Shown here: one piece after another, positions 1 to 64,000 of the stretch
Numbering within the stretch: position 1 is the first letter of the stretch
How the letters are laid out: each line of letters starts with the position of its first letter
Translations under genes and position numbers: made by a program
Source of the DNA: Candidatus Gastranaerophilales bacterium
GTDB lineage: Bacteria > Cyanobacteriota > Vampirovibrionia > Gastranaerophilales > JANQFW01
NCBI GenBank assembly: GCA_028277625.1
Contig: JANQFW010000089.1
Span: forward strand, 15,815 to 79,814
Direction of reading: 5' to 3'
Length of the DNA: 64,000 nucleotides
The notes under the pieces: model-generated
Databases searched by the model: none
Told to the model about the DNA's origin: nothing
The model's input: the letters and a program-made list of their open reading frames with translations, nothing else

Positions 1-189
1 GTAATACAGATGTTTATAATCAAAGCCTTAAAAAAAGTACTCTTTCTTGATAACAATGATAACACTGTTATTGGCTTAAATGAACTTAAGAGTAAAAATC
101 CAAAGAACAATAAAGTAAAAGCTACTATTCAGAAATCTAAAAAGCTTGATGATGTAAAGCTTTGCGACTTAATTAGAGGAATTGACTAA
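1..189 (+). CDS. 3' end of a CDS entering from the left edge; EF-hand-like protein (partial)
   Basis: Frame 1 is open from position 1 to TAA at 187-189. The tail contains DNNDNTVIGLNE, which fits the 12-residue EF-hand loop pattern (D-x-N-x-N-x-x-I-x-x-x-E). Confidence 0.4.
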   Translation, partial: VIQMFIIKALKKVLFLDNNDNTVIGLNELKSKNPKNNKVKATIQKSKKLDDVKLCDLIRGID

Positions 190-229
190 TAGCTATCTTA
201 AATTCAATAGATTTATTAGAATCGCAGCC

Positions 230-1270
230 TTAAATTTTATAGAGCCTCATAACATCTTTAACCTCTTCAAGAACTTCAGATGCTCTTTGTTTTGCCTTTT
301 GACTTCCGTCCGCAATTATCTGCTTAATGTAATCTGTATCTTGCTCAAGTTCTTTACGTTTTTCTCTTATATCCTTAAAGTTATCATTTATCAGGTTAGC
401 AAGTTCTATCTTACAGTCTTTGCAACCTCTGGTTCCGGCGGTGCATTCTTGTCTTACTGCATCTTTAGTGTTTTCATCTGCAAATATTGAATAGTAGGTA
501 TAAACTACTTCGCATTCATCAGGATGCCCGGGGTCTGTTCTTTTAATTCTAGACCTATCTGTTATAGCCCTCATTATTTTCTTAGTTGTTATCTCATCAG
601 AATCTGACAGCTTAATATCATTATTAAAAGACTTACCCATTTTTTGCCCGTCTATACCCTTTAGTAAAGGTGCATGTGTTAATTTAGGCTGAGGCTCATT
701 AAAATAGTCTGTTTTATAGATATAATTAAATTTTCTTGCAATATCTCTGGATAATTCCAAATGAGCAACCTGATCACTACCTACAGGTACTAAAGAGGCA
801 TTGAACATCATTATATCCGCACTTTGTAATACAGGATATCCAAGTAATCCATAAGTGACAACTCCTGAATCAGCCGGAGCTTTAGATTCTTGCTCTTCAG
901 TTTTTTTACTGAGTATCTTAATCATATCCTTAAGGGCAGGGTCTCTTTCAACCCAGTTATGAGGGGTTATCATGCTTAAATAAACATGAAGCTCAGCAAT
1001 TTGAGGTATTAAAGATTGCACATATATTGTGGACACCTCTGGATCAATACCACTTGCTATCCAATCTATTGCAACATCTAAAATATGTTGATTTAATTCT
1101 TCTGTTTCTTCATACTTTGTAGTAAGAGCATGCCAGTCTGCTATTGCAAAATAGCAATCATAGTCATTTTGAAGTTCAACCCAATTTTTTAAAACTCCCA
1201 TATAGTGACCTATATGAAGTTTGCCCGTGGGTCTCATTCCTGACATTATTGTTCTTTTATTTTCCGGCAT
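230..1270 (-). CDS. trpS: tryptophan--tRNA ligase
   Basis: 346-aa ORF with a class I aaRS HIGH-type motif (GKLHIGHY) and KMSKS-type motif (KMGKS). TrpRS-like over its full length. GAGGAG RBS 6 nt upstream of the ATG. Confidence 0.95.
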   Translation of the reverse strand: MPENKRTIMSGMRPTGKLHIGHYMGVLKNWVELQNDYDCYFAIADWHALTTKYEETEELNQHILDVAIDWIASGIDPEVSTIYVQSLIPQIAELHVYLSMITPHNWVERDPALKDMIKILSKKTEEQESKAPADSGVVTYGLLGYPVLQSADIMMFNASLVPVGSDQVAHLELSRDIARKFNYIYKTDYFNEPQPKLTHAPLLKGIDGQKMGKSFNNDIKLSDSDEITTKKIMRAITDRSRIKRTDPGHPDECEVVYTYYSIFADENTKDAVRQECTAGTRGCKDCKIELANLINDNFKDIREKRKELEQDTDYIKQIIADGSQKAKQRASEVLEEVKDVMRLYKI

Positions 1271-1502
1271 GTTTGTCTCCTCTAAAGAAAGTTTTTATTC
1301 CCATTTAATAATATTGTATAAAAAAATAAAATAAACAAAAAAATAATTTCCCAGCTAAATACATAAAAGTATAGGGAACTCATGTTCTTTTTTTAAACAA
1401 TGTGTATAATATTATATATCTATCAAAAGATCAGGAAGTATCAACAATAGTTATATCCATTATATTTAAAATAAAGTTTTTAGCGCGGGAGAACATCTAC
1501 TA

Positions 1503-3224
1503 ATGAAAAGCTTAACGATTGTTCAAAAGTTAATACTGGCATTTACTGCTATATTTTTAATGGCCCTTTTATTGGGGGCTGCAGGCTTATTGGGTGCCTT
1601 AAAGATATCCAATACATCTAAAAATATTTTAAATAAAGAAGCTTTTATCGTTAATTATTCATCACAGGCAAGGGCTTTATCTTTACACTTAAGACGATGT
1701 GAAAAAGATTCATTTTTAAACATTAATAACGAAAAAAAGAGAAAAAAGTACATAGAAAAATGGCATAAAAAATATGAAGAATTAAATACTGTATTAAACA
1801 AGCTAAATAAAAGATTAGCTAAACATAGCCTGGATGAGGATACTAAACTTGTAAACAAATGTATTTCCGGAGTACATGAGTATAAAAAAGCTTTTTTAAA
1901 AATACAAGATGATATAAATGCCGGCTTAATAACAACTCCAGCCGGAGGAAACAAAGCATTAAAACCATTTAAGGAGTACATAAGAGATGTGGATGTATCC
2001 TCTGCTGCTTTAGCAGAAAAATATGATGGCATCATAAACTCTGTTCATAAAAAAATAGATAACTCTTTAGGGTTAGTAATATCTTCAATTGCAGTATTAT
2101 TGCTAATAATTATAATCTCTATTGCAGTTATAAGCTTTTTGTTAATGAGGGCTATTAACACCCCCATAAGCCAACTAGTTAAAAGCTTATCAGAAGTTGC
2201 AAAGGGAGACTTTAGAAAAAAAATTATTGTTGATAATAATGACGAATTTGGTCATATAGCTAAGGCATCTGAATCTATGAGAAATGAGATTAGTAAACTA
2301 ATTATTGACATGACCTCTCAAATAGATTTTTTAAATAAAAATGCAAGTACAATGAGTACTTCTGTAAATCAAACTGTCGAAGGTAGCAATCAAATATCAC
2401 AAAGTATAGTACATCTTTCTACCAGTGCTACCGAACAAAATGAATTTGTGAGTGAAGTTGTCTCTCAATCTCAAAGTATTTCAAATGAATTATCAACTAT
2501 TTCAGATAAAATATCAGAAATAGTTGATTACTCGGAAAACAGTAAAAACAATAGCCAACAGGCTGAAAATGAAGCAAAAGAAGCCATTTTAAAGTTTAAC
2601 AACCTTAACAATTTGTCACTGGAGGCAACGAATACAATCAAGGTGCTTGGTAAAAAAGTTGAAGAAATAAGTGTAATAATAGAATTAATAAAAAATATAT
2701 CTAGTCAAACTAATTTACTTGCATTAAATGCCAGCATAGAAGCAGCAAGAGCCGGTGAGCAAGGTAAAGGATTTGCGGTTGTTGCGGAAGAGGTAAAAAA
2801 ACTTGCCGAAGAATCAGCAAAGGCTTCTAATCAAATTACTGGTATGATTAATGAGATTCAAGAAAAAACAGATCTATCAATTAAATGCATTGATGAAAAT
2901 GATAAAGAAATATGCAAGAGTTCTGAACTTGTCAACCATATAAGCAGCAATTTAGACCAGGTTTTAATTGATTCTAATAACATTAATCACAACATAATAA
3001 ATGTGTCTGATGTTATTAAAAATATAACGATGTATTCTAAAAATATAGAGTCGTCTATAGGAAAAATATACTCAACTTTTGAAGAAAATACTGTAGGAAT
3101 GGAAGAAGTATCTGCTATATCAGAAGAACAGGTAGCCAATATGAATGAAGTTAATGAAAGTATTACAAAGTTATCTAACTTAGCTACAAAGGTTAAAGAA
3201 AGCGTAGTATTTTTTAAGGTTTAG
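1503..3224 (+). CDS. methyl-accepting chemotaxis protein (two TM segments, HAMP-like linker, MCP signalling domain)
   Basis: 573-aa ORF with N-terminal and mid-protein hydrophobic segments. Carries the highly conserved MCP hairpin [37 protein letters not shown]. Confidence 0.9.
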
Positions 3225-3291
3225 ACGTTAAGTAATATTAAATACCTATAAAAACAAGCACTTTTTGTCTAAAAAAATACTTTATAATAGT

Positions 3292-3361
3292 GGGTAAAGG
3301 AAACACTGTTAAAGGTTGGTAAAAACCAAAGATTTAAAGGTGATTAACGTCACCTGTTTTT
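3292..3361 (+). ncRNA. candidate small RNA, family 1 copy A (about 70 nt)
   Basis: GCACTT (3258-3263)-N19-TATAAT (3283-3288), then the conserved 5' end GGGTAAAGG (3292-3300). Hairpin AGGTGA/TCACCT (3338-3355) plus T-run 3357-3361. Lies between convergent CDSs. Paralogous to 27410-27476 and 45029-45116. Confidence 0.5.
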
Positions 3362-3395
3362 ATTTTGTTCACTAATTTATAAAGCATTTATATAA

Positions 3396-4022
3396 TTATT
3401 TATTTGAAAGCTCTACAATAGCATTAGAAGTTGATGTTTTTGAACTTGCTTTATATACTTTTTGCCAGCTCTTTAATATGGACGTCCGTAAGTCCTGCTT
3501 CTCATCTTTTGATAATATATTCCAGTAGTTTGGCTTGATTATTACGACTAACTTATTACCTTGTTCATGAGAAACAAAGGCATTTTGTATATAATTGCGG
3601 TATTGTTTGTTTTTTATGTTATTTATTACTTGTATATTCAACGGAGATAAGGACCTTGTGCTTATGGTGGGGTCTTTTAAATGGCTTATAACCATGTTCT
3701 TTAACCCGGCTAAATTTATTATTAATATTAAAGAAAGAAAGAATGACAATATCCATACCGGTATTAATATTGCAAACTTTTTGCTGTTCTGGTTTGCCTT
3801 TAGGTAAAAACCACAGTCGCAAAAAGACTTTGAGTCTGTTATTAATACCTTGCAGTTTGGGCATGTTTTATCTTGCACTATATTGTTTTTTACATATATT
3901 TTTTTGTCATTAAATGTTTCTACTTTTATGCTGTCTTTATTCATTTTTACCTTTTTATTCGTTATTTTCTTATGAAATATAGTAATATTTTCATAAAGTT
4001 TACAAGTTTTATCGTAGCGCAT
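3396..4022 (-). CDS. hypothetical membrane protein with N-terminal zinc-ribbon-like CPNC...CDC motif
   Basis: 208-aa ORF with CxxC...CxC, then one hydrophobic helix (FAILIPVWILSFFLSLILIINLAGL). The true start may be the internal ATG at 3944 (MNKDSIKV...). Confidence 0.55.
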   Translation of the reverse strand: MRYDKTCKLYENITIFHKKITNKKVKMNKDSIKVETFNDKKIYVKNNIVQDKTCPNCKVLITDSKSFCDCGFYLKANQNSKKFAILIPVWILSFFLSLILIINLAGLKNMVISHLKDPTISTRSLSPLNIQVINNIKNKQYRNYIQNAFVSHEQGNKLVVIIKPNYWNILSKDEKQDLRTSILKSWQKVYKASSKTSTSNAIVELSNK

Positions 4023-4197
4023 CTCCAGAATAAATAAATAGGTTGGAAGGGTAGTTTTGTAATATATTTCAGGGGAATTTACTTTTTTTATTTAGCATTT
4101 TAGAAGTTTAATTTTTTAAACTTTTTTCTAATGAAAAAAGATGATTCTAAATGTATATTTAAAACTATAATTAAAGTTAGTAAGGAGAGGCTTGGTT

Positions 4198-4398
4198 ATG
4201 GGTGTCAATGCAGAAAAAGACTTTAAAGACAGTTCCTATCAAAAAGCTCAAAAGGCCAAAAAATCTCTCAATAGTTATATAGATCAGCTGGAATTGCATT
4301 TTGACTTAGACGAAAAAGCTGTTTATAATATATTAAAATCCACTTTGCAAACCAGAAAAAATAAAAATTTGAAAAAAAGATGGTGGCAGATGTGGTAA
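4198..4398 (+). CDS. hypothetical small basic protein
   Basis: ORF track 4192-4398. The ATG at 4198 follows an AGGAGAGG RBS. No recognisable family. Confidence 0.4.
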   Translation: MGVNAEKDFKDSSYQKAQKAKKSLNSYIDQLELHFDLDEKAVYNILKSTLQTRKNKNLKKRWWQMW

Positions 4399-4457
4399 TA
4401 GTTGAGAAAAAAAGTTAAAATAGATTCTGTAGTGAAAAAGTATTAAATGTATTAAGG

Positions 4458-5048
4458 GTGAATATGCCTACAGATAAGATGAAAATTGAAATAGACAGTG
4501 TTTTTGTGCAAAAGATATTTAGCTTGGCTGATTTGATACCGCCTAATGAGGTTACTTCTATAGACTTGAATAATGCTTTGAGCAAAATAGAGTCAAAATT
4601 TAACAGCATGCTTGCAAGTCAAAATTCCACTAGTGTTAATATAAACAACAGCACAGAGAGTGGCCTATCTGACAAGGGTAAAAAAGTTCTTGTTGTTGAT
4701 GATATGGGAATAATTGCTTATCAGTTGGATGTTATTTTCAAAAAGATGGGATTTGACGTTATTATTTCGCAAGAAATTTATGATGCAATCGATAAGTTTA
4801 GGGCTGACAGCTTTGACTTTGCGGTTATTGACTTGTTTATTCCAACAGAAAAAGAGGGCTTTATTTTGTTGGATGAGCTTAAGAAAATGTCTATTATCAA
4901 CCAACAGGACACTAAAATTATTGTCATGACTGCATCGTCTAAAACTGAAAACAAAGAAAAATGCCTGAAAAAGGGTGCGAGTTTTTATATAGAAAAGGCT
5001 CCGGGATGGCAAAAGAAGATAATGGAGTCTTGTTTAGCTACTAAGTGA
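4458..5048 (+). CDS. response regulator receiver protein with about 75-aa N-terminal extension
   Basis: C-terminal about 120 aa is CheY-like: VVDD acidic pair, phospho-acceptor D in AVIDLFIP, T in IVMTASS, K in YIEKAP. Start ambiguous (GTG 4458 or ATG 4464). Confidence 0.85.
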   Translation: MNMPTDKMKIEIDSVFVQKIFSLADLIPPNEVTSIDLNNALSKIESKFNSMLASQNSTSVNINNSTESGLSDKGKKVLVVDDMGIIAYQLDVIFKKMGFDVIISQEIYDAIDKFRADSFDFAVIDLFIPTEKEGFILLDELKKMSIINQQDTKIIVMTASSKTENKEKCLKKGASFYIEKAPGWQKKIMESCLATK

Positions 5049-5067
5049 TTAGGATAAGGATGTATTT

Positions 5068-5481
5068 ATGTCTGGAGAAAATGGTATTAATGAAGGTGAT
5101 TCTGTATTAGTAGTTGATGATCTAGGTGTTATTACTTATCAGCTGGATAGGTTATTATCACAGCGTGGATTTGATGTGACTATATCTAAAGAAATATATG
5201 ATTCTATTGATAAATATAAAAAACAGGATTTTAAGCTTGTTGTTATGGATTTATTTATCCCTACGGAGCGCGAGGGATTTATTCTTCTTGATGAGATTAA
5301 AAAGCTTTCGCTTTTGTGTAAGTTAAATACTAAGATTGTTGTTATGACGGCATTTTCTAAGAATGAATACAAGGCAAGATGTTTGAACCGCGGGGCTGAT
5401 TATTATATAGAAAAAGCTGCCGGCTGGCAGGACAAGATATTAAAAGCTTGCATGGGCGAAAATGTTAGGGATGAAGACTGA
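5068..5481 (+). CDS. single-domain response regulator (CheY-like), paralog of the upstream gene
   Basis: 137-aa ORF with the same receiver signature (VVDD, VVMDLFIPTEREGFILLDE, VVMTAFS, YIEKAAGW), clearly similar to 4458-5048. Confidence 0.9.
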   Translation: MSGENGINEGDSVLVVDDLGVITYQLDRLLSQRGFDVTISKEIYDSIDKYKKQDFKLVVMDLFIPTEREGFILLDEIKKLSLLCKLNTKIVVMTAFSKNEYKARCLNRGADYYIEKAAGWQDKILKACMGENVRDED

Positions 5482-5487
5482 TAAATT

Positions 5488-5570
5488 TTAAATTAATAAT
5501 TCTTTGCAGAAATCTATTTATAAAATAGTTATAAAGTAGTAAAATATTTAAAATAATAAAGGCAAATAAA
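5488..5570. repeat. 83-bp direct repeat, copy 1
   Basis: Identical to 7366-7448 except one base (A vs G in ...gcagaaAtct...), checked base by base. Confidence 0.9.
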
Positions 5571-5578
5571 AATATGTT

Positions 5579-5956
5579 TTATTTTTTGCTTGGTTTCCTG
5601 CAAGTATCTGTAATTGAGATAATTGCTGTAGTAATTGCACCTACGAGACCAGTGCCCGCTAGTAAATAACCAAGCTTTTCCTTGTTTTTAAATATAGCTA
5701 AAGCACCTACACAGCACAGAGCAGTCATTACTGCATAAGTGGTCATATAAACTATTCCTTTATCCTTTTCTCCTTTTCTAAAGTGCCTAAGGCCTGGCAA
5801 AAAAGCTGCTGTAAACGCTACTGGTGCAGTATTCCTGCTGAGTGTTGTTTTATTAGGAGAGCCTTCTTGTTTTTTGGCTACAACTTTAATATTGTTATTA
5901 TTAAAAGTCTTAGTAGATTGTAACTGTATTGATCTATTGTGTAGACCTGCTTGCAT
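5579..5956 (-). CDS. hypothetical small membrane protein
   Basis: 125-aa ORF with a polar N-terminus and two or three hydrophobic segments in the C-terminal half. No family recognised. Confidence 0.5.
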   Translation of the reverse strand: MQAGLHNRSIQLQSTKTFNNNNIKVVAKKQEGSPNKTTLSRNTAPVAFTAAFLPGLRHFRKGEKDKGIVYMTTYAVMTALCCVGALAIFKNKEKLGYLLAGTGLVGAITTAIISITDTCRKPSKK

Positions 5957-6046
5957 ATTTATTTTCCCAATTTATTAGTTTTTATTATTTATAATAAATA
6001 AAAACATATTAAATATAAATAAAATAAATTTAAATATTTACATTAT

Positions 6047-6352
6047 TCAATCTTCTGAGTATACTTCCTTCAGGTCATCAGCCAATGCCACAGGAGTTGC
6101 AAAGGAAGATCCACATATACATGTTAATGCTTCATTTTTAGAGTTATCAGGGCTGTAAGAAATTTTATTACCCTTTTTAAGATTAATCACGAAACCGTTG
6201 TATATACTCCCTGTTCTGGAGTGAAAAACTTCAGGAATCAACTTTAATGGGTTAAATGAAAATTTTTTTTTATTAAGGGTTGAGGGTTCATCTTCTGTCT
6301 CACCTGACTCTTTTAAGAGGAATTTTCCTTTATTCAATATAGCTTCTTTCAT
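6047..6352 (-). CDS. hypothetical protein
   Basis: 101-aa ORF co-directional with its neighbours. No family recognised. Confidence 0.45.
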   Translation of the reverse strand: MKEAILNKGKFLLKESGETEDEPSTLNKKKFSFNPLKLIPEVFHSRTGSIYNGFVINLKKGNKISYSPDNSKNEALTCICGSSFATPVALADDLKEVYSED

Positions 6353-6398
6353 GTCAAACCTTAAGTCAGGGAGTTCTTTATAGTAATCTTTATTATTT

Positions 6399-6680
6399 TT
6401 AATACTGATATTGATAGTATTCTTTTAGGGCAGAAAAAACTTCATCTAAAGCATAGAGGTCATACTCTAGACTTGCTTCACTATTTGATTCACTGTCATA
6501 AGTTTCACCGCTAATCTGCCTTGAGAAATCTTTATCAAAAGAACAAAGTGATGCTGGTATTTTAATTGGGTTTAAGCTATCAACGTGCATTTTTAACTCT
6601 CCACTTTTGGAGTACATTATACTAATGTTTATATTTATCGATAAGAGAACTCTTTGCAGAGTAAGGCTCAACATTCCCAT
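6399..6680 (-). CDS. hypothetical small acidic protein (start probably 6590)
   Basis: The ORF track gives 93 aa. An internal ATG at 6590 (MHVDSLNP...) is preceded by GGAGAG at good spacing, so the upstream part is more likely an untranslated structured leader. Confidence 0.4.
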   Translation of the reverse strand: MGMLSLTLQRVLLSININISIMYSKSGELKMHVDSLNPIKIPASLCSFDKDFSRQISGETYDSESNSEASLEYDLYALDEVFSALKEYYQYQY

Positions 6681-6803
6681 TTACATCTGTAGCTCCAGGC
6701 GACTGGAATGCAGTATTAGCCGAATACCCTCGAATTATACACGGAAGAGAGACCGATCCCAGAAGACTCCTCGAGTGATAAACTTAGGGTATAACAAATA
6801 TTT
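6681..6803 (-). promoter_or_regulatory. G+C-rich structured element (candidate cis-regulatory leader or small RNA)
   Basis: About 50% G+C by hand count over 6690-6780, against AT-rich flanks. On the minus strand: 7-bp helix AUACCCU/AGGGUAU, hairpins GGUAUU-CGGCU-AAUACU and UCCAG-UCGC-CUGGA, and downstream a CUCCA-AAAG-UGGAG hairpin overlapping the RBS of the ATG at 6590. Confidence 0.35.
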
Positions 6804-6822
6804 AAAAATATAAGGTTTTAAT

Positions 6823-6864
6823 AATCCCATCTTGTTGAACTAAAAATCAGATTAAGATGGGATT
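6823..6864 (-). terminator. hairpin downstream of CDS 6885-7313
   Basis: 11-bp perfect stem AATCCCATCTT / AAGATGGGATT with a 20-nt loop. Only a weak U-rich tail on the minus strand. Confidence 0.35.
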
Positions 6865-6884
6865 TATATATTCATGTGTATTTG

Positions 6885-7313
6885 CTACTTTTCTACATTT
6901 TTATGTACTTTTACAAATACAACGCTTCCTAAAAAATTTTTTCTAGCCATAAGGTCATCAGGCATATTCTTCATTCCTGGCTTAACGAAATAACCTACAG
7001 GTGCCAAGCAAAATCTTGTAAAAAATGGTGATCTTACTATCTTTGTATCTTCGGGTAAAATACGATATTTATTAATAGTTTCTATTTGCTCATCAGTTAG
7101 ATATCCGGTTAATCGCCTTAAAAGGCTAACTTTTAACTGTGGCTTTAGCTCAATAATATCGCCTTTGGTATCAAAATAAGCTTTACCTAATCTTGAAGGA
7201 TACAACTGATCTGGTTTATCCATATTGCTATTATTACTATGTAGAGGGTACTTACTACTAGCAAACCTACAAGCTATATTCATCATAGTATTCCTCTTTA
7301 ATGCATAATTCAA
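6885..7313 (-). CDS. hypothetical protein
   Basis: 142-aa ORF. No family recognised. Confidence 0.5.
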   Translation of the reverse strand: MNYALKRNTMMNIACRFASSKYPLHSNNSNMDKPDQLYPSRLGKAYFDTKGDIIELKPQLKVSLLRRLTGYLTDEQIETINKYRILPEDTKIVRSPFFTRFCLAPVGYFVKPGMKNMPDDLMARKNFLGSVVFVKVHKNVEK

Positions 7314-7365
7314 TACAACTATTATTATTAAATCAAAAAATATTTATATTTCATAATATTTAATG

Positions 7366-7448
7366 TTAAATTAATAATTCTTTGCAGAAGTCTATTTATA
7401 AAATAGTTATAAAGTAGTAAAATATTTAAAATAATAAAGGCAAATAAA
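7366..7448. repeat. 83-bp direct repeat, copy 2
   Basis: See 5488-5570. Its minus strand carries TACTTTATAAC, a -10-like motif 90-100 nt upstream of the CDS starting at 7313. Confidence 0.9.
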
Positions 7449-7510
7449 CAGGTTAAAACCTCTGAAATTTTTAACACAGAATTAACTACAATAAAAATTT
7501 AATCAGACTC

Positions 7511-8287
7511 TTACTTATCAAGTGCATTTAATTTATATTTCAGCATCAGAGGGCTGACCCGAGCAATAGTTCCATTCACTACCTGATTTTGGTTTATATC
7601 AGCAGTTGCACCATGTTCACCCTTAACAAGATAAACTTTACCAGGTTTATTCAAAAAGTTAATACACCCTGTAACTTTTGAATCAGCATCAATTACAACG
7701 ACTGCGTCTTCTTCATTTGAGTCTATTGTTATATTTCCATCAACTGTTGACCTATTACAAATTGAAACCATCGCCCCCTTATTGTCTGTTGATAGCGCAA
7801 TAGAACCATTAACTTTTGAGTTATCCAGTGTAACCAAATCTCCGGATTCTATATTTTTAGCAGTAGATTCATTTGTTAAACCAACAGTATCAGAATGAAT
7901 TTTAGTCGAATGACTGTTACTTAATATGGCAAAATTAGAATTAATCAAAGTCGCAGAGCTATTATCATCCAAAAGTACATCCTTATCAGCTATAATTGTA
8001 TTTGCATGACTGTTATGTAATTCAACATAGCCCCCTTTTAAATCACCAGCTTTTCTATTATTAATTACTTTAACGATACCACTAAATGTTTCTACTGTAG
8101 GTGGTATTGATGCGGCATAAAACTCACCTAAATTATGCAGATATTCCATAACTGCCGAAGTAGTATGAGCGTCAGAAGCTGCTTCATCTCGTCCTTTAAA
8201 CGCTACGCTTTGTTTTTGCACGTCACTGCTATTTTTAATACTTGATTTACCATACTGCCCATAGTTGGCAATTTCTGGAAGTCTCAT
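7511..8287 (-). CDS. hypothetical beta-helix-like repeat protein (bactofilin-like pattern, uncertain)
   Basis: The ORF track starts at 8305, but GGAGAG sits 8 nt before the ATG at 8287. The C-terminal two thirds shows short repetitive strand/turn periodicity (..NSKVNGSIALS..RSTVDGNITID..DSKVTGCINF..). Confidence 0.5.
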   Translation of the reverse strand: MRLPEIANYGQYGKSSIKNSSDVQKQSVAFKGRDEAASDAHTTSAVMEYLHNLGEFYAASIPPTVETFSGIVKVINNRKAGDLKGGYVELHNSHANTIIADKDVLLDDNSSATLINSNFAILSNSHSTKIHSDTVGLTNESTAKNIESGDLVTLDNSKVNGSIALSTDNKGAMVSICNRSTVDGNITIDSNEEDAVVVIDADSKVTGCINFLNKPGKVYLVKGEHGATADINQNQVVNGTIARVSPLMLKYKLNALDK

Positions 8288-8418
8288 TATACAATCACTC
8301 TCCATTTTTTAATTCAAATCGTATTGATAACGATTTAATAAGCAATAATTATACATAAAAGCATAAAATCTCTTGAATCTCAATAAATGAAGTCAATTGC
8401 AGCTTAATAAATATTAAG

Positions 8419-8469
8419 CATTGACCATCTGGCCAATACAAAACATTAAACCTGGTGGTCGATGTTTTT
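8419..8469 (+). terminator. intrinsic-terminator-like hairpin inside the divergent intergenic region (attenuator or sRNA 3' end)
   Basis: CATTGACCATCTGG (8419-8432) pairs with CCTGGTGGTCGATG (8451-8464): 14 positions, 2 G-U and 1 mismatch. Followed by TTTTT (8465-8469). About 130 nt upstream of the CDS starting at 8602. Confidence 0.45.
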
Positions 8470-8601
8470 GGTTACCTTAAAAGTTAATCTAAATGTAGTA
8501 TTCAAATATTTTTATTTTTTAAGTTTATTAAAAAACAACTAAATGGGAAGTAAAAATAAAAACAGACTGGGATTAAATATTGTTGAGGAGTGCCGGGTAA
8601 A

Positions 8602-10044
8602 ATGGTTAAGAAAAGAATTCTATCAATTACATTTTTGACAAGTGTATTGGCATTGAATTTTATAAATCCTTGTCTTGCAATGTTTGAGAGGGCTATATTA
8701 TCTAAAATAGCAATAACCCCTCAAAATAACGGGACATATAAAATTCTTGTCAAAACAGATAGAGATGTACCTATTAACAAAATAGTTAAATCAAAAAATA
8801 AAATTGTTTTAGACCTAAAAAATACAAAAGCATCTAAATTTGTTAATACTATATATAATAACTCTTTAGGTGTGGATCACGTAATAGTACAGCCTATTTC
8901 TGACAATAGGGTTAAGGTCTTCATAGAGGGTGAGAATATCTCATACAGCAATATCGTTCTCGACTCAAGAAGAGGCTTTTCGGTATTTGAGGGCTTAAGT
9001 AAAGAAGTTGATTACTCAAATCCTGTTTATTATAACGACCAGCCAACATTGGCTAATAACAAAGGTAAACCTAATTACAACTTAGGTTCCCCAGGGGATA
9101 TTGAACCGGTTCAATACATAGATGAACCACCCCCTATTAAACAAGATATTTTTAATCAAGCTAGTAAAAATGTTCAACCTAAAAAGGTTACAAAAAACAA
9201 GCCTGAACCTGTTAAAGCAAAAGAGTTTAAGAAGCAAGTAAATAAAAATACTCCTGAGGTTAATAACGTAGTTAACACTACCAGAGCTAAAAATAACAAC
9301 AACTATAAAAATACAGCTTATACAGACAAACAAACCAATAATTATAATCAAGAAGCGTATCAGGGGGGTAATTATTACAATAACAAAAATAATTATCAGT
9401 CCCAAAGAAGAAGTGCAGGTGCACTTTCAGGCTCAATGCATTCAAAGGTATCTGTGCTATCTGATGAAACGATATTAAGCAAGTTGTTTTCTTTAGATAT
9501 TTTTGATTGGGGTTTAAGATTTTTAGTATTGGCTTTTATTATCGTAGCGAGCTACAAGTTATTCTTTAGAAAACAACCTAAGTACACCATAGACTTAACT
9601 GATGACGATATGAGAGAAAGAGAATTAGCATTATTAAAGTCTATGAACGATAAATACGCGGCTACCAGCAATTCTAACTCTGGCTATGAAAGAAAACCAT
9701 CAAAAAAAGACGGGTACAGCTCCTTTACACAATATGGCTTAAATGAATACCAAAACAGCCAATTGCCACCAAGCAACAAGCCCAGAAAAGGACAAAAACC
9801 TATTGGTGTAAGAAAACAAAAACAAGTGCAAACACCAAGACCCGCAGCTAGAAAAAAAGTTCAACCACCACCGGAAAATACACCGAGTAAGCCTAAAATG
9901 ACTAGTAGGGAAAGTGAGTCTGAAAAAATAAGCATAGATAACAAAAGGTTCCTGGAGAAAATGGCGAAGATCTATGAAAAAAGCGGACGAAGTGATTTAG
10001 CTGAAGGAATACAAAATAATATAAAAAAAAGAACGATAATGTGA
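8602..10044 (+). CDS. AMIN-domain-like secreted/membrane protein with low-complexity Asn/Lys/Pro-rich regions
   Basis: GAGGAG RBS precedes the ATG at 8602 (the ORF track starts at GTG 8590). Signal-peptide-like N-terminus. The segment ITPQNNGTYKILVKTDRDV...KIVLDLKNTK...VDHVIVQPISDNRVKVFIEG matches the AMIN-domain pattern. One TM (FLVLAFIIVASYKLFF). Confidence 0.6.
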   Translation: MVKKRILSITFLTSVLALNFINPCLAMFERAILSKIAITPQNNGTYKILVKTDRDVPINKIVKSKNKIVLDLKNTKASKFVNTIYNNSLGVDHVIVQPISDNRVKVFIEGENISYSNIVLDSRRGFSVFEGLSKEVDYSNPVYYNDQPTLANNKGKPNYNLGSPGDIEPVQYIDEPPPIKQDIFNQASKNVQPKKVTKNKPEPVKAKEFKKQVNKNTPEVNNVVNTTRAKNNNNYKNTAYTDKQTNNYNQEAYQGGNYYNNKNNYQSQRRSAGALSGSMHSKVSVLSDETILSKLFSLDIFDWGLRFLVLAFIIVASYKLFFRKQPKYTIDLTDDDMRERELALLKSMNDKYAATSNSNSGYERKPSKKDGYSSFTQYGLNEYQNSQLPPSNKPRKGQKPIGVRKQKQVQTPRPAARKKVQPPPENTPSKPKMTSRESESEKISIDNKRFLEKMAKIYEKSGRSDLAEGIQNNIKKRTIM

Positions 10045-10058
10045 TGTCTTAAAAAGTA

Positions 10059-10088
10059 GGGGGAAGCGAAAGCTTCCTCTTTTTTTTA
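10059..10088 (+). terminator. rho-independent terminator
   Basis: GGGGAAGC-GAAA-GCTTCCTC stem-loop followed by T8, 15 nt after the stop at 10044. The reverse strand also has a U-rich tail, so it may serve the convergent toxin gene too. Confidence 0.7.
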
Positions 10089-10118
10089 TGGATTTTATTT
10101 AATTACCGTTATTTGATG

Positions 10119-10415
10119 CTAAGGATGAGGAGTAATAGCTATAATTGTAATTTCTCTCTTATCCGGTCCATAATACCAGAAGATCCTATATGCCGCAGGT
10201 GTGTTATTTTCTGCATAAGCTTCATATATTTTAAATCCATACGCCTTTGTTAACGAAGTGTATTCATGTGTATTTAACCCTGGATGTCGAGGATTAATCT
10301 CTAAGTAGCCAAGGGTTTTCCTTACTGCATTTAATCGCTTTTTTAGGCTTTTATCAGACTCAAGCTTATTTAGTTCAGCGTCAGCCCGATCTGTAAATAA
10401 TAATTCAAAAGTCAT
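10119..10415 (-). CDS. type II toxin, RelE/ParE-superfamily-like
   Basis: 98-aa ORF overlapping the upstream antitoxin-like gene by 4 nt (ATGA). Size and C-terminal ..REITIIAITPHP are typical of RelE/ParE-type toxins. Confidence 0.6.
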   Translation of the reverse strand: MTFELLFTDRADAELNKLESDKSLKKRLNAVRKTLGYLEINPRHPGLNTHEYTSLTKAYGFKIYEAYAENNTPAAYRIFWYYGPDKREITIIAITPHP

Positions 10416-10693
10416 TCTTCTATTTCATCTTTATCTTCTGTATATTCGGTAAAGCTTCCGCGTTTCTTAACTTTTCCTGATGCAGCATTCTGCAATCCTT
10501 CTTTGACTGCATTAAGTGCTTCTTTATTTTGGAAGAGCCAAGCTTCTTTCGCGGGTATTTCCACTTGTGGCTCAAGAAGAATAGAACCATCATTATTAAA
10601 GTGGACTTCATAGCTGCTTATGTTTTTTGCGATACTGCCTAGGGTTATTCTCCCTTTAGAATCAGGCTTTAAGTATTTTTTAGGAGTAGCCAT
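10412..10693 (-). CDS. AbrB/MazE/SpoVT-type antitoxin
   Basis: 93-aa ORF. The N-terminal KPDSKGRITLGS matches the swapped-hairpin AbrB/SpoVT motif. Acidic C-terminal tail. GGAGG RBS. Confidence 0.7.
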   Translation of the reverse strand: MATPKKYLKPDSKGRITLGSIAKNISSYEVHFNNDGSILLEPQVEIPAKEAWLFQNKEALNAVKEGLQNAASGKVKKRGSFTEYTEDKDEIEE

Positions 10694-10733
10694 TGTTTAT
10701 CCTCCAATTTATAATAATACCATTATAACAAAT

Positions 10734-10758
10734 TGTGGGAATCTTTCAATGTGGGAAT
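10734..10758 (-). promoter_or_regulatory. two direct ATTCCCACA repeats at the -35 position of the toxin-antitoxin promoter (candidate operator)
   Basis: TGTGGGAAT at 10734-10742 and 10750-10758 (16-bp period), just upstream (minus strand) of a TATAAT and the GGAGG-ATG of the antitoxin. Confidence 0.4.
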
Positions 10759-10759
10759 G

Positions 10760-10933
10760 TTAATTTATTAACACTACACCCAATACTTTCTTTAGCTTAC
10801 TGCCTGCGCTTTGACCACTAGTATTAGAAATACTACCAGCAAAAGAAATATTCGATTTAGCATTTTCTCTATCATCCTTAGAGTTGATTCTATTCACTCG
10901 ACCAGCTGAAATTCTGTTAATGTTAATCACCAT
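10760..10933 (-). CDS. possible unannotated 57-aa ORF
   Basis: ATG at 10933 to TAA at 10760-10762 (below the 60-aa ORF-track cut-off): MVININRISAGRVNRINSKDDRENAKSNISFAGSISNTSGQSAGSKLKKVLGVVLIN. The region is more G+C-rich than neighbouring spacers. GGAGGGA lies about 20 nt upstream. Confidence 0.25.
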   Translation of the reverse strand: MVININRISAGRVNRINSKDDRENAKSNISFAGSISNTSGQSAGSKLKKVLGVVLIN

Positions 10934-11051
10934 AAAGCTTCATAAAAGTCCCTCCATAAAAATAAAAGACAAAAATGAAATAAATTGCTATCCAATACTA
11001 AAAGGATGATACCATTGTATCACCCTTTTAAAATATTATTTCCTAAGCCTG

Positions 11052-11453
11052 TTATACTGATATATCAAGCTTGCTTGACTTTTTTTGATAAGCTTTCAGG
11101 TATTCTTCGGCTTTCTCAATTTTCTTATTGAGGCCTATATTTATACCATCGCAAAAAAATGCATCTTTCACTCGACGTAGGACTCCTATTTTATCAAAAG
11201 GAACCCACTGAGTCTCGTAGTTAGGATCATACTGTTTTATTTGGACCTCAAGCTCTTTAAGCTTTTTTCCATTCTTAAAATATTCTTTTTCTGTATCTAC
11301 TTGATTTTTTAAAACAAAAAGACCTACCACTGTTGCACCCACAGTTACTCCAAGTGCAGATTTGAAGCCAAAATCTTGTTTAGATTTATACGTAGATCTT
11401 GTTTGCTTACAGGAACCTATTTTATAATTTGTCAACATAATAACCACAATCAC
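11052..11453 (-). CDS. hypothetical protein with one TM segment
   Basis: 133-aa ORF with hydrophobic ALGVTVGATVVGLFVL. No family recognised. Confidence 0.45.
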   Translation of the reverse strand: MIVVIMLTNYKIGSCKQTRSTYKSKQDFGFKSALGVTVGATVVGLFVLKNQVDTEKEYFKNGKKLKELEVQIKQYDPNYETQWVPFDKIGVLRRVKDAFFCDGINIGLNKKIEKAEEYLKAYQKKSSKLDISV

Positions 11454-11745
11454 AGTAGTAAACTCAAATATTTAAAGATATAAGATAAATAAAAAATATA
11501 CTATCTATGAAACTAGTATATTATAAAAAGAATTATTAAGGATTAAATTGTAACAAAATATTATCAATAAATTTACAGTAATTACAGGTATAAATTATTT
11601 AAAAAACTACAGTAAACAAAAATATAACAATAAAAAAATGTTACTATCATTTGAATAAACGAACTATTACTAAGCTATTTCTTTATCGGCCTTAACTTCT
11701 AATCTAAAGCCTAGGCTCTTCAGCATTTTACCTATTGTACAAAAG

Positions 11746-11770
11746 TATAAAAAAAGCGGCAAATGCCGCT
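11746..11770 (-). terminator. rho-independent terminator of the flagellar operon
   Basis: On the minus strand, AGCGGC-AUUU-GCCGCU followed by U7-8, about 40 nt after the flgL stop. Confidence 0.75.
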
Positions 11771-11808
11771 TAAATTAATTAAGTGAGATGATTAATATAT
11801 TTAATTCT

Positions 11809-12744
11809 TTAAATCTTTCCTAATAAACTTGGCTGTATAGCTCTTGCACTGGCAGATAAAGAAGCCTGCAAAGCTGTCTCCTGAAACTTAATCTCAGAAA
11901 TAACCTTAGCAAGGTCAATATCTTGATTGGCAGACAAAAACTTTGTATAAGTAAGCTCATCATCAGCAAGCTTATTCTTTGTCATATCAAGTCTAGTCAA
12001 CCTACCACCAAGCTCTGCCTGCACATTAAGCAAGTTATCCAAGTCATCATCCAATACATCCAGCTGCTCTCTAATATTATCTTTAGAGGGGGTATCGGAT
12101 TTTAACTCATTACTTATGGTCTTAAGGGTGTTCAATAACCCATGCTGCTGCGGAGGATCAGAGCTAGTATCATACTGACCAAATACTTCATCCGCAACCA
12201 TGTTTATAGGCATAGTAACATTTTGGCTAATTTCAACATTCCTTTCAAAGCTCTCATCAGATTTAGTACCCTTATACGAAATATTGTCACCATCAACATC
12301 ATAAGGCTCTCTATCTGTTATCTTTCCACCAAATAAAAATTTAGAATTATATCTAGTATTACCTAAATCCATAATACGATTAACTAACTGGTCCATTTCA
12401 TTAGCTATATCCTTCATCTGATCAGAACCAAGTGTAGTATTAGATGCCTGCACAGTAAGTTCTTTAGCCCTATGCACAACATCAACAGCGCTTAATACTG
12501 ATCGATCAGCAATATTCAATTCTGCTGTAGCATAATCAATATTAGTCTTAAATGTATCAATAGAACCCAAAACCTTTTTATTAAACATAATATTCATAGA
12601 TGCAACAGTATTATCAGATGGCTTGTTAACCGCCTTACCAGATGCCAGCTGCTCATTTAAATCATTAAATTTTGATCTATTTACAAGAAGATTGTCTATA
12701 ATATTATCATTTAGCAATCTATCTGTTATTCTTGTGTAAACCAT
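11809..12744 (-). CDS. flgL: flagellar hook-associated protein 3 (flagellin-family)
   Basis: 311 aa. Flagellin-type N-terminus (RITDRLL..N....L...S.....LASGK....PSDN) and C-terminus. Sits directly after flgK. Confidence 0.85.
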   Translation of the reverse strand: MVYTRITDRLLNDNIIDNLLVNRSKFNDLNEQLASGKAVNKPSDNTVASMNIMFNKKVLGSIDTFKTNIDYATAELNIADRSVLSAVDVVHRAKELTVQASNTTLGSDQMKDIANEMDQLVNRIMDLGNTRYNSKFLFGGKITDREPYDVDGDNISYKGTKSDESFERNVEISQNVTMPINMVADEVFGQYDTSSDPPQQHGLLNTLKTISNELKSDTPSKDNIREQLDVLDDDLDNLLNVQAELGGRLTRLDMTKNKLADDELTYTKFLSANQDIDLAKVISEIKFQETALQASLSASARAIQPSLLGKI

Positions 12745-12765
12745 ATCTCACTTATCCCTATACAC

Positions 12766-14331
12766 TTAAACTATATTAATTATTGTTTCTAAGGCTTTAT
12801 TAACAGAGTTTAACACTTTAGCAGAAGCCTCATACGCTCTTTGATACTTAAGCAAATCGGTTAGCTCTTCATCCAGGTTAACACCCATGATAGACTCACG
12901 CTTTGTCTTGATATTTTTCATAATAGAATCCTGAGCCTCATAACTCTGTTTAATACTGCTGGATTCAATACCAATCTTACCCACTACTGAACTCAAAAAG
13001 TCCTCAAATGTAGCATTTTCAAGATCAGAATTATACTCATTCCTCAACTGAGCTATAGCAAGAGCGTTACTACCATCACCTTTTTCTAAAACATTATCAG
13101 AGGTAGCAGTTGCGATCTTAAAGACATCTTTTACAATATTGCCATTAACACTAAGGTTAGAAGCAGTTATATCAGCAATATCACCATTCTCATCAACAAA
13201 AATATTTTCAGGTACTTCATCAGGGTTATTAACAGGATCACTAAGCCTATTTTCCTCAATAACAATATATTTTCCTGCAGTCTGAATATTATTAACAGCT
13301 TCAGCGAATTCTTGAGCTAGCTTGTTTAATTTAGCCATAATATTATTAGTTGTTAACTTGTCAGGGTCATCAAAGTCATAACTAACTGAGTCAAGAACCC
13401 CTGCAATCTGGCCGGTATCAAACAAGTCATTAGCATTATCATTAACAACAACGTCATCTTCGATTCTTGTCAGGGTAATAACAGTAGGATCATAGCTACC
13501 TTCAGCTCCAGCTCCCATAGACTCAGTATTAAACTCAACACCGAATTCAATATGCTTAGTATCACCATCTAATATCTCATAATTGCCTATAGCTATAGAG
13601 AGATTATTATTTGCTTTTTCTGTAACCTCAATAGGTACATATTCAGCGATTTTATCTAATAAACGATCTCTTTCATCCATCAAGCCGTTAGGGGCAGTAC
13701 CCATAGCCGAGGAAAGACCAATAACCCTGTTTAATTCAATCAATGCATCAAACTTAGTATTTAATTCTGATGTGATAAGACCCAGTTTTGACTTATCAAG
13801 TGACCCGGGGTTGGCTGAATTGCCTACAAGATTTTCTTGAATGCTTGTTAATTGATTAGCTGTATTATTAAAATTCTGTGTCAGATCCATTGCCTTTTGT
13901 ACAAAATTAGTCCTGGTAACAGAATCCACAGGATCCATACTTAACTTGTGAGAAGCATCATAAAACTGTACAAAAGCATCGCTAATGCCGCCTTCGTCCA
14001 ATTCATTAGCTGCATCTTCTATCAATGAGATATTAGAATCAAGCTCTTTATAATAATTAAAAGTAGTTGATTCGCTTCTATAATAATTGTCAAAGTAGGT
14101 TTCGCGATTTCTGGTAACAGTATCAACCATAGAGCCGACACCCATTTGAGCTGCAACACTACCAATATTAGAACCCGTACTCATTACAACTTTTTGTGAA
14201 AGCTCCAAGCGTTGTTTACTATATCCAGGCGTGTTTATATTGGCTATATTATTATTAATAAGGTTAATAGCTGCTTGATTTAATTGCAAAGATCTCTGTG
14301 CTGTATATATCCCAAACATACTGGATGGCAT
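12766..14331 (-). CDS. flgK: flagellar hook-associated protein 1
   Basis: 521 aa. N-terminal FGIYTAQRSLQLNQAAINLINNNIANINTPGYSKQ and C-terminal LLKYQRAYEASAKV motifs typical of FlgK. Confidence 0.9.
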   Translation of the reverse strand: MPSSMFGIYTAQRSLQLNQAAINLINNNIANINTPGYSKQRLELSQKVVMSTGSNIGSVAAQMGVGSMVDTVTRNRETYFDNYYRSESTTFNYYKELDSNISLIEDAANELDEGGISDAFVQFYDASHKLSMDPVDSVTRTNFVQKAMDLTQNFNNTANQLTSIQENLVGNSANPGSLDKSKLGLITSELNTKFDALIELNRVIGLSSAMGTAPNGLMDERDRLLDKIAEYVPIEVTEKANNNLSIAIGNYEILDGDTKHIEFGVEFNTESMGAGAEGSYDPTVITLTRIEDDVVVNDNANDLFDTGQIAGVLDSVSYDFDDPDKLTTNNIMAKLNKLAQEFAEAVNNIQTAGKYIVIEENRLSDPVNNPDEVPENIFVDENGDIADITASNLSVNGNIVKDVFKIATATSDNVLEKGDGSNALAIAQLRNEYNSDLENATFEDFLSSVVGKIGIESSSIKQSYEAQDSIMKNIKTKRESIMGVNLDEELTDLLKYQRAYEASAKVLNSVNKALETIINIV

Positions 14332-14438
14332 TTTCTTTTCTCCCCAAGGTTTTAAAGTAAAATTTCTTTTTAGGCTTGCCTGCCATAGGCTTCACCTATA
14401 TAATAGCCATTTGGAATCTCTTCTTAATTAATATATAT

Positions 14439-14918
14439 TTAAGCTTCTTCAACTATAGAGCTTAAACTTATAGAGCTTTTAAGATCATTCTTTCTTCCCA
14501 AGCTATCATAAGAAGAATTTTGAGGTTTAAATGCACTGACTATAATATCAACAGTACCTTCCACCATCCTCATAGAATGCTTTAGCAGCTCTGTATTTAT
14601 AAAATTCATTTTTTTTATGCTTTCAGCCTTATTTTTTAATCTATTTGACTTACTTAGTATTCTTTTTTTGTTTATATCATTTTTTAAATTGAATAAAAAA
14701 TCAGCAATCTTTTTATCACCGGTCAAGGTTAATCTTTGTTCTGCTAAATCCTTAATATTGCCGGATACTTCTTGAATCAAAATATCTATGTTATTTAATT
14801 GCTCTAAGTCGCTGTTTATTAGAGCATCTCTCTTCTGAATCATATAATTTTCTAATGCCGAATATGATTCAATTTCCTTATTTATAAAATTTTCTAATTC
14901 TAATAAATTATTCACCAA
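14439..14918 (-). CDS. flgN: FlgN-like flagellar export chaperone
   Basis: 159-aa helical protein immediately upstream of flgK. The N-terminal Y..LE.....K..ALI..DLE.L pattern resembles the FlgN family. TTG start with a G6 RBS. Confidence 0.5.
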   Translation of the reverse strand: MVNNLLELENFINKEIESYSALENYMIQKRDALINSDLEQLNNIDILIQEVSGNIKDLAEQRLTLTGDKKIADFLFNLKNDINKKRILSKSNRLKNKAESIKKMNFINTELLKHSMRMVEGTVDIIVSAFKPQNSSYDSLGRKNDLKSSISLSSIVEEA

Positions 14919-15034
14919 AACAAATCCCCCCGGCCTTACAACCCAAAACAGTGATTATAAAAAACCAGAACTAAAACCAATACTACAATCTCAAACGTAC
15001 AAAACAGTTATCAGATTTTATTTTCCACCTTCCC

Positions 15035-15247
15035 TCAATTACCAATAAGCCTGCAAATTACATCATGGGCAACATGGTTATAAACAGAGGTTTCATGCTT
15101 CAATCCCGACATACCTGCACGGACCAGTTTTTTGACATGAATAAAATCATGCAACATGCCATCATTATCATGATTCAACCTACAACACTCAGGAGCTTCA
15201 TTAAGCCTATTTAAATATTCTTTTTGACTCATAATACATAAAAACAT
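15035..15247 (-). CDS. hypothetical 70-aa His/Cys-rich protein in the position usually held by flgM
   Basis: GAGGTG RBS 5 nt before the ATG. Sequence is not FlgM-like (4 Cys, 6 His). Confidence 0.5.
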   Translation of the reverse strand: MFLCIMSQKEYLNRLNEAPECCRLNHDNDGMLHDFIHVKKLVRAGMSGLKHETSVYNHVAHDVICRLIGN

Positions 15248-15277
15248 GAAATCACCTCTAAATGATCATTATATAAC

Positions 15278-15613
15278 TCATGACTGTCGCTTCATTTGTT
15301 CATAAACCTGTTTAGCCATCCCCATACTGGTTGAAGGATTAGAAGAAATCTTCAAAGCAATCTCTTGATTTAGCATCGATTTAAAAGTTTCTTCTCCTCT
15401 ACCACCACTAATAAATCCGGATTTTTCAACAGTAGAGTCCATAACATCTATTAATTTTTTAACGAAAATAGCCTCGAACTCGCCAGCTGTTTTCATTAAC
15501 TTTTCATCATCCTTATCAGCTTTTTGCAAAGACTTGATATTATTCTCTAACGCATCAAGGTTAGAACCGTTCATATTATATATAGTTGAATTAATATCCA
15601 CAGGATTCATCAT
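15278..15613 (-). CDS. flagellar rod-binding protein (FlgJ N-terminal domain only)
   Basis: 111 aa. AGEFEAIFVKKLIDVM...TFKSMLNQEIA matches the Rod_binding (FlgJ N-terminal) pattern. No glucosaminidase domain. Confidence 0.75.
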   Translation of the reverse strand: MMNPVDINSTIYNMNGSNLDALENNIKSLQKADKDDEKLMKTAGEFEAIFVKKLIDVMDSTVEKSGFISGGRGEETFKSMLNQEIALKISSNPSTSMGMAKQVYEQMKRQS

Positions 15614-15643
15614 TCTTCATACCTCCAGCAAGGTTTACCTAAC

Positions 15644-16753
15644 CTAAATAATTTCCAATGCCGCTTGCAAGCTGCCGGCAGCTTTTAACGCCTGCAGAAT
15701 AGAAATTAAATCATAAGGACTAACCCCTATTGAGTTTAAAGCAGTAACCAACTCGCTTAAGTTAGCATTAGAGGCAAGTTCTACTACATTACCAGGTTGC
15801 TTATCAACACTGATTTCCGTATCTTTAACTACTTCTGTACTGCCTTCTCCCAGTGGATTAGGCTGAGAGACCTCACTTGTGGACTTGACCGTCACTGTCA
15901 AGTTGCCGTGAGCAACAGCGGCAGGCAATAATTTAACTTCACTACCTATAACAATAGTTCCGGTTCTCTCATTTATAACTACTCGTGCAGCATTTTCAGT
16001 AGTATCAACTCTTAAATTTTCAAGAATAGAAATAAAACCAATCTTGTTTGACCTAAATTTTTCAGGAATCAAGATCTTTATTGTATTACCATCTATGGCT
16101 TTAGCTTTAGCCAGATTATCGCTTACGGTCTGAGTAATTCTTGCAGCCATAGTAAAATCTGATCTGTTTAGTACCAGCTTTAAGCTTTTCTCGCCACCAA
16201 TTGGTGTATTTATATCTCTTTCGATAATAGCACCATTAGGTATTCTACCTGATGTTGAAATTGTTGTTTTTACCCTACTTCCACCAGCAGAAATATCAGT
16301 CCCACCAGTACTAACAGGACCTTGTGCCATAGCAATGACTTCACCATTTGGAGCCAAAAGCTGAGCTTGAACTAAAACTCCACCCTCTAAACTCTTTGCA
16401 TCAGCAAGAGAAGAAACAATAATGTCAATTTTATCTCCACTTTTTGCAAATGGTGGCACTTTTGCAGTTATAATAACTGCAGCTGTATTACCTTTTTTAA
16501 TATCATTACTATTTGTTATTACAGTACCCAGATTAGAAAGCATTGCTTGATTGGTTATTTGCGTTGATCTACTGTTATCTCCGGTGCCCGGTAAACCAAC
16601 GACTATACCATAACCAACAAGTTGATTCTCTCTAATACCATCAATATGTGTTACATCTTTAATTCTGACACTTGTTGCAAAAGACGCTGGTGTCATTATA
16701 TTCAGTAATATCAATAAAAATAATAATAAAATAATTTTAATTTTCTTAATCAT
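15644..16753 (-). CDS. flgI: flagellar P-ring protein
   Basis: FlgI-like over its full length (RIKDV...RENQLVGYGIVVGL.GTGD...). Signal peptide. The ATG at 16753 follows AGGTGGGA (the ORF track starts at GTG 16765). Confidence 0.95.
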   Translation of the reverse strand: MIKKIKIILLLFLLILLNIMTPASFATSVRIKDVTHIDGIRENQLVGYGIVVGLPGTGDNSRSTQITNQAMLSNLGTVITNSNDIKKGNTAAVIITAKVPPFAKSGDKIDIIVSSLADAKSLEGGVLVQAQLLAPNGEVIAMAQGPVSTGGTDISAGGSRVKTTISTSGRIPNGAIIERDINTPIGGEKSLKLVLNRSDFTMAARITQTVSDNLAKAKAIDGNTIKILIPEKFRSNKIGFISILENLRVDTTENAARVVINERTGTIVIGSEVKLLPAAVAHGNLTVTVKSTSEVSQPNPLGEGSTEVVKDTEISVDKQPGNVVELASNANLSELVTALNSIGVSPYDLISILQALKAAGSLQAALEII

Positions 16754-16798
16754 ATCAATTCCCACCTAATTAATTTAATTCACAAACAATCAAATTAA

Positions 16799-17428
16799 CT
16801 AAAATAAATGCCTCAACACTCTATTAACCGGTGATACTATCTCTGAGCGAGATATAGTACCTTTGCTAATAACAGCCATCTGTAAATTTGCAATATATTT
16901 TGAGCTCACGGAACCAGAACTTGTAATCATTCGGGGATCCACAACACCACTCAAAATTAAATTCACTTTATCAGGTCCGTTTATAGCTGTTTTTTTGCCT
17001 TGAATTACAAGATTGCCATTAGGCATGATCTGAACAACTTGTGCTGCAACAGTATTACTTATCTTTGTTGTCCTTGATATGCTTGATTTATTATCATTTT
17101 CAAGGGCACCACCAAATCCACTAACTTCTTTGGGGATAAGCCTCCCAGGTAAAATCTTGTTTAACAAGGATGAAAAATTATCTGTTGTTGATGAATCCCT
17201 GGCAACACTAAGGGTTACTTTATCTGAAGATGTGTATTGTTCATCTATTTGAACAATAACCAAATCTCCTATAGTTCTTGCTTTTGTACTGCCAAATAAA
17301 GATCTTGGTTGAGAGCTATAAACATTTTGAGAAACACCTGTTCTAAACAAAGACTCTGCCAGTACTTCACTTTGAACTGTTATAGCAGCCAAAGTCAAAA
17401 TTATAAATTTTATTATCCCTGTTTTCAT
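16799..17428 (-). CDS. flgH: flagellar L-ring protein
   Basis: 209 aa. Signal peptide and a FlgH-type core (SLF....A..IGD.V.V.I.E...). Confidence 0.9.
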   Translation of the reverse strand: MKTGIIKFIILTLAAITVQSEVLAESLFRTGVSQNVYSSQPRSLFGSTKARTIGDLVIVQIDEQYTSSDKVTLSVARDSSTTDNFSSLLNKILPGRLIPKEVSGFGGALENDNKSSISRTTKISNTVAAQVVQIMPNGNLVIQGKKTAINGPDKVNLILSGVVDPRMITSSGSVSSKYIANLQMAVISKGTISRSEIVSPVNRVLRHLF

Positions 17429-17445
17429 AGCAATTATCCCTATAT

Positions 17446-18165
17446 TTACAAGCTTATTAAAACTCTGTTTTTGCCTATCACTTTACCAATATATCTTTTT
17501 CTAAGTCTATTATTCTTAACTTTAATGTAATCTCCCATCCCTCCATCCTGCAATGCCTCTCCAGGTAGGGTAATTTTAACTTTACTACCTTCAAATACAA
17601 GATAAATAAAGCTATTTTTTAACACCGTAGGTGTTTTCTTTATGAATCGCTTATCAATAATAGCCCCAGGCCTTAAATTCCTCCTGGATATATTGCCTAT
17701 CACAGAAAAACCTTTAGTAGCAATATTTTTATAATTTCTGGTTATATCTTTTTCTTCAAGGCAAACACTTGAGTATCCAAAAGTTTGGCCTCTATCTATG
17801 CTATTTTTAGCAACCCAAACTTTGTCTTTTATAGTTAGCTTGATTGGCAACCTAAAAGTTTTTACATATTTATTATCACAAAAAACCTTTACGGTAATGA
17901 TTGAAGAGGGGCTGATATAATTAGAGTTAACTGATGTTCTAACTTCTATATCACCATCGCAAATTTTAAATGATTTAAAATTAAACTTTTTGAACTCAAT
18001 ACTAATTTGTTTTGAGTCATTATCTGAGTTCAATAGTTTTTGAGTAATATCTTGTTCAATCTCTTTCTTTAAAAATTCAGAATCAAGAAGCTTTGCATCT
18101 GAATTTACATCAAATACAAAGAAACAAATTATTAAAATTATTATATTTTTTAAAATATTACCCAT
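17446..18165 (-). CDS. flgA: flagellar basal-body P-ring formation chaperone
   Basis: 239 aa. Signal peptide. C-terminal SAF-type pattern (RNLRPGAIID...V..G..V.......I...GEALQDG..GD.I.V.N). Confidence 0.8.
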   Translation of the reverse strand: MGNILKNIIILIICFFVFDVNSDAKLLDSEFLKKEIEQDITQKLLNSDNDSKQISIEFKKFNFKSFKICDGDIEVRTSVNSNYISPSSIITVKVFCDNKYVKTFRLPIKLTIKDKVWVAKNSIDRGQTFGYSSVCLEEKDITRNYKNIATKGFSVIGNISRRNLRPGAIIDKRFIKKTPTVLKNSFIYLVFEGSKVKITLPGEALQDGGMGDYIKVKNNRLRKRYIGKVIGKNRVLISL

Positions 18166-18174
18166 TATAAATCC

Positions 18175-18960
18175 TTATACTATCTGATTTGCAGTTCTTA
18201 GCATATTATCAGATGACTTAATTAATTTAGAGTTAGCTTCAAATGCTCTTTCAGCTTGAATCAACCTAATCAATTCTTCGACAACTTGAACATTTGAACC
18301 TTCTAAAAAACCTTGTTCAATTGTGCCAAAACCTTCCTGACCAGGCTCACCTTCAATTGCATTACCGGAGGCGCCGGTCTCTATAAATAAATTTTTACCC
18401 ATACTTAACAATCCAGCAGGATTAGCAAACCTAACAAGTTGCAATTGACCAATTTCAGTCTGCTCGGTTTCACTACCTTGCCTGACTGATACTCTTCCGT
18501 CAGGTGTTATTGTTATTTCTGCAACATTTGTGCCTATTGTAATTTGCGGCTGAATAATATAACCATCAGTTGTTGTAACCTGACCATTAGCATCAACCTT
18601 TAAACTTCCGTCTCTTGTGTAGCCAATTGAGCCATCGTCAAGCTGTACCTGTAGAAAACCCTTACCTTCAATAGCTATATCAAGAGGATTACCTGTTGTT
18701 TTCAAGATACCTTCGCTAAAAACCTTCTGAGTTGCAGAAGTTTTGGTACCCAATCCAACCTGAATACCTACGGGCTGATTAGTACCTTGAGATATCTGAG
18801 CCCCGGGAGACCTTATTGTTTGAGACAATAAGTCCTGAAACTCTGCCCTAACTTTTTTATAGCCACTCGTATCAACGTTAGCAATATTGTTGGAGATGAT
18901 ATCCATATTCATTTGCTGAGCGATCATCCCAGTTGCCGCTGTAGTAAGAGCTTTTAACAT
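18175..18960 (-). CDS. flgG: flagellar distal rod protein
   Basis: 261 aa with strongly conserved FlgG termini (MLKALTTAATGM.AQQ...D.ISNNIANV.T.GYK ... ER.FEANSK.I...D.ML..). Confidence 0.95.
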   Translation of the reverse strand: MLKALTTAATGMIAQQMNMDIISNNIANVDTSGYKKVRAEFQDLLSQTIRSPGAQISQGTNQPVGIQVGLGTKTSATQKVFSEGILKTTGNPLDIAIEGKGFLQVQLDDGSIGYTRDGSLKVDANGQVTTTDGYIIQPQITIGTNVAEITITPDGRVSVRQGSETEQTEIGQLQLVRFANPAGLLSMGKNLFIETGASGNAIEGEPGQEGFGTIEQGFLEGSNVQVVEELIRLIQAERAFEANSKLIKSSDNMLRTANQIV

Positions 18961-18985
18961 ATAACCCCCAAATCCTTTTTCTTAA

Positions 18986-19816
18986 CTATCGCTTCATCTG
19001 CCCTACATCATTTATAGCTTTTGACACTCCTCTATCAGTCTGCTCTACAACTTTAGCGAGTGTTTCATATGTTCTTGATGCCTTAATTGAATTTATCATT
19101 GTTTCTACTACATTAGTGTTCGACAATTCCAACGCACCACGATGCAATTTAAAATCTTCAGATGGTTTAACCGCATCAGGATAATTATCTTTAGCACCAA
19201 ATAAATAATTTCCAATAGGTTTAATATTCTCTGTATCCTTAAAATCTGCTATTTTAAAGCGACCTATCAGCTTTCCGTTTAATTGAATATTGCCTTTTTC
19301 ATCAATATCAAGCTTACTAATGTCACCTTTTATAAAAAAATGCTCCTCATTGGTAATTAAAAAATCTTTTGTATCTTCACTCAACTCGACTTGATTCTTG
19401 TTCGCCCTTTCAACAAGAATAGGAAAGCCGTCTTTATTGACCAATTTACCTTCCACACTTTTTACAAATGCACCATTTCTTGTATAAGCAGTTCCATTAG
19501 ATGTATCAACCGTAAAAAAGCCTTTTCCATGAATAGCAAACTCCAAAGGATTGCCGGTTTCTTTTAAGCTACCTTGAGATGTATCTACAATTGTAGAATC
19601 TAATATATTTTTAACACTAAGCGCTCCAGGAACCCTGTTGCTATAATTGTTAGACCCTCCAGGATTATTAATCAATTCTTCTTGGACATTTCTAAAAGTT
19701 GCAAAAGAACCTTTAAAACCGGGAGTACTAACATTCGCAAGATTGTTAGCCAATATATCGTTATAATTTAAGACGCTCAACATGCCTGAAGCAGCTACAT
19801 CAAGACCTGTATTCAT
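18986..19816 (-). CDS. flgF: flagellar proximal rod protein (FlgF/FlgG family)
   Basis: 276 aa. Rod-protein N-terminus (..ILANNLANVSTPGFK) and C-terminus. Sits upstream of flgG. Confidence 0.8.
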   Translation of the reverse strand: MNTGLDVAASGMLSVLNYNDILANNLANVSTPGFKGSFATFRNVQEELINNPGGSNNYSNRVPGALSVKNILDSTIVDTSQGSLKETGNPLEFAIHGKGFFTVDTSNGTAYTRNGAFVKSVEGKLVNKDGFPILVERANKNQVELSEDTKDFLITNEEHFFIKGDISKLDIDEKGNIQLNGKLIGRFKIADFKDTENIKPIGNYLFGAKDNYPDAVKPSEDFKLHRGALELSNTNVVETMINSIKASRTYETLAKVVEQTDRGVSKAINDVGQMKR

Positions 19817-19845
19817 TTACTAAACCTCAATTATCTCAATCTCCC

Positions 19846-20415
19846 TTAATACTGTTCCTGATATTTTAATACTTTACTTACGTACTCTTGAGTTTCCTTG
19901 TATGGAGGTATACCCCCATATCTATCAACTGCCCCAGGTCCTGCATTATAAGCTGCTAAAGCTTTTTGAACATTACCATTAAACTTATCCATCATATTTT
20001 TTAAATATTTGGTGCCGCCAATTATATTTTGTTCAGGATTCAAAGAGTCTTTTACACCCAAAGATTTTGCCGTATCCGGCATTAATTGCATAAGCCCCTG
20101 GGCGCCCGCTTTGGATACAGCCTTTGGATCAAAACCTGATTCTGCTTTTATAACAGCTTTTACCAGGCTATCTTGCAAATTATTTTTACTTGCATATTCA
20201 GTTATTAATTCATTGATATTAGCCTGTGGTATATGACTATTTAAAGAACCATTAACAGCTTTGTTAGTTACTTGCTGCAATTGTTCTCTAAAAATATTAC
20301 TAAAATCAGATTTTTCAATCTTATCAGGTACAATAGAGTCAATTTTATGCTCTATTTGTCGGATTCTATCCAAAGCCATACCCATTGCTTCAGTATACAT
20401 ACCAACCAATCTCAC
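19846..20415 (-). CDS. SLT-domain lytic transglycosylase at the head of the flagellar block
   Basis: AVIKAESGFDPKAVSKAGAQGLMQLMP...AYNAGPGAV is the goose-lysozyme/SLT signature with catalytic ES. Start uncertain (GTG 20415 or ATG 20400). Confidence 0.85.
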   Translation of the reverse strand: MRLVGMYTEAMGMALDRIRQIEHKIDSIVPDKIEKSDFSNIFREQLQQVTNKAVNGSLNSHIPQANINELITEYASKNNLQDSLVKAVIKAESGFDPKAVSKAGAQGLMQLMPDTAKSLGVKDSLNPEQNIIGGTKYLKNMMDKFNGNVQKALAAYNAGPGAVDRYGGIPPYKETQEYVSKVLKYQEQY

Positions 20416-20653
20416 TCTTTGTTTTTTTTAGTAACTCACTTATTTTCAGTATTTCATTAAATAAATGTATAAAGTCCAAGTCTATACATAAATTACTATA
20501 TTTATTTGTTGATATCATCCATTAAAAAGAGGATATGACTTTATTTTTTATTATTTATTTTTTTGAATTTTAATTAGATTAATAAAAAAATAAAATAAAA
20601 AACACATCGTATAAGAGCTAAAAACACATAAAAAACTAGCAAAATATATAAAA

Positions 20654-21325
20654 TTAGTTAGTCAGGTATATAAACTCGCAGGAAGAACACAATATTTTGT
20701 CCTTAGTTGTATTGTAACGCTTCAAAGGTATCCCACACTCTTCACAACAAGGAAACCCATTATTTTTCATCCATATCTGAGCTTTAATATCCTTTATTAT
20801 GGTCATAAACATTTTTTCTCTTTGCTCAGCGGAAACAAATTTATGACCATCTAAAGACTGTTCAACTTCTTGAATTATATTCTCAGGTAAAACGATCTCG
20901 TCTAAGTCTTTAGAAAGCGGTATTTTGTCAAAAGTCTTTATTGCACTCTCAGGCTTTTTATCTGTTTTATGATCTGTAAAATAATCATTTTCCCATAATT
21001 TAGTATTAAAATGGATATCTTTTATATTAAATTTAAATGGTTTGCCCAGCTTATAAACTTTATCTAAAAGATTCTGCTTATATAGATATAATTCTTGAGC
21101 TACAACAGAAGAGGAAACAGCAACCATTAGAATATCATATCCCTCTTTTCTTCTTACCATAACAGCTTTAGAATATTTATCAAACTTACTACCAACAACC
21201 TCAGGCCAATAATTGAAAAAAGCAACCTCATTTAGCCGACGCTCAAGGCCCATATCAACAAAAATCTTGCTTAATACAGAATTTAACTTACTAAAATTTT
21301 TATTTTTTTTATAAATATTTGCCAA
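20654..21325 (-). CDS. DUF721 (DciA-like) protein with C-terminal Cys4 zinc-ribbon extension
   Basis: 223 aa. The N-terminal about 100 aa matches the DUF721 pattern (L..IL..........L...W.E.VG......S.........L.V.V.SS..A.EL). Sits directly after recF. C-terminal CCEECG...CSSCEF. Confidence 0.6.
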   Translation of the reverse strand: MANIYKKNKNFSKLNSVLSKIFVDMGLERRLNEVAFFNYWPEVVGSKFDKYSKAVMVRRKEGYDILMVAVSSSVVAQELYLYKQNLLDKVYKLGKPFKFNIKDIHFNTKLWENDYFTDHKTDKKPESAIKTFDKIPLSKDLDEIVLPENIIQEVEQSLDGHKFVSAEQREKMFMTIIKDIKAQIWMKNNGFPCCEECGIPLKRYNTTKDKILCSSCEFIYLTN

Positions 21326-21332
21326 TTATCCG

Positions 21333-22475
21333 CTACCTCCTGACAGTTCCGGCTTCTACCGAATAAATATCAACATCTTGTAAATAATCAGAGTCAAATT
21401 TATCAACATCTACAGTGGTAATTATAGTTTGGGTATTCTCTTTTATTGAATCTAAAAGGTATTGCTGCCGAAACCTATCCAGTTCAGCAAGTACATCATC
21501 CAGCAACAACAAAGGATTATCATGTATTATATTTTCCACAAAGTCAAGCTCTGCCAATTTTAAAGCTAAAACAATTGTGCGCTGTTGGCCTTGAGAAGCA
21601 TACTGCCTAGCATCCAAGTCGTTTATAAAAAATAAAATATCATCACGATGAGGTCCTATAAGAGTTTGCCCCCTTATCAATTCTTCTTTTTGCTTCTTCT
21701 CAATATTTTGTTCAAATAGTTCCGCAATAAGCTTTGAGGGCTGTACATCATCTTCAATACAATTGAAATCACCTGCTACAGATGAATTATATTTTATACA
21801 CAACAGCTCATCCCCGTACGAAATATGCTTATGCTTCTCCATTGCCCTTATTTGAATTTCTTTTAAAAATTTCTGTCTTAAATGCACCAAATTACTACCA
21901 GATATTATAAATTGGTCATTCCAGACAGAGAGAAAGTCTTGTTGATAATCAGTTAATGATATTTTGCCTTTATATTCTTTAATTAAATTGCTTCTTTGAA
22001 CTCTTATTTTATTGTATTTTAATAATCTATCCTTATAAGCAGGATATAATTGCCCAATAGCGTCATCAATCCATTTTCTTCTATCTGCAGGATTTCCTCT
22101 TAATAAGAGTAAATCATTGATACAAAAGTTAACAATAGCCAAATTACCTATAAATTGTGAATATTTTGTTTTTTTAAGAGCATTAACTTTAATAATTTTC
22201 TTTTTAGAAGGATTTAAAATAACATCTAGTTTAATATCTGTATAATTTTTATTAATAATACCTGTAATTTTTGCTACATCATGTCCTTTTAATACCAATT
22301 CATTATCATTAGATGCTCTAATAGAAGACAATGTAGCTAAATAATAAATGGATTCAAGTAAATTTGTTTTACCTTGCGCATTTTTTCCTACAAAAATTGT
22401 TTTATTTTTGGAAAAATTCAGCTTACATTCTCTATAATTTCTAAAATTAGTTAAGTGTAGCTCTTTCAAAAACAT
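21333..22475 (-). CDS. recF: DNA replication and repair protein RecF
   Basis: Walker A GKNAQGKTNLLESIYYL and ABC-signature/Walker B-like C-terminus (SQGQQRT..LALKLAE...LLLDDV.AELD). The ATG at 22475 lies 7 nt after the dnaN stop; the ORF-track start at 22529 would overlap dnaN. Confidence 0.9.
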   Translation of the reverse strand: MFLKELHLTNFRNYRECKLNFSKNKTIFVGKNAQGKTNLLESIYYLATLSSIRASNDNELVLKGHDVAKITGIINKNYTDIKLDVILNPSKKKIIKVNALKKTKYSQFIGNLAIVNFCINDLLLLRGNPADRRKWIDDAIGQLYPAYKDRLLKYNKIRVQRSNLIKEYKGKISLTDYQQDFLSVWNDQFIISGSNLVHLRQKFLKEIQIRAMEKHKHISYGDELLCIKYNSSVAGDFNCIEDDVQPSKLIAELFEQNIEKKQKEELIRGQTLIGPHRDDILFFINDLDARQYASQGQQRTIVLALKLAELDFVENIIHDNPLLLLDDVLAELDRFRQQYLLDSIKENTQTIITTVDVDKFDSDYLQDVDIYSVEAGTVRR

Positions 22476-22482
22476 GATGAAA

Positions 22483-23595
22483 TTATTTAATCTGAACAGG
22501 CATAACCAAACATAAATAATCTTCATCACTGTCTGGTTTTATCAGAGCAGCAGCAAGAGGTTCACCCATTTCCAGCTTTATTTTTTCTGTATCTACAGCT
22601 TTTAAAGTATCAAGCATATATTTATAATTGAAAGCTATTAATATATCTTCACTATCGTATTCTATTTCCATTTGATCAGCAGAATCACCAAGGTCAGGTG
22701 TATCAGCAGAAAGATTTAAGATATTATTGTTAAAGTTTAACCTGATGATGTTAGTACGCTCATTGACCATTGTAGAGGTGCGCTCAAGAGCTAAGATAAA
22801 GTCTTCTCTGTTGATGAATGCACACTTTGCATAATCAGCAGGTATTAATTGTTGATATTTAGGGTATTGGCCGTCAAGAAGTCTGGAAGTTATAATTATA
22901 TCTTTAAAATTGAATAAAATCATTCCACTGTTTATTATAATATCAACATATTCAGCACTGCATGCAGCAACTAAACGGATAAACTCATTTAAGATTCGAG
23001 AAGGAATTATAACAGAATATTCTTGCTCAAGCTTGGTTTCTATGTTTTGAATGATTCTGGCAAGCCTATTTCCATCGGTGGCAGCCATTTCCAGGTATTC
23101 ATTTTTTATCAGGCAGAAGACCCCGCTTAAAACATTGTTTGAATCATAATCAGCTGTAGCAAAAGAAGTCTGCTTTATGGCTTTTAATAGAGGTTCAACA
23201 TTGAGGTTTATGGATTCTTCATACTCAGGATAAAGTAAGTCCGGAAATTCTGATGCAGGAATGCCAACTAAGTCAAACTTTGAGCGTGAACATTTTATCT
23301 GAGTATGATTAGTTTCAGAATCTAGTGTAAAGTTTACAGGTTTGTTTGGTAGTTTAGAAATAATTTCTGTAAGTTTTTTGGCAGGTAATGTAATACTTCC
23401 TGCATTCTCTACAGTTGCTTCTATTTTGGTTTCTATAGAGATGTCTAAGTCTGTTGCACAAAATTTTATTAAATTATTGTCTACAGTTTCTATTAAAATA
23501 TTAGCCAAAACTGGTTGAACACCTCTTATTGAGGTTGCTTTAGCTACATAGTTAATTCCAGCTTGTAATGTTTCTTTTTCAATAACAAATTTCAT
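22483..23595 (-). CDS. dnaN: DNA polymerase III beta sliding clamp
   Basis: 370 aa, DnaN-like over its full length (three-domain length, ...LANILIE.....L...ATDL...). Confidence 0.95.
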   Translation of the reverse strand: MKFVIEKETLQAGINYVAKATSIRGVQPVLANILIETVDNNLIKFCATDLDISIETKIEATVENAGSITLPAKKLTEIISKLPNKPVNFTLDSETNHTQIKCSRSKFDLVGIPASEFPDLLYPEYEESINLNVEPLLKAIKQTSFATADYDSNNVLSGVFCLIKNEYLEMAATDGNRLARIIQNIETKLEQEYSVIIPSRILNEFIRLVAACSAEYVDIIINSGMILFNFKDIIITSRLLDGQYPKYQQLIPADYAKCAFINREDFILALERTSTMVNERTNIIRLNFNNNILNLSADTPDLGDSADQMEIEYDSEDILIAFNYKYMLDTLKAVDTEKIKLEMGEPLAAALIKPDSDEDYLCLVMPVQIK

Positions 23596-23701
23596 ATCCC
23601 ATTTTTCCCCATTAAAAGTTAAATTTTCTTCTTTATTATTTATTACTTTCTATATAATTAATAAAAATATATAAAATTAGTAGTAGTAGGTAATACCTTT
23701 T

Positions 23702-23870
23702 ACTTGTAGAAAACTGATTGGAATTTAATAATATCTTATTTTTTACTTGTAGAAAAGTTGTTTAATACATGTTCAAAACTCGTATTCTTTTCTACAATCT
23801 AAAATTTGTCTACAAAGTCTTTCTACAAGCTTCTTATGTTTTTCTACAAGTTTTCTACAAGTTTTCTACA
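23702..23870. promoter_or_regulatory. DnaA-box cluster; core of candidate oriC (whole spacer 23596-24367)
   Basis: Eight 9-mers of the type TTTTCTACA. Reverse orientation: 23705-13 and 23748-56. Forward: 23788-96, 23806-14 (TTGTCTACA), 23819-27 (CTTTCTACA), 23840-48, 23851-59 and 23862-70. The last three are spaced exactly 11 bp apart. A 770-bp AT-rich non-coding spacer lies next to dnaN. Confidence 0.7.
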
Positions 23871-24367
23871 GAAAGATAAATCATTGTTTAATAAGCTTTT
23901 TTCTAATCAACCCTATTCATGATGGTTTTATTTATTCAAACATGTATTTATTCAGTATGATTAACATTCGAGGATACTCATACATGTAAATATTTATAAT
24001 TCCTTTATCTTGACTTGCTTAAACTTTGAGAATTATTGTCCTACATGTTTTTTTATTTTATTAGATACACAATTTTTTGTTCTTTCCATGTTTTTTATTT
24101 GTTGAAATCATGGAATTTAAATGATAATATTCTTCTCCTTTATTTAATTTGCTCAATATCCCTAATCTTTTAAGATACACATTTAAAGTTTTTACAAAGA
24201 TAACAGTCCCTAGTGTTCTTTGTACTTAGTCTGTTTTACATATCGGATTATACCATAGTTCACTGGCCTAAAAAGACTTATCTTAAGAAAACTTATCAAA
24301 TTGTTATATGAGAAATTATAAGGATTTATTATCCTCTATAAAGTTATTGTTATTTAAATTAGTCTTT

Positions 24368-24667
24368 TTATTGTTTAAAATCACTAGCTTTTACTGAGTG
24401 AACCCAGCGAGCAAAGTTTTGTTGTTCATAACTTAAGGCAAATTGATACAATGATTCTATCAGGCTTGCGCCTGATTTTGATTTACCTAAAAGCATGTAT
24501 GCACCAAATTTATTTTTTATAAGGGCTATTTCTTTATGAATGACCTTTTCTATATTGTTTTCAGGCTTTTTAGATAAAATATCTTTTATCCATCTTATCA
24601 ATATGATCACAGGAGGAATATCTGCTTGATAACTCCTTATATGTTTAGAAAATGCACTTATTATCAT
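24368..24667 (-). CDS. hypothetical protein
   Basis: 99-aa ORF. No family recognised. Confidence 0.4.
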   Translation of the reverse strand: MIISAFSKHIRSYQADIPPVIILIRWIKDILSKKPENNIEKVIHKEIALIKNKFGAYMLLGKSKSGASLIESLYQFALSYEQQNFARWVHSVKASDFKQ

Positions 24668-24744
24668 TGTTTTGATTTATTTTTTATTGAGTATATTACT
24701 CCTATAATACAATATTTTTTGCTTTTTTTTATTTTATACCTTAC

Positions 24745-26067
24745 TTAACTTATTATGCGATGTGTATATTTTTTTGCGTTTTCACCTGAAAAATCATCTG
24801 AAGTTTGACCATTGCCGTATAGTTTATATTTGTATATTACTAAGCCTTCTAAGCCAACAGGCCCTCTTGCATGTGTCTTGTTTGTGCTTATCCCTACTTC
24901 TGCACCTAGTCCATATCTAAATCCATCAGCAAATCGAGTTGAAGCGTTGTGATAAGTACCGGCTGAGTCTACTAGACTTAGAAATAGATCAGCGTTTTTT
25001 TTGTTTTCTGTAACTATACAGTCTGTATGGCCTGAACCGTAGTTATTAACATGGTCAATCGCTTCATTAATGTCATTAACTGTTTTTATTGATATTATTT
25101 TGTCTGTATACTCAGTTTTCCAGTCTTCTTCGGTGACTTTTTCTATGTCTTCAACTATGCTTAATATGTGTTCATCACCCTTCACTATTACATCAGCTTT
25201 TTTGAATTCATCTATAAGTTTTTTTATGTAATTTGCAGGTATATCTTTGTGAATCAGCAATGTTTCTACGGCATTACATGCCGAGGGGTATTGTATTTTT
25301 GAGTCTATAGTAATTTTTGTTGCTTTATCAAAGTCAGCGTCTTTGTCTATATAGACATGGCAAATACCATCTGCGTGGCCTAATACAGGAATTTTTGTAT
25401 TTGATTGAATATACTTAACCAGGTCATTACTCCCCCTTGGTATAATTAAGTCAATGTATTTGTCCAGTTCCAACATTTTTTGCACTTCATGACGCGTTTT
25501 TATTAAGGTTATTGAATTTTTAGGGAATTCTTCAATTTTGCCCAATGCTTTATTTATTATATTTATTAGTATTTCATTAGATTTGTCTGCTTCACTTCCG
25601 CCTTTTAGAATTACCGCATTTGATGATTTAACCGCTAGTGCTGCGATCTGTGGTACAACATCAGGTCTTGATTCAAAAATTACACCGATAACACCTAGTG
25701 GACAGCTCACTCTGTATAGTTCAAGATCTTTATCAAGTTCAATAGCCCATTCAACTTTGTTTACTGGATCTTCTAGGTTTGCTACATCTTTAATGCCTTG
25801 AACCATTACTTTAATTTTTTCATCATCAAGTTTTAGCCTGTTATACAGAGCTCTTGTCAGCTTGCCGTCTTCTATCATTTTTTCTGCATTAGCAAGATCT
25901 TTTTGGTTTTCTTTTAATATTAATTCTTTATTTTTTTCTATATTATCAGCGATTGCAAATAATGCTTTATTTTTGACCTCTTTGTTCAAAGATGCAAGCT
26001 TATAAGATGCTTGTTTTGAATTTTTTGCAATCTGACTTAAATCTTGTGTTTCACTTATCCCAGTCAT
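24745..26067 (-). CDS. proA: gamma-glutamyl phosphate reductase
   Basis: 440 aa, ProA/aldehyde-dehydrogenase-like over its full length. Sits directly downstream of proB. Confidence 0.95.
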   Translation of the reverse strand: MTGISETQDLSQIAKNSKQASYKLASLNKEVKNKALFAIADNIEKNKELILKENQKDLANAEKMIEDGKLTRALYNRLKLDDEKIKVMVQGIKDVANLEDPVNKVEWAIELDKDLELYRVSCPLGVIGVIFESRPDVVPQIAALAVKSSNAVILKGGSEADKSNEILINIINKALGKIEEFPKNSITLIKTRHEVQKMLELDKYIDLIIPRGSNDLVKYIQSNTKIPVLGHADGICHVYIDKDADFDKATKITIDSKIQYPSACNAVETLLIHKDIPANYIKKLIDEFKKADVIVKGDEHILSIVEDIEKVTEEDWKTEYTDKIISIKTVNDINEAIDHVNNYGSGHTDCIVTENKKNADLFLSLVDSAGTYHNASTRFADGFRYGLGAEVGISTNKTHARGPVGLEGLVIYKYKLYGNGQTSDDFSGENAKKYTHRIIS

Positions 26068-26094
26068 AATGTACTCCCAAAAACTTATTTATTA

Positions 26095-27243
26095 CTATAA
26101 AACGACTAAATTATCCCTTAAAATGATTTCATCATAGTTTTTGTATCCCAAAATATCTTCAATTTCATTAGAGTGCTTTCCAATGATTTTTCTGCATTCC
26201 CAACTTGAATAATTGACAATGCCTTTAGCTATTTCTTTATTATTATTGTCTATGATTGTTATGACATCACCTTTTTCAAAGTTATTTTTAATTTCTGTCA
26301 TACCTGCAGATAGTAGGCTTGCATTTTTTTCCAGGAGTGCTTTTTGGGCCCCTTTATTAATTTTTATGTAGCCTGTTATATTGGTAGCATAGGCAATCCA
26401 TCTTTTTTTGCCAGATAAATTGTTTGCAGGTAAAAATATTGTACCTTTGGCTTTGCCGTTAAAGATGTCTTTTATTATATTGTTAGTTTTACCGTTTGCA
26501 ATAATTGCAACCCCGCCTGAATTTGTTACGACTCTTGCAGCTTCAAGTTTTGTTTTCATACCCCCTCTGCCTTTTTTTGAAGCTTCAAATCCTAAAGCTT
26601 CAATTTCTGGAGTTATCTGAGGAACTGTTGATATTACTTTTGCACTGGAATTTTTTCTTGGGTCATCGTTATAAAGCCCATCAACATCTGATAATATAAC
26701 TAGCATATCCGCGTCAATTTTATTCATAACCAGTGCTGAAAGCTTATCATTATCTCCAAAACAGACTTTTATCCCATCTGCTTGGTAGCATTCAAGTTCG
26801 TTTGTTGAAATGGTATCATTTTCATTAATTATCGGTATTACACCCATTTCTAAGAGGGTACCAACTGTATTTCTTAAGCTTAAGTATTTATGTCTGTTTG
26901 ATAGGTCATCACCGGTTATTAATATTTGAGCGGTTTGTATTGAGAATTTTTCAAATCCTTCTTGGTATAAATACATTAATTGGCTTTGACCTACGGCTGC
27001 GCAGGCTTGCTTTAGGGTTATAAGTTCAGGTTTTTCCTTTATTCCTAACTTTTTTGCACCCATACCTACGGCACCGGAGGTTACTATTATTATTTCTTTG
27101 TTTTGCTTTTTTAGCTCGGCTATTTCTTCTATAAAGGAGTAGACCCTTGATAGTGCTATATTTCCATCTTGGCGGGTTAGTACATTTGTTCCGAACTTAA
27201 ATATAATACGATTGCTGTTTTCAATATAATTTTGATAATCCAT
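26095..27243 (-). CDS. proB: glutamate 5-kinase with C-terminal PUA domain
   Basis: 382 aa. Amino-acid-kinase fold motifs (VTSGAVGMG, GDNDKLSA, SDVDGLY) plus a PUA-like tail. Confidence 0.95.
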   Translation of the reverse strand: MDYQNYIENSNRIIFKFGTNVLTRQDGNIALSRVYSFIEEIAELKKQNKEIIIVTSGAVGMGAKKLGIKEKPELITLKQACAAVGQSQLMYLYQEGFEKFSIQTAQILITGDDLSNRHKYLSLRNTVGTLLEMGVIPIINENDTISTNELECYQADGIKVCFGDNDKLSALVMNKIDADMLVILSDVDGLYNDDPRKNSSAKVISTVPQITPEIEALGFEASKKGRGGMKTKLEAARVVTNSGGVAIIANGKTNNIIKDIFNGKAKGTIFLPANNLSGKKRWIAYATNITGYIKINKGAQKALLEKNASLLSAGMTEIKNNFEKGDVITIIDNNNKEIAKGIVNYSSWECRKIIGKHSNEIEDILGYKNYDEIILRDNLVVL

Positions 27244-27409
27244 GTTTTTTCTTTTTATTTTTAGTAATTACTGTTTAATTTTACTAAAACCACGTCATCT
27301 ATTCTATTGAGTTTTATTAATTTTTTGTTTTTTAAAAATAAAGTTTAATATCTTGTAATGTTTTTATAAAAACAAGCAATTTATTGAAAAAAATATACTT
27401 TATAATATT

Positions 27410-27476
27410 GGGTAAAGGATACACTATAAAAGGTAGGTTAAAATCAAGTTTTAGATGCGAAAGCATCTTTTTTTTT
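27410..27476 (+). ncRNA. candidate small RNA, family 1 copy B (about 67 nt)
   Basis: GCAATT (27376-81)-N19-TATAAT (27401-06), 5' end GGGTAAAGG (27410-18), hairpin AGATGC-GAAA-GCATCT (27453-68) plus T9. Opposite strand to both flanking genes. Confidence 0.5.
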
Positions 27477-27506
27477 GTTTTTGTGATTTATTTATTGTGT
27501 TGATGC

Positions 27507-27743
27507 TCACTTGGGTATAGGATCATTACCTCCAGGATGTAAAGGGTGACATTTAATGATTCTTTTGAAACCCAAAAAAGAACCTTTAATTGCGCCATGT
27601 TGAATAATGGCTTGCTTTGTATACTCTGAACATGTTGGATAAAATCGGCATGTTTGGGGAGTAAATTTAGAGAAAAACTGATAAAATTTTATTAATTTTA
27701 TGAAAATAGTCTTTAAAATGTTTTTATTATTGGGTTTTGACAT
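27507..27743 (-). CDS. yidD: membrane protein insertion efficiency factor
   Basis: 78 aa with [10 protein letters not shown]...HGAIKG..LG.KRI.KCHP.HPGG.DP, the YidD signature. Confidence 0.9.
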
Positions 27744-28110
27744 GTTCTGAGTATCTTTTTAAGGCTTTGTTAATACAATTTTCAACAGCATTATAAACCT
27801 GATTAAAATCAGTATCAAGTGAATCGTTTCTGGCTAAGAATATAATACTATACCAGTAATTATTGTATTCTGGATGTTTTATTTTGTACTTTTTAAAAGC
27901 TTCTCTTATATGTCTTTTAATTCTATTGCGCTTTGTGGCTTTTTTATGAATTTTTTTACCTACAACAAATCCTACTTTTGTTGGGTATTGTGGATTTTTA
28001 TTTTTTTGTCCCACATATAGTATTAGTAAAGAGTTTGATACTGATCTCTTTATATTATATGTTTTTACAAATTCTATATTCTTTGTTAGTCTTTCGTCTT
28101 TTGGTAGCAT
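27727..28110 (-). CDS. rnpA: ribonuclease P protein component
   Basis: 127-aa basic protein with [17 protein letters not shown] (RNR motif). Lies between rpmH and yidD and overlaps yidD by 17 nt. Confidence 0.85.
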
Positions 28111-28137
28111 TTTATTTATTCTTACTTATAATTTATT

Positions 28138-28174
28138 AAAAAAAGATTTAAGGTCAGAACCTTAAATCTTTTTT
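28138..28174. terminator. symmetric hairpin between rpmH and rnpA (attenuator/terminator)
   Basis: 12-bp stem AAGATTTAAGGT / ACCTTAAATCTT (28142-53 / 28158-69), loop CAGA, flanked by an A-run and a T-run, so it is followed by U-runs on both strands. Confidence 0.5.
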
Positions 28175-28183
28175 TGTCAATAT

Positions 28184-28342
28184 TTTAAATTAGGCTCTTT
28201 TTTTGTACTGAATGCCTAGCTTGTGGCGTCCTTTTGCTCTTCTTCTTGCAATAACATTTTTACCGCCTGGTGTTGACATTCTTACTAAGAAGCCACTTTT
28301 GCGTTGTCTTTTTCTTTTAGTTCCTTCTAGGGTACGTTTCAT
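28184..28342 (-). CDS. rpmH: 50S ribosomal protein L34 (not in the ORF track, under 60 aa)
   Basis: Hand translation: [52 protein letters not shown]. The MKRT...KR....GF..RM.T..G..V...RR.KGR..L signature is present, and GAGGAG lies upstream. Confidence 0.9.
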
Positions 28343-28716
28343 TTTCTTTTCTCCTCTTATATTAAATTAAAGATTTTATAAGTTTTATATTACATTTCTT
28401 TAGGTTTTTTCTCATGATATCACTAAAATATAATATCAAAAAATAAATTACTGTAAATATTTTATAATCGGCTAGCATAAAAAGTTTTAAACACTATCTG
28501 GCATTTATTTTGGGCTATGTTTTTATTACTGATAGGCTGTACATTGGTTTAGTTATAACAGTATTAATCGTAATATCCTTAATATTTATATATTAAAGAT
28601 GTAAAGTGTGCGAGCATTGTAAAAGTTTTTTAAGTTTTTATTTGTTTTATATCAATAAAAACCATGTTTTTACTTCTATAACATGGGGAAAGTAAGATAA
28701 ATGGATTTAGGCGACT

Positions 28717-31533
28717 ATGCAATTGAATATTCAAACTAATCAAGTAACTAATTTAAAAAATCGTTTAGCTTTTGGGAGTGTACAACAGAATCCAACCATC
28801 GCAGCGCAGAGTTTTAATGTACCAGCTCCGGCAGCTTATCAGGCTCCACCGGTTGATTATCAGAAAGCGTTGGCATTACCAGGTGGACCGATTAAGAATG
28901 CAGTTAATCAATATAATGTGCAACTTCAAAGTGGAGTACCACAAGGCACTCAATATAAAGAGGTAAGGTTAAATAAGCTAGTGAGTTCTCAAGATCTTGA
29001 TGCCGGTCAGAAGGCATTTTATGAGAAGTATAAGCTGAATCCTGATTTTAAAACTTTAATAGTTAAAGAAGATTATAACTATGCTGATGATAAGCTTGAT
29101 GCATTTAGGCTTGTAGAAGTTAAATTTAGCAATGATTATGATGAATCTTTAAAAAATATATTTGCTAATAAGATGAATGGGCAAGTAAAACCTAGAGAAA
29201 GACAATTAGTTGATAAGTTATTAACTATTGCAAATCAAAATCCTGCATCTTTTGCTGATGATCAAGCTAAACTTAGTAAGCTTAGTTCATTAACTCCTAA
29301 TACTAAAACTTTATTAAAGTATAAAGTTAAAGAATTTATGGAAAAAGAAATAGTTCCCCAATCCATGAATAATCATTTTAGGGCAGAAGTTCTAAAGCAG
29401 CAATCATATAATCAAAATGCTGCCCTAATACAGAGTTGTTTTGATAAGCCTAATGCCTGGACTGCAAAGTTAGCGCCACAAGGACAAGAACCCGTAACTA
29501 CTAAAGCAAAAATCAAGAACGTGAAAAATCTTTGTGATAGGATTGCCAAAAACCCTGATGATGCAAATACAATGTTTGTAATGTTCTTTGATAATGTGCT
29601 AAAGACTAAAAAAGCAATGAAGGCTAACAAAATTGATGCTAATACAACCATAGAAGATTATTACAACAGTTTACCTGATAATTGGCACAGAAATAGAAGC
29701 TGGTATTATACATACGTTAATAATTTTGGAACTGATAAAAACGGAAAAGGTGATTTTAAGACATTCACCAAGCAATTGAACTATCTTGATAAATTGGGTA
29801 TTAAGAACATGTTAATACTCCCTCATTATGCATCTCCACAAGGTGATGCAGGATATGACATTTCTGATTATCATGCATCAAAAGAGTTGGGTGGAGAAAA
29901 GGAGTTTGGTAATTTCTTGAAGGAAGCAACAAAGCGTAAGTTCGGTTTGACAACAGATTTAGTATTTAATCATACTTCAACTGAGCATGAGTGGTTTAAG
30001 AAGGCACAAGCTGGTGATCCTAAGTACTTCCAGTACTTTTTGAAGTGTTCACCTGATTGGGCGAAGAAAGATTTAGATAAATCATTACATATGCGAAATG
30101 GCAACTTAATGCTAGAGCTTCCAGAGAAAGATAAAAATGGAAATACAGTTGTATCTAGTAAGAACTTAAGTCCATTATTCCCAGATGTTGATAAGTCTAT
30201 ATGGTTGGATAAGCCGGTTAAGGGGTTAAATAAAAACGTACTATTCTATAAGACTTTCTATCCATTCCAAGTTGATTTAGATTTACAGAATCCTGACGTT
30301 ATAAATGAACTATATGACATTATTGGTTCGGAAGTTGCAAAAGGTGTGGCCGGTAAGAGACTTGATGCGGCAGCATACTTTATTAAGCAACCGGGAACTG
30401 AAAGTTATAGTTTGCCGCAGACAGATGCATTACAGCAGCTTTCTGCATCATACATGAAACATTTACATCCTAAGACAATCATTATACCTGAAGTTCTAAA
30501 GGGTAATGGTAAAGGCGATATATTCTTTGACTTTAGGGATCAGGCTAAGTTAAGAGAAATGAGTTACTTACATACATCTGCTCCTTTCTGGGAGACTTGG
30601 GATAAAAATAAGGATGCCTTATTAAACCCTAATAATAAGCAAGTTCCATTGGTTATCTTTGACCACCATGATGAAATATACATGAACCAGTTTGGTAAAA
30701 ATCAAGATGCAATGGAGAAGTTCTTAACCTCATCATTCAAGACAACTAATAAGCATGGTCAGCCAAAAGAGGTTGTACATGCTGATATGTATAAAGGTGG
30801 TGCTGCTGCCGGTGGTAGGATGGCAACCTGCGTTAATGAAGATTTAAGGCGTATTACTCAGGCATTCTTTAACCAGTTCATGATCCCTGGTGCACCTGCT
30901 ATTTATTATGGTTCTGAAATTGGAGCTACTAATAATAGAGAAAATATGGAAGTTAGAAAAGTTGAGCAGTATCAAATACTTAAGAGACTTTTAGGCCCTG
31001 AAAAAGTAGGTGAGGATGAAAGTATTACTCTGGATAAGTGTGCTGACCCTCGTGAGCTACAGAGAGGACCAATTGATGCCGCTAAATTTGATAAGGCAGA
31101 TAAAAGTCATTATCCTGCTATAGATACTATTAAAGAATTAAATAAACTTAGAGAAGAAAGATCCGCTTTAAGGTCTTATAATATAGAAAAACTTCAAGGT
31201 AATGACGATACATTATTTGCTATGATTAAGTATCCTGAGCAGGAGGCTAAATTGAACGATGGCTCTATTGAAAAACCTTTGGTTACTGTATCTAACCTTA
31301 ATGATTCTGAAAAAGTTGTTAAGATTCCTGTGAAACAAATTCAAAAAGCAATGAATGCTAATGGTAACGTTTCGTTTAAAACTTTATTCAAACTGGATAA
31401 TGAAACTAAAGGCGATCAGGTCGCTGTTAGTGTGTCTGATAAGCAGGAGCAAACACTTATCAGTAAGTCTAATGACTTTATCTCAGTGAAGCTTCACCCT
31501 TATAGCTCATTAATTTTAGAGCCAACTGTATAA
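28717..31533 (+). CDS. GH13 alpha-amylase-family enzyme (TreS/amylosucrase-like) with about 340-aa N-terminal extension
   Basis: All four GH13 regions are seen: DLVFNHTS, GKRLDAAAY (nucleophile D), IIPEV (acid/base E), FDHHDE. The first about 340 aa have no recognisable family. Confidence 0.8.
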   Translation: MQLNIQTNQVTNLKNRLAFGSVQQNPTIAAQSFNVPAPAAYQAPPVDYQKALALPGGPIKNAVNQYNVQLQSGVPQGTQYKEVRLNKLVSSQDLDAGQKAFYEKYKLNPDFKTLIVKEDYNYADDKLDAFRLVEVKFSNDYDESLKNIFANKMNGQVKPRERQLVDKLLTIANQNPASFADDQAKLSKLSSLTPNTKTLLKYKVKEFMEKEIVPQSMNNHFRAEVLKQQSYNQNAALIQSCFDKPNAWTAKLAPQGQEPVTTKAKIKNVKNLCDRIAKNPDDANTMFVMFFDNVLKTKKAMKANKIDANTTIEDYYNSLPDNWHRNRSWYYTYVNNFGTDKNGKGDFKTFTKQLNYLDKLGIKNMLILPHYASPQGDAGYDISDYHASKELGGEKEFGNFLKEATKRKFGLTTDLVFNHTSTEHEWFKKAQAGDPKYFQYFLKCSPDWAKKDLDKSLHMRNGNLMLELPEKDKNGNTVVSSKNLSPLFPDVDKSIWLDKPVKGLNKNVLFYKTFYPFQVDLDLQNPDVINELYDIIGSEVAKGVAGKRLDAAAYFIKQPGTESYSLPQTDALQQLSASYMKHLHPKTIIIPEVLKGNGKGDIFFDFRDQAKLREMSYLHTSAPFWETWDKNKDALLNPNNKQVPLVIFDHHDEIYMNQFGKNQDAMEKFLTSSFKTTNKHGQPKEVVHADMYKGGAAAGGRMATCVNEDLRRITQAFFNQFMIPGAPAIYYGSEIGATNNRENMEVRKVEQYQILKRLLGPEKVGEDESITLDKCADPRELQRGPIDAAKFDKADKSHYPAIDTIKELNKLREERSALRSYNIEKLQGNDDTLFAMIKYPEQEAKLNDGSIEKPLVTVSNLNDSEKVVKIPVKQIQKAMNANGNVSFKTLFKLDNETKGDQVAVSVSDKQEQTLISKSNDFISVKLHPYSSLILEPTV

Positions 31534-31702
31534 ACTGAGTAATAAAAACTTTTTATTATGTATTAAACTCATGCGAGAATTTAAGTAGTAAAAGATGTAG
31601 AACCTTTTATTCCTTACTTCCTTTGGTGTGTATTAATAAAAAAATAAAAAACATTTAAAAAGAATGGCAATTTTTCTTATGTATATAACTTTATATATAT
31701 AA

Positions 31703-31842
31703 GATAGGTAAAACGTTAAGATAGAGTATAAGTAGTATAACAAAAGACTTTCAACCAATATGTAAACCTATATATTAACCTACACACTTGCTAAAATCTT
31801 TAAACCATTCTTCTTGTTTTTATTTAACAAGAAGTTTTTTTT
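31703..31842 (+). ncRNA. candidate small RNA, family 2 copy A (about 140 nt)
   Basis: GCAATT (31667-72)-N19-TATATA (31692-97). 21-nt core ACCTACACACTTGCTAAAATC (31778-98) is identical to the minus strand of 54734-54. Terminator CTTCTTGTT/AACAAGAAG (31810-34) plus T8. Confidence 0.5.
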
Positions 31843-32338
31843 GTAAAGAAAAAGTCCCTTTTTTTTATTATTTTAAAGTTTTTTGGACTTTAAAAACTTG
31901 ATATGCTATATCTGTAATTATTATATATTTTAACATGTTTTCTAATGTTTTATAGAATTTATAGAGGTTTGCTGCATGATTTTACTGTATTTATTAATTA
32001 AAATATTTAAAATTTAAATAATCCAGGATTTATTCTTTATGTATTTGATCCTTTGCGTTATAATAATTATTGGTTTTTCTACATGTTATATTTAAAGAAA
32101 AATAATAATAAAACATATATTATAAATATTAGTGTTTATAATATATAACATTATCGATAGCTAACTTAAAACTTGTAAAGTATTGCTGGTTAATATTTAA
32201 AGGTTTTGCTTAGCTTTTAAGGTTACGAGTCAAGCCTGTTTATGCACTTTTTTAGTAGTTTTTGTTTTTTAATATATAATGAAGGTTAGTGTGTGATTAT
32301 TAGGTAAATTTATAAAAAGATAATTAAGGGTAGTTTCA

Positions 32339-33034
32339 ATGGAATTAAATGAGATTATAGAAAAGTTTCAGGGGTATAAATTGTCCCGAGATAAATTAAC
32401 TCCTTATGAAAGCTGGGCTTTAAATTTCTTCCATGATAAGTCTCACGTATCAAATCCATTTTTGAATGTAACAATGCAGCTTGATATTTCTGAGGCTAGG
32501 AAAAATTATTTAGAAAATTATAAGCCTTTGACAGGTGCATCTTTTACTGCTTTTCTTACTTGGAATTTGATAAAATCATTGAAGAAGCAAGATTGCTTTA
32601 GTTATAGAAGGTTTAATGATGAGTGGTACAGGTTTGATAACTTGCCCGTTTATATTCCTGTCCTTGTAGGTAATGCATTTAGATTTCAGGAGTTTTTCCT
32701 GGAAGATGTAATGGAATCTAACTGGAAAGCATTTTCTTCTGCTTATACTGATAACATTGAAAGAGTAAGAAATAATTTGGATCAATTTAAGGTGATAAGT
32801 CCGATTATATTTAATTTGGCAACTCATATTGGTAACTTATCATATTTGAATTTTACTGGATTTACCCTGCATGGTGTGGATGCAACTGGTAGAAACTTGT
32901 TTTATTTTGGCAAGCGTACAGAACTTAACGATAAATGGAATCAACCGTTAAATGTAACTATAGATCATACCACTGCTGATCCTTATATTTTGAACTTGTT
33001 AATTGAGGATTTTACGCAAGAGTTGGTTAAATAA
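32339..33034 (+). CDS. CAT-like (chloramphenicol-acetyltransferase-fold) acyltransferase
   Basis: 231 aa. Length and C-terminal NVTIDHTTADPYILNLLIEDF (HxxxD catalytic motif in the CAT position) fit CatA-like O-acetyltransferases. Substrate unknown. Confidence 0.6.
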   Translation: MELNEIIEKFQGYKLSRDKLTPYESWALNFFHDKSHVSNPFLNVTMQLDISEARKNYLENYKPLTGASFTAFLTWNLIKSLKKQDCFSYRRFNDEWYRFDNLPVYIPVLVGNAFRFQEFFLEDVMESNWKAFSSAYTDNIERVRNNLDQFKVISPIIFNLATHIGNLSYLNFTGFTLHGVDATGRNLFYFGKRTELNDKWNQPLNVTIDHTTADPYILNLLIEDFTQELVK

Positions 33035-33062
33035 TCATTGCATTTTATAGATATATAAGAAT

Positions 33063-34178
33063 TTATTTTCTTTTTTTTCTTTTCTTCTTATTTTTTTTAA
33101 TTATTTTTTTTGCATTGTCTATGGATATTCTGGCAAGAGGCTTTCTGGTTTGGTTGTCATAAAATACTAGCCAGTGTTTTCTTCTTGGGTTGTCTACAGA
33201 GAATGACAGTTTGCCTTTAAGCCTGGAGTTTGGTGATATTTTTCTGAACCATAGATCTGTATTTTGAAAAGGCGAAGCATAGTAGACAGATTTATAGTCG
33301 TTTACCAGTGCCATATCAAAACTGCTAAAACTTTTTTCTGTGCTGTTATCTATATCTAGTTGTAAAGTTATTGTGTTTAATTCTCCAAAAGGATCTTTTT
33401 CTAGTTGGTAGTCTTTTATAAATACCTTTAAGCCTTCTAAAATATTTTCTTCTTCTTGCAAGGCCTCTTTTGCCATAACCGGTAGCTTTAATTCTTCAAC
33501 AATTTTAACTTTAATTTGATCTCCCGGAGCAAGTAAAACTTGTTTACCCTTTCTTGCTACTGACGCGGTTGCCCCAACTAGAGCTCCAACACCAGCTCCA
33601 CCTGCAAGTGTGTATCCGTTACTTGCAACTGCTGCACCTAGTCCAAGATGTTTTAATGCAAGAATTCCCCCAATAACTCCGCCTGCAACTGTAATTGCTG
33701 CATCTTCCAATACAACTTTTGCTGCTGACGAGACTGCATTGCGTTTGGTTGTCATTGAAGCTTCTATTGGTATTTGTCTACCATTTGGTGTAACTATATA
33801 ATCAAAATCAAGTCTTATTGATGCATCTCTTCCCAGCCTTTTAGAATTAGTAACTTTATTAACTGTGCCATGTGCTACTGAGCCTGAGGGGATAACTATG
33901 CCTTTTTTTAAGTTTAAGTCGTCAGTTATTTCTGCGTAGAACTCGTCTCCCTTTTCTGTGTAAGTTGTGCTTAGTACAGAGGAGACAGTCATTTTTAGGA
34001 CGGTTCCTTTTTTAACTTTTTCAACTTCACCAGTGAAGAGTTTATCCGGGGCTTTTTGATTTTCATTATATTGTATTCCACTACGAATTACAGGAGATTC
34101 AACTTCCTGTGCTATACATAGTAGACTTTGAGATATAAATATATTTAGAGCTAGCATAAATGTTAATATTTTTTTCAT
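33063..34178 (-). CDS. secreted protein: TrbI/VirB10-like beta-barrel pattern + glycine-zipper segment + C-terminal domain with poly-Lys tail
   Basis: Signal peptide. GTVLKMTVSSVLSTTYTEKGDEFYAEITDDL...IPSGSVAHGTV...RLGRDASIRLDFDYIVTPNGRQIPI follows the G-T-x-I...S...G-D...A-x-V...IP-x-GS...G...R...F..l..P.G pattern. Gly-zipper AGGVIGGILALKHLGLGAAVASNGYTLAGGAGVGALVGA. Confidence 0.5.
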   Translation of the reverse strand: MKKILTFMLALNIFISQSLLCIAQEVESPVIRSGIQYNENQKAPDKLFTGEVEKVKKGTVLKMTVSSVLSTTYTEKGDEFYAEITDDLNLKKGIVIPSGSVAHGTVNKVTNSKRLGRDASIRLDFDYIVTPNGRQIPIEASMTTKRNAVSSAAKVVLEDAAITVAGGVIGGILALKHLGLGAAVASNGYTLAGGAGVGALVGATASVARKGKQVLLAPGDQIKVKIVEELKLPVMAKEALQEEENILEGLKVFIKDYQLEKDPFGELNTITLQLDIDNSTEKSFSSFDMALVNDYKSVYYASPFQNTDLWFRKISPNSRLKGKLSFSVDNPRRKHWLVFYDNQTRKPLARISIDNAKKIIKKNKKKRKKRK

Positions 34179-34355
34179 AAGTCCCTGTAGTCCAGTTGTG
34201 TTATGTTTAAAATTATTTTTTTAATTATCTTGGCTATTATATTAAAGTAAGAACAATCTTTTCTTACTTTAATATAATAATTTAATAATGGAAATTAGTC
34301 ATCACTGATTCGGTTTAAAAAAAATAAAAAAACTGGCACGATAGATATTTTATTG

Positions 34356-34520
34356 TTAAACAGTGATTAATGATTTCAACATTCCTTCGCCTTTGAGAGT
34401 TATTGTGTTATTTTGTTGGTGGTCTTTGCTCTCAAAGATAATTTCTACTTGGTTTTCGATTTTATCCACAGAAACTTTTATCTTTTCTTCTTTTATATCT
34501 TTAATGATTTTCTTATTCAA
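34356..34520 (-). CDS. possible unannotated 54-aa ORF (TTG start)
   Basis: GGAGA lies 8 nt before the TTG at 34520. Translation: (M)NKKIIKDIKEEKIKVSVDKIENQVEIIFESKDHQQNNTITLKGEGMLKSLITV. Confidence 0.3.
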   Translation of the reverse strand: MNKKIIKDIKEEKIKVSVDKIENQVEIIFESKDHQQNNTITLKGEGMLKSLITV

Positions 34521-34772
34521 TATTGTGGTCTCCAATTATTAAAAGGAAATAAACTTTTAAAATTCTAACAATACTAATATAACCTATTTTAAAATTTTTT
34601 CAAGTCTAAACTTGAGAATATACAATTGAAATTGGAATAAAAAATTTTAAAAATGACCTTAATATAATAAAACCATTTGGTCGTAATAAATTTCATGATT
34701 TTATTATTTTTTTTACTTATTAACTGTGCATAGTCAACTTTATAACTGTGTGAAAGCTTTTGCTTTCAGTTG

Positions 34773-36899
34773 TTATGGATTTCGGCCTATAAGGAAATCA
34801 CATCCGTTAATTTTTACTCTTATGCTGTTTTCTTCATGTTTGCGTCCTGTCATTTGTTTAAGCCAGCCGACGTTTTCATATTCTAGGTTTACTTTACTTA
34901 TGTCTTTAAATAATTCAGATTCTCTGCCTAGCCCTCCAAGCATACAAGGTTCGATGCATTTAGGAATACTTCCATCTGTTTCCCTTATTAGGTTTTTTAA
35001 TATTTCTTCATTATTGTGGTTATCGAGTACAATTTTTATTGTTGGAATTCTTTCCGGATCATGTTTTGAGCGTTTTACTATTGCAATTGTATCATTAACG
35101 CATGTTTTAATATCATGTATTCGATCCTTGCATTTTCTTGCTTCTGCTTTTGCATCACTTCCAAGTTCAGAAAATCTTAAGTTGGATGTTGATAGTTTTG
35201 CTCTTAATTTGCCAATATTTTCAATTATAGAATCTTTGTTAGGGTTTCCTTCTATCAGTTGCTCCAGCATGTCAGTTGTAAACCCTAAAGAGCCTTCAAT
35301 AACTTCGGATTCTTGTGATTTACTTATTGCTTTTTCTAGGTGGGAGAGCTTTATGCTGCTTAAGCTTATGTCGGCTATTTGACCTCTGAAATTATTTAAT
35401 ATGTTATCAATAAGTCCTTGAACTTCAGCTTTTTCGCTTGGAGAGAAGTTAAAATGTTTGCCAACATTAGCCCCTACATAGTTAAGGTTATTACTTAAGA
35501 AGTTATTTAACACACCTGAAGCATAGTTTTCTTCAGCGAATTGAAGGCTTATGTTTTTTCCTGCATTACAGCTACCTCTGCTGATATAGTCTAAATATAG
35601 CCCAACTTCTTTAGGATCTGTTAGCTCTGTTTTTCTCCTTATTTTTAAATATTCAGCTGATCCTCTTTTAGGAAGCTTTAGCATGTTTTTTATGAAATTA
35701 AATACCTTGCCTCCTGTGAGTCTGTCAAAAGAATTTTTTAGGTAGTCTGCAGCGATACTAAATGTCGCAGTTGTGGATTCTAAGTACTCTCCTGCGATAG
35801 ATCTACATGTTTCCATATTTTCTCTAGAGCCTAGTTGCTTTGACTTGCCCATAAGAAATCCTGCTGCCACAGTTGTTGCTGCCCCTGCAGTTATTAGTGC
35901 TGCAGCTATAGTTTTTTTTGCGCTTACTACTGAAGCTTGAACAAATTGTGAGGTATTATTAAAATATGCCGGGTTTAATCCCAGAGCGGCCGGGTCGCTT
36001 GGTTGAGGTTGCGTTGGCATGGTTTGATTGTTAGGTATATTACCCTGGTTTATCATGGGGTTATTAATAGGCTCCTGGGGGTATAGAGATTGGGATGGAG
36101 GTGGTGGTAGATCAGCTGGTTTTCCAGGAGGGGTAGGGTTTTCGTTAGAGCCACTTTTTTCGAATGAATTTAAGTAATCAGATTCTGGATAATTACCTGG
36201 TACAGGAGCAAATAGGGGGGCTTTAAATAATGAATCTGTTTGTCTGTGGCGTCTATTTTGTTTTTTCTCTGGAGGGGGAAGAAAGTCTTCATCATCAAGG
36301 TTCATATCGTTATTTGGAGGATATCCGCCAGGTATATTAGGCGGTGGTTGCATGTTTGGAGGTAATCCCATTGGAGGGGCTGGCTGCATGCCTGGTGGCA
36401 TATCTTGTGGATTGTTAAAATCGAATGGTGATGTTGCGCCTATAGGTGGTATCGGTTGGGTAAATGTGGGTTGTGAATTGTTAAATTGTTGAGGTTGTTG
36501 AGGGGCATTTTTTTTCTCATTTTCTTTTTCTTTTCTTGCAAGAATTGCCGAGGCTATATCCATATTTTTGCCAATTTCTTCTGGGGGAGATTTTACTTCT
36601 TTGTCTTTATCTCTTGTGTTTATTTGAGGTGGTAATTGATTTTGAAGGTGGCTCATAACATCAGTTCGTTTCACCCCTTGCTTTGGTTCAGGGAGGGGTG
36701 TTTTGGGATTGTATGGTGTTATTTGTTGTACTTGCATATCCTGAGGCAAGGGGATTGGTAGTTGAGGTGGGGCAAGAGGTTGTTGTATATCGCTATTCCC
36801 AAACTTACTGTGTTTTTTTTCAGTTAGTTTGGGTTTATTATTGCCTGTTTGTTGATTGTTGCCTTTTGTTTTTTTAGTAGGCTTGTAATTTATCAGCAT
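34773..36899 (-). CDS. large proline/glutamine-rich membrane protein, function unknown
   Basis: 708 aa: about 330-aa low-complexity P/Q/N-rich N-terminal half, one hydrophobic segment (AAALITAGAATTVAAGFLMG), and a about 350-aa C-terminal globular region with no recognised family. The plus-strand ORF 34726-35382 is its shadow. Confidence 0.6.
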   Translation of the reverse strand: MLINYKPTKKTKGNNQQTGNNKPKLTEKKHSKFGNSDIQQPLAPPQLPIPLPQDMQVQQITPYNPKTPLPEPKQGVKRTDVMSHLQNQLPPQINTRDKDKEVKSPPEEIGKNMDIASAILARKEKENEKKNAPQQPQQFNNSQPTFTQPIPPIGATSPFDFNNPQDMPPGMQPAPPMGLPPNMQPPPNIPGGYPPNNDMNLDDEDFLPPPEKKQNRRHRQTDSLFKAPLFAPVPGNYPESDYLNSFEKSGSNENPTPPGKPADLPPPPSQSLYPQEPINNPMINQGNIPNNQTMPTQPQPSDPAALGLNPAYFNNTSQFVQASVVSAKKTIAAALITAGAATTVAAGFLMGKSKQLGSRENMETCRSIAGEYLESTTATFSIAADYLKNSFDRLTGGKVFNFIKNMLKLPKRGSAEYLKIRRKTELTDPKEVGLYLDYISRGSCNAGKNISLQFAEENYASGVLNNFLSNNLNYVGANVGKHFNFSPSEKAEVQGLIDNILNNFRGQIADISLSSIKLSHLEKAISKSQESEVIEGSLGFTTDMLEQLIEGNPNKDSIIENIGKLRAKLSTSNLRFSELGSDAKAEARKCKDRIHDIKTCVNDTIAIVKRSKHDPERIPTIKIVLDNHNNEEILKNLIRETDGSIPKCIEPCMLGGLGRESELFKDISKVNLEYENVGWLKQMTGRKHEENSIRVKINGCDFLIGRNP

Positions 36900-37164
36900 G
36901 TTAATTTACTTCTTTTTTATTCTAAGTTAAAAAATGCTTTCATAAAATATAAATACAAACATAGATATATTTGCTAGCTAACTGGCAAAACAGGGTTAAT
37001 ATTTAAATATGTTTACAATGAGTGGAACTTAATTTGGCTGTGACTAGTCAATTTAAATTATAAGTAAAAAAGATGTATCGTTTTTTAATTTTTTTTGAAT
37101 AATAGATATGTTTTGGATAAAATATTAAACAATAAGATGAATAAATAGAAGAGGTTTAATAATA

Positions 37165-38271
37165 GTGGATTTTGTTGCAATAACAGTTGAATTTTTAAAA
37201 TTTCTGGCTAACTTAACCGGAAGTTACGGACTGGGAATAGTACTGTTTACTTTAGTTATTAGGGCTGCGATGTGGCCACTAAGTTTTTCTCAGCAGAAAA
37301 GTATGAAAAAAATGCAGGAGCTAGCTCCTAAGTTGAAACAGCTACAAGCAAGATATAAAAGTGATCCTCAGGCTATGCAAATGAAAATGATGGAGTTTTA
37401 TAAAGAACATAAGTTTAATCCGCTTGGTGGTTGCGTTCCATTAATGGTACAAATGCCTATATTTATTTTGCTTTATGCGGCTTTGATAAGTCCTCAGTTT
37501 ATGGATTTATCTGGTAATTCATCTTTTATGTTTATAAATAAACTAAGTTCAACTTTAAGAGATAGAGCTGGTGTTGTTGGTGATGCTACGTTTGCTGTAG
37601 AAAGACAAGATCGGTTTGTTCTTGATAAGCATGTTAAGGTTTATTTGAAAGACGGGAAAACTCTTGATAATGCAATAATACTTAATGAAAAGAAAGCTAT
37701 AGATAAGCCTGAGCAGATTATTCCAGGACAAACTGTTAAGTTTGGTATTAGCTTAAGCAATTTGGATTTACCTTATGAAGAGTTAGGTAAAGTCGAAAAA
37801 GCTGATATTACTGTAATAAACGAAAATACCAAGGAAATTGAGCATATAACTTTTAAAGTTAAAGATTCTAAATTGTCTGCTGATATAAAAACTGAAAAAG
37901 TTGAAACAAAGTTTAATTATGATGTTTTAACTTTAATTATATTGTTCGCGGTAACTATGATGATTACTCAAAAGATAATGAGTAAAATGTCTAATACTGC
38001 AGCTATGGATCCTATGCAAAAGAACATGCAAGAAAAAATGGCTAAAATTATGCCTGTGGCAATAGTTGTTCCTTTGGTATTTATCCCAATACCTGCGGGT
38101 GTGTTCTTATACTTTGTGGTTAGCAATGTCTTCCAGATAGCGCAAACAGTTATAATAAATAAACAGTTGGATGCTGCCAGTAAGGCAAGTGGTCCTGACG
38201 TTATACAAGCAGAAACTGTTGAAAAAAAAACTCTAAATAATGATAATCATCAAAAAATTAGTCATAAATAG
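37165..38271 (+). CDS. yidC: membrane protein insertase YidC/Oxa1 family, with about 130-aa insertion
   Basis: GLGIVLFTLVIRAAMWPLS..Q.KSM.KMQ.L.P....L..RYK.D.......M.EFYKEHK.NP..GC.P...Q.PIF..LY is the YidC core. GTG start. Confidence 0.9.
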   Translation: MDFVAITVEFLKFLANLTGSYGLGIVLFTLVIRAAMWPLSFSQQKSMKKMQELAPKLKQLQARYKSDPQAMQMKMMEFYKEHKFNPLGGCVPLMVQMPIFILLYAALISPQFMDLSGNSSFMFINKLSSTLRDRAGVVGDATFAVERQDRFVLDKHVKVYLKDGKTLDNAIILNEKKAIDKPEQIIPGQTVKFGISLSNLDLPYEELGKVEKADITVINENTKEIEHITFKVKDSKLSADIKTEKVETKFNYDVLTLIILFAVTMMITQKIMSKMSNTAAMDPMQKNMQEKMAKIMPVAIVVPLVFIPIPAGVFLYFVVSNVFQIAQTVIINKQLDAASKASGPDVIQAETVEKKTLNNDNHQKISHK

Positions 38272-38273
38272 TT

Positions 38274-39659
38274 ATGAATTACATTATTAATGATACAATA
38301 GCAGCAATTGCAACGCCTCTTGGTACAGGAGGTGTTGCTGTTATTAGGATAAGTGGTGAAAAAGTTTTTGATATTATTTCAGAAATTTTTTCTTTGAGCT
38401 TAAAGAATAAAAAATTACCTGACTTTGAGGCTAATAAAATATATTATGGTTGGATAAAAGATAATGATAATCTGATTGATCAAGTATTATTATTATTATT
38501 TAGAGGGCCTAAGAGTTTTACTGGCGAAGATGTTATAGAAATTCATTGCCATGGTGGGATTAATGTAACTAAGAATATTCTGCAACTTTGTTTGAATGCT
38601 GGTGCAAGATCGGCAACGCGTGGAGAATTTAGTAAACGAGCTTTTTTGAATGGGAAGATGGGCTTGACTGAGGCTGAGGCTATACTAGATATTATTCATT
38701 CGCGCACAGATAAGTTTTCTCAGATTTCTGCTTATAATTTATCAGGGAAGTTATCTTTTTATATAAAAGAGATAAAAAGTGAGGTTATAAACCTTTTGTC
38801 AGAGGTTATAGCTGCTCTTGATTTTTCTGAGGAGGTTGATGAGCCTGAATATAGCTATATAGTAGAGCGTATAAATGATATTGTTGTTAAGATTAACAAT
38901 GTTTTAAGGTCTTCTAATAATTCTAACTTAATGAGGCAGGGTTTGAAAGTGGCCATAGCTGGCAAGCCTAATGTTGGTAAATCTTCGTTATTTAACACTT
39001 TATTGGATATACAGAGGGCCATTGTTACTGATATTGCTGGGACTACTCGTGACATTATTCAAGAATCTTTAGATGTGGATGGTATTCCTGTTACATTGAT
39101 AGATACTGCTGGTATTCGAGAATTGGAAAATGAAACACATAGTGATCAAATTGAATCTATTGGTATAAATATTGCTAAAGATCATATACAAAGCGCGGAT
39201 ATAGTTTTATTTTTGTATGACTTGACTAAAGGTATGCAGGAGCAAGATATTGATATTTTTTCTGAAATAAAAGATAAGCCAGTAATAAAAGTGGGGTCTA
39301 AGGTTGATCTGATTGATAACCTTGATAAATTGGTGCAGCAAGATGGGCATGATTGTATGATATCAACAAAAACCCGTGAGGGAATTGAGACTGTGAAACA
39401 AAAAATAAAAGAACTAGTATTATCTGCAAATGATATTGATAATAGTGAGTATGCTACAAATATTAGGCATCAGGAGTGTTTATTTAATGCTAAAAAATCA
39501 TTATTACTGGCTGTTGATTCTTGCCAAAACTATGCACCTCAGGATTTTGTATCTATAGATTTGAAGGCTGCACTGTTGTCTCTTGATGAGATAACAGGAG
39601 AGGTTGTTACTGAAGAAATTTTAGACAATATTTTTTCTAATTTCTGTATTGGTAAGTAG
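38274..39659 (+). CDS. mnmE: tRNA modification GTPase MnmE
   Basis: 461 aa. G-domain motifs GKPNVGKSSLFN and DTAGIR, and the characteristic C-terminal CIGK. Confidence 0.95.
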   Translation: MNYIINDTIAAIATPLGTGGVAVIRISGEKVFDIISEIFSLSLKNKKLPDFEANKIYYGWIKDNDNLIDQVLLLLFRGPKSFTGEDVIEIHCHGGINVTKNILQLCLNAGARSATRGEFSKRAFLNGKMGLTEAEAILDIIHSRTDKFSQISAYNLSGKLSFYIKEIKSEVINLLSEVIAALDFSEEVDEPEYSYIVERINDIVVKINNVLRSSNNSNLMRQGLKVAIAGKPNVGKSSLFNTLLDIQRAIVTDIAGTTRDIIQESLDVDGIPVTLIDTAGIRELENETHSDQIESIGINIAKDHIQSADIVLFLYDLTKGMQEQDIDIFSEIKDKPVIKVGSKVDLIDNLDKLVQQDGHDCMISTKTREGIETVKQKIKELVLSANDIDNSEYATNIRHQECLFNAKKSLLLAVDSCQNYAPQDFVSIDLKAALLSLDEITGEVVTEEILDNIFSNFCIGK

Positions 39660-39669
39660 TGTAAACACA

Positions 39670-39697
39670 AACGAACCTCCTGATCAGGAGGTTCGTT
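39670..39697. terminator. perfect 28-bp palindrome between convergent genes
   Basis: AACGAACCTCCTGA|TCAGGAGGTTCGTT, 14-bp G+C-containing stem. No clean U-tract on either strand. Confidence 0.5.
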
Positions 39698-39714
39698 AAA
39701 ATAATTTTATTTAA

Positions 39715-40368
39715 TTAAAAAACCCTTCTGTTCCACCAGGCTTTATCAGACTCTTTTTTTACTGTTTCATTTTCCTTTTTGAGCCTATTATTTTTAGTTT
39801 CCATTTCAATGTTGCGTTTTCTTAGTAATTTAAGCTCATTTTCTAGGTTATGAATATTTTCTTTAGCTTCGTTAACCTGTTCATTAAGTATTTTATTGTT
39901 TGACACTAAACTTAAGTATTCAGCATCTTTACGGCGTTCAGAATCTTCTAAGAGTCTTATTTGAGATTCTGCGTTGATAATTCTGTCAATATATTCTTTT
40001 ATGTGGTTATTCATGTCTTTTGAGTAATTCATAACACTTTCGATGATATTGCGAGTATCTAATTGTTGAGACATAGGATTTGTATGTTGATTAGTATTAA
40101 TATGTTCATACTCTGCGTCTTCAAAGTATTCATTCATGTCATTATTTGTTTCATTTGCGCTCGTGTTAGCTTCTCCAGGTAGCTTGCCAAATTTTTTGGA
40201 ATAAAGATTTTTGTATTCTTCATCACTAAGTATGACTACGTTAACATCTCTGTTGTTAATATTTTTTAATTCTGTATTTAATCCTTGTTTTTTAATCCAC
40301 TTCCAAGCTGTATTAACGGATACTTCAAACTCAGCTGCAAATTCTGATATTAGATATTCTTTACTCAT
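39715..40368 (-). CDS. HTH DNA-binding protein with long C-terminal coiled coil
   Basis: The N-terminal YLISEFAAEFEVSVNTAWKWIKKQGL resembles a MerR/excisionase-type HTH. The C-terminal about 90 aa is heptad-like and charged. Confidence 0.5.
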   Translation of the reverse strand: MSKEYLISEFAAEFEVSVNTAWKWIKKQGLNTELKNINNRDVNVVILSDEEYKNLYSKKFGKLPGEANTSANETNNDMNEYFEDAEYEHINTNQHTNPMSQQLDTRNIIESVMNYSKDMNNHIKEYIDRIINAESQIRLLEDSERRKDAEYLSLVSNNKILNEQVNEAKENIHNLENELKLLRKRNIEMETKNNRLKKENETVKKESDKAWWNRRVF

Positions 40369-40567
40369 ACACTCTTCCCTTTTTAAATTTTAGCTATATT
40401 AGATTATTAACTTGTTAATAACTATTTATGAATAATTTTATAACACGCTCGTTTAAAATTTGCAAACCAGAAAGTCGAAATATTAAGAACCTGGCTTTCT
40501 TACTAAAAGAAGCCAGGCTCATGTTATGAAGTTACTTGCTGTTAATAACATTATTATTTTTAGAAAA

Positions 40568-40603
40568 CCGAAGAGTCTTTGTTTAGGGGTATAGTCTCTT
40601 TGG
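40568..40603 (-). terminator. imperfect hairpin + U-run after the MCP gene
   Basis: Minus strand CCAAAGAGACU...AGACUCUUCGG (9 of 11 positions paired) followed by UUUUCU. About 30 nt after the stop at 40636. Confidence 0.35.
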
Positions 40604-40635
40604 AGGTAGGACGCTTGCTTTGTTTTTGTTAGAAT

Positions 40636-42537
40636 TTATTTTTTTATAACTTGGTGATTTTTTTGGCTTATGTGGGTATTAACGTTCACTGAGAACGACT
40701 TATTGTGCGTTCTATTTTTTGATTCTGATCCACTTATAATAGCAACGAGGTTATTTACCACCAACTTCATATTTTCAGATTGAGAGGAAAGTTCCTCTGA
40801 GGCTGAAGCACTTTCTTCTGCGTTAGAAGCATTATTTTGTATAACCTGATCTATAGAGGATATAGATTTATTAACTTCTAATAAGCCTTGTGCTTGTTCT
40901 TGACTGGCTTCGGCTATTTCCCCCAGTAGTGCATTAACCTTTTCAGATTGTGTGTTAATTTCGTTAAGCGAGTCCTTTACTTGTCTTGAAATCATAACAC
41001 CTTGTTCTGATATGTTAACGTTATCTTCTATAATGCCAGCTGTATTTTTAGCTGCCTGTGCGCTTTTTTGAGCAAGATTCCTAACTTCTTCTGCTACAAC
41101 TGCAAACCCTTGTCCTGCATCTCCAGCTCTTGCTGCTTCTACAGCTGCATTTAGAGCTAAGATATTTGTTTGAAATGCAATTTCGTCAATTACTTTTATA
41201 ATTTTAGCAATTTCATTACTGGATTGTTTTAGATCCCCCATTGACTTCATCATGTCATCCATTTCTCTATTTGCCTTGTTGGATGAGTGACTTACGCAGC
41301 TAGCGATATTAACTGATTCTTGTGAGTTTCTACTATTTTGAGTAACCATAGAAGATGTTTCTTCAAGGGTAGATGAAATTTCCTGAATAGATGAAGCTTG
41401 CTCGGTGCTGCCTTCTGCCAGCTGTTGAGATGAATTTTTTAGTTGATTAGAGGCTGATGCTACAAATAATGAATTTTGATTTATATCTTTTACCAACCTA
41501 TTAATTGGTTTTGTTATGCTTTTTGTTATCAAAATAGCTGCTATGACAATTGTTATAATGGATAAGAGAAAAATAACTAAAGAATTTATCTTTAAGTTGT
41601 ATACTGCTGCAAGTGCTTCAGATTTATCGATCTCCGCGACGATAGCCCACTTTTTATCATGTATTTTAACGGGTTCATAAGAGCTTAATACTTCAACTCC
41701 TCTATAGTCTTTAATAAATTTTGTTTCATTTTTGCCGCTAAGTGCGTTTTTTATTGCTTCTGTCTTAATTGCTATATGATTTTCAAAAGAGTTATTAACC
41801 GTTAAATTACTATCAAGTCTTGAGTTTGATCTCAATAGTCCATCAGACCCAACTAGATAAGTTTCACCGCTTTCGCCGAGTCCTTCACTATCATTCATTA
41901 TTTTGTTTATTTTATCTAGTGATATTTGGACAGCAAAAGCCCCGACTATGGCATTGTTATTATGTACATCTGTTAGAGGAGTTATTATAAAAGATGCTGG
42001 TTCTGAAGATGGTTGATAGTATTTAAAGTCCATAAATGTAACTTCACCTGTTGTAAGGGTTTTCAAGAATCCTTCAGCCAGGTTTGAGTCACTATATTTT
42101 CCGTTTACCAGATTAGTTCCATAGTCAGCCTCATGGGTATCTGTGTATATTATATTTCCTGTTTTATCTATTATAAAAACATCGTAGAATCCCATTTTCA
42201 TAATATCATTGTGTTCTTTTAATAAGTGTTTGAGCTTGCTATCATAAATACTTAATTTTTCTTTGAAACTACTTTTATCCTTGTAGTATTCATTTAATCT
42301 GACAATAATCATGTGAGTTCTTGCAAATGTATCTACTAGCTTTATTGTGTCAGAGAAGTAGCTTTCTATTCGCTCTGCTTTCAAGTGTTTTATGCCTTTA
42401 AGTTTTAATATTGCTGCATCTTTTAATGCGTCAGAGGCAGAATTGCAAGCAATATAAGCAAAAATAAGCAGAGGTAGAATACCTGCAAGTAAAAAACTGC
42501 TTAGCAATTTTGTGCTAAGATTTAAATTTTTAAACAT
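40636..42537 (-). CDS. methyl-accepting chemotaxis protein with periplasmic Cache-like sensor
   Basis: 633 aa: TM, about 280-aa extracytoplasmic region, TM, HAMP, then [38 protein letters not shown]. Confidence 0.9.
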
Positions 42538-42794
42538 TTAAACAATCCTTCCAAAATGATTCCTAATATCCGACTAAACAATAACTTCAGATTTTACTCT
42601 GTAATGATTAATTGATATTTTTTTTACTTTAATTATTTGTATCTTTGTATGTAAATGCAATGCATGATAATTCTATCTACATGTGTATATTCCATGAATC
42701 ATCTATTTTTATGAAATATTTTGAAAAAATAATTTAAATATATAAAAATCACAGGGTTATTTTTTTTATATTTGTTTTATAGCTAATTTAAGGG

Positions 42795-43058
42795 TTAAAA
42801 TTCTTCTTCCAAAATTATATTTTCTAACTCATACCTATCCAAGTGACCCTTCAATAAATATCCCATAATCATTGCGCAAGCTATTATGTCTTTCTCTTCA
42901 ATGTTAGTACGAGATTTAACTTTGTTTATCAGGTCAGCATAATTATGCATAACTTGCAGCATTTGAGAGTCAATCCTATCTACCATAACATTCATTGTTA
43001 TGGATGGATTTTCTAGACTTTTTAAGAAGTCTTCAGCTGCTTTTATTTTGTTTTGCAT
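42795..43058 (-). CDS. hypothetical protein
   Basis: The ATG at 43058 is preceded by GGGGTGGGA (the ORF track starts at 43088). No family recognised. Confidence 0.4.
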   Translation of the reverse strand: MQNKIKAAEDFLKSLENPSITMNVMVDRIDSQMLQVMHNYADLINKVKSRTNIEEKDIIACAMIMGYLLKGHLDRYELENIILEEEF

Positions 43059-43140
43059 TTTTCCCACCCCGTATGGTGTGTTTAACATACTATTAATATA
43101 ACAATACGGGACTTCAACTTCAACATACAGTTGGGTAGAA

Positions 43141-43578
43141 CTAAACAGGTATTTTAAAATATCTTTGTTTTAATGTGTAACTAATATCTTCTAGCCATAA
43201 AAACCCTATTAATTTCTTTTTCCAAGGAACTTCAACTACTGGTAGGCACTTGTTTTTAAAGCATTTCATTGTTTCATATGCTTCATCTAAACTCATTCCT
43301 GGATAAAGAACAATTGGATAGTCGTACTGATAAGCCAAATCTTTTATTTGTGTATTTCTGATAATGCTTAAGTTTTGCTTTAATCTATCTTTTAGGATTC
43401 TTTTTAGTTTTGTTTTATTTATGTAGCCTAAAAGATAAGATTCTTTGTTTGTAATAGGAATATCCTCGACGTTAAAAAGCTTCATTTTCTCAAAAATATC
43501 GTAAATAGTGTCATTTTCGCAAACAAATACAGAGTCTTCTCTTGTATACTCTTTTACAATCCTTTTAGTCAAACCCAT
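43141..43578 (-). CDS. CBS-pair domain protein
   Basis: 145 aa with two CBS-like repeats (...V.ENDTIYDIFEKMKLFNVEDIPI.... and ...MSLDEAYETMKCFKNKCLPVV...). Confidence 0.65.
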   Translation of the reverse strand: MGLTKRIVKEYTREDSVFVCENDTIYDIFEKMKLFNVEDIPITNKESYLLGYINKTKLKRILKDRLKQNLSIIRNTQIKDLAYQYDYPIVLYPGMSLDEAYETMKCFKNKCLPVVEVPWKKKLIGFLWLEDISYTLKQRYFKIPV

Positions 43579-43888
43579 ATTAAATCCTCTCTATAATGAA
43601 GAAATTTTTGGTAAAAAAAGGTTAAATCCTTTTAAATTAGATTACAGTAGTAAATTAAACTAATCTTTTTTGAAAAACTATAAATGAAAGAATAAGAAAA
43701 AAGTCTTTATAAAGTATAACTCTTTTTTTGCTGAACCCATATTAAATCCTCTCTAAATGTGAAGAAATTTTTAGTAAAAAAAATATTAAATACTTTTAGG
43801 TAGATTATATTAATAAATTTAACTAATTTTTTTTTGAAAAACTATAAGTAAATAGGGTAAAAATATTTATAAAAAAAATATAACTTAC
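43572..43888. repeat. tandem duplication (period 162 bp) of the CBS-gene 5' leader, including the start codon
   Basis: Unit 1 is 43572-43733, unit 2 is 43734-about 43888. Both begin AACCCATATTAAATCCTCTCT (minus strand: AGAGAGGATTTAATATGGGTT = RBS + ATG GGT). Similarity stays recognisable across the units. Confidence 0.8.
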
Positions 43889-44032
43889 CTAGTTAAGTGT
43901 AGCCATCATGTAAATGACCTAGAATTAGATAATGTTTCTATATAGTTTAATTAAAAAGTTTTTTATATGTATACAAGGGTTTTGTATTGTACTTATTTCA
44001 AGTGTTTTAATAGGGTAATAATTTATTCTCCG

Positions 44033-44965
44033 CTATAGTTCTTTTGTTATTTTAAAATGTAATTTTGCAATATTTCCAAGGTTATTTTTGTTGACATGTT
44101 GAATAAAATACCTGGCTTGATCTTTAACTTTTTGAGAGGAACCTTTGGGTAGCTCTACATTATATAGTTCGGAGAGCTTTTTTATTCTTTTAACAAATTC
44201 ATTTCTTGCTAAAATAGAAGCTGCTGCAACTGCAAGATCATCTTCTGCGCGGACTCTTTGCTCTAGATTTATATTTACACCTTTAGCTTTTAAGGCATTT
44301 TTTATTAAGGATTCATCTCCAAATTTATCAGAAAGGGCATTTTCGCATTCTTTTTTTTCTAATATATTTTCTATTACTCTGGCATGACCCCATGCAAGTA
44401 ATTTATTTAAGTTTTTAAAGCTTTCATATAGTTGATTGTATTTATCAGGATTTATCACAACAACTGAATTAATTGTGTTTTCTTTTATCTTAATTGCAAG
44501 TTTCTCTATATTTGAATCTGTTAGTTTTTTACTGTCTTGTACACCAAGGCTGTTTATGATTTCTTTATTTGTTTCATCAATGAGCACGCCTGCAACAACT
44601 AGTGGTCCAAAATAATCTCCCTTACCGGATTCATCTGTTCCTATCCAGCTGGAGTATTTATAGTGTTGATGTTCAATTAAGCTAGCTTGTGTAACTTGTT
44701 CTTGGAGAGTTATGTTAAGGTAATTAGCAAGAAAATATTTTGTATTTTTTCCTTGAACCAGAATTTTGCCACTATTATATAAAGTAATAGTTATTCCAGA
44801 GCCTTGAGCTCGCCAGAATGCGTGATTCATTGGCTTTAGTTCAAATCCGTTACTTTTAAGTTTTTCTTTTAATTCTTTTTCTTTTTTTAAGTCATATTTT
44901 GAACTATAACAATTATTTCCGTTTGTTCCCACAGTGAAAGAACCTTTTTTAAAATCTACTCCCAA
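44033..44965 (-). CDS. rnhC: ribonuclease HIII
   Basis: 310 aa. About 85-aa N-terminal domain followed by WIGTDESGKGDYFGPLVVAGV, the RNase HIII variant of the HII-family active site. Confidence 0.85.
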   Translation of the reverse strand: MGVDFKKGSFTVGTNGNNCYSSKYDLKKEKELKEKLKSNGFELKPMNHAFWRAQGSGITITLYNSGKILVQGKNTKYFLANYLNITLQEQVTQASLIEHQHYKYSSWIGTDESGKGDYFGPLVVAGVLIDETNKEIINSLGVQDSKKLTDSNIEKLAIKIKENTINSVVVINPDKYNQLYESFKNLNKLLAWGHARVIENILEKKECENALSDKFGDESLIKNALKAKGVNINLEQRVRAEDDLAVAAASILARNEFVKRIKKLSELYNVELPKGSSQKVKDQARYFIQHVNKNNLGNIAKLHFKITKEL

Positions 44966-45028
44966 TCAAGAATGTTAAACTAAAAATTATCTAAAGTAAA
45001 ACAAAATAAAACTGTTTTAGAACAAAAT

Positions 45029-45116
45029 AAAAAAGGTTCTTTCAGAACCCCATCGTTAGCACATTACCAAATTTTCATTAAATTTTTTTACTTTACCTTA
45101 CCTTTTTTTTTTACCC
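45029..45116 (-). ncRNA. candidate small RNA / leader, family 1 copy C (about 88 nt)
   Basis: Minus strand: GCATTT (45145-50)-N19-TATAAT (45120-25), 5' end GGGTAAAAAAAAAAGG, hairpin GGTTC-TGAAA-GAACC (45035-49) plus T6. Ends about 65 nt upstream of, and co-directional with, rnhC. Confidence 0.45.
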
Positions 45117-45193
45117 AATATTATAAAGTATTTATTTTATTAAAAAATGCGTATTTTTATAAAAATATTAATAAAAATAAATAAAAAATTTTT

Positions 45194-46060
45194 TTATTTT
45201 TCAGCATATACATAGGCAGATAACGATTCTAGTGTAATAGTTTTGCCGTCCAGTTCAGTTTCTAGGTCTTTGATGTATTGATTTACAATTTGCTCTTCAA
45301 GGTAGTTCATGAACCTTTGTTTTAAAGATTGAGCTCCACCTCCTGATGAGGTATTAAACCAAGGCTCTATCATTGATGCTGATACAGGATAAGTTGATTT
45401 CTCAATGTTTACGTCAATACTAATATTTTTAAACCCAGCTTGAATAAGGTTTTCTTTTAATGTTTTACTATCAAAGTTAGTTAATGGATCACTAGGGTTG
45501 CTCATTATTTTATATTCAACTTCTTTAAGTTTTTCATAGTTAGGAAAGTTAAGGGGGTTTATTAATTCATAATATTTTGTGTTTGATTTAATAATGGGTT
45601 CGAAAAATGAAATTCTTCCTCCAGGTTTAAGGATTCTGTGGAGTTCTCTTATAGAGGTTAATTTATCAAGAACATGAACCAGCACAGAGCGCATAACAAT
45701 TACATCTACAGAGTCATTTTCTAAACCTAAGTTGGTTACGTCTGTGTTGATAAATTCAACATTATTATTAATTCCACAATCTTGTGCTATTTTTTTGCAT
45801 TCGTTCAGGCAGTCTTGAGCTGAATCTGAAAAAATAACTTTTCCGGATTCTTTTAGTTTATTATAGGCTTCGAAGGCTAATAAACCTGTACCAGTACCTA
45901 TATCTATTAAGACATCATCTTCTTGTAGTTTTGCATTCTCTAGTATTTTGTCTCTAACCAACATTAACCAATTTATAGTTTGATTTTTCTGTTCTTCTGT
46001 CATATAAGAAAATCTGGAATTCTTGAGCCACTGTGTCCATGTTTCTATAACTTTAGACAT
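45194..46060 (-). CDS. class I SAM-dependent methyltransferase
   Basis: Motif I VLIDIGTGTGLLA, post-I FSDS, then LKPGGRISFFEP. Confidence 0.8.
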   Translation of the reverse strand: MSKVIETWTQWLKNSRFSYMTEEQKNQTINWLMLVRDKILENAKLQEDDVLIDIGTGTGLLAFEAYNKLKESGKVIFSDSAQDCLNECKKIAQDCGINNNVEFINTDVTNLGLENDSVDVIVMRSVLVHVLDKLTSIRELHRILKPGGRISFFEPIIKSNTKYYELINPLNFPNYEKLKEVEYKIMSNPSDPLTNFDSKTLKENLIQAGFKNISIDVNIEKSTYPVSASMIEPWFNTSSGGGAQSLKQRFMNYLEEQIVNQYIKDLETELDGKTITLESLSAYVYAEK

Positions 46061-46086
46061 GACTAACCTCTTTCTAATTACCTGAT

Positions 46087-46353
46087 TTATACTGCCTCAA
46101 AAGCTTTTTTGCAGTTTGAGCAGTGGGTTTCTTCTTTATTAACCTTTGTACTACAATACGAGCATTGTTTATATACTTCTCCAGGTTTATTTTTATAGTC
46201 CTTGGATGTTTTATTTAATGCGTCAAATAAATCATTTGATTTAATGTTTTTCTTTTTTAATAAATAAGTTGTTGTTATGAAAATAATAAAAAATTTCACT
46301 GTAACAGCAATGATAATAAATAAAAAAGCTAATTTTAAAATGCTTATTAACAC
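46087..46353 (-). CDS. small membrane protein with C-terminal zinc-ribbon (CSYC...CSNC)
   Basis: 88 aa with an N-terminal TM helix and a CxxC-x11-CxxC tail. Confidence 0.45.
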   Translation of the reverse strand: MLISILKLAFLFIIIAVTVKFFIIFITTTYLLKKKNIKSNDLFDALNKTSKDYKNKPGEVYKQCSYCSTKVNKEETHCSNCKKAFEAV

Positions 46354-46599
46354 TATTTTGTAATACCTCTTATCTTTGTTTTTTCTACTTTATATTATAC
46401 TCCCAATAATTATAATTTATAAATTTATTCTGGTACTTCTTGCCATATTGTTGTATGCTATCATTAATTATGATTATAAGTGTTTAGTTAACTGGATTTT
46501 GGTTTATATAAAATGAAGTTTTGTATAAATAGTGTTATGTTTGAGAGTTTGTTTAGAAATTATATTTACATACAAGTTTAGATATCTGGGTGGAGGAAT

Positions 46600-49029
46600 A
46601 TGAAAAAGATTTTTGGGCTGTTGATAATTGCAGCATTAATGTGTTCAATGGTTTTAATACCACCTGTGGATGCTCTGCAGGACGTGGGGAATTATGAGGT
46701 TGATGCCTCTGAATCAGCAATAGAGTCAGCTGAAATAGGAGATAATTATGCTTCTGTAAGTTCAACTGAAACGAATGAAAAAAAAATCGAAAAAAGTCTC
46801 GAACAAAAGTTATCAAAACAAAATAATTCTGTAAGCGTAATAGAAGATTTATTTGAAGGTAAGTTGAAGCAATTTGGCTATGAAGTCTTTGGGAATTCTG
46901 CAAATCAAACATATAATAGTAAAGTTCCTAATAACTATACTTTAAAAATTGGCGATAAGGTTAACTTATACTTTTGGGGAAGCTCTATAGATGTTTTAAC
47001 TGCCTCTGGTAGTAGTTCTTTAAGTCCTTTTGTAAAAACAATGGTAGATACACAAGGTAATATATTTGTCCCAAGTATTGGAGTTATAAACGCTAAAGGT
47101 AAAACTTTAAAACAGGTGGAAAGTCAAATATACTCAACACTTTCCAAAAGAATATCAAATTTTAGAGTGAGACTAAGTGTTCATGAACCGGGTAATCAAG
47201 GGGTGATGGTTCTTGGAAATGTAAAAAAGCCGGGTGTTATTTATATTGATTCTTCTGCTAGTATACTTGATGCACTTAATCTTGCAGGTGGTGCTTTGAA
47301 GGAAGGTTCTTTAAGAAATATTAATTATATAAGTAATAAAAAGTCCAGACAAATTGATCTTTATGATATTTTGATAAAAGGTAGTGTTACAGACCTTTCA
47401 CTTAAAGACGGAGATGTTATTTTTGTTAACCCTATAGGAAATATAATAGCTTTGTCTGAGGGGGTAAAAAAACCTGGTATATATGAATTTGCTGACAATG
47501 AGAATTTGGAAGAGTTAATCGGATTTGCCGGGGGGGTATTACCTTCATCAAGTATAGAAAAAATAGAAATAGAAAGATTTGACAATTCAATAAAGCAAAA
47601 AGTATTTAAGAACGTTAATATCAATCAATTAGCTCAAATGCAACCTCGTGACGGTGACTTGGTTAAGTTTAAAGAATTGTATAAGATACCTGAAAATATT
47701 GTCGTATTAAAAGGAAATGTTAAAAATCCAGGTGGCTATGAATTTAAACCAGGCATGAAATTATCTGATATACTTAGTTCTAGTGATGAAATATTGGTTA
47801 ATACATTTGTAGCTCAAGCCATAATTACAAGAATTATAAATGCTCAAAAAGATGTTGTTAATATTCCAATTTCTTTAGTTGAATTTTTTAATGGTACGAT
47901 TGACCCTGATTTAAAGAGAAGAGATGTTATTAGAATATATCCAGGGATTGAGTCAGAAATGGTATTTGTTAAAGGGTGTATTAATAACCCTGGTTCAATA
48001 CCTTACAGGGAGAATTTAACTTTAGGTAAGATATTTGGAAGTTTGCAATTCAATAGAGATGTAAATAATATAGCTGTAGAAATTAAATCTTTAAGGACGG
48101 ATAATCCTACTATATCTTTAAAGAGAAAAGTTAAACCTTTGAATCTTGATGAAAATGATAAAAATGTAGAATCATTGAGTGAGTTAAAAGTTAGAGTGGT
48201 CTATTTATACGAGTATTTAACCCAGAACTCACAAGAAGAAGTTGTTTTAAAACCCGGGGATTCTATTTTATTTAGACCTTTACTGCCAAAAGAAGCACTA
48301 AGAACTGTGGACATAACCGGTTATGTTAAAAATCCAGGTGTTTATAGAGTGCGACCAGGATTAAAGCTTTTAGATGTTATTTCTCAAGCTGGAGGACTTA
48401 AGCAAGGGGCTTTTTTAAATGGTTTAGTTTTTACTCGTCCATCCCTTGTGGCTATTCAAAATAGGTTAAATAAAGAAAATTTATTAAGATATCAGGAAGA
48501 ATTGACTTTAGAGTCAACAAAGTTTAACTCAAAAGATAGCAGAACAGGTATTGCTCAAGAAATGGCTATGCAGGATAGATTTTTAAGGCTATTCTCTCAA
48601 GATAAAGAAAAGCTTAAAGGCAGAATTGCTATAAATATTGAAAATAATAAATTGTCTGCTGCTGATAATATTGAAATTAAAGATGGTGACAAGATTCATA
48701 TTCCAGCTGAACCTGGTTATGTATTATTAGTAGGTGAAGTAAATAATCAATCAGCAATTGCTTATATGTCCAATAAGCCTTTAAAGCATTACTTGAACAA
48801 AGCTGGTGGATTGAAAAAAGAAGCTAGAAAAAAACAAATATATATTGTTAAGGCAAATGGTATAACTGTAAAGCCCAGAAAGCTTATGTCTTATAAACTA
48901 GGTCAAGGTGATTCTGTTGTTATTCCTAAAAAATATGTTCAAAGGATTAATAAAACAGAATTGGTTAAAGGTCTTGCTGATGGGGCATTTAAGTTGATGA
49001 GTATAATCTTTATGATGGATAGATTATAA
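46600..49029 (+). CDS. polysaccharide export protein (Wza/KpsD-like; Poly_export + multiple SLBB repeats)
   Basis: Signal peptide. Poly_export-type segment (YTLKIGDKVNLYFWG......VDTQGNIFVPSIGVINAKGKTLKQVESQI) and repeated G.VK.PG.Y....G..L.D.I..AGG motifs. Confidence 0.8.
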   Translation: MKKIFGLLIIAALMCSMVLIPPVDALQDVGNYEVDASESAIESAEIGDNYASVSSTETNEKKIEKSLEQKLSKQNNSVSVIEDLFEGKLKQFGYEVFGNSANQTYNSKVPNNYTLKIGDKVNLYFWGSSIDVLTASGSSSLSPFVKTMVDTQGNIFVPSIGVINAKGKTLKQVESQIYSTLSKRISNFRVRLSVHEPGNQGVMVLGNVKKPGVIYIDSSASILDALNLAGGALKEGSLRNINYISNKKSRQIDLYDILIKGSVTDLSLKDGDVIFVNPIGNIIALSEGVKKPGIYEFADNENLEELIGFAGGVLPSSSIEKIEIERFDNSIKQKVFKNVNINQLAQMQPRDGDLVKFKELYKIPENIVVLKGNVKNPGGYEFKPGMKLSDILSSSDEILVNTFVAQAIITRIINAQKDVVNIPISLVEFFNGTIDPDLKRRDVIRIYPGIESEMVFVKGCINNPGSIPYRENLTLGKIFGSLQFNRDVNNIAVEIKSLRTDNPTISLKRKVKPLNLDENDKNVESLSELKVRVVYLYEYLTQNSQEEVVLKPGDSILFRPLLPKEALRTVDITGYVKNPGVYRVRPGLKLLDVISQAGGLKQGAFLNGLVFTRPSLVAIQNRLNKENLLRYQEELTLESTKFNSKDSRTGIAQEMAMQDRFLRLFSQDKEKLKGRIAINIENNKLSAADNIEIKDGDKIHIPAEPGYVLLVGEVNNQSAIAYMSNKPLKHYLNKAGGLKKEARKKQIYIVKANGITVKPRKLMSYKLGQGDSVVIPKKYVQRINKTELVKGLADGAFKLMSIIFMMDRL

Positions 49030-49054
49030 AAGATAAAGTCAAAGTTTTTTAAGT

Positions 49055-49074
49055 AAAATAGCCTGTCGGCTATT
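49055..49074. terminator. short hairpin between convergent genes
   Basis: AAATAGCC-TGTC-GGCTATTT, an 8-bp stem abutting the stop codon of the minus-strand gene. Confidence 0.35.
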
Positions 49075-50084
49075 TAGACAGGTTCTTTTACTTTATACCC
49101 TTCCTCAAAACTTTCTTGAATTGCTGAGCAGATATCTTTGGTTATTGATTCAATGTCTTCTAGGTGGCTATGACCATTGATAACAATATCTGCATAATCT
49201 TTTGTTGGTTGTATATATTGTGCTCTACGTGCTTCAATTTTATCGAAGATAGCACTTTTATCTTCTTGATTTTGTATTCTATCTTTATTCCTATTATTCC
49301 ACCTTTTTTGTATTTCTTCTTGTGGTGTATCAATAAAAATTTTAACATCAAAAATATCTTTTATTTTGGGATTTAGTGCAAATATGCTTTCAGCAATGAC
49401 GCAGTGTGCAGGTTTTTTATTTATTGCATTTGGAGAAGAAGTACATGAATTATAGTCATATTGGGGTATATTAACTTCATTGCCATCTTTTAATGAAATT
49501 AAGTCTTTATTCATATCTTCAATGTTAACATTTTCTGGGGAGTTAAGGTCATTTATGTCTTTTAAATATTTAATAATATCATTATCAACTGTTTTGAATT
49601 CTTCTGAAGTATCTTTATAATACATATCTCCATTTATAATTGTAATTGGCTTTAGAGTGTTGGCATCAGAGGACTTAAAATTTTCGTTAATTTTTCCAGC
49701 TATTATGTTTGTAATCGTAGACTTTCCTGAAGTAGAACCTCCTGTTATACCTATCAATATAGGTTTATTGGGCTGATCAGTTATTTTTGTAGCTACTTCT
49801 TTTATAAAATTAGGCTTCACTTCTTTAATTACAGAAATCTTTCTGGATTGATCTTTTTCGATAATTTTATTGAGTTTGTCTTGTAGTGATTCCGCTTTGG
49901 AATTGCCAGTAAAATTGATATTAGTTAAGGCAATAGCCTTTAATGCTAATGCCTCTTTAAAAGATAAGACTTTGTTATTTGCTATAGGTGTGATTGTGTT
50001 TTTTATAGTTATAGTATTTTTATCTTTTTGTAATCCAGCAAGTTTGATATTTTGATTCTGTTGATGATAATTAATTTTCAACAT
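49074..50084 (-). CDS. uridine kinase / phosphoribulokinase-family P-loop kinase with about 100-aa N-terminal extension
   Basis: P-loop LIGITGGSTSGKST and Udk-like core ending ..ADIVINGHS. The first about 100 aa are not part of the kinase fold. Confidence 0.7.
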   Translation of the reverse strand: MLKINYHQQNQNIKLAGLQKDKNTITIKNTITPIANNKVLSFKEALALKAIALTNINFTGNSKAESLQDKLNKIIEKDQSRKISVIKEVKPNFIKEVATKITDQPNKPILIGITGGSTSGKSTITNIIAGKINENFKSSDANTLKPITIINGDMYYKDTSEEFKTVDNDIIKYLKDINDLNSPENVNIEDMNKDLISLKDGNEVNIPQYDYNSCTSSPNAINKKPAHCVIAESIFALNPKIKDIFDVKIFIDTPQEEIQKRWNNRNKDRIQNQEDKSAIFDKIEARRAQYIQPTKDYADIVINGHSHLEDIESITKDICSAIQESFEEGYKVKEPV

Positions 50085-50204
50085 ATATGATTCTCCCTTT
50101 TTTTACAAATATTTGCTTACTAATATTAAAAAAGTTTATAAAGGATGTAAATCAGATTTGCCTATTGATTAAGTTAAAATTTACAATTAGCGATTCCTTG
50201 TTTT

Positions 50205-50375
50205 TATAAAGTATTACTCATTGATTCTTGAATTGCGTAATATACTTCACTTACCAGTGACTTGATATCATCGATTTTGCTATGGCCATTAATGATAAGG
50301 TCTGCATTATTTTTTGTGGGTTTTACATGATCTTTGTAGCTATCATTTACTTTTTTACTAAAATATTTTATTTTT
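50205..50375 (-). pseudogene. decayed duplicate of the 3' end of the adjacent kinase gene
   Basis: Minus-strand frame reads ..FSKKVNDSYKDHVKPTKNNADLIINGHSKIDDIKSLVSEVYYAIQESMSNTL*. This aligns with ..QYIQPTKDYADIVINGHSHLEDIESITKDICSAIQESFEE of 49074-50084. No start codon; an in-frame TGA lies at 50376-78. Confidence 0.65.
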
Positions 50376-50555
50376 CATCGTCTTTGCTGTTAGGATTTAT
50401 TTCTTTTTATCTTTTATAAAAAATAAAAAAAGTAGCTTCTTAATAACTTTATTGTTTTGGTATATGATATAAGAGAATTAGTATTATTAGAGTGGAACAT
50501 TTTAAATAATTTAAACTTACATTAATTTAACTGGAGCATTATAAAAAGGCATTTT

Positions 50556-52883
50556 ATGAGTGAAGATAATAAAAAACAAAATGATTTTTCTTTTGGCTTT
50601 GAGCTTGATGATTTTCAGCAAGAAGCAGTAAATTTTATTGATGAAGGTAAAAGTGTAGTTGTTTGTGCTCCAACAGGTGCAGGAAAAACTGTTATTGCAG
50701 AACATGCAATTATTAAGGCTATTCAAGATAATAAAAGAATTTTTTATACAACTCCGTTAAAGGCTCTGAGTAACCAGAAATTTAATGATTTTTCAAAAAA
50801 ATATAGAGAGGAACGAGTAGGGTTATTAACGGGTGATATAAGTATTAACAGAATGGCTCAAATAGTTGTTATGACTACAGAAGTTTATAGAAACATGTTA
50901 TATGGAACTTCTTTGGGTAAATTGGAAGAAAACTTAAATAATGTTCAATATGTAGTTTTAGATGAAGTTCATTATATGAACGAAGAACGACGAGGGACAG
51001 TTTGGGAAGAGAGTATTATTTATAGTCCTAATAATATACAGTTAATAGCTCTTTCTGCTACTATTGCAAACGCTGATGAGCTTACTAATTGGATAAATAC
51101 TGTGCATGGTCCTACTAGACTTGTTAATACAGACTTTAGGCCAGTTCCTTTAAGACATTATTATTTTTCTGTAACCCAGGGAAACAAAAAGATTTTACCC
51201 CTGTTTTCGCCTGGAGGAAAGTTAAACTCTAAAATTAAAGCATCAAATGCTCACGTAAAAAGAGGGAAAAGGGTCCACAGGACAGAAGTTGCTCAAAATT
51301 TAGTAAGTAGTCTTTCTGATAAAAATATGCTCCCTGCTATTTATTTTACATTTAGCAGAAAAGGCTGTGATGAGAATATGGAAGCGTGTTCTAAGTTGAG
51401 GCTATTAAATAAGTTTGAAGAAAAAAGATTAATGCAGATTATTGATGAGTATATTTTGGATAATCCATATATAGCCAAGAGTAAATATTTGGAATATTTA
51501 TACTCAGGGGTTGCAAGTCACCATGCGGGAATGCTTCCTGCTTGGAAAGTTTTGGTGGAAAAGCTTTTTCAGCAGGGCTTGATAAAAGTAGTTTTTGCAA
51601 CAGAAACCCTTGCAGCAGGAATTAATATGCCAGCTAGATCAACAATTATAAGTTCTATATCAAAACGATCTGATGATGGGCATAGATTACTTACTGCAAG
51701 TGAGTTTTTGCAGATGTCTGGTCGTGCAGGGCGAAGAGGAATGGATGAAGAAGGTTTTGTTACCGTAGTTGGCTCTGCTCATGAAACGGCTGAGGAGGTA
51801 GCAGAATTAGCATCCTCTACATCTAACCCGCTAGAAAGTCGATTTACTCCAGGGTATTCAATGGTATTAAATCTATTACAACGTTTTAATATGGATGAAA
51901 CAAGAGAGTTAATATTAAAAAGTTTTGGGTATTTTACCTCTTCAAAAAGGTTAAAACCATTTTATGAAGAGCAGGAACGATTAAAAGATTCTATTTTGGG
52001 CATTGAGAACTATAAATGCGTTTATGGACTAACTAATGAAGATGTTAAAACTTATAATAAGCTCAAAAATACTTTTGTTGAGTATAAAAAGATAACAAGC
52101 ACACTGCGAAAGCAAGCAGCAAAAGCCGGCAGAAAAGATGCGCCAGAGGTTATTGAGTATGACATGAAGACAAAAGACCTTTTGAATAAGTCTAGACAAT
52201 TTAGGTGTTATACATGTAGAGAGTACAAAAAGCACATAAAAAGCCTTGATGTTTTAACTAGGTTTCATCGTAGATATAGCAACATAACAAAGTTAATAGA
52301 TTATGAAAAGGATATTTATTGGCAACAGTTTTTAAACTTAATGGAAGTTTTAGAGGAAAAAGGCTTTTTGCATGATAGATATCCGACAGAAGCTGGAGTA
52401 ATGGCTTCTGCTATAAGGGCTGACAATGAAGTTTATTTATCTGATATTGTTATAAAAGGAGTCTTAGATGACTTATCTCCTTCTGAGTTAGCATCTGTAG
52501 TGTGTGCGATATCAACCGAAGATACTAAAAATACACCTTTTAATAAATACTATGTAAGTGGAAAAGTAAGAAAAGCACTAGCTAGATGTGATGGAATAGG
52601 TAGAAGTGTAAAGAAGTTGCAAAAGCAATATAATGTAGATGTCCCTATATTAATGAATCCTGTTTTTTCTTCTTTGATTGAAAATTGGGTAATGGGGTGT
52701 GAATGGAGTGACTTAACAGAGGGGCTTGATATTGGAGAAGGTGATATTGTAAGAGTATTTAAGCGAACCTCTGATGTTTTGAGGCAGTTAATGATTCTGC
52801 CTGGTGTATCAGAGCAAGTAATATCAAATGCGGAGTTGGCTTTTGAATCAATAAATAGAGACCCTATTATTGAGGTTTACTAA
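50556..52883 (+). CDS. Ski2-like DExH-box helicase (HelY-type)
   Basis: Motif I APTGAGKT, II DEVH, III SAT, VI QMSGRAGRRG. C-terminal DSHCT-like region (..GEGDIVRVFKRTSDVLRQL). Confidence 0.9.
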   Translation: MSEDNKKQNDFSFGFELDDFQQEAVNFIDEGKSVVVCAPTGAGKTVIAEHAIIKAIQDNKRIFYTTPLKALSNQKFNDFSKKYREERVGLLTGDISINRMAQIVVMTTEVYRNMLYGTSLGKLEENLNNVQYVVLDEVHYMNEERRGTVWEESIIYSPNNIQLIALSATIANADELTNWINTVHGPTRLVNTDFRPVPLRHYYFSVTQGNKKILPLFSPGGKLNSKIKASNAHVKRGKRVHRTEVAQNLVSSLSDKNMLPAIYFTFSRKGCDENMEACSKLRLLNKFEEKRLMQIIDEYILDNPYIAKSKYLEYLYSGVASHHAGMLPAWKVLVEKLFQQGLIKVVFATETLAAGINMPARSTIISSISKRSDDGHRLLTASEFLQMSGRAGRRGMDEEGFVTVVGSAHETAEEVAELASSTSNPLESRFTPGYSMVLNLLQRFNMDETRELILKSFGYFTSSKRLKPFYEEQERLKDSILGIENYKCVYGLTNEDVKTYNKLKNTFVEYKKITSTLRKQAAKAGRKDAPEVIEYDMKTKDLLNKSRQFRCYTCREYKKHIKSLDVLTRFHRRYSNITKLIDYEKDIYWQQFLNLMEVLEEKGFLHDRYPTEAGVMASAIRADNEVYLSDIVIKGVLDDLSPSELASVVCAISTEDTKNTPFNKYYVSGKVRKALARCDGIGRSVKKLQKQYNVDVPILMNPVFSSLIENWVMGCEWSDLTEGLDIGEGDIVRVFKRTSDVLRQLMILPGVSEQVISNAELAFESINRDPIIEVY

Positions 52884-53184
52884 TAACAGGGTCCAAAAAA
52901 ATTCAGTATAGTCAGGCCAAAGTGTATTGATTAGAGGTAGAATTTTATTATAGTAATTTTTAATTACTTGCATTTAAAATATTTTAACTTATTGATTTGT
53001 CATGATAGTAAAACTATCGAGTTTGTGCTTAAATTATCTATGCAACGCATCAATTATTTAATTGATTAAACTTTTCAGAATATGGTTTACGTTTATTATT
53101 ATAAACATGATTAAATACTCTGAATTTTATTTTAAAATTTCTGAATGCTAAGATGGGGTCTAGTTGGGCTTATATATATTAAAA

Positions 53185-53206
53185 CAATTTTTTCATGAAA
53201 AAATTG
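53185..53206. promoter_or_regulatory. perfect 22-bp palindrome immediately upstream of the nupC RBS
   Basis: CAATTTTTTCATGAAAAAATTG equals its own reverse complement. It ends 20 nt before the nupC ATG. Confidence 0.35.
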
Positions 53207-53226
53207 ACAAAAAAGAAAGGTTTTAG

Positions 53227-54522
53227 ATGGAAAAGTTTACAGGCTTTATTGGTATTTTTATAATTTTGGGCTTAGCCTTTTTGCTCTCTAATAACAGGAA
53301 AGCTATAAACTATAAACTTGTAGTAACAGGATTGTTACTGCAAAGTATACTAGCAATTTTTATTTTAAAAGTACCGTTGGGACAGCTAATTTTTAAGAAG
53401 TTAGCTGATTTTATTAATCTTATTTTGGATTTTTCTGATAAGGGGTCAGAATTTGTTTTTGGGCCGTTAATGCAAAAAGAATTATTAGTTAAAGCTTTTG
53501 GTGAAGGTAATGACTTTGTGTTTATATTTAAGGTATTGCCTACAATTGTTTTTATTACTTCATTGGTTAGTATTTTATATCATTATGGGGTTATTCAAAA
53601 ACTAATCAGTGTTGTTGCCAAGATCGTACACAGGCTGATGCATGTAAGCGGAAGTGAAGCTCTTTCTAATATATCAAGTGTTTTTGTTGGTCAGGTTGAA
53701 GCTCAAATACTTATAAAGCATTATGTCCCTACTATGACAAAGTCAGAGCTATTGGCTTCTATGTCTGGTAGCTTGGCATGTATTGCTGGTGGTGTAATGG
53801 CTGTATACATAGGATTGGGAATACCTGCTGAGTATTTGTTGACAGCAAGTGCTATGGCTATACCCGGGGCCTTGGTTATATCAAAAATAGTTTACCCTGA
53901 GACTGAAGAATCTAAAACAAAAGACTCTATTACCTTGGACGTTGAAAAAAACACTGTGAATTTTGTAGATGCGATTGCACATGGAGCAAGTGAAGGGTTG
54001 AAAATATCACTAAATGTAGTTGCAATGATAATTTCTTTTATTGCTATTGTGAAAATGGTTGATTATTTTATTGGGTTCACTGGTACTGTTTTTGCAAATA
54101 TGGGAATTTCATTAGGATTTATTGGACTTGATATAAATAGTTTAAGTTTGAAAGATATATTTGGTTCTATATTTTCTTTAGTTGCCTGGACAATGGGTGT
54201 ACCTTGGGCAGATGCTCATACTGTGGGCTCTTTAATGGGAACGAAGTTAGTTATAAATGAATTTGTAGCATACTTAGATTTAATGCCTATTATTAGTGGT
54301 TCAACTAATGTTTTACTTTCTGATAAGTCTATTTTGATTTCAACATTTGCTTTGTGCGGATTTGCAAACTTTGGATCTGTTGCGGTTCTTGTTGGTGGTA
54401 TTGGTCAGTTGGCTCCAAATAGAAGGCAAGATATTGCAAGGTTAGGCTTTAAAGCTCTTATTTGCGGGACTATGGCATCTTATTTGTCAGCAACAATCGC
54501 AGGAATATTAGGGTCTTTTTAA
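53227..54522 (+). CDS. nupC: NupC-family concentrative nucleoside transporter
   Basis: 431-aa polytopic protein with CNT motifs (..SEALSNISSVFVGQVEA.., ..CGFANFGSVAVLVGGIGQLAPNRR..). Confidence 0.9.
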   Translation: MEKFTGFIGIFIILGLAFLLSNNRKAINYKLVVTGLLLQSILAIFILKVPLGQLIFKKLADFINLILDFSDKGSEFVFGPLMQKELLVKAFGEGNDFVFIFKVLPTIVFITSLVSILYHYGVIQKLISVVAKIVHRLMHVSGSEALSNISSVFVGQVEAQILIKHYVPTMTKSELLASMSGSLACIAGGVMAVYIGLGIPAEYLLTASAMAIPGALVISKIVYPETEESKTKDSITLDVEKNTVNFVDAIAHGASEGLKISLNVVAMIISFIAIVKMVDYFIGFTGTVFANMGISLGFIGLDINSLSLKDIFGSIFSLVAWTMGVPWADAHTVGSLMGTKLVINEFVAYLDLMPIISGSTNVLLSDKSILISTFALCGFANFGSVAVLVGGIGQLAPNRRQDIARLGFKALICGTMASYLSATIAGILGSF

Positions 54523-54692
54523 CGGATTTAATGTAAACAACTATATTAAGAGAAAGTTAACTATATCCTGTCTTGCTAAAAAAAATACAAGAATAAAGGC
54601 TTATTTATGGACTGTACCGTTTCAGTTTTAACTAGATAGCTTCTAATATTTAAGCTCTTATTGTAAAAACATATATGACTATTGGTTAATAC

Positions 54693-54797
54693 AAAAAAAA
54701 CTTCTTGTTGGGTGAAACAAGAAGGGAATTAAGGATTTTAGCAAGTGTGTAGGTAGTATATATAATATGGTTTTATTGGAGTTTTGTTGTATCTTAT
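54693..54797 (-). ncRNA. candidate small RNA, family 2 copy B (about 100 nt)
   Basis: Minus strand: GCAATT (54826-31)-N19-TATATA (54801-06), 21-nt core (54734-54) identical to copy A, terminator CTTCTTGTT/AACAAGAAG (54701-24) plus T8 (54693-700). Confidence 0.5.
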
Positions 54798-54981
54798 GTA
54801 TATATAAAGTTATTTACTTTAAAAAAATTGCTTAATTTAAAAAAAAATTTTGATTAGTGCTTTCTAATTTTTAATAAAAAAATGGTGATGTATTTAACAA
54901 CATCACCTGTTTGGTATTTTCCGCCTTTGTGTTTGCCTTATGGTCTCTTCTTCCAATATTTAATTAAATATTTTTAGATAA

Positions 54982-55335
54982 TTATATCATTATGCTAAGT
55001 CTTGTTCCTGTTGTTGAACCAAATGTCGATCTATTATCTACGATTTTAACAATTGTTTCTAAATTCTCTCTTAATCTTTTAGCATCTTTATTTAAGTGTT
55101 CGACTTTATTTTTTTTGCCACTATCAACCAAGCTTGTAAGCTTATTGATTGCTTTTTCTAATATCTTATTCTCGTTATTATCATCCCTGTGGGCAAATGG
55201 TTTTAATGGGTAACCAACCGGTGTGTATCCAAAACCTATATTCTTTTTAGGTTGGCTTAAAGGGGAATTATTATTTGTTTTGTTTATATTATAATTGAAT
55301 TTATTATTATCTATATTGTTTATATTATTCATCAT
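54982..55335 (-). CDS. hypothetical Asn-rich protein
   Basis: 117-aa ORF with a low-complexity N-terminus. No family recognised. Confidence 0.4.
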   Translation of the reverse strand: MMNNINNIDNNKFNYNINKTNNNSPLSQPKKNIGFGYTPVGYPLKPFAHRDDNNENKILEKAINKLTSLVDSGKKNKVEHLNKDAKRLRENLETIVKIVDNRSTFGSTTGTRLSIMI

Positions 55336-55992
55336 TATTACTTTCCTCCAGTTACTGGAATTTTCATATTGGTATTATTAATTGCTTCGTTGTTTTTTGT
55401 AGTTTTCTCTGTTTTTTATTAGACATTAGTGACCTCTTTTTTAATAGTGTTTTATTTACACTTTATCTTGCTATTATTAAGTATTATGCAAAATGTGATT
55501 TTTGTCAACCCTTTTAAAAAAAAATTATTTTTATGTTTTTGTATACCTTGCTATAGCTGCTTATTAGAGGTTATAAAGTTTTTATAAAATTAGTTACGGT
55601 GTCAAAAAAAATATAAAGTGATAGTGATAAAATTAGGGAAATATATTTGTAAGATATATTTGTTTTTATTTTTAGTCTAACTGATTTAAATTAGTTTTTT
55701 ATTAGTTTATTCAAAAAAATTTTATTTATGTTTTTATTATATGTAAAATATATAATAAAGGCTCTTTTTCTACTTTTTTGGAAAATACATTTCTATATAA
55801 TGATATGTTAATAACCTATTAAATTATTTTAAAATGTTTTTTGTATTTTGCCGGGTTAGAAATAGATTAAGCGATAGTATAGATAGGTAATTCAATCCAA
55901 TATGCTTTTTATTTATTTTAAGAATAAGCCGCGCTGGTTAGCTTAAAGTCTATCTTTTGAAAGTTTATTTTGGATTGATAAGGATTTGCTAG

Positions 55993-57297
55993 ATGATAAT
56001 AAAAAAAATTATAATAATCTTTTTTATTTATAGTTTTTTTGTTTTTATACCTTCGACATTTGCGCAAATATCTAAATTGCTTTTTTTAAGCCAAGTTATT
56101 CAATCAGCAATCAGTAATAATTCTGAAATATTATCAGAAAGTTCTCGTTTGGATGTAAGTCGCGCTGAAATACTCTCAGCATCTGTGCTGGAAAATCCAT
56201 TTTTTACATTTGATAGCAACCTTGTAGAAAATAGTTTTGATTTTGGAGTACAGAGGATATTTGAAACAGGCGGATTGAAAGATAAAAGGGTAGATATAGC
56301 AACAACCAGGCATAAACTGGATTTAATAAATTTAGAATTGAAAAAGTTCGAATTAAAAAATAAGGTAAGAGCAGCTTACACAAAACATTATGTGAATCAG
56401 GAAAAATTAAAAAATTTTCGAGAATTATTGGGCTTTGTAAAAAATTTGCTTAAAAAAAAGGATATAAAAGATGTAATAAGATTCCAAGGGGAAGTTGTTT
56501 TATTAGAAATAGAACATAATATAGATAAAGCTGAACTGACAATCAGTCAATCTGATATGAATCTGGAAAAATTAATAGGGAAATCAATAGTAGAAAAGGA
56601 TTTAAGTCTTCATCCTCCAGATTCAGTGCCAGCGGCTTTAAAGCCTTTTGTCAACAAAAATTTTAGTAACCTTGAATATATACCAGTTCAATATATAAAA
56701 GCTTTTGCTTTAAGAAATAGACTTGAATTTAAGAAAATGCTAGAATTTATTAAGCTTTCAGAAAATCAAAAAAGATTAGCCCTTGCTAAAAGGTGGCCAT
56801 TGGTTTTATTAGAGGTAGGAGCAACGGTTAATTTTAATGAAAAAAAATCAAGACCTTTTTTTTCTGCAAACATTGAGCTCCCTTTGCTGGATAGGGATGA
56901 AGCTGAAATAGCAGCTGCAGATGCAAAAAAAGATCACTATAAAAAAACGTTAGAAATATTAAGAAGTAAAATTGATATAGAAGTTCAAGATGCATACCAA
57001 ACATTTAAGCTTAGTAAAAAGAGATTTGATCGATTTGAGCATTCTATTAAGCCAGAAGCAATAAGACACATAGAAAAATTAAGAGAAGAATATGACAATG
57101 AAGATATTTCCTTGATAGATAGGATAGGGGTAGAAAAATCAGTCTTGGAAATTTTGAATACATATTATGATGCATTGATTGATTATCAAACTTCCATAAT
57201 TGAACTTGATAAGGCAGTAGGAGTATTTAAGCTTTCTCCTTTATCAAAAAATGCTTTATATAATAGAGTCCCCGCTTTGAATAATCCAGGACAATAA
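55993..57297 (+). CDS. TolC-like outer membrane efflux protein
   Basis: 434 aa. Signal peptide. Two OEP-type repeats (..L.QVIQSAISNNSEIL......L.V.RAE...A...). Confidence 0.7.
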   Translation: MIIKKIIIIFFIYSFFVFIPSTFAQISKLLFLSQVIQSAISNNSEILSESSRLDVSRAEILSASVLENPFFTFDSNLVENSFDFGVQRIFETGGLKDKRVDIATTRHKLDLINLELKKFELKNKVRAAYTKHYVNQEKLKNFRELLGFVKNLLKKKDIKDVIRFQGEVVLLEIEHNIDKAELTISQSDMNLEKLIGKSIVEKDLSLHPPDSVPAALKPFVNKNFSNLEYIPVQYIKAFALRNRLEFKKMLEFIKLSENQKRLALAKRWPLVLLEVGATVNFNEKKSRPFFSANIELPLLDRDEAEIAAADAKKDHYKKTLEILRSKIDIEVQDAYQTFKLSKKRFDRFEHSIKPEAIRHIEKLREEYDNEDISLIDRIGVEKSVLEILNTYYDALIDYQTSIIELDKAVGVFKLSPLSKNALYNRVPALNNPGQ

Positions 57298-57413
57298 TAA
57301 ATAAAAAAGTAAAAAAGAAAGAAGATGTCTGTGATATATACTTATTATGTAAAGATATTGTAATAAATTATATTAAAAATGAAATCAAGGTTTTTTTTTT
57401 GTTTTTATATATG

Positions 57414-57466
57414 TGGGTGAAACAAAGGAAAATTAAGTAAAGTGTAATAAAGCTAAGTGTGTAGGT
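57414..57466. repeat. degenerate third copy of the family 2 element
   Basis: GGGTGAAACAA..GGAAAATTAAG...GCTAAGTGTGTAGGT aligns with 54710-54754 (GGGTGAAACAAGAAGGGAATTAAGGATTTTAGCAAGTGTGTAGGT). The minus-strand terminator half is lost. Confidence 0.45.
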
Positions 57467-57544
57467 AATAATAAAGAATTTTAATAATAATCTTCCTTAA
57501 ACTAAACTGACTCTTTTTTAAACTGGTAATGTACTAATAGTGCG

Positions 57545-57572
57545 GGTTCTTCGAAAAAGAACCTTTTTTTTT
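57545..57572 (+). terminator. rho-independent terminator
   Basis: GGTTCTT-CGAAA-AAGAACC followed by T9. Confidence 0.7.
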
Positions 57573-57597
57573 GCCAAAATTTCAATATTTAAATAAT

Positions 57598-57963
57598 TTA
57601 AAATGGAAAACCCGGGACAGCCAATTTAACCCCTTCAATTATATGTTCATAACCCTCTATATTCATAATATCTTTTGAACAGGTTATTTGGACTGGCATG
57701 TTTTTTTCAGCTTTTTTATAAGAAATTTTAACATTAAAAGCTTTTTCAAATACAGCCTGAGGGGCAGAAATAGAAAGAGTTAGGCCTTTAGCCTCAATTT
57801 TAAACCCTTGTTCTTGCAGTAGTTCAATTGCTTTGCTGATAGTTTCATCGCTAGCAAAATAGGGTTCTGGATTTGATATAGGATTAGTGCTATTTAAAAG
57901 CGAATGGCCAGACTTTGATTTTAAATAAACATTTGCCATTATAATATTATTCTTTTCATTCAT
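57598..57963 (-). CDS. stand-alone protease-prodomain-like protein (paralog of the N-terminus of the adjacent S8 peptidase)
   Basis: From ATG 57963 (AAGGA RBS): MNEKNNIIMANVYLKSKSGHSLL...ISKAIELLQEQGFKIEAKGLTLSISAPQAVFEKAFNVKI...IIEGVKLAVPGFPF. This aligns with MTNEKVMASVAFKTRSGMSLF...LIDILKQEGFEIESQTDVGVSFSGPRELFETSFRTKV...YAEAIKLAIPGIPF of 58054-60753. Confidence 0.6.
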   Translation of the reverse strand: MNEKNNIIMANVYLKSKSGHSLLNSTNPISNPEPYFASDETISKAIELLQEQGFKIEAKGLTLSISAPQAVFEKAFNVKISYKKAEKNMPVQITCSKDIMNIEGYEHIIEGVKLAVPGFPF

Positions 57964-58053
57964 TATTATTTTTCCTTTTATTTTAATTATAAAAAACAGG
58001 AGGAGAAGTATCACTCCCCTCCCGCTTTTTTTCTATATATAATTCTATGATCT

Positions 58054-60753
58054 TTATCTTTTAGAATCACCAATGCAAAAAGCACAGTTGTCAAAACCTT
58101 GCTTGTGTCCACGATCAATATCACCAAATGGTATTTTATTATAAGCACTCATTCTATCAATCCAAGAGCATCCTTTACGGTGAAGCTCGCGACTGTTTCT
58201 GTTTCCAATAAATGCAAAGTGAGAAACCCTAACAACAGTTGTGTACCTTCCAACATTTGCACCATCAATGTAAAGTGTTGAAACTATCGGATAATCTCCA
58301 TCAGGCGTTCCTTCTGGCACAGAGTAATAAACCGTTACTTTTGATTTTTCATTAGATTTAATATTCATATCATCAATTATAGCGGTTCCTCCTAAGTGAT
58401 TAAGAGTAGAATATAAAGAAGATTCATTTGTAATAGATAAGTTACTTAAGCTTGCACTATCTATTAATCTTTTTACTGTTTTTACCATTATACTAGAACC
58501 AGCTGGTAGACTTGAAACATCAATGTGTAAGTCTGCCTGATGTCCAGATCCGCTAGGTCCTTCTATATAGAAACTATGGTTTGATGAGCCACCAGGAATA
58601 ATATCGTTAATTCTAATGTTTTTCCAGGCTACGTTATTTTTGTTACGCACCATATTTACAAAATCTGTATCTGATGTAATTGTGGTAAGATCAGGTGCAG
58701 GGTCACTAGCGCTATCTAATATAGATATTAAGCAGAAATGACCAGTTGATGTAATATCAGCATCAGACCATACAATAGGCCCTACTACTTTAAATTCTCC
58801 AGGTTCAAGATCTTCTACTGTAACTTGACCAATATTTGTCCAGCTTGCAGGATTAGCAAACATTCCTGGATCAGTAAAGTAAACAGTTGCAGTACAATCT
58901 CCTGTTACGGTCCCTCTATTTTGTATACGTAAATATACATAGTTATCTTGACCATCTTCTGCTTCATCACTTAGATCATGACGATATTTAACAGTCATTC
59001 CAAGCTCATCTTGAGGGTTCAAAACTGGTTCATTTCTTACAATAATATCAGGACTAGTATATAAACGACTTGCAGTAACAGGCTCTGTTCCATTATCTAA
59101 AATACTATCTCTTATATAACAATTAAACTGAGTTGCATTTAAATAATTAACCGCTGCATCTGCGTCTACTAATCCAAATCCTGTTGCCGCGTCCCATCCA
59201 TCAGCTGCTGTATCAGGACCAGCACTGTTTGTACTTCCTGTTTGAATGTCAAAAGCAGAATTCTGGAGAATATTTTTAATAGCATTTGGTGTTAAGTTAG
59301 GATATTTTTCTAATAATAAGGCAGCAACACCTGCTGTTTGCGGAGCAGATGCAGAGGTTCCACTGCACGCACACCATCCGTCATTAGATCCGGTATTATC
59401 TCCGCTTGGGAATGCTGAACTTGATAGATCCACATCCATACTGTTACCTGGTTCAGTCGGAAGCATAATTAAAACTCCTCTTGGAGTTTCGCCAACTAAA
59501 CCTACAACATCAGGGCAATGTCTTTGTGGATTTGTAAACATAAAACTGTCAAAACTACTGGAGTAATTAGAAGCTCTAAATCCTCCCCCATCTATAGGGT
59601 ATGCTCCACCAACTGAAATCAAATCAGGAGTTGAAACAACCTTAGGATACCAAGAGCCTGGATTATCTGTATGGCCATTACCCGCTGAGAATATAACTGT
59701 AATTCCATTAGATACAGCGCTTACAATTTCAAGATGCAATAAGTTATCATAGCTACCGGTTCCCCAGCTGCAAGTAATGATATCAGGGGTTTGATGTTGC
59801 ACTGCAGCTTGGAACCCTGCTAGAGGGAAGTTAAGCCATGCTCCATTAGAATATTTTACAAAGGATAAAGTTGCACCTGGAGCAACGCCAAGAATGTTTG
59901 CTGCTTCAGCTGTACCATGTCCATATTCATCTCTATTTACATCTAGTCCGCCGACAGCTCTTATATCATCAAAAGTATAGCTGTTAGATAAATAATGAGG
60001 ATGAAGGCAACTGTAAACTATTTCAACACTTGTAGATCCGCTAGGTAGCTCAGATCCAAGAGTTATTATATTGTCACTAAAGCTTCCACCTGTAAAATAG
60101 TTAGTTCCCAAATGTGTTGGGTCTGAAGAAAGCCATACCCCATATACATGTCTAACAGTGTGGTCTGTGTCTACATGAGTTGAGTCCGTTGATGTATGGT
60201 TTTCTCTAACACGTGTAATAATACCAGTGTCAACCATAGATATACGCACACCATTGCCTGTATATCCAGCTGCATGAACTGTATCTGCGTTGAGTAGCCT
60301 TGGTACATCATTAATGGTTTCAATAAAATAATAAGGTGGAGTTGGGGTTGGATGGGTTGAATCATGAAAAGGAATTCCTGGTATTGCAAGCTTTATAGCT
60401 TCTGCATAAGGAGAGACCTTATCATTTAATAGGTTATGGTTTATAGCTTCGTTAAATAGAATTTTTTGTCTTGCCCTTCCTGGAGCCTGAAAGGTAGCTT
60501 CTCTTTTATCTACTTTTGTTCTAAAAGATGTTTCAAATAATTCTCTAGGGCCAGAAAAAGAAACTCCTACGTCTGTTTGTGATTCTATTTCAAAACCTTC
60601 TTGTTTTAAAATGTCAATCAGATTCTCTTGGCTATTTGATTTGGGTCTAAAATCATCAAGTTTGTTAAATGAAAATTTGTCAAAATCATCAAAAAGTGAC
60701 ATTCCACTTCTTGTTTTAAAGGCAACTGATGCCATTACTTTTTCATTAGTCAT
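58054..60753 (-). CDS. S8 subtilisin-family serine peptidase: N-terminal prodomain, large C-terminal region, terminal Ada-like Zn-ribbon motif, no signal peptide
   Basis: Catalytic D (RISMVDTGI), H (EYGHGTAEAANILGVAPGA) and S (GTSASAPQTAGVAALL) in D-H-S order. AGAGGAG RBS before the ATG at 60753. C-terminus is GNRNSRELHRKGCSWIDRMSAYNKIPFGDIDRGHKQGFDNCAFC. Confidence 0.9.
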   Translation of the reverse strand: MTNEKVMASVAFKTRSGMSLFDDFDKFSFNKLDDFRPKSNSQENLIDILKQEGFEIESQTDVGVSFSGPRELFETSFRTKVDKREATFQAPGRARQKILFNEAINHNLLNDKVSPYAEAIKLAIPGIPFHDSTHPTPTPPYYFIETINDVPRLLNADTVHAAGYTGNGVRISMVDTGIITRVRENHTSTDSTHVDTDHTVRHVYGVWLSSDPTHLGTNYFTGGSFSDNIITLGSELPSGSTSVEIVYSCLHPHYLSNSYTFDDIRAVGGLDVNRDEYGHGTAEAANILGVAPGATLSFVKYSNGAWLNFPLAGFQAAVQHQTPDIITCSWGTGSYDNLLHLEIVSAVSNGITVIFSAGNGHTDNPGSWYPKVVSTPDLISVGGAYPIDGGGFRASNYSSSFDSFMFTNPQRHCPDVVGLVGETPRGVLIMLPTEPGNSMDVDLSSSAFPSGDNTGSNDGWCACSGTSASAPQTAGVAALLLEKYPNLTPNAIKNILQNSAFDIQTGSTNSAGPDTAADGWDAATGFGLVDADAAVNYLNATQFNCYIRDSILDNGTEPVTASRLYTSPDIIVRNEPVLNPQDELGMTVKYRHDLSDEAEDGQDNYVYLRIQNRGTVTGDCTATVYFTDPGMFANPASWTNIGQVTVEDLEPGEFKVVGPIVWSDADITSTGHFCLISILDSASDPAPDLTTITSDTDFVNMVRNKNNVAWKNIRINDIIPGGSSNHSFYIEGPSGSGHQADLHIDVSSLPAGSSIMVKTVKRLIDSASLSNLSITNESSLYSTLNHLGGTAIIDDMNIKSNEKSKVTVYYSVPEGTPDGDYPIVSTLYIDGANVGRYTTVVRVSHFAFIGNRNSRELHRKGCSWIDRMSAYNKIPFGDIDRGHKQGFDNCAFCIGDSKR

Positions 60754-61112
60754 GGTGCTAACTCCTCTATCACTTAATATAATCAATCAAAATAAGTATT
60801 AGTTCAGAAATAATACTTATTTTTTTTAAGATATTTATTTGTTTTTTTTATGTTATAACCTGCTACTAGCACACTCATATATTTATATGATTTTTATAAG
60901 ATACATATAATCTTTTGTCAAATCTAATTAATAAGATATTTACTTAAATTTATTATTTTTATTTTGCTCTATTTAATGAGAGTTTTATTATAAAGTTATT
61001 TTTTTGAATTATTTTTATAAAAGAAAGCTAGTTTAAGCTGAATTTTTTATTCATTTGTACTGAAACTTATGATATGATTTTTGTAGATTAAATAGCTGTA
61101 GAGGAAAGAAAT

Positions 61113-61463
61113 ATGACAGATAATCGTCGTTGGTATGATAAAGACCCTTCATTAAAAGAAGCATTGGAGTTGCTGAGTTTATCTTCAAAAGATGATAAAG
61201 ATCAAGCGGCACAGTTTATTCAAAAGATGCAAGATCAAGTTGCAGCAGACGTCATCGAATCTGTCTATGAAACAATGAATACATATTGTGAAAAAGGAAA
61301 TAGATGGTACGATCAAGATCCTTTTATAATGAAAGCAATAGAATTATTAAGAGTTGCACCACCCCATGTACAAAGGGCTGCTGCTAAAAAATTAATAAAA
61401 GCTTTATCTAAAGATGATATAGAAAGCTTAGGCGTTGAAAGTCTAAATCTTGAAGAAGAATAA
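61113..61463 (+). CDS. hypothetical protein with internal duplication (RWYDxDP...A(L/I)ELL motif twice)
   Basis: RRWYDKDPSLKEALELLSL near the N-terminus and NRWYDQDPFIMKAIELLRV about 60 aa later. Stops 11 nt before folE2. Confidence 0.55.
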   Translation: MTDNRRWYDKDPSLKEALELLSLSSKDDKDQAAQFIQKMQDQVAADVIESVYETMNTYCEKGNRWYDQDPFIMKAIELLRVAPPHVQRAAAKKLIKALSKDDIESLGVESLNLEEE

Positions 61464-61474
61464 AAGAGTATAAT

Positions 61475-62278
61475 ATGGTTAATCAAAAACTAACAGATGT
61501 TCAAAGTTTAAAAGATAATAGAGGAATCGACATACAAAAAGTTGGAGTTAAGAATGTAGAGGTTCCTCTTAATATATTAAGAAAAAATGATAAAGCTCAG
61601 ATCGTAAGCGCAAAAGCTACAATGAGTGTATGTTTGCCTGCTAAATATAAAGGTACGCACATGTCTCGCTTTGTTGAAATACTTTGTGAGTGGAGTCAAA
61701 AAAAAATACTGGGTGATGATATAAAGGCTTTTCTCGAGGATACCAGAGAAAAACTTGGTGCTAAAAGTGCCGAGGTTGCTTTTGTTTTTACTTACTTTAT
61801 ATCTAAATCTTCACCGATAAGCAACCTTGTTAGCCAAATGGGTTATGAATGCTCATTTGAAGGCTATTTGGATGGAAATGATGATTATAAGTTTATTTTA
61901 GGAGTCAGTGTCCCGGTTACAACACTTTGTCCTTGCAGTAAAGAAATTTCTGATTATGGGGCGCATAACCAAAGAACAATAATTAAAGCAAAAATAAGCT
62001 ATCAGGAATATAATATAATTTGGCTGGAAGATTTGATAGACTTACTAGAAAGTTGTGGAAGCAGTAAAGTTTATCCTTTATTAAAAAGAGAAGATGAAAA
62101 ATTTGTAACTGAATATGCTTATAATAATCCTAAATTTGTAGAAGATGTGTTGAGGGAAACAATTTCAAAATTAAGGGATATTCCAGAAATTGAATGGTTT
62201 GAAATTGATTGTGAGTCTTTTGAAAGCATTCACAATCACTCAGCTTGGGCATACCAACAAGAGTTTGTGAGTAGTTAA
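61475..62278 (+). CDS. folE2: GTP cyclohydrolase FolE2/MptA (type IB)
   Basis: LTDVQSLKDNRGIDIQKVGVKNVEVPL, GTHMSRF and TLCPCSKEIS..GAHNQR are FolE2 signatures. Confidence 0.9.
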   Translation: MVNQKLTDVQSLKDNRGIDIQKVGVKNVEVPLNILRKNDKAQIVSAKATMSVCLPAKYKGTHMSRFVEILCEWSQKKILGDDIKAFLEDTREKLGAKSAEVAFVFTYFISKSSPISNLVSQMGYECSFEGYLDGNDDYKFILGVSVPVTTLCPCSKEISDYGAHNQRTIIKAKISYQEYNIIWLEDLIDLLESCGSSKVYPLLKREDEKFVTEYAYNNPKFVEDVLRETISKLRDIPEIEWFEIDCESFESIHNHSAWAYQQEFVSS

Positions 62279-62316
62279 AAGTTTTTTTAAAATAAAATAA
62301 TTATTTTTATTTTTTG

Positions 62317-62400
62317 GGCAATTTAGAAATTGTTTTTGTTTTTATAATATTGTGAGATAAGTGAGAGCCAAAGTGGGTATAATTATTATTTAATTTGTGT
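62317..62400 (+). repeat. duplicated promoter/leader block, copy 1
   Basis: GGCAATTTAGAAATTGTTTTTGTTTTTATAATATTGTGAGATAAGTGAGAG...GGGTATAATT aligns with 63116-63200. Contains GCAATT (62318-23)-N19-TATAAT (62343-48). Confidence 0.6.
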
Positions 62401-62505
62401 TCAAAAAATGTAAAATTTAAATAATTATCCAACTGTAACATTTTTAAGCTTTTATTTATTTTTTGTAAAGATGAGGTAGTTTTAAAAGGTGTAGGAGGTA
62501 CACAA

Positions 62506-62916
62506 ATGGCAGTATCAGGTATGAATTCTGGACGTACTTACTCTGGAGAGGTTATGGATTTTTTAAAAGGAGGATTTAAGGATAAAAAAGCTTTGTTTGG
62601 TCAGGCGAAAGATTTTATAGCGTTAAAAGATACAGATAAAAATGGAACGATTTCAAAGGAGGAAGCCTTATTTAAAACTAAAGGCAAGATGCAACATGAT
62701 ATAGAAAAAATGTTTAAAAGAGTTGACCTGGATAAAGATGGTGAGCTTGATTATAAAGAGCTGGCATCCTTCAAGTTTTCGGCAGATGTAGATAGAAATA
62801 ATAATGTTACTAATAAAGAAGCGACAAATGCTTATGATGTTTCGATTGATGGTAAAGAAGGCTTTGTTAAAAATATATTAAGAAGTGCTTATACTCTTTT
62901 GGATTTAGGCTCTTAG
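62506..62916 (+). CDS. EF-hand calcium-binding protein
   Basis: Three canonical 12-residue loops: DTDKNGTISKEE, DLDKDGELDYKE, DVDRNNNVTNKE. GTAGGAGG RBS. Confidence 0.75.
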   Translation: MAVSGMNSGRTYSGEVMDFLKGGFKDKKALFGQAKDFIALKDTDKNGTISKEEALFKTKGKMQHDIEKMFKRVDLDKDGELDYKELASFKFSADVDRNNNVTNKEATNAYDVSIDGKEGFVKNILRSAYTLLDLGS

Positions 62917-63115
62917 TTTTTTATTAAATATCACAAGGTATTAAATAATTAGCATAAAGTAATTACTTTTATATATCTTAAGGTAAAAAGCTATAATATT
63001 AGTAAGTATTCAAGTTACCATTAATAAGATTTATTAGGAAATAAAACTATAGATATAAAAATTCATCCCCTTTGAGATACAAATCAAAGGGGATTAGTCA
63101 TATGGTATTCAGTTT

Positions 63116-63200
63116 GGCAATTTAGAAGTTTATTTTGTTTTTATAATATTGTAAGGTAGTGAGGATTAAATATGGTATAATTGGTATTCAGCTTGTGTAT
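63116..63200 (+). repeat. duplicated promoter/leader block, copy 2
   Basis: GGCAATTTAGAAGTTTATTTTGTTTTTATAATATTGTAAGGTAGTGAGG...TGGTATAATT. Contains GCAATT (63117-22)-N19-TATAAT (63142-47). A weak AAGCTT/AAGCTT hairpin plus T8 follows at 63231-63259. Confidence 0.6.
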
Positions 63201-63319
63201 TAAAGAAAATAAATAATAAGTAAAGTTAGTAAGCTTGAAATATTTTTAAGCTTTTTTTTATTAATTTTGCATATATTTGACTTTTAAAAAGTGAATCTTA
63301 ATAGATAGGAGTTTTTAGT

Positions 63320-64000
63320 ATGTTAACTGGTATTTCTTTGGATAAAGGTAGGATACAAAAAGCATTCAAGGTCGTTGAAAATAATTTTGATTATTTTGAC
63401 ACAGTAGGAGGAGGAGAAGAGGATAGTGTATTTAATCTTTCTAGTATAGCAGTTGCAGCAATAGATGAAAATGCAGATAAAAGTATTAAAGAAGCTGCAA
63501 TGATTCTCTTAAGTAATCAGTACTTTTTAAACTCTTTCCTGAATGAAAAAAAAGAAAAATATCCTATAAAAGAAGATGTAGAGGGGATGTTAGACTTATA
63601 TTTGACTGATTGGTATTTTAATATTTCAGATGAAGAGGACGGTAAGCGAGACGGTAAAATTCATAAGTCTGTTATGCCCAAGAATCCATTTAATAGTGCT
63701 ACTTCTAACGATGATGTCTACAAGGGGGGGGGCTTTTCTCAAGAAATGCTTGATGATATAAGCAAGGATGATGATTATATAACAAAAGATGAATTGTTAA
63801 TGTTTGAAAAATCATTGAGAGGGTTTAGTAAACATGACATCGAAAATTTTGATAAGTCGTTCTCTAAACATATTAGTGATGGAAAAGTGGAAAGTTTAAT
63901 AGGATATAACCATTTTGCAACGGCACTAGTTGCTCTTAATGATAAGTCTATAGGTAAAAAAATTATTAAGGAATCTATAAAAAGAGGTGAAGGAGGATTT
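63320..64000 (+). CDS. hypothetical acidic protein with degenerate EF-hand-like loops (partial, runs off the right edge)
   Basis: ATG at 63320 after a GGAG RBS. I read 227 codons to the window end with no stop. Absent from the ORF track because no stop is reached. Contains a G9 run at 63724-63732. Confidence 0.5.
   Translation, partial: MLTGISLDKGRIQKAFKVVENNFDYFDTVGGGEEDSVFNLSSIAVAAIDENADKSIKEAAMILLSNQYFLNSFLNEKKEKYPIKEDVEGMLDLYLTDWYFNISDEEDGKRDGKIHKSVMPKNPFNSATSNDDVYKGGGFSQEMLDDISKDDDYITKDELLMFEKSLRGFSKHDIENFDKSFSKHISDGKVESLIGYNHFATALVALNDKSIGKKIIKESIKRGEGGF

Follow-up and report, generated by a model that had tools for sequence, protein, structure and literature searches.

We read the short unit between a SAM-methyltransferase gene and rnhC, on the minus strand of this stretch of Candidatus Gastranaerophilales DNA (64 kb in all, hereafter the window), as a stand-alone gene. 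Its predicted product is a purine-rich and largely unstructured small RNA of about 90 nt that belongs to a family of sibling RNAs (Family 1, in which this unit is copy C), would act in trans, and would share its terminator with the upstream operon. We assign this reading a probability of roughly 0.55. It is based on the sequence anatomy of the unit, its membership of the family, the orthology and synteny of the locus in related genomes, and the constraint on its transcribed core, all of which we observe directly. The features of the locus, and the two other family copies in the window, are listed here.

45194-46060, minus strand: SAM-methyltransferase gene upstream of copy C, identified by domain matches; synteny kept in L006 and L008
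45161-45023, minus strand: copy C unit, comprising promoter, short RNA and terminator, from sequence reading
45145-45161, minus strand: upstream promoter box TATAAAAATACGCATTT (-35 region), with GCATTT 19 nt from TATAAT
45120-45130, minus strand: extended -10 element TACTTTATAAT, with TATAAT at 45125-45120; identical in 10 of the 11 family copies
45116-45114, minus strand: GGG, putative start of the copy C RNA, followed by T and then A10
45023-45116, minus strand: putative type C small RNA of about 90 nt, from the GGG to the U-tract, placed from the -10 position and the terminator
45103-45112, minus strand: A10 run, specific to the window genome
45091-45102, minus strand: GGTAAGGTAAAG, purine-rich AAAGGU-type repeats common to the family
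45045-45075, minus strand: type-C-specific core AAAATTTGGTAATGTGCTAACGATGGGGTTC, 31 nt, identical in three genomes
45023-45051, minus strand: intrinsic terminator, with hairpin GGGGTTCTGAAAGAACCTT at 45051-45033 (8 pairs, loop of 3) and T-run TTTTATTTTG
44957-44998, minus strand: putative promoter-like region of rnhC, with TACTTTAGATAAT at 44998-44986, TAACAT at 44977-44972 and ATTGGGAGTA at 44966-44957
44033-44932, minus strand: rnhC (RNase HIII; Pfam RNase_HII and DUF3378), with a GTG start at 44932
3233-3366, plus strand: family copy A, comprising promoter, RNA of about 75 nt and terminator; convergent with the gene at 3396-4022; orthologues in L002 and L005
27351-27476, plus strand: family copy B; convergent with a yidD-like ORF and rnpA, divergent from proB

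These assignments confirm, on the minus strand, the coordinates and the anatomy given for copy C in the original prediction, namely a promoter, an A10-GGTAAGGTAAAG body, an AT-rich stretch and a terminator. The promoter-like block has the form GCATTT-N19-TATAAT, and its upstream box was also located at 45148-45161; an AT-rich spacer separates the TATAAAAATACGCATTT box from the stop codon of the methyltransferase gene. We place the presumed transcription start site from the position of the -10 element. Beyond GGTAAGGTAAAG, the unit continues with an A/T-rich stretch and TTTGGTAATGTGCTAACGAT, after which come the hairpin and the T-run. The body is 73% purine (50% A and 23% G) and 3% C, and contains four GGT. 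Computed folding gives the terminator hairpin a free energy of only -7.3 kcal/mol, so that read-through may be appreciable. In a consensus scan this hairpin is the sole minus-strand terminator-like site in 44000-46200 and, because no other terminator follows the methyltransferase gene, it must also end the methyltransferase operon. No start codon or ORF in copy C is conserved among the three orthologous loci; the window copy has a 4-codon ORF whose ATG corresponds to ATA in both orthologues.

Membership of the family does not depend on copy C itself. A leave-out HMM, built on the promoter and 5' end of the non-C copies only, detects copy C at E = 1.4e-9, and across the 64-kb window the same model finds nothing below E = 0.5 besides A, B and C. 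The likeness to A and B that had been noted earlier is borne out by an exact 21-mer, TACTTTATAATATTGGGTAAA, which copies B and C have in common, and by the upstream box, which stands in the same register in all three copies. A claimed match over the first 8 nt holds for seven of the eight positions; the eighth base differs, A and B reading GGGTAAAG and C reading GGGTAAAA. Scanning species-representative genomes with the pattern TACTTTATAATANTGGGTAAA gave eight true matches in two Candidatus Gastranaerophilales MAGs and one chance match, and the C orthologue in L008/L009, which has a variant -10 element, is a further copy beyond these exact-pattern matches. The two sister MAGs encode RNase HIII proteins with 84% and 81% identity to that of the window, and the next relatives, also Gastranaerophilales/Melainabacteria, reach 68% at most; judged by these identities, the window genome is therefore a third member of a narrow clade. 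The family comprises 11 copies at 4 or 5 loci in three Gastranaerophilales genomes, distributed over the following types.

Type A: window copy A, L002 and L005
Type B and B-like (B/B'): window copy B and L004
Type C: window copy C, L006 and L008/L009
Type D: L001 and the tandem pair in L003

All 11 copies have GGGTAAA directly after the -10 region, and the eighth base is G in types A and B and A in types C and D. Their bodies are 39-72 nt long with 45-53% A, 21-29% G and 3-11% C, and each of the 11 contains two to four GGT in AAAGGT-type repeats. The terminators consist of a T-run behind a hairpin of -7 to -10 kcal/mol, 70-105 nt from the promoter/start, and a near-exact TTTTTATTTTGTTC-type tail follows the T-run in types A, C and D (10 of 11 copies). 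Copy A and its orthologues are convergent with the same uncharacterised gene in three genomes, and the L004 copy faces a formyltransferase-like gene in convergent orientation. Types A and B and the L004 copy cannot be leaders, because they converge with the next gene. Unlike A and B, as had been pointed out, copy C is co-directional with its downstream gene, rnhC, and type D units are likewise co-directional with a 365-aa gene about 300 nt away.

The neighborhoods of two other types have changed among these genomes. In L003 (1358-1767, minus strand) two tandem type D units, both complete with promoter and terminator, lie 180 nt apart upstream of a 364-aa gene, and L001 has a single type D unit at the orthologous place; type D copy number therefore changes by tandem duplication. 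Beside copy A, the window has a chemotaxis-receptor (MCP) gene (1503-3224, plus strand) that both sister MAGs lack at the orthologous locus, where copy A adjoins a class-I tRNA-synthetase gene (the orthologue of window 230-1270). From this comparison of gene order, the MCP gene is a lineage-specific insertion or loss.

Searches beyond these genomes gave no relatives of the family. The whole window has zero matches to any Rfam family at gathering thresholds, and copies A and C together with seven related loci give only chance matches at permissive E values (24 bits at most, E of at least 0.019). Membership of Yfr2/Cyano-1 was rejected, there being no Rfam match, and a match of the histone stem-loop model to the copy C terminator lies on the opposite strand and was discarded as chance. 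A metagenome scan with a relaxed pattern for the promoter and 5' end returned 22 matches in unrelated contexts without a terminator, which we also regard as chance. Viral contigs, phages and plasmids gave chance matches or none when searched for the family, and a mobile or phage element as the source of the unit was rejected on these searches. We consider Family 1 to be a candidate small-RNA family that is absent from Rfam and known so far from three genomes of Candidatus Gastranaerophilales (Melainabacteria/Vampirovibrionia) that are close relatives, a number that gives comparisons little power.

The promoter is the module that the copies share most clearly. A GCA[ATC]TT box (GCAYTT) lies exactly 19 nt before TATAAT, which is preceded by TACTT, and this register is the same in all copies with TATAAT; L008 has TATATAAT. 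The extended -10 of L008, TACTTTATATAAT, is the sole exception among the 11 copies: at 4236-4250 (plus strand) of this locus, from MAG PL23b, the type C orthologue has TACTTTATATAATTGGG instead of TACTTTATAATATTGGG. The -10 region of the family thus tolerates a shift, and scans with an exact pattern miss such copies. In the window there are five matches at N = 19, whereas the other spacings between 5 and 35 nt give between none and two each. Two of the five, at 62318 and 63117, are extra to the family and lie upstream of an EF-hand protein gene and an uncharacterised gene, so that the N19 module appears to be a promoter type of the organism and not just part of the repeat. The two upstream regions (62290-62510 and 63090-63325, both plus strand) are paralogous over about 200 nt at about 80% identity and have in common TGGCAATTTAGAA…TTTTGTTTTTATAATATTGT, a second GGTATAAT and a conserved ATTTTTAAGCTTTT block, with the same GCAAT-N19-TATAAT spacing as in Family 1. 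The genes behind them, the EF-hand protein at 62506-62916 and the uncharacterised gene from 63320, are unrelated. A canonical -35 hexamer would call for a spacing shorter than 19 nt, and the box may accordingly be the binding site of an activator; readings of the promoter as SigF/sigma-B-like or sigma-54 were rejected on spacing. A common module of this kind implies that transcription of the sibling RNAs would be co-regulated.

The order methyltransferase gene, unit, rnhC is kept in L006 and L008, which allows the rate of change to be compared along the locus in a three-way alignment. Pairwise identities are given below.

Stop codon to promoter: 45-61%
Promoter of copy C: 66-85%
First 37 nt of the copy C RNA: 74-95%
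Core and terminator of copy C: 89-98%, with 31 nt identical in all three
Third codon positions of rnhC: 63-70%

Since the core with the terminator is 89-98% identical and the third codon positions of rnhC are 63-70% identical, the predicted transcribed core of copy C is, by this measure, under purifying selection. The most constrained part of the unit, the 31-nt core, is neither promoter nor hairpin. All pairs of the terminator are retained in the orthologues with the exception of the loop-closing pair, which is A-A in L008. The earlier suggestion of a small RNA with its own promoter and terminator is therefore supported both by this constraint and by the paralogues that lie between convergent genes.

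The A10 run that had been singled out in copy C is not a conserved functional feature, because it is absent from both orthologues. L006, L008 and L009 read GGGTAAAGAAAAGGTAAAAGGTTAAG where window copy C reads GGGTAAAAAAAAAAGGTAAGGTAAAG, with overall length unchanged, and L009, an independent Logan assembly, confirms this reading for one of the orthologues. The proposed comparison of A-tract length among relatives, made here with the sister genomes as the nearest ones in the collections searched, does not bear out a conserved tract, both orthologues having GGGTAAAGAAAAGG at the place of A10. Judged from these alignments, A10 is derived in the lineage of the window genome by one G-to-A substitution and changes in A-run length. 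Polymerase slippage is possible on runs of at least nine A, and the description of the run as slippage-prone is thus sound in principle as regards length; slippage at A10 would nevertheless be a peculiarity of the window genome and not a conserved device.

In the MFE, centroid and three-genome consensus folds of copy C, the terminator hairpin alone is robust, the z-score is -0.98, and no pair of the fold shows a compensatory change among the three orthologues. A hairpin around GGTWGGTAAA that can be drawn in types A and B was rejected on sequence reading, since it is not conserved between orthologues. RNAduplex predictions that pair A, B or C with 55 translation-initiation regions of the window are no better than those for shuffled RNAs, and a window search for CU-rich complements of the purine repeats or of the 5' end returned the units themselves or near-chance counts.

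These negative results speak for a reading in which copy C encodes no functional RNA and is instead a composite at the DNA level, with the terminator of the methyltransferase operon and a duplicated strong promoter kept for insulation or as a protein-binding site. Also in favor of such a composite are the absence of any other terminator downstream of the methyltransferase operon and the fact that the promoter and first bases are the best-conserved part among paralogues. The composite does not account for the location of the strongest constraint within type C, which falls on 31 nt outside both promoter and hairpin that are 100% identical in three genomes. Moreover, in every copy, including those of the L003 tandem, the promoter has a terminator 70-105 nt behind it, which is the layout of a small gene. 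We therefore think the composite unlikely.

A second alternative retains a functional RNA and changes its role. In the manner of CsrB/RsmZ, CrcZ or Yfr2, the AAAGGU/AAAGGA motifs of the family might titrate an RNA-binding protein or a CU-rich small RNA, with no pairing to mRNA. The composition of the copies invites this idea, as each carries two to four GGU and up to two GGA in an unstructured body that is 70-80% purine, and repeated GG-containing purine motifs in a small non-coding RNA are likewise found in the CsrB/RsmZ sponges. The precedent from cyanobacteria is the multi-copy Yfr2, whose 5' motif is complementary to Yfr1 and Yfr10 and which blocks their binding to a target (PMC6778093). 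Type C, however, has no GGA in any of the three genomes (the other types have one or two), and the motifs are not presented in the loops of hairpins, unlike those of CsrB/RsmZ; on the absence of GGA, a CsrB-like role is unlikely for this type. The window yielded neither a CU-rich partner nor a complementary motif, and a pure decoy role leaves the invariant type C core unexplained. Taken together, these points make the decoy explanation distinctly unlikely.

The remaining alternative is that copy C is a cis-acting leader of rnhC. The original prediction had an ATG at 44965 and put the end of the unit about 65 nt before the gene. There is no ATG at this position, where the mechanical ORF start is a TTG, and the real start is the GTG at 44932. 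This codon is preceded by an SD-like AAAGG at 44947-44943 and is kept in both orthologues; in L006 the TTG of the mechanical start is TTA, and an in-frame TAG lies between that codon and the GTG. A database protein (P0001) that is 100% identical to the RNase HIII of the window has 299 aa. Counted to the GTG, the gap between unit and gene is about 91 nt, and this interval contains a promoter-like motif: downstream of the terminator and before rnhC, each of the three orthologous loci has a -10-like hexamer (TAACAT, TAATAT or TATATT) with ATTGGGAGTAG, which is invariant, behind it. The window contains just two exact occurrences of the 10-mer ATTGGGAGTA, at 44957-44966 and at 46398-46407 (both minus strand), the second of them one base behind a TATAAT that precedes the upstream operon. 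Both occurrences precede a minus-strand gene or operon, and the 10-mer may be a start-site or 5'-UTR motif of the lineage. A start site of rnhC downstream of the unit, which had been named in advance as an observation that would speak against a leader, is suggested by the conserved motif and not proven by it. Read in this way, most transcription of rnhC probably begins at the gene's own promoter-like element.

More distant relatives also speak against a leader. At L010, L034, L035 and L036, where RNase HIII is 62-68% identical to that of the window, rnhC has no family unit and follows serS, an SMR-type gene or a small ORF at a distance of 13-118 nt. These loci retain a CBS-domain gene and a small gene as the downstream neighbors of rnhC, and about 56 kb of their sequence contains no family unit. 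A unit beside rnhC is thus found only in the three genomes whose RNase HIII is at least 81% identical. Within the window, the interval between rnhC and the CBS-domain gene (43141-43578) holds a separate peculiarity at 43575-43880 (minus strand), where about 145 nt upstream of the CBS-domain gene are duplicated directly upstream at about 87% identity. The duplicated segment includes the RBS and the ATGGGT start, and the extra copy, which opens an ORF of only 20 codons, is probably a relic of tandem duplication.

Copy C has the layout of intrinsic-terminator attenuators and riboswitch leaders, with a short transcribed region between promoter and terminator and a gene in the same direction behind them. 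Unlike these systems, it has no antiterminator and no fold that would bind a ligand or protein, it is kept with rnhC in three genomes only, and rnhC likely has a separate promoter. A leader in which rnhC was transcribed from the unit's promoter with conditional termination at 45033-45051, possibly modulated by slippage on the A-run, would fit the co-directional placement 91 nt upstream of the GTG, the retention of this arrangement in three genomes, the modest terminator and the similar orientation of type D in two genomes, but is improbable and the least favored of the alternatives given that no fold competing with the terminator is predicted (the body has almost no C with which to pair GGGGUUC), that the siblings A, B and L004 have no co-directional downstream gene, that relatives have rnhC without the unit, that a conserved promoter-like motif follows the terminator, that A10 is absent from the orthologues, and that Rfam contains no matching leader or other cis-regulatory element.

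We therefore return to the stand-alone small-RNA gene, whose transcription, start site, action in trans and mode of action are predictions from the features described above. The promoter of the unit would produce an RNA of about 90 nt ending at the intrinsic terminator, and methyltransferase transcripts that run into the unit would end at the same place. The RNA would then work in trans, either by pairing to RNAs rich in pyrimidines or by serving as a decoy, through the purine-rich, Shine-Dalgarno-like 5' module that is common to the family, and the invariant, type-specific core of 31 nt would probably give copy C a specificity of its own. The original prediction had also offered a small RNA whose read-through feeds rnhC. 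Its small-RNA part is supported; read-through past a hairpin of modest stability would make at most a secondary contribution to rnhC, and a cis contribution of types C and D to their downstream genes is possible.

Copy C is most likely an ordinary kind of object, a gene made up of promoter, small RNA and terminator, in a family that is itself undescribed. Families of sibling small RNAs with one common promoter type each include Qrr1-5 of Vibrio, the CiaR-dependent csRNAs of Streptococcus and LhrC1-5 of Listeria, which carry C/U-rich seeds that pair with Shine-Dalgarno regions. Family 1 resembles them in having paralogous genes of 70-110 nt scattered in intergenic regions, with near-identical promoters and intrinsic terminators, in bodies that diverge around short common motifs, and in tandem duplication (L003). 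It differs from them in that its RNAs, which are predicted from sequence, are purine-rich and almost without C, and there is no sequence or Rfam relationship. In Nostoc, NsiR1 consists of tandem promoter-small RNA-terminator units upstream of hetF. Family 1 is similar to NsiR1 in that the unit has its own promoter, short RNA and terminator, can occur in tandem (L003) and can sit co-directionally upstream of a protein gene; it has no sequence similarity to NsiR1, and most of its copies are dispersed and not arrayed.

A further comparison is Yfr2 (Cyano-1) of cyanobacteria, which is also a multi-copy small-RNA family and whose hosts are the sister lineage of the Melainabacteria. Types A and B begin with GGGUAAAGGAAACAC, which resembles what we take to be the GGAAACA motif of Yfr2. 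Unlike Yfr2, type C has no GGAAACA-like stretch, the promoter box is different, and Rfam gives no match even at E = 5-10; no Yfr1-like partner was seen in an Rfam scan of the window. Like the Family 1 copies, the yfr2 paralogues have a conserved promoter element in common, in their case CGRE1 (PMC6191309). If Family 1 RNAs were decoys, they would be a functional analogue of Yfr2 sponging Yfr1 in cyanobacteria. One could go further and propose that Family 1 is the first riboregulator family of Melainabacteria/Gastranaerophilales, the non-photosynthetic sister group of cyanobacteria. Its co-regulated sibling RNAs would have unstructured, SD-like purine repeats that serve as decoys, whether for the anti-SD end of 16S rRNA, for a small RNA rich in C and U or for a protein that binds RNA; type-specific cores (the 31 nt of copy C) would add individual targets, and the unusual shared promoter, with a GCAAT box 19 nt before TATAAT, would define a regulon that includes the protein genes at 62506 and 63320. 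This proposal is speculative, and we hold it to be unlikely as a whole.

For copy C itself, the outcome of this analysis is mostly corrective: rnhC starts at the GTG at 44932 and has a probable promoter of its own, the unit is probably not an attenuator, and the A10 run is recent. Melainabacteria are uncultured gut relatives of cyanobacteria, and our literature search found no paper on small regulatory RNAs in this group. Family 1 gives concrete candidates for metatranscriptome searches, and the common promoter module could help to define promoters in the Gastranaerophilales lineage.

Follow-up and report, generated by a model that had tools for sequence, protein, structure and literature searches.

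The minus-strand locus at 54693-54831 of the window (the whole stretch of DNA analysed here, 64,000 nt), which we call copy B, very probably belongs to a conserved small-RNA gene family of a narrow Gastranaerophilales (Melainabacteria) clade, here named family 2 and without a match in Rfam, as judged by comparing its sequence across genomes. We further consider it fairly probable that copy B is an independently transcribed base-pairing small RNA of ~100-105 nt, predicted to carry a seed block and to have a candidate partner unit elsewhere in the window. The sequence-only reading of this DNA had proposed a stand-alone minus-strand small-RNA gene paralogous to a second locus, copy A, and the proposal now receives strong comparative support, namely seven copies in three genomes, synteny, modular conservation, the absence of a kept reading frame, a single-stranded core and a recurrent promoter. 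Melainabacteria are uncultured non-photosynthetic relatives of cyanobacteria living in animal guts and other habitats, and a full-text literature search for Melainabacteria together with small RNA returns no paper on sRNAs of the group. The invariant seed, the two paralogue types, the shared promoter type and the candidate anti-sRNA of family 2 offer a testable entry into post-transcriptional regulation in Melainabacteria.

Anatomy of the copy B locus

Copy B has four modules on the minus strand within 54693-54831: the promoter-like block is followed by ATAAGATA, the 21-nt core and finally a strong intrinsic terminator; both the sequence and a terminator scan confirm these modules where they had originally been placed. 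Read 5' to 3', the minus strand is GCAATTTTTTTAAAGTAAATAACTTTATATATAC-ATAAGATA-CAACAAAACTCCAATAAAAC-CATATTATATATACT-ACCTACACACTTGCTAAAATC-CTTAATTCC-CTTCTTGTT-TCACCC-AACAAGAAG-TTTTTTTT. The features discussed below are as follows.

53227-54522, plus strand: ORF of a NupC-type nucleoside transporter (Pfam), convergent, its 3' end facing copy B
54831-54801, minus strand: promoter-like block GCAATTTTTTTAAAGTAAATAACTTTATATA, with GCAATTT at 54831-54825 in fixed distance to ACTTTATATA (-10-like TATATA at 54806-54801)
54797-54790, minus strand: ATAAGATA, the probable 5' end of the transcript, invariant in seven of seven family copies
54770-54789, minus strand: variable G-poor 5' segment of the RNA, left unpaired by the minimum-free-energy fold
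54731-54769, minus strand: invariant single-stranded type B block CATATTATATATACTACCTACACACTTGCTAAAATCCTT of 39 nt, the proposed seed
54754-54734, minus strand: 21-nt core ACCTACACACTTGCTAAAATC (also given as ACCUACACAC), within the type B block and common to type A
54724-54693, minus strand: intrinsic terminator, with its stem at 54724-54701 (CTTCTTGTT/AACAAGAAG), loop TCACCC and T8 at 54700-54693
54982-55335, minus strand: Asn-rich ORF without a Pfam match, its 3' end toward copy B
31667-31842, plus strand: copy A, the long paralogue, with promoter block, ATAAGATA, core and terminator as in copy B and a longer middle
57413-57575, plus strand: candidate partner RNA (anti-sRNA), intergenic, 2.6 kb from copy B, with its own terminator at 57544-57564 followed by T9

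The position of the locus in the spacer between nupC and an Asn-rich orphan ORF, as described earlier, agrees with Pfam, by which the first ORF is of the NupC type and the second is without a match. Copy B lies 160 nt downstream of the Asn-rich ORF and on the same strand in all three genomes, and its ATAAGATA is placed 4-11 nt downstream of the -10-like TATATA. The terminator at 54693-54724 had been assigned to the minus strand; the scan calls it on this strand only, and the fold agrees. The fold has an energy of -9.3 kcal/mol (z = -3.25), and it predicts a G-poor RNA that is unstructured except for the terminator hairpin, with an unpaired region of ~70 nt; the type B block is unpaired in every fold as well as in the consensus structure. 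As a separate observation, a AATAGTCAT motif is found ~10 nt past the T-run of copy B (window 54662-54692(-)), and also after the first copy at locus L002 (297-309(-)).

Copies and distribution of family 2

Even with three mismatches allowed, the core has exactly two matches in the window, at 54734-54754(-) and at 31778-31798(+), and two matches are obtained in 0 of 100 shuffles. The second match is exact, which bears out the earlier statement that the core of copy B at 54734-54754 is common to copy A. On the whole, family 2 has seven copies in three Candidatus Gastranaerophilales genomes, and both of its paralogue types are present in each genome: type A is long and located 3' of an amylase-like gene, and type B is short and located 3' of the Asn-rich ORF. 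When the exact 18-mer of the core is scanned against 185,579 species genomes, plus metagenome contigs, two MAGs labelled Candidatus Gastranaerophilales are the only ones to have the core in family context, with type A at loci L001 and L006 and two tandem type B copies at L002, where the whole module (promoter block, RNA and terminator) is in tandem duplicate. The fourth type B copy, at L021 (1-66(-)), was reached via a contig with a TolC-like homologue. The exact 18-mer scan missed it because its core has an extra AC (CCTACACACACTTGC), an expansion of the AC dinucleotide and the sole change inside the core. This shows that the CACAC tract tolerates slippage and that exact-word scans undercount the family, and family 2 may be wider than found, since an exact word misses indel variants. 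The L021 copy ends at the contig edge inside the T-run, and the terminator is present in seven of seven copies.

The genomic neighbourhood is kept along with the copies. Type A follows a gene of the amylase family, of 933-938 aa, with orthologues in L001 and L006, and type B follows the Asn-rich ORF, an ORF divergent from the TolC-like gene. Among the three genomes, the products of the amylase-like gene share 78-84% identity and those of the TolC-like gene 58-59%, and the next amylase homologues have at most 46% identity, showing that the clade is narrow and sampled by three genomes only. Two loci with distant homologues of the amylase-like gene (L019 and L020) have no family 2 unit, and the only homologue on record of the Asn-rich ORF is the ORF itself.

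The other matches of the 18-mer scan are attributed to chance. This applies to 12 metagenome loci, which have no terminator and no family context and are mostly coding, and to three genomes outside the family (Doudnabacteria, Planktomarina and Synechococcales); the match in Synechococcales, Yfr1-like at first, falls on the final codons of a 351-aa ORF of the opposite strand. No relative of family 2 is found in viral contigs, phage records or plasmids. Rfam 15 gives 0 matches for the whole window at gathering thresholds, and at E values up to 10 the region 54600-55000 has no match on copy B, the only one there being Spy490380c (E = 1.9) at 54896-54985.

Conservation, coding potential and structure

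We take as conservation the columns that are identical in the three-genome alignment of the type B locus. By this measure the spacer before the unit reaches 26%, the promoter block 26/34 columns and TACATAAGATA 10/11, followed by the 5' segment of the RNA with 11/34 (including a 14-nt insertion in one genome), the block CATATTATATATACTACCTACACACTTGCTAAAATCCTT with 38/42, the linker with 3/9 and the terminator stem-loop with 22/25. Type B is hence clearly modular, with ~90% of the columns invariant in the 39-nt block and terminator against 26-33% in the spacers, and this pattern is that expected of a base-pairing sRNA having a sequence-constrained seed beside its terminator.

The unit is non-coding. 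ATG is absent from the copy B RNA, and the sole ORF of at least 20 aa on this strand, a TTG ORF of 21 aa, starts inside the core; its frame is broken between copies, because the linker varies in length (4, 6, 6 or 7 nt). The consensus structure of the seven copies consists of the terminator alone, with the core unpaired. No compensatory pair (0) is seen in the terminator stem among the seven copies from three genomes, because the stem itself is invariant, and the loop includes CACC in six of seven copies (four with UCACCC and two with UCACCU). Overall, three generic properties of a stand-alone trans-acting sRNA gene are present, namely a Rho-independent terminator on the same strand, a non-coding sequence and a conserved accessible seed region.

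Proposed promoter and transcript start

The proposed promoter of copy B is not called in a scan for the sigma-70 consensus. It belongs to an architecture, GCA[ACT]TTT-N15-17-[CT]TT[TA]ATA[AT][AT], which has eight sites in the window versus 0.1 in shuffles, located as follows.

31667(+) and 54831(-): family 2
3258(+), 27376(+) and 45150(-): family 1
32244(+): upstream of ORF 32339
62318(+) and 63117(+): two conserved long leaders

Five of the eight sites thus precede small-RNA candidates, and the architecture is common to family 1, family 2 and three promoters of protein genes or leaders. In the other genomes, too, each family 2 copy is preceded by it. Such recurrence points to a shared sigma factor or regulator. 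The -10 element of family 1 is the canonical TATAAT, with GGGT 4-6 nt further on, and if family 2 behaves likewise its transcripts should begin in CATAAGATA; TAAGAT, which fits TAnnnT, might instead be the -10 element, with the start ~7 nt further downstream. The independent transcription predicted for copy B is well supported in silico.

Two paralogous leaders of ~190 nt, both starting with GTGAGATAAGTGAGAGCCAAAGTGGGTATAAT, are observed downstream of the shared promoter type at 62314-62505(+) and 63113-63300(+). One of them precedes an EF-hand-like ORF (62506-62916) and has a conserved counterpart in L021 (5450-5777). The two have no Rfam match at gathering thresholds and may be cis-regulatory leaders.

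A candidate partner unit at 57413-57575(+)

The unit at 57413-57575(+) has a conserved upstream region and orthologues at L002 (2886-3015) and L021 (2593-2737). Two of its segments, GTGGGTGAAACAAAGG at the 5' end (57413-57428) and the internal GCTAAGTGTGTAGGTA (57452-57467), run collinear with the copy B antisense in the terminator loop, 5' arm and core. The unit carries AAGUGUGUAGGUA, complementary to the family 2 core, and AAGTGTGTAGGTA at 57455-57467(+) is a 13-nt exact complement of the core, the only long one in the window outside the family 2 loci. In addition, the CACC of the family 2 terminator loop is complementary to the GGGUG at the 5' end of the partner.

A duplex scan with the whole RNA is uninformative, as G-rich coding regions dominate its ranking, and core-only scans are used instead. 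In the window, the partner site ranks first with -23.1 kcal/mol against a background of -5.3 +/- 2.6, and in shuffles on the window alone 0 of 15 shuffled cores reached -23.1, the best having -21.3. The orthologous site is first in L002 (-26.1, the next being -16.2) and second in L021. The extended duplex amounts to -45.8 in the window, -38 to -41 in L002 and -30.9 kcal/mol in L021, all values from which the cost of opening the terminator hairpin is not subtracted. When the stretch of copy B between terminator loop and core is read as antisense (TGGGTGAAACAAGAAGGGAATTAAGGATTTTAGCAAGTGTGTAGGTAGTA), it aligns collinearly with the partner's 5' half in the window and in L002, and the local alignment score of 44 compares with 23 +/- 3.7 for shuffled sequences, none of 200 shuffles reaching it. 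The L021 orthologue has the same collinear blocks, by eye and in the joint alignment. The similarity to the copy B antisense begins at the putative first transcribed bases of the partner.

Extended complementarity between two separately encoded units, conserved between genomes, as in a sponge pair, is found here, with the caveat that only GTAGGTA is strictly kept in the three genomes, the anti-core segment being the most variable part of the partner unit. Compensatory changes are not seen in the three genomes, and a G-to-A change in the L021 partner is uncompensated. We hold it possible, with some reserve, that copy B and the 57413-57575 unit form a functional sRNA/anti-sRNA pair; the complementarity could also be the decaying trace of an inverted duplication that has no function.

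The 3' part of the partner (AAACTGGTAATGTRCTAATAGTG and the terminator) is seen to resemble the family 1 copy at 45000-45118(-), and the unit may combine family 1-like with anti-family 2 parts as a chimera.

Relation to family 1

The sequence-only reading had remarked that the plus strand of the terminator loop loosely resembles the 5' end of family 1, and this stands in part. The plus strand at 54710-54725 does read GGGTGAAACAAGAAGG, and the antisense of copy B aligns significantly with the 57413-57575 unit, but it has no significant similarity to the three canonical family 1 copies at ~3290, 27408 and 45118. Since GGGTGAAAC, which occurs three times in the window, is found at both 54710(+) and 57415(+), the resemblance is real, but it points to the 57413 unit. 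The alignment of families 1 and 2 that had been put forward as a check likewise gives a relation for one unit only, 57413-57575(+), together with its L002 orthologue (0 of 200 shuffles), and not for the canonical copies. The further suggestion that the two families might overlap as a sense/antisense pair stands in a narrower sense only, the relation to the 57413 unit being complementarity in trans over ~55 nt instead of overlap in cis. The trait that families 1 and 2 share is the promoter architecture.

Proposed mechanism and alternative explanations

While the modules of copy B, their conservation, the lack of coding, the structure and the complementarity are established from the sequences, we infer its transcription, start site, in vivo pairing and regulatory outcome, in the following way. 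Copy B would be transcribed independently from about 54797 to 54693(-), ending at the Rho-independent terminator. Its function most likely resides in the single-stranded invariant block that comes just before the terminator (UACUACCUACACACUUGCUAAAAUCCUU), and this block would be the seed for antisense pairing with other RNAs. The 5' half of the partner would pair with copy B in collinear order, over its core, linker, terminator loop and 5' terminator arm, so that the two RNAs might titrate or destabilise each other, in the manner of an sRNA and its anti-sRNA or sponge. The mRNA targets would probably be purine-rich ribosome-binding regions (AAGGA, UAGGU). In ~94 kb of the three genomes (about 64 kb plus 30 kb) no conserved mRNA target is found. 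Four target leads are rejected for lack of conservation in the orthologous loci. Two of them concern the ribosome-binding region of ORF 62506-62916, at -23.2 kcal/mol, and, for ORF 32339-33034, its 3' end; the other two are internal sites in genes, the TolC-like gene of L021 and the amylase-like gene of L006 and L001.

Since copy B is on the same strand as the Asn-rich ORF and 160 nt downstream of it in three genomes, and since the sigma-70 scan finds no consensus promoter, it might be the 3' part of a longer read-through transcript of the Asn-rich ORF and element X (the conserved stretch directly 3' of this ORF), or be processed from such a transcript. We consider this unlikely, in view of the strong terminator GGTGATG..CATCACC with T7 (54907-54884) between the ORF and copy B, and of the unconserved spacer (26%) from that terminator to the promoter block. 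Moreover, the promoter block is common to copy A, which has another upstream gene, it fits the eight-site architecture, and it is included in the tandem duplicate of L002. Rather improbable, too, is an RNA that titrates a protein, in which an RNA-binding protein would be bound through repeated motifs, UAAGAUAG/UAAGUAG of type A as well as AACCUAUAU/ACCUACAC. Type A does have two to three TAAGATAG-like and three AACCTATAT-like repeats with ~13 nt spacing, and the RNA is unstructured; type B, however, has single copies of the motifs and yet shares the invariant 21-nt core, an uninterrupted invariant stretch of 21-39 nt is what one would sooner expect from a pairing surface than from a short motif for a protein, and no candidate protein is identified.

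The conserved sequence might act as DNA, either as an operator or as a promoter for the plus strand (TTAGCA-17-TATAAT, 54738-54766), the minus-strand RNA being irrelevant, and the scan does report a promoter-like site of 10/12 on the plus strand inside the core. Such matches, though, are at chance level in this AT-rich region (10 versus 8.9 expected), the -10 part is lost in type A, nothing coding or conserved lies downstream on the plus strand, and neither the terminator, called on the minus strand only, nor the promoter block upstream would have an explanation, which makes this reading highly unlikely. We give the least credence to a remnant of a repeat or mobile element, or to a small protein gene, suggested by the two to three copies per genome and by the 21-aa TTG ORF overlapping the core and terminator: the copies are in synteny between genomes with protein identities of 58-84%, terminal repeats are not noticed, viral contigs, phages and plasmids are without a match, and non-triplet indels between copies break the frame of the ORF. 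A base-pairing small RNA is thus the explanation that we prefer.

Comparison with known sRNA systems

Melainabacteria are the sister group of cyanobacteria and fall in the same phylum-level lineage as the hosts of Yfr1. The known system nearest to family 2 by analogy is Yfr1/Yfr2 of cyanobacteria. [quoted passage not shown] Between Yfr1 and Yfr2 the conserved motifs show near complementarity, and in Prochlorococcus MED4 Yfr2 prevents Yfr1 from interacting with its target (PMC6778093); Yfr2 has the complementary motif at its 5' end, which is unpaired, and a second one in a loop of 12 nt carried by a long bulged stem (PMC2662882).

Like Yfr1 (and Yfr10), family 2 is predicted to be a short ncRNA with a conserved unpaired C/U/A-rich motif that ends with CACAC just upstream of a Rho-independent terminator, and like Yfr1 it has a partner with a nearly complementary conserved motif, in the present case predicted from sequence. 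Nevertheless, to match the Yfr1 motif ACUCCUCACAC with the copy B block ACUACCUACACAC two inserted A residues are needed, and the 11-nt motif is absent from the window with up to one mismatch allowed, so copy B does not qualify as a member of Yfr1. Unlike Yfr1, moreover, family 2 is without a 5' stem-loop and hence without the two-stem-loop organization, and has a length of 100-160 nt in place of 54-69 nt. On the partner side, the likeness to Yfr2 consists in a purine-rich sRNA with a motif of the GUGUG...AGG type, here the unit with GUGUGUAGG; unlike in Yfr2, the anti-core site is internal, the complementarity is collinear over ~55 nt and includes the terminator loop, and no long bulged stem is predicted. 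The 57413-57575 unit has no Rfam match. A Yfr2-like loop motif GAAACAAGGAAA (inferred from primers, PMC2662882) gives two matches versus 0.9 expected, neither of them in these units.

Family 2 may therefore resemble Yfr1 in its possible mode of action, which is not demonstrated homology, and we judge a true homology of the system to Yfr1/Yfr2 improbable at best. A wider hypothesis, which we regard as rather doubtful, is that family 2 and the 57413-57575 unit are a functional pair arisen by inverted duplication, and form together with family 1 a co-regulated sRNA network in non-photosynthetic Melainabacteria, as a counterpart of the Yfr1/Yfr2/Yfr10 crosstalk or even a very diverged homologue of it. 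The inverted duplication is invoked because the putatively transcribed 5' half of the partner is an antisense copy of the family 2 core and terminator loop. The system bears on the question of whether sRNA-sRNA crosstalk of the Yfr1/Yfr2 kind predates the split of Melainabacteria and oxygenic cyanobacteria; if it is only a clade-specific sRNA with ordinary mRNA targets, it would be a routine addition to the catalogue.

Beyond cyanobacteria, RsaE/RoxS is an example of the C-rich, G-poor and largely unstructured base-pairing sRNAs of low-GC bacteria, with an intrinsic terminator and with conserved single-stranded C-containing motifs able to pair with purine-rich ribosome-binding sites. Family 2 is similar in being G-poor and in having a conserved single-stranded C-containing motif and an intrinsic terminator, but it is without CCCC motifs and without similarity in sequence or structure. 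The sole match of the Rfam RsaE model is on copy A and at chance level (13.8 bits versus a gathering score of 79, E = 9).

Other elements in the window

Element X, at 54876-54954(-) directly 3' of the Asn-rich ORF, consists of GGAAGAAGAGACCATAAGGCAAACACAAAGGCGGAAAATACCAAACAGGTGATG-loop-CATCACC and T7. It has 72 of 79 columns identical in the three genomes versus 26-29% in its flanks, and the protein of the Asn-rich ORF looks by eye much less conserved than the element. Its sole Rfam match is at chance level (E = 1.9). Element X represents either a conserved part of the 3' UTR or one more small RNA.

The window also includes direct repeats that look intergenic, namely 5484-5570/7362-7448 (87 nt, 98% identity) and 4911-5032/5329-5450 (122 nt, 71%), and a tandem pair at 43563-43677/43725-43840 with units of ~162 nt, each ending in a short hairpin and then a T-run. 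These direct-repeat pairs may be additional small-RNA families. Finally, the window codes for a 775-aa DEAD-box helicase of the Ski2/Mtr4 kind (50556-52883(+)) with a C-terminal DSHCT (NUC185) domain, and this helicase of the RNA-surveillance type could be relevant to RNA turnover here.

Follow-up and report, generated by a model that had tools for sequence, protein, structure and literature searches.

Sequence evidence for a candidate factor-specific bipartite promoter class upstream of small RNA families in Gastranaerophilales

Introduction

At positions 62318-62348 of the forward strand, upstream of an EF-hand protein gene, the 64,000-nt stretch of DNA analysed here (the window) carries two short elements, GGGCAATTTAGAAATTG...TTTTTATAAT, that stand 19 nt apart. 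The same arrangement of a GCA box and a TATAAT-like hexamer recurs elsewhere in the window. This raises the question of whether such sites are promoters of one class that is read by a protein of its own, whether they are copies of a common cassette that spread with duplicating genes, or whether they merely reflect the composition of AT-rich DNA.

The host appears to be a non-photosynthetic cyanobacterium (Gastranaerophilales, Melainabacteria) of a gut- or groundwater-type. The best homologues of the FolE2 protein encoded in the window come from Candidatus Gastranaerophilales and Melainabacteria, and the closest, at 96% identity, is found on a contig of GCA_028280605.1. Flagellar and chemotaxis genes and a dnaN-recF pair are also present in the window, as are, separately, rpmH-rnpA and yidC-mnmE pairs. 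Gastranaerophilales are known almost only from metagenome-assembled genomes, and a full-text literature search on promoters, sigma factors and small RNAs of Melainabacteria or Gastranaerophilales returned nothing relevant. A two-box promoter in such organisms would provide a handle for genome-wide regulon prediction and a bait for its regulator. The candidate small RNAs that follow several of the sites belong to a lineage that links photosynthetic cyanobacteria with other bacteria.

Results

Seven sites share one spacing

An exact pattern search of the whole 64-kb window returned seven matches to GCAHTT-N19-TATAWW, which are termed A1 (3258-3288, +), A2 (27376-27406, +), A3 (45120-45150, -), B1 (31667-31697, +), B2 (54801-54831, -), C1 (62318-62348, +) and C2 (63117-63147, +). 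These are the seven sites listed in an initial annotation of this DNA, which had placed every box correctly. Its claim of a 19-nt spacer at every site also holds, both for all seven sites and in relatives. The sequence ACTTTATA occurs in five of the seven sites, and TTTTTATAAT in both C sites.

Enrichment over shuffled intergenic DNA, which had been proposed as a check, is borne out at the scale of the window. For this pattern, which was defined post hoc after the sites had been seen, intergenic-only dinucleotide-preserving shuffles (n=2000; 12.8 kb from the window, 24% GC) yielded a mean of 0.18 matches compared with the seven observed, with P(>=3) = 0.001 and P(>=7) = 0. Dinucleotide shuffles of the whole window (n=100) gave a mean of 0.89 matches and a maximum of 3. 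When the distance between the two boxes was varied from 14 to 24, each other spacing gave 0-4 matches versus seven at 19.

Alignment of the sites with 80 nt of upstream and 330 nt of downstream sequence revealed three paralogous families, A (three sites), B (two) and C (two). The sites therefore represent about three independent observations rather than seven, and the excess persists when they are counted as three events (P about 0.001, intergenic shuffles). The promoters of families A and B can be aligned over 45 nt, with A2 and B2 sharing 80% identity over this length. Given this alignment and the paralogy of the families, similarity among the sites must be partly inherited. The pattern is nevertheless present in the window far beyond chance.

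The sites also stand apart from all other sequences in the window. On scanning with a family-weighted weight matrix, the seven sites scored 23-36 bits and the next best site scored 12.9 bits, with no intermediate-scoring site in 64 kb of DNA that carries ~55 genes. Pattern matches to canonical-looking promoters occur in the same window, including TTTACA-N16-TATTAT upstream of rpmH, TTGACT-N17-TATAAT at 4301 and TTGAAA-N16-TGT-TATAAT at 10749(-). This score gap, together with the canonical-looking promoters, indicates that the GCA sites are a discrete minority class and not the general promoter form. Two further candidates were rejected. The first, GCATTTTAGAAGTTTA at 4095-4110, resembles a C-family box and would have been an eighth site, but it has no -10 at N19 and reads GTA for GCA in both relatives, and it is attributed to chance. 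The second, at 46343(-), is located inside a coding ORF.

The sites precede three families of short transcription units

Downstream of each family A promoter lies a candidate small RNA. Promoter A1 (GCACTT-N19-TATAAT) has syntenic orthologues in relatives L015 and L028 with the same box distance, and is followed by a purine-rich copy of ~70 nt (3292-3361, +) with a predicted 5' end and a terminator hairpin with T-run. Promoter A2 (GCAATT-N19-TATAAT), identified by its pattern match, precedes a copy of ~67 nt with a terminator (27410-27476, +). Promoter A3 (GCATTT-N19-TATAAT), whose syntenic orthologue is found in L029, precedes a copy of ~88 nt (45029-45116, -) with its terminator at 45051-45033. 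As a family, these RNAs are 65-90 nt long and purine-rich, start with GGGUAAAGGAAACAC, carry AAGGUA-type repeats and end in a GC-rich hairpin and T-run. Their sequence is largely unstructured and holds 2-5 AGG/GGU motifs and 0-2 GGA motifs. A role as a CsrA sponge was considered and appears unsupported in the window, given the few GGA motifs and given that no Pfam match to CsrA or FliW was obtained among the window ORFs tested.

The family B RNAs are about 100-140 nt in length and are distinguished by a conserved single-stranded block, CCUACACACUUGCUAAAAUC, directly ahead of the terminator. Both promoters read GCAATT-N19-TATATA. B1, which was identified by pattern match and family alignment, precedes the RNA at 31704-31842 (+), and B2, which has an orthologue at the start of L001, precedes the RNA at 54693-54794 (-), whose terminator lies at 54724-54701. 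The family B copy in L001 carries TTTATA at N19 and TATATA at N21. These are pyrimidine-seed RNAs with the seed CCUACACACUUGC. A pairing between this seed and the Shine-Dalgarno region of the EF-hand gene (CCUACAC versus GUGUAGG at ~62488-62494) was noted by eye, but the region reads GCAUAGG in L001 and the match is probably due to chance. The initial annotation had put forward the five units of families A and B as sRNA candidates, and in keeping with this, each of the five (5/5) is closed by an intrinsic terminator, a hairpin with a T-run after it.

The two family C promoters are followed by longer leaders and then by protein genes. Promoter C1 precedes a leader of ~150 nt (62355-62505, +) that contains a weak hairpin and T-run at ~62436-62470, and that may represent a small RNA or else a leader of the attenuator type. 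Next is the EF-hand protein gene (62506-62916, +; 136 aa), which matches Pfam EF-hand_1/5/6/7 and contains the PROSITE-type loop DLDKDGELDYKEL. Promoter C2, TGGCAATTTAGAAGTT...TTTTTATAAT, precedes a leader (63154-63319, +) that is paralogous to that of C1 (73% identity) and has an AAGCTT...AAGCTT hairpin followed by T8. The gene downstream (63320-64000, +) runs off the window; its full-length product, known from L007, has 309 aa.

A second -10-like sequence is found in both C leaders 35 nt downstream, as GGGTATAAT in C1 (62375-62383) and TGGTATAAT in C2. There is no -35 at a workable distance from it, and L001 has TATAAC in its place, which makes it unlikely to be the main promoter of the C leaders.

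Both protein genes had been described as EF-hand genes and, on this basis, the sites had been proposed to form a small regulon linking the sRNAs to calcium-binding proteins. The first gene upholds the description by Pfam and by its PROSITE-type loop, but no EF-hand was detected in the 309-aa product of the second by either Pfam or PROSITE. Moreover, C2 is absent from the close relative L001, so that the link between sRNAs and calcium binding comes down to one gene. In the rumen contigs described below, the same promoter precedes the gene for a protein without EF-hands, which argues that the set as a whole is not calcium-themed. A calcium theme for the proposed regulon is therefore overstated and not supported.

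The GCA box and its distance are conserved in relatives

To retrieve further family A copies, one genome per species was searched with CTTTATAATANTGGGTAAA, which comprises the -10 and the 5' end of the RNA with the GCA box left out. Besides unrelated chance matches, the scan yielded eight further copies from two other Gastranaerophilales MAGs. Since the -10 is part of the retrieval pattern, its conservation within family A exists by construction. The GCA box was free to vary, and GCA(A/C/T)TTT is nonetheless found at the identical distance in 11/11 copies, including 8/8 of the new ones, with intervening spacer bases that vary. The window holds three copies and GCA_028280605.1 at least five, all with a GCA box. 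Around A1 and A3, the window and the L015, L028 and L029 copies are syntenic orthologues with about 80-83% nucleotide identity.

Conservation in the other two families has the same boundary. Promoters B2 and C1 are kept in L001 (C1 at 5456-5486), and in families B and C sequence conservation starts exactly at the GCA box. In a family-weighted logo of 17 sites from three Gastranaerophilales genomes, information is present only in GCAaTTT and in cTTTATAat plus aTtG; the spacer and the sequence preceding the GCA box carry none. The more distant relatives L002 and L006 yielded no site in 28 kb. Because the box is kept at orthologous loci while spacer and flanks diverge, selection acts on the box itself, as opposed to mere recent copying. 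These comparisons indicate that purifying selection maintains the GCA box and the 19-bp spacing in different species and ahead of downstream units that are unrelated to one another.

A scan of metagenomes with the strict 19-base module gave 75 matches, nearly all of which are chance or coding; one large cluster among them corresponds to a conserved coding region. None is a copy of family A, B or C, indicating that the genus of the window is not represented in that metagenome collection. The scan did reveal a fourth group in rumen contigs, family D, in which the same module is positioned upstream of a gene for a protein of 265-278 aa in a prepilin-like gene cluster. Orthologues of this protein at 86, 76 and 55% amino acid identity all keep GGGCAATTTT at N19 from TATAAT, TATATC or TATATT, although the first family D matches were found with the promoter pattern itself and further orthologues by protein similarity, such that only L108 and L112 are unbiased. 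The spacers, flanks and 5' UTRs of the orthologues are divergent.

The rumen contigs are probably melainabacterial. They encode a CHASE2-GGDEF protein with 42% identity, over its full length, to that of L002 and L006, two contigs found by way of their FolE2 proteins, which share 72-73% identity with that of the window. No family D homologue was found in the window. The spacer of A1, TTGTCTAAAAAA, is found again in L047, within its family D promoter, a recurrence that points to a shared origin of the promoter cassette. A related prepilin-like gene was also observed on the human-gut contig L101, where the site is uncertain; it lies within a terminator loop ~9 nt from the start codon. Retention of the box and spacing in family D orthologues suggests that the class reaches beyond the genus of the window and beyond sRNAs.

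The sites depart from established promoter types

The -10 hexamer is near TATAAT at all seven sites (TATAAT in 5/7, TATATA in 2/7), and other elements of canonical promoters are missing. The best match to a TTGACA-like -35 at any spacing of 16-19 is 2/6 positions, and most sites have 0 or 1. The TGn of an extended -10 is absent from 7/7 sites, which have CT or TT there. The sigma-54 pattern GG-N10-GC (TGGCAC-N5-TTGCW) is absent at 7/7 sites, with two loose matches elsewhere in the window, and the sigma-28/FliA pattern TAAA-N15-GCCGATAA is likewise absent at 7/7. Throughout these genomes, the canonical arrangement TTGNNN-N17-TATAAT is barely enriched in intergenic DNA.

Binding sites of familiar regulators were also sought. 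A search for NtcA/CRP-type palindromes (GTA-N8-TAC or TGTGA-N6-TCACA) near -41.5 gave only one off-position GTA-N8-TAC, in A1. A MerR-type operator dyad would be expected in the spacer, and an inverted repeat of at least 6 nt is found there only in C1 (CAATTT-AG-AAATTG). No CGRE1 palindrome (GTTA/G-N13-14-TAAC) occurs in the promoters or in the 30 nt that precede the box, and no second half-site, dyad or direct repeat common to the families is present in the spacer or within 30 nt upstream of the box. None of the seven loci matched an Rfam family, including Yfr1 and Yfr2, at the gathering score or at E <= 10, and ARAGORN detected no tRNAs in either the window or its relatives. When compared with the Bacteroidetes element TAnnTTTG, a consensus that stems from another lineage, TAATATTG of families A, C and D agrees at 7/8 positions. 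The upstream box ends in TTT without the conserved G of the Bacteroidetes -33 TTTG.

Discussion

A candidate mechanism

A dedicated trans-acting factor is likely to read the GCA box, and the seven small transcription units are probably switched on together by one protein. We read the seven sites as true promoters that form a single, discrete class specific to this lineage and, as to the nature of the protein, tentatively propose that the GCA box serves as the -35 of a dedicated sigma factor. The role could instead fall to an activator, which we consider rather unlikely. In the proposed mechanism, a sigma-70-family holoenzyme would melt the near-perfect -10 region, (C/T)TTTATAAT(ATTG), and recognition would depend on the asymmetric 7-bp GCA(A/C/T)TTT, which lies upstream at about -37 to -31 with a rigid distance of 19 bp to the -10 hexamer. 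The box would then be the -35 element of an alternative or second primary-like sigma factor, with region 4 reading GCAHTTT and region 2 reading TTTATAAT. The family A sRNAs, the family B sRNAs, the C leaders and one rumen protein gene, probably of related organisms, would constitute one co-regulated set.

The sequences themselves show the two boxes, their fixed spacing and their retention beside a drifting spacer, the separateness of the class, and downstream units bounded by terminators. We infer a transcription start ~7 nt after TATAAT and a single protein as reader of the box, namely a sigma factor and not an activator. The asymmetry of the box and the lack of a shared half-site, dyad or direct repeat fit a -35 element better than a site for a dimeric transcription factor. 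The spacing is invariant across four families, and conservation of the -10 extends into its flanks, both of which speak for a sigma factor. Because no candidate gene for a sigma factor or regulator was found among the window ORFs scanned with Pfam, co-regulation of the units is something that we infer.

A difficulty with the proposed sigma factor is the -10 itself. A perfect TATAAT typifies group 1/2 sigma factors, whose usual -35 is TTGACA, and to our knowledge the -10 elements of known alternative sigma factors differ from TATAAT. This favours a class II-type, activator-dependent promoter, in which TATAAT is read by the primary sigma factor (group 1/2) and the missing -35 contact is supplied by a dedicated transcription factor sitting on GCAHTTT (-37 to -31), whose regulon the units would be. 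A perfect sigma-A-type -10 that lacks both a -35 and TGn is the textbook layout of such promoters, the GCA box lies across the -35 position at a constant distance, and "type 2" activator promoters, for example those of NtcA, are common in cyanobacteria. A monomeric protein of the AraC/MarA type is one candidate for the activator, and a response regulator with a degenerate second half-site is another. There is also strong precedent for activator-dependent promoters without a -35, Yfr2 being one example, with a promoter element bound by a GntR-family regulator (PMC6191309). On the other hand, just 7 bp are conserved across families, neither the spacer nor the 30 nt upstream supplies a partner in dyad or direct-repeat form, and the NtcA, CGRE1 and MerR-operator signatures are absent. 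Conservation of the -10 flanks (TTT upstream, ATTG downstream) is a further difficulty, since an activator would not need them. We regard an activator as somewhat less likely than a sigma factor.

Less probable still is a strong constitutive cassette that spread with duplicating sRNA genes and leaders, whose GCA box the housekeeping holoenzyme would read as a lineage-typical, non-canonical -35 or as an UP-like element. This explanation draws on the grouping of the seven sites into three paralogous families, the close similarity of A2 and B2, the recurrence of the A1 spacer in L047 and the scarcity of TTGNNN-N17-TATAAT in intergenic DNA; furthermore, sRNA genes often have near-optimal promoters. 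However, the clean gap in weight-matrix scores argues against a general housekeeping promoter, and the only ribosomal-protein gene present (rpmH) has an upstream region of the TTTACA-N16-TATTAT type. Retention of the box at orthologous loci despite diverged spacers and flanks, even at 55% amino acid identity, also runs counter to simple spreading, but is still compatible with a housekeeping reader. Chance, or a compositional artefact of AT-rich intergenic DNA, is most improbable. The pattern is short, degenerate, AT-rich and post hoc, and its stricter 19-base version has dozens of unrelated metagenome matches, mostly inside coding regions, but the shuffles, the spacing control, the weight-matrix gap and the conservation across species and families effectively refute this explanation.

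We conclude that the sites appear to form a genuine, lineage-specific, factor-dependent promoter class. The common regulator or alternative sigma factor that had been suggested at the outset is a reasonable reading that is partly supported and gains strength from the comparison across species. The sites are real, discrete and selected, and they lack a canonical -35 and TGn, but they represent three families whose identity is partly inherited. They also offer a clean natural case of rigid 19-bp spacing without a -35 hexamer that is informative on the mechanism of RNA polymerase recruitment. The sequence data describe what seems to be a clean, testable and previously undescribed class with new sRNA families, of the kind known from bacterial regulon signatures and from bipartite promoters specific to one factor.

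Comparison with known systems

Several established systems resemble these promoters in part. Bacteroidetes primary-sigma promoters consist of -33 TTTG and -7 TAnnTTTG elements about 19-21 bp apart. They resemble the sites described here in a long box spacing and perhaps in an extended downstream element, and they provide a precedent for a lineage-specific promoter code, but they belong to another phylum, have no counterpart of the invariant GCA and are not a minority class, as the GCA sites are. MerR-family promoters have 19-20 bp spacers, which are suboptimal for sigma-70, with a TTGACA-like -35 and a dyad operator inside the spacer. The 19-bp distance between upstream box and -10 is common to both; in contrast, the GCA sites match the -35 at <=2/6 positions, their spacer is unconserved and only C1 contains a dyad.

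Class II activator promoters include those of cyanobacterial NtcA, in which GTA-N8-TAC is followed after about 22 nt by TAN3T, as well as pho-box and MarA-type promoters. Like the GCA sites, they combine a good -10, the lack of a -35 and a conserved box over the -35 position at a fixed distance. The GCA sites differ in having one conserved 7-bp box and no well-placed GTA-N8-TAC, palindrome or direct repeat. Sets of sRNAs that depend on alternative sigma factors are also known, for example the sigma-E-dependent MicA, RybB and MicL and the sigma-54/LuxO-dependent Qrr1-5. In these sets, as here, sRNA genes and a few protein genes use one non-housekeeping promoter type with rigid spacing, but their -10 is not TATAAT and their consensus is known, and the sigma-54 and sigma-28 consensus sequences are absent from the GCA sites.

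An even more tentative extension of our reading is that GCAHTTT-N15-YTTTATAAT-ATTG is an undescribed promoter code of Gastranaerophilales whose reader is a sigma factor or monomeric activator of its own, with a regulon that is dominated by the family A and B sRNAs and that perhaps includes Yfr1/Yfr2-like cross-talk. If true, no regulon or sRNA family would have been defined earlier in this uncultured lineage.

Yfr2 is a multicopy sRNA family of marine picocyanobacteria whose promoter element, CGRE1, is bound by the GntR-type protein PMM1637/PlmA (PMC6191309, PMC6778093). The CGRE1 palindrome, GTTA/G...TAAC, spans 21-22 bp from a start at -55 to -57 (PMC6191309). It contrasts with the asymmetric 7-bp box at -37 to -31 described here, whose units have no Rfam match and whose host is a non-photosynthetic melainabacterium. 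In both systems, however, short, terminator-ended sRNAs are present in multiple copies within the cyanobacterial phylum, and the paralogues have a conserved promoter element in common. The complementary partner motifs of Yfr1 and Yfr10 find a weak analogue in GUAGGU of family A and ACCUAC of family B. By this comparison, Yfr2 with CGRE1 appears to be the closest functional analogue of the small RNAs and promoters found in the window.

Genomic setting of the sRNA and leader loci

A stretch of the window (21333-39659) resembles a replication-origin neighbourhood. It carries recF (21333-22529), dnaN (22483-23595), rnpA (27727-28110) and rpmH (28190-28342) on the minus strand, followed by yidC (37165-38271) and mnmE (38274-39659) on the plus strand. 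Upstream of dnaN lies an intergenic gap of 770 bp (23595-24367), and cumulative GC skew is lowest at approximately 26-28 kb of the window (near 26000-28000). No dnaA gene was seen.

Upstream of A1, a family A sRNA gene, the window carries a gene for a methyl-accepting chemotaxis protein (1503-3224) that is missing in both relatives with syntenic A1 orthologues (L015 and L028), where the orthologue directly adjoins a Trp/Tyr-tRNA synthetase gene. Either the window genome has therefore gained the chemotaxis gene by insertion, or the other genomes have lost it. In contig L017, two family A sRNA genes are arranged in tandem on the minus strand (1420-1547 and 1600-1727, 180 bp apart), each with a separate GCA-N19-TATAAT promoter. 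The RNA variant encoded there is longer, at 94 nt, and includes GGAAACGGAAAC and AAAGGUAAAAGGUA repeats; contig L013 carries one orthologous copy of this type.

Further along the window, an intergenic region (4023-4200) exhibits unusually high conservation across all three genomes compared. It contains GTTTTGTAATATATTTCAGGGTAATTTAC and AAACTTTTTTCTAATGAAAAAAGATGATT, and lies 5′ of both a 66-aa ORF (4198-4398) and a pair of receiver-domain genes (4458-5481). It could represent a regulatory region or an RNA that has so far gone unrecognised.

A match to the stricter version of the promoter pattern is present in a human-gut contig (L101:2394-2428), where it is flanked by purA and by a gene for an M16-type peptidase. 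This contig also has a prepilin-like gene that is a relative of the rumen cluster in which the same promoter module precedes a protein gene (family D). The purA terminator has the GCA box of the match in its loop, and only ~9 nt lie between the -10 element and the annotated start codon. Assignment of the match as a promoter site of this class is uncertain.

Features of the C leaders and their genes

Both C leaders carry a further -10-like element 35 nt 3′ of the main -10, at 62375-62383 in C1 (GGGTATAAT) and at 63173-63181 in C2 (TGGTATAAT, with a TGn motif). The equivalent in the close relative L001 is TATAAC. This element may be a weak tandem promoter. The C1-orthologous leader of L001 (5530-5720) has an insertion of ~190 nt versus the window; despite this insertion, it ends in a hairpin (ACACTT..AAGTGT) and a T-run that are followed by the EF-hand gene.

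Gene 2, which follows the C2 leader, contains a run of nine G residues (63724-63732, within the stretch for VYKGGGFSQ) in a genome of ~30% GC. The run is the same in L007 and L008, and is broken up in L001 (GGGGGGTGG). It may be a slipped-strand phase-variation tract.

Possible RNA pairings

The EF-hand gene has a Shine-Dalgarno region (GGUGUAGGAGGUA, 62488-62500) that is complementary to the seed of the B2 sRNA (UACUACCUACAC) over 7 + 4 bp that span the ribosome-binding site. This target is not kept in L001, where the sequence is GGCAUAGGAG.

By eye, the GUAGGU(A) motif of family A is complementary to (U)ACCUAC in the 5′ portion of the block conserved in family B. The complementarity comprises 6-7 bp, with A2 (27430-27440) facing B2 (54745-54755, minus strand) and B1 (31775-31785); A1 is mismatched in this pairing. 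The A-B match, too short for significance, is reminiscent of the cross-talk between Yfr1 and Yfr2.
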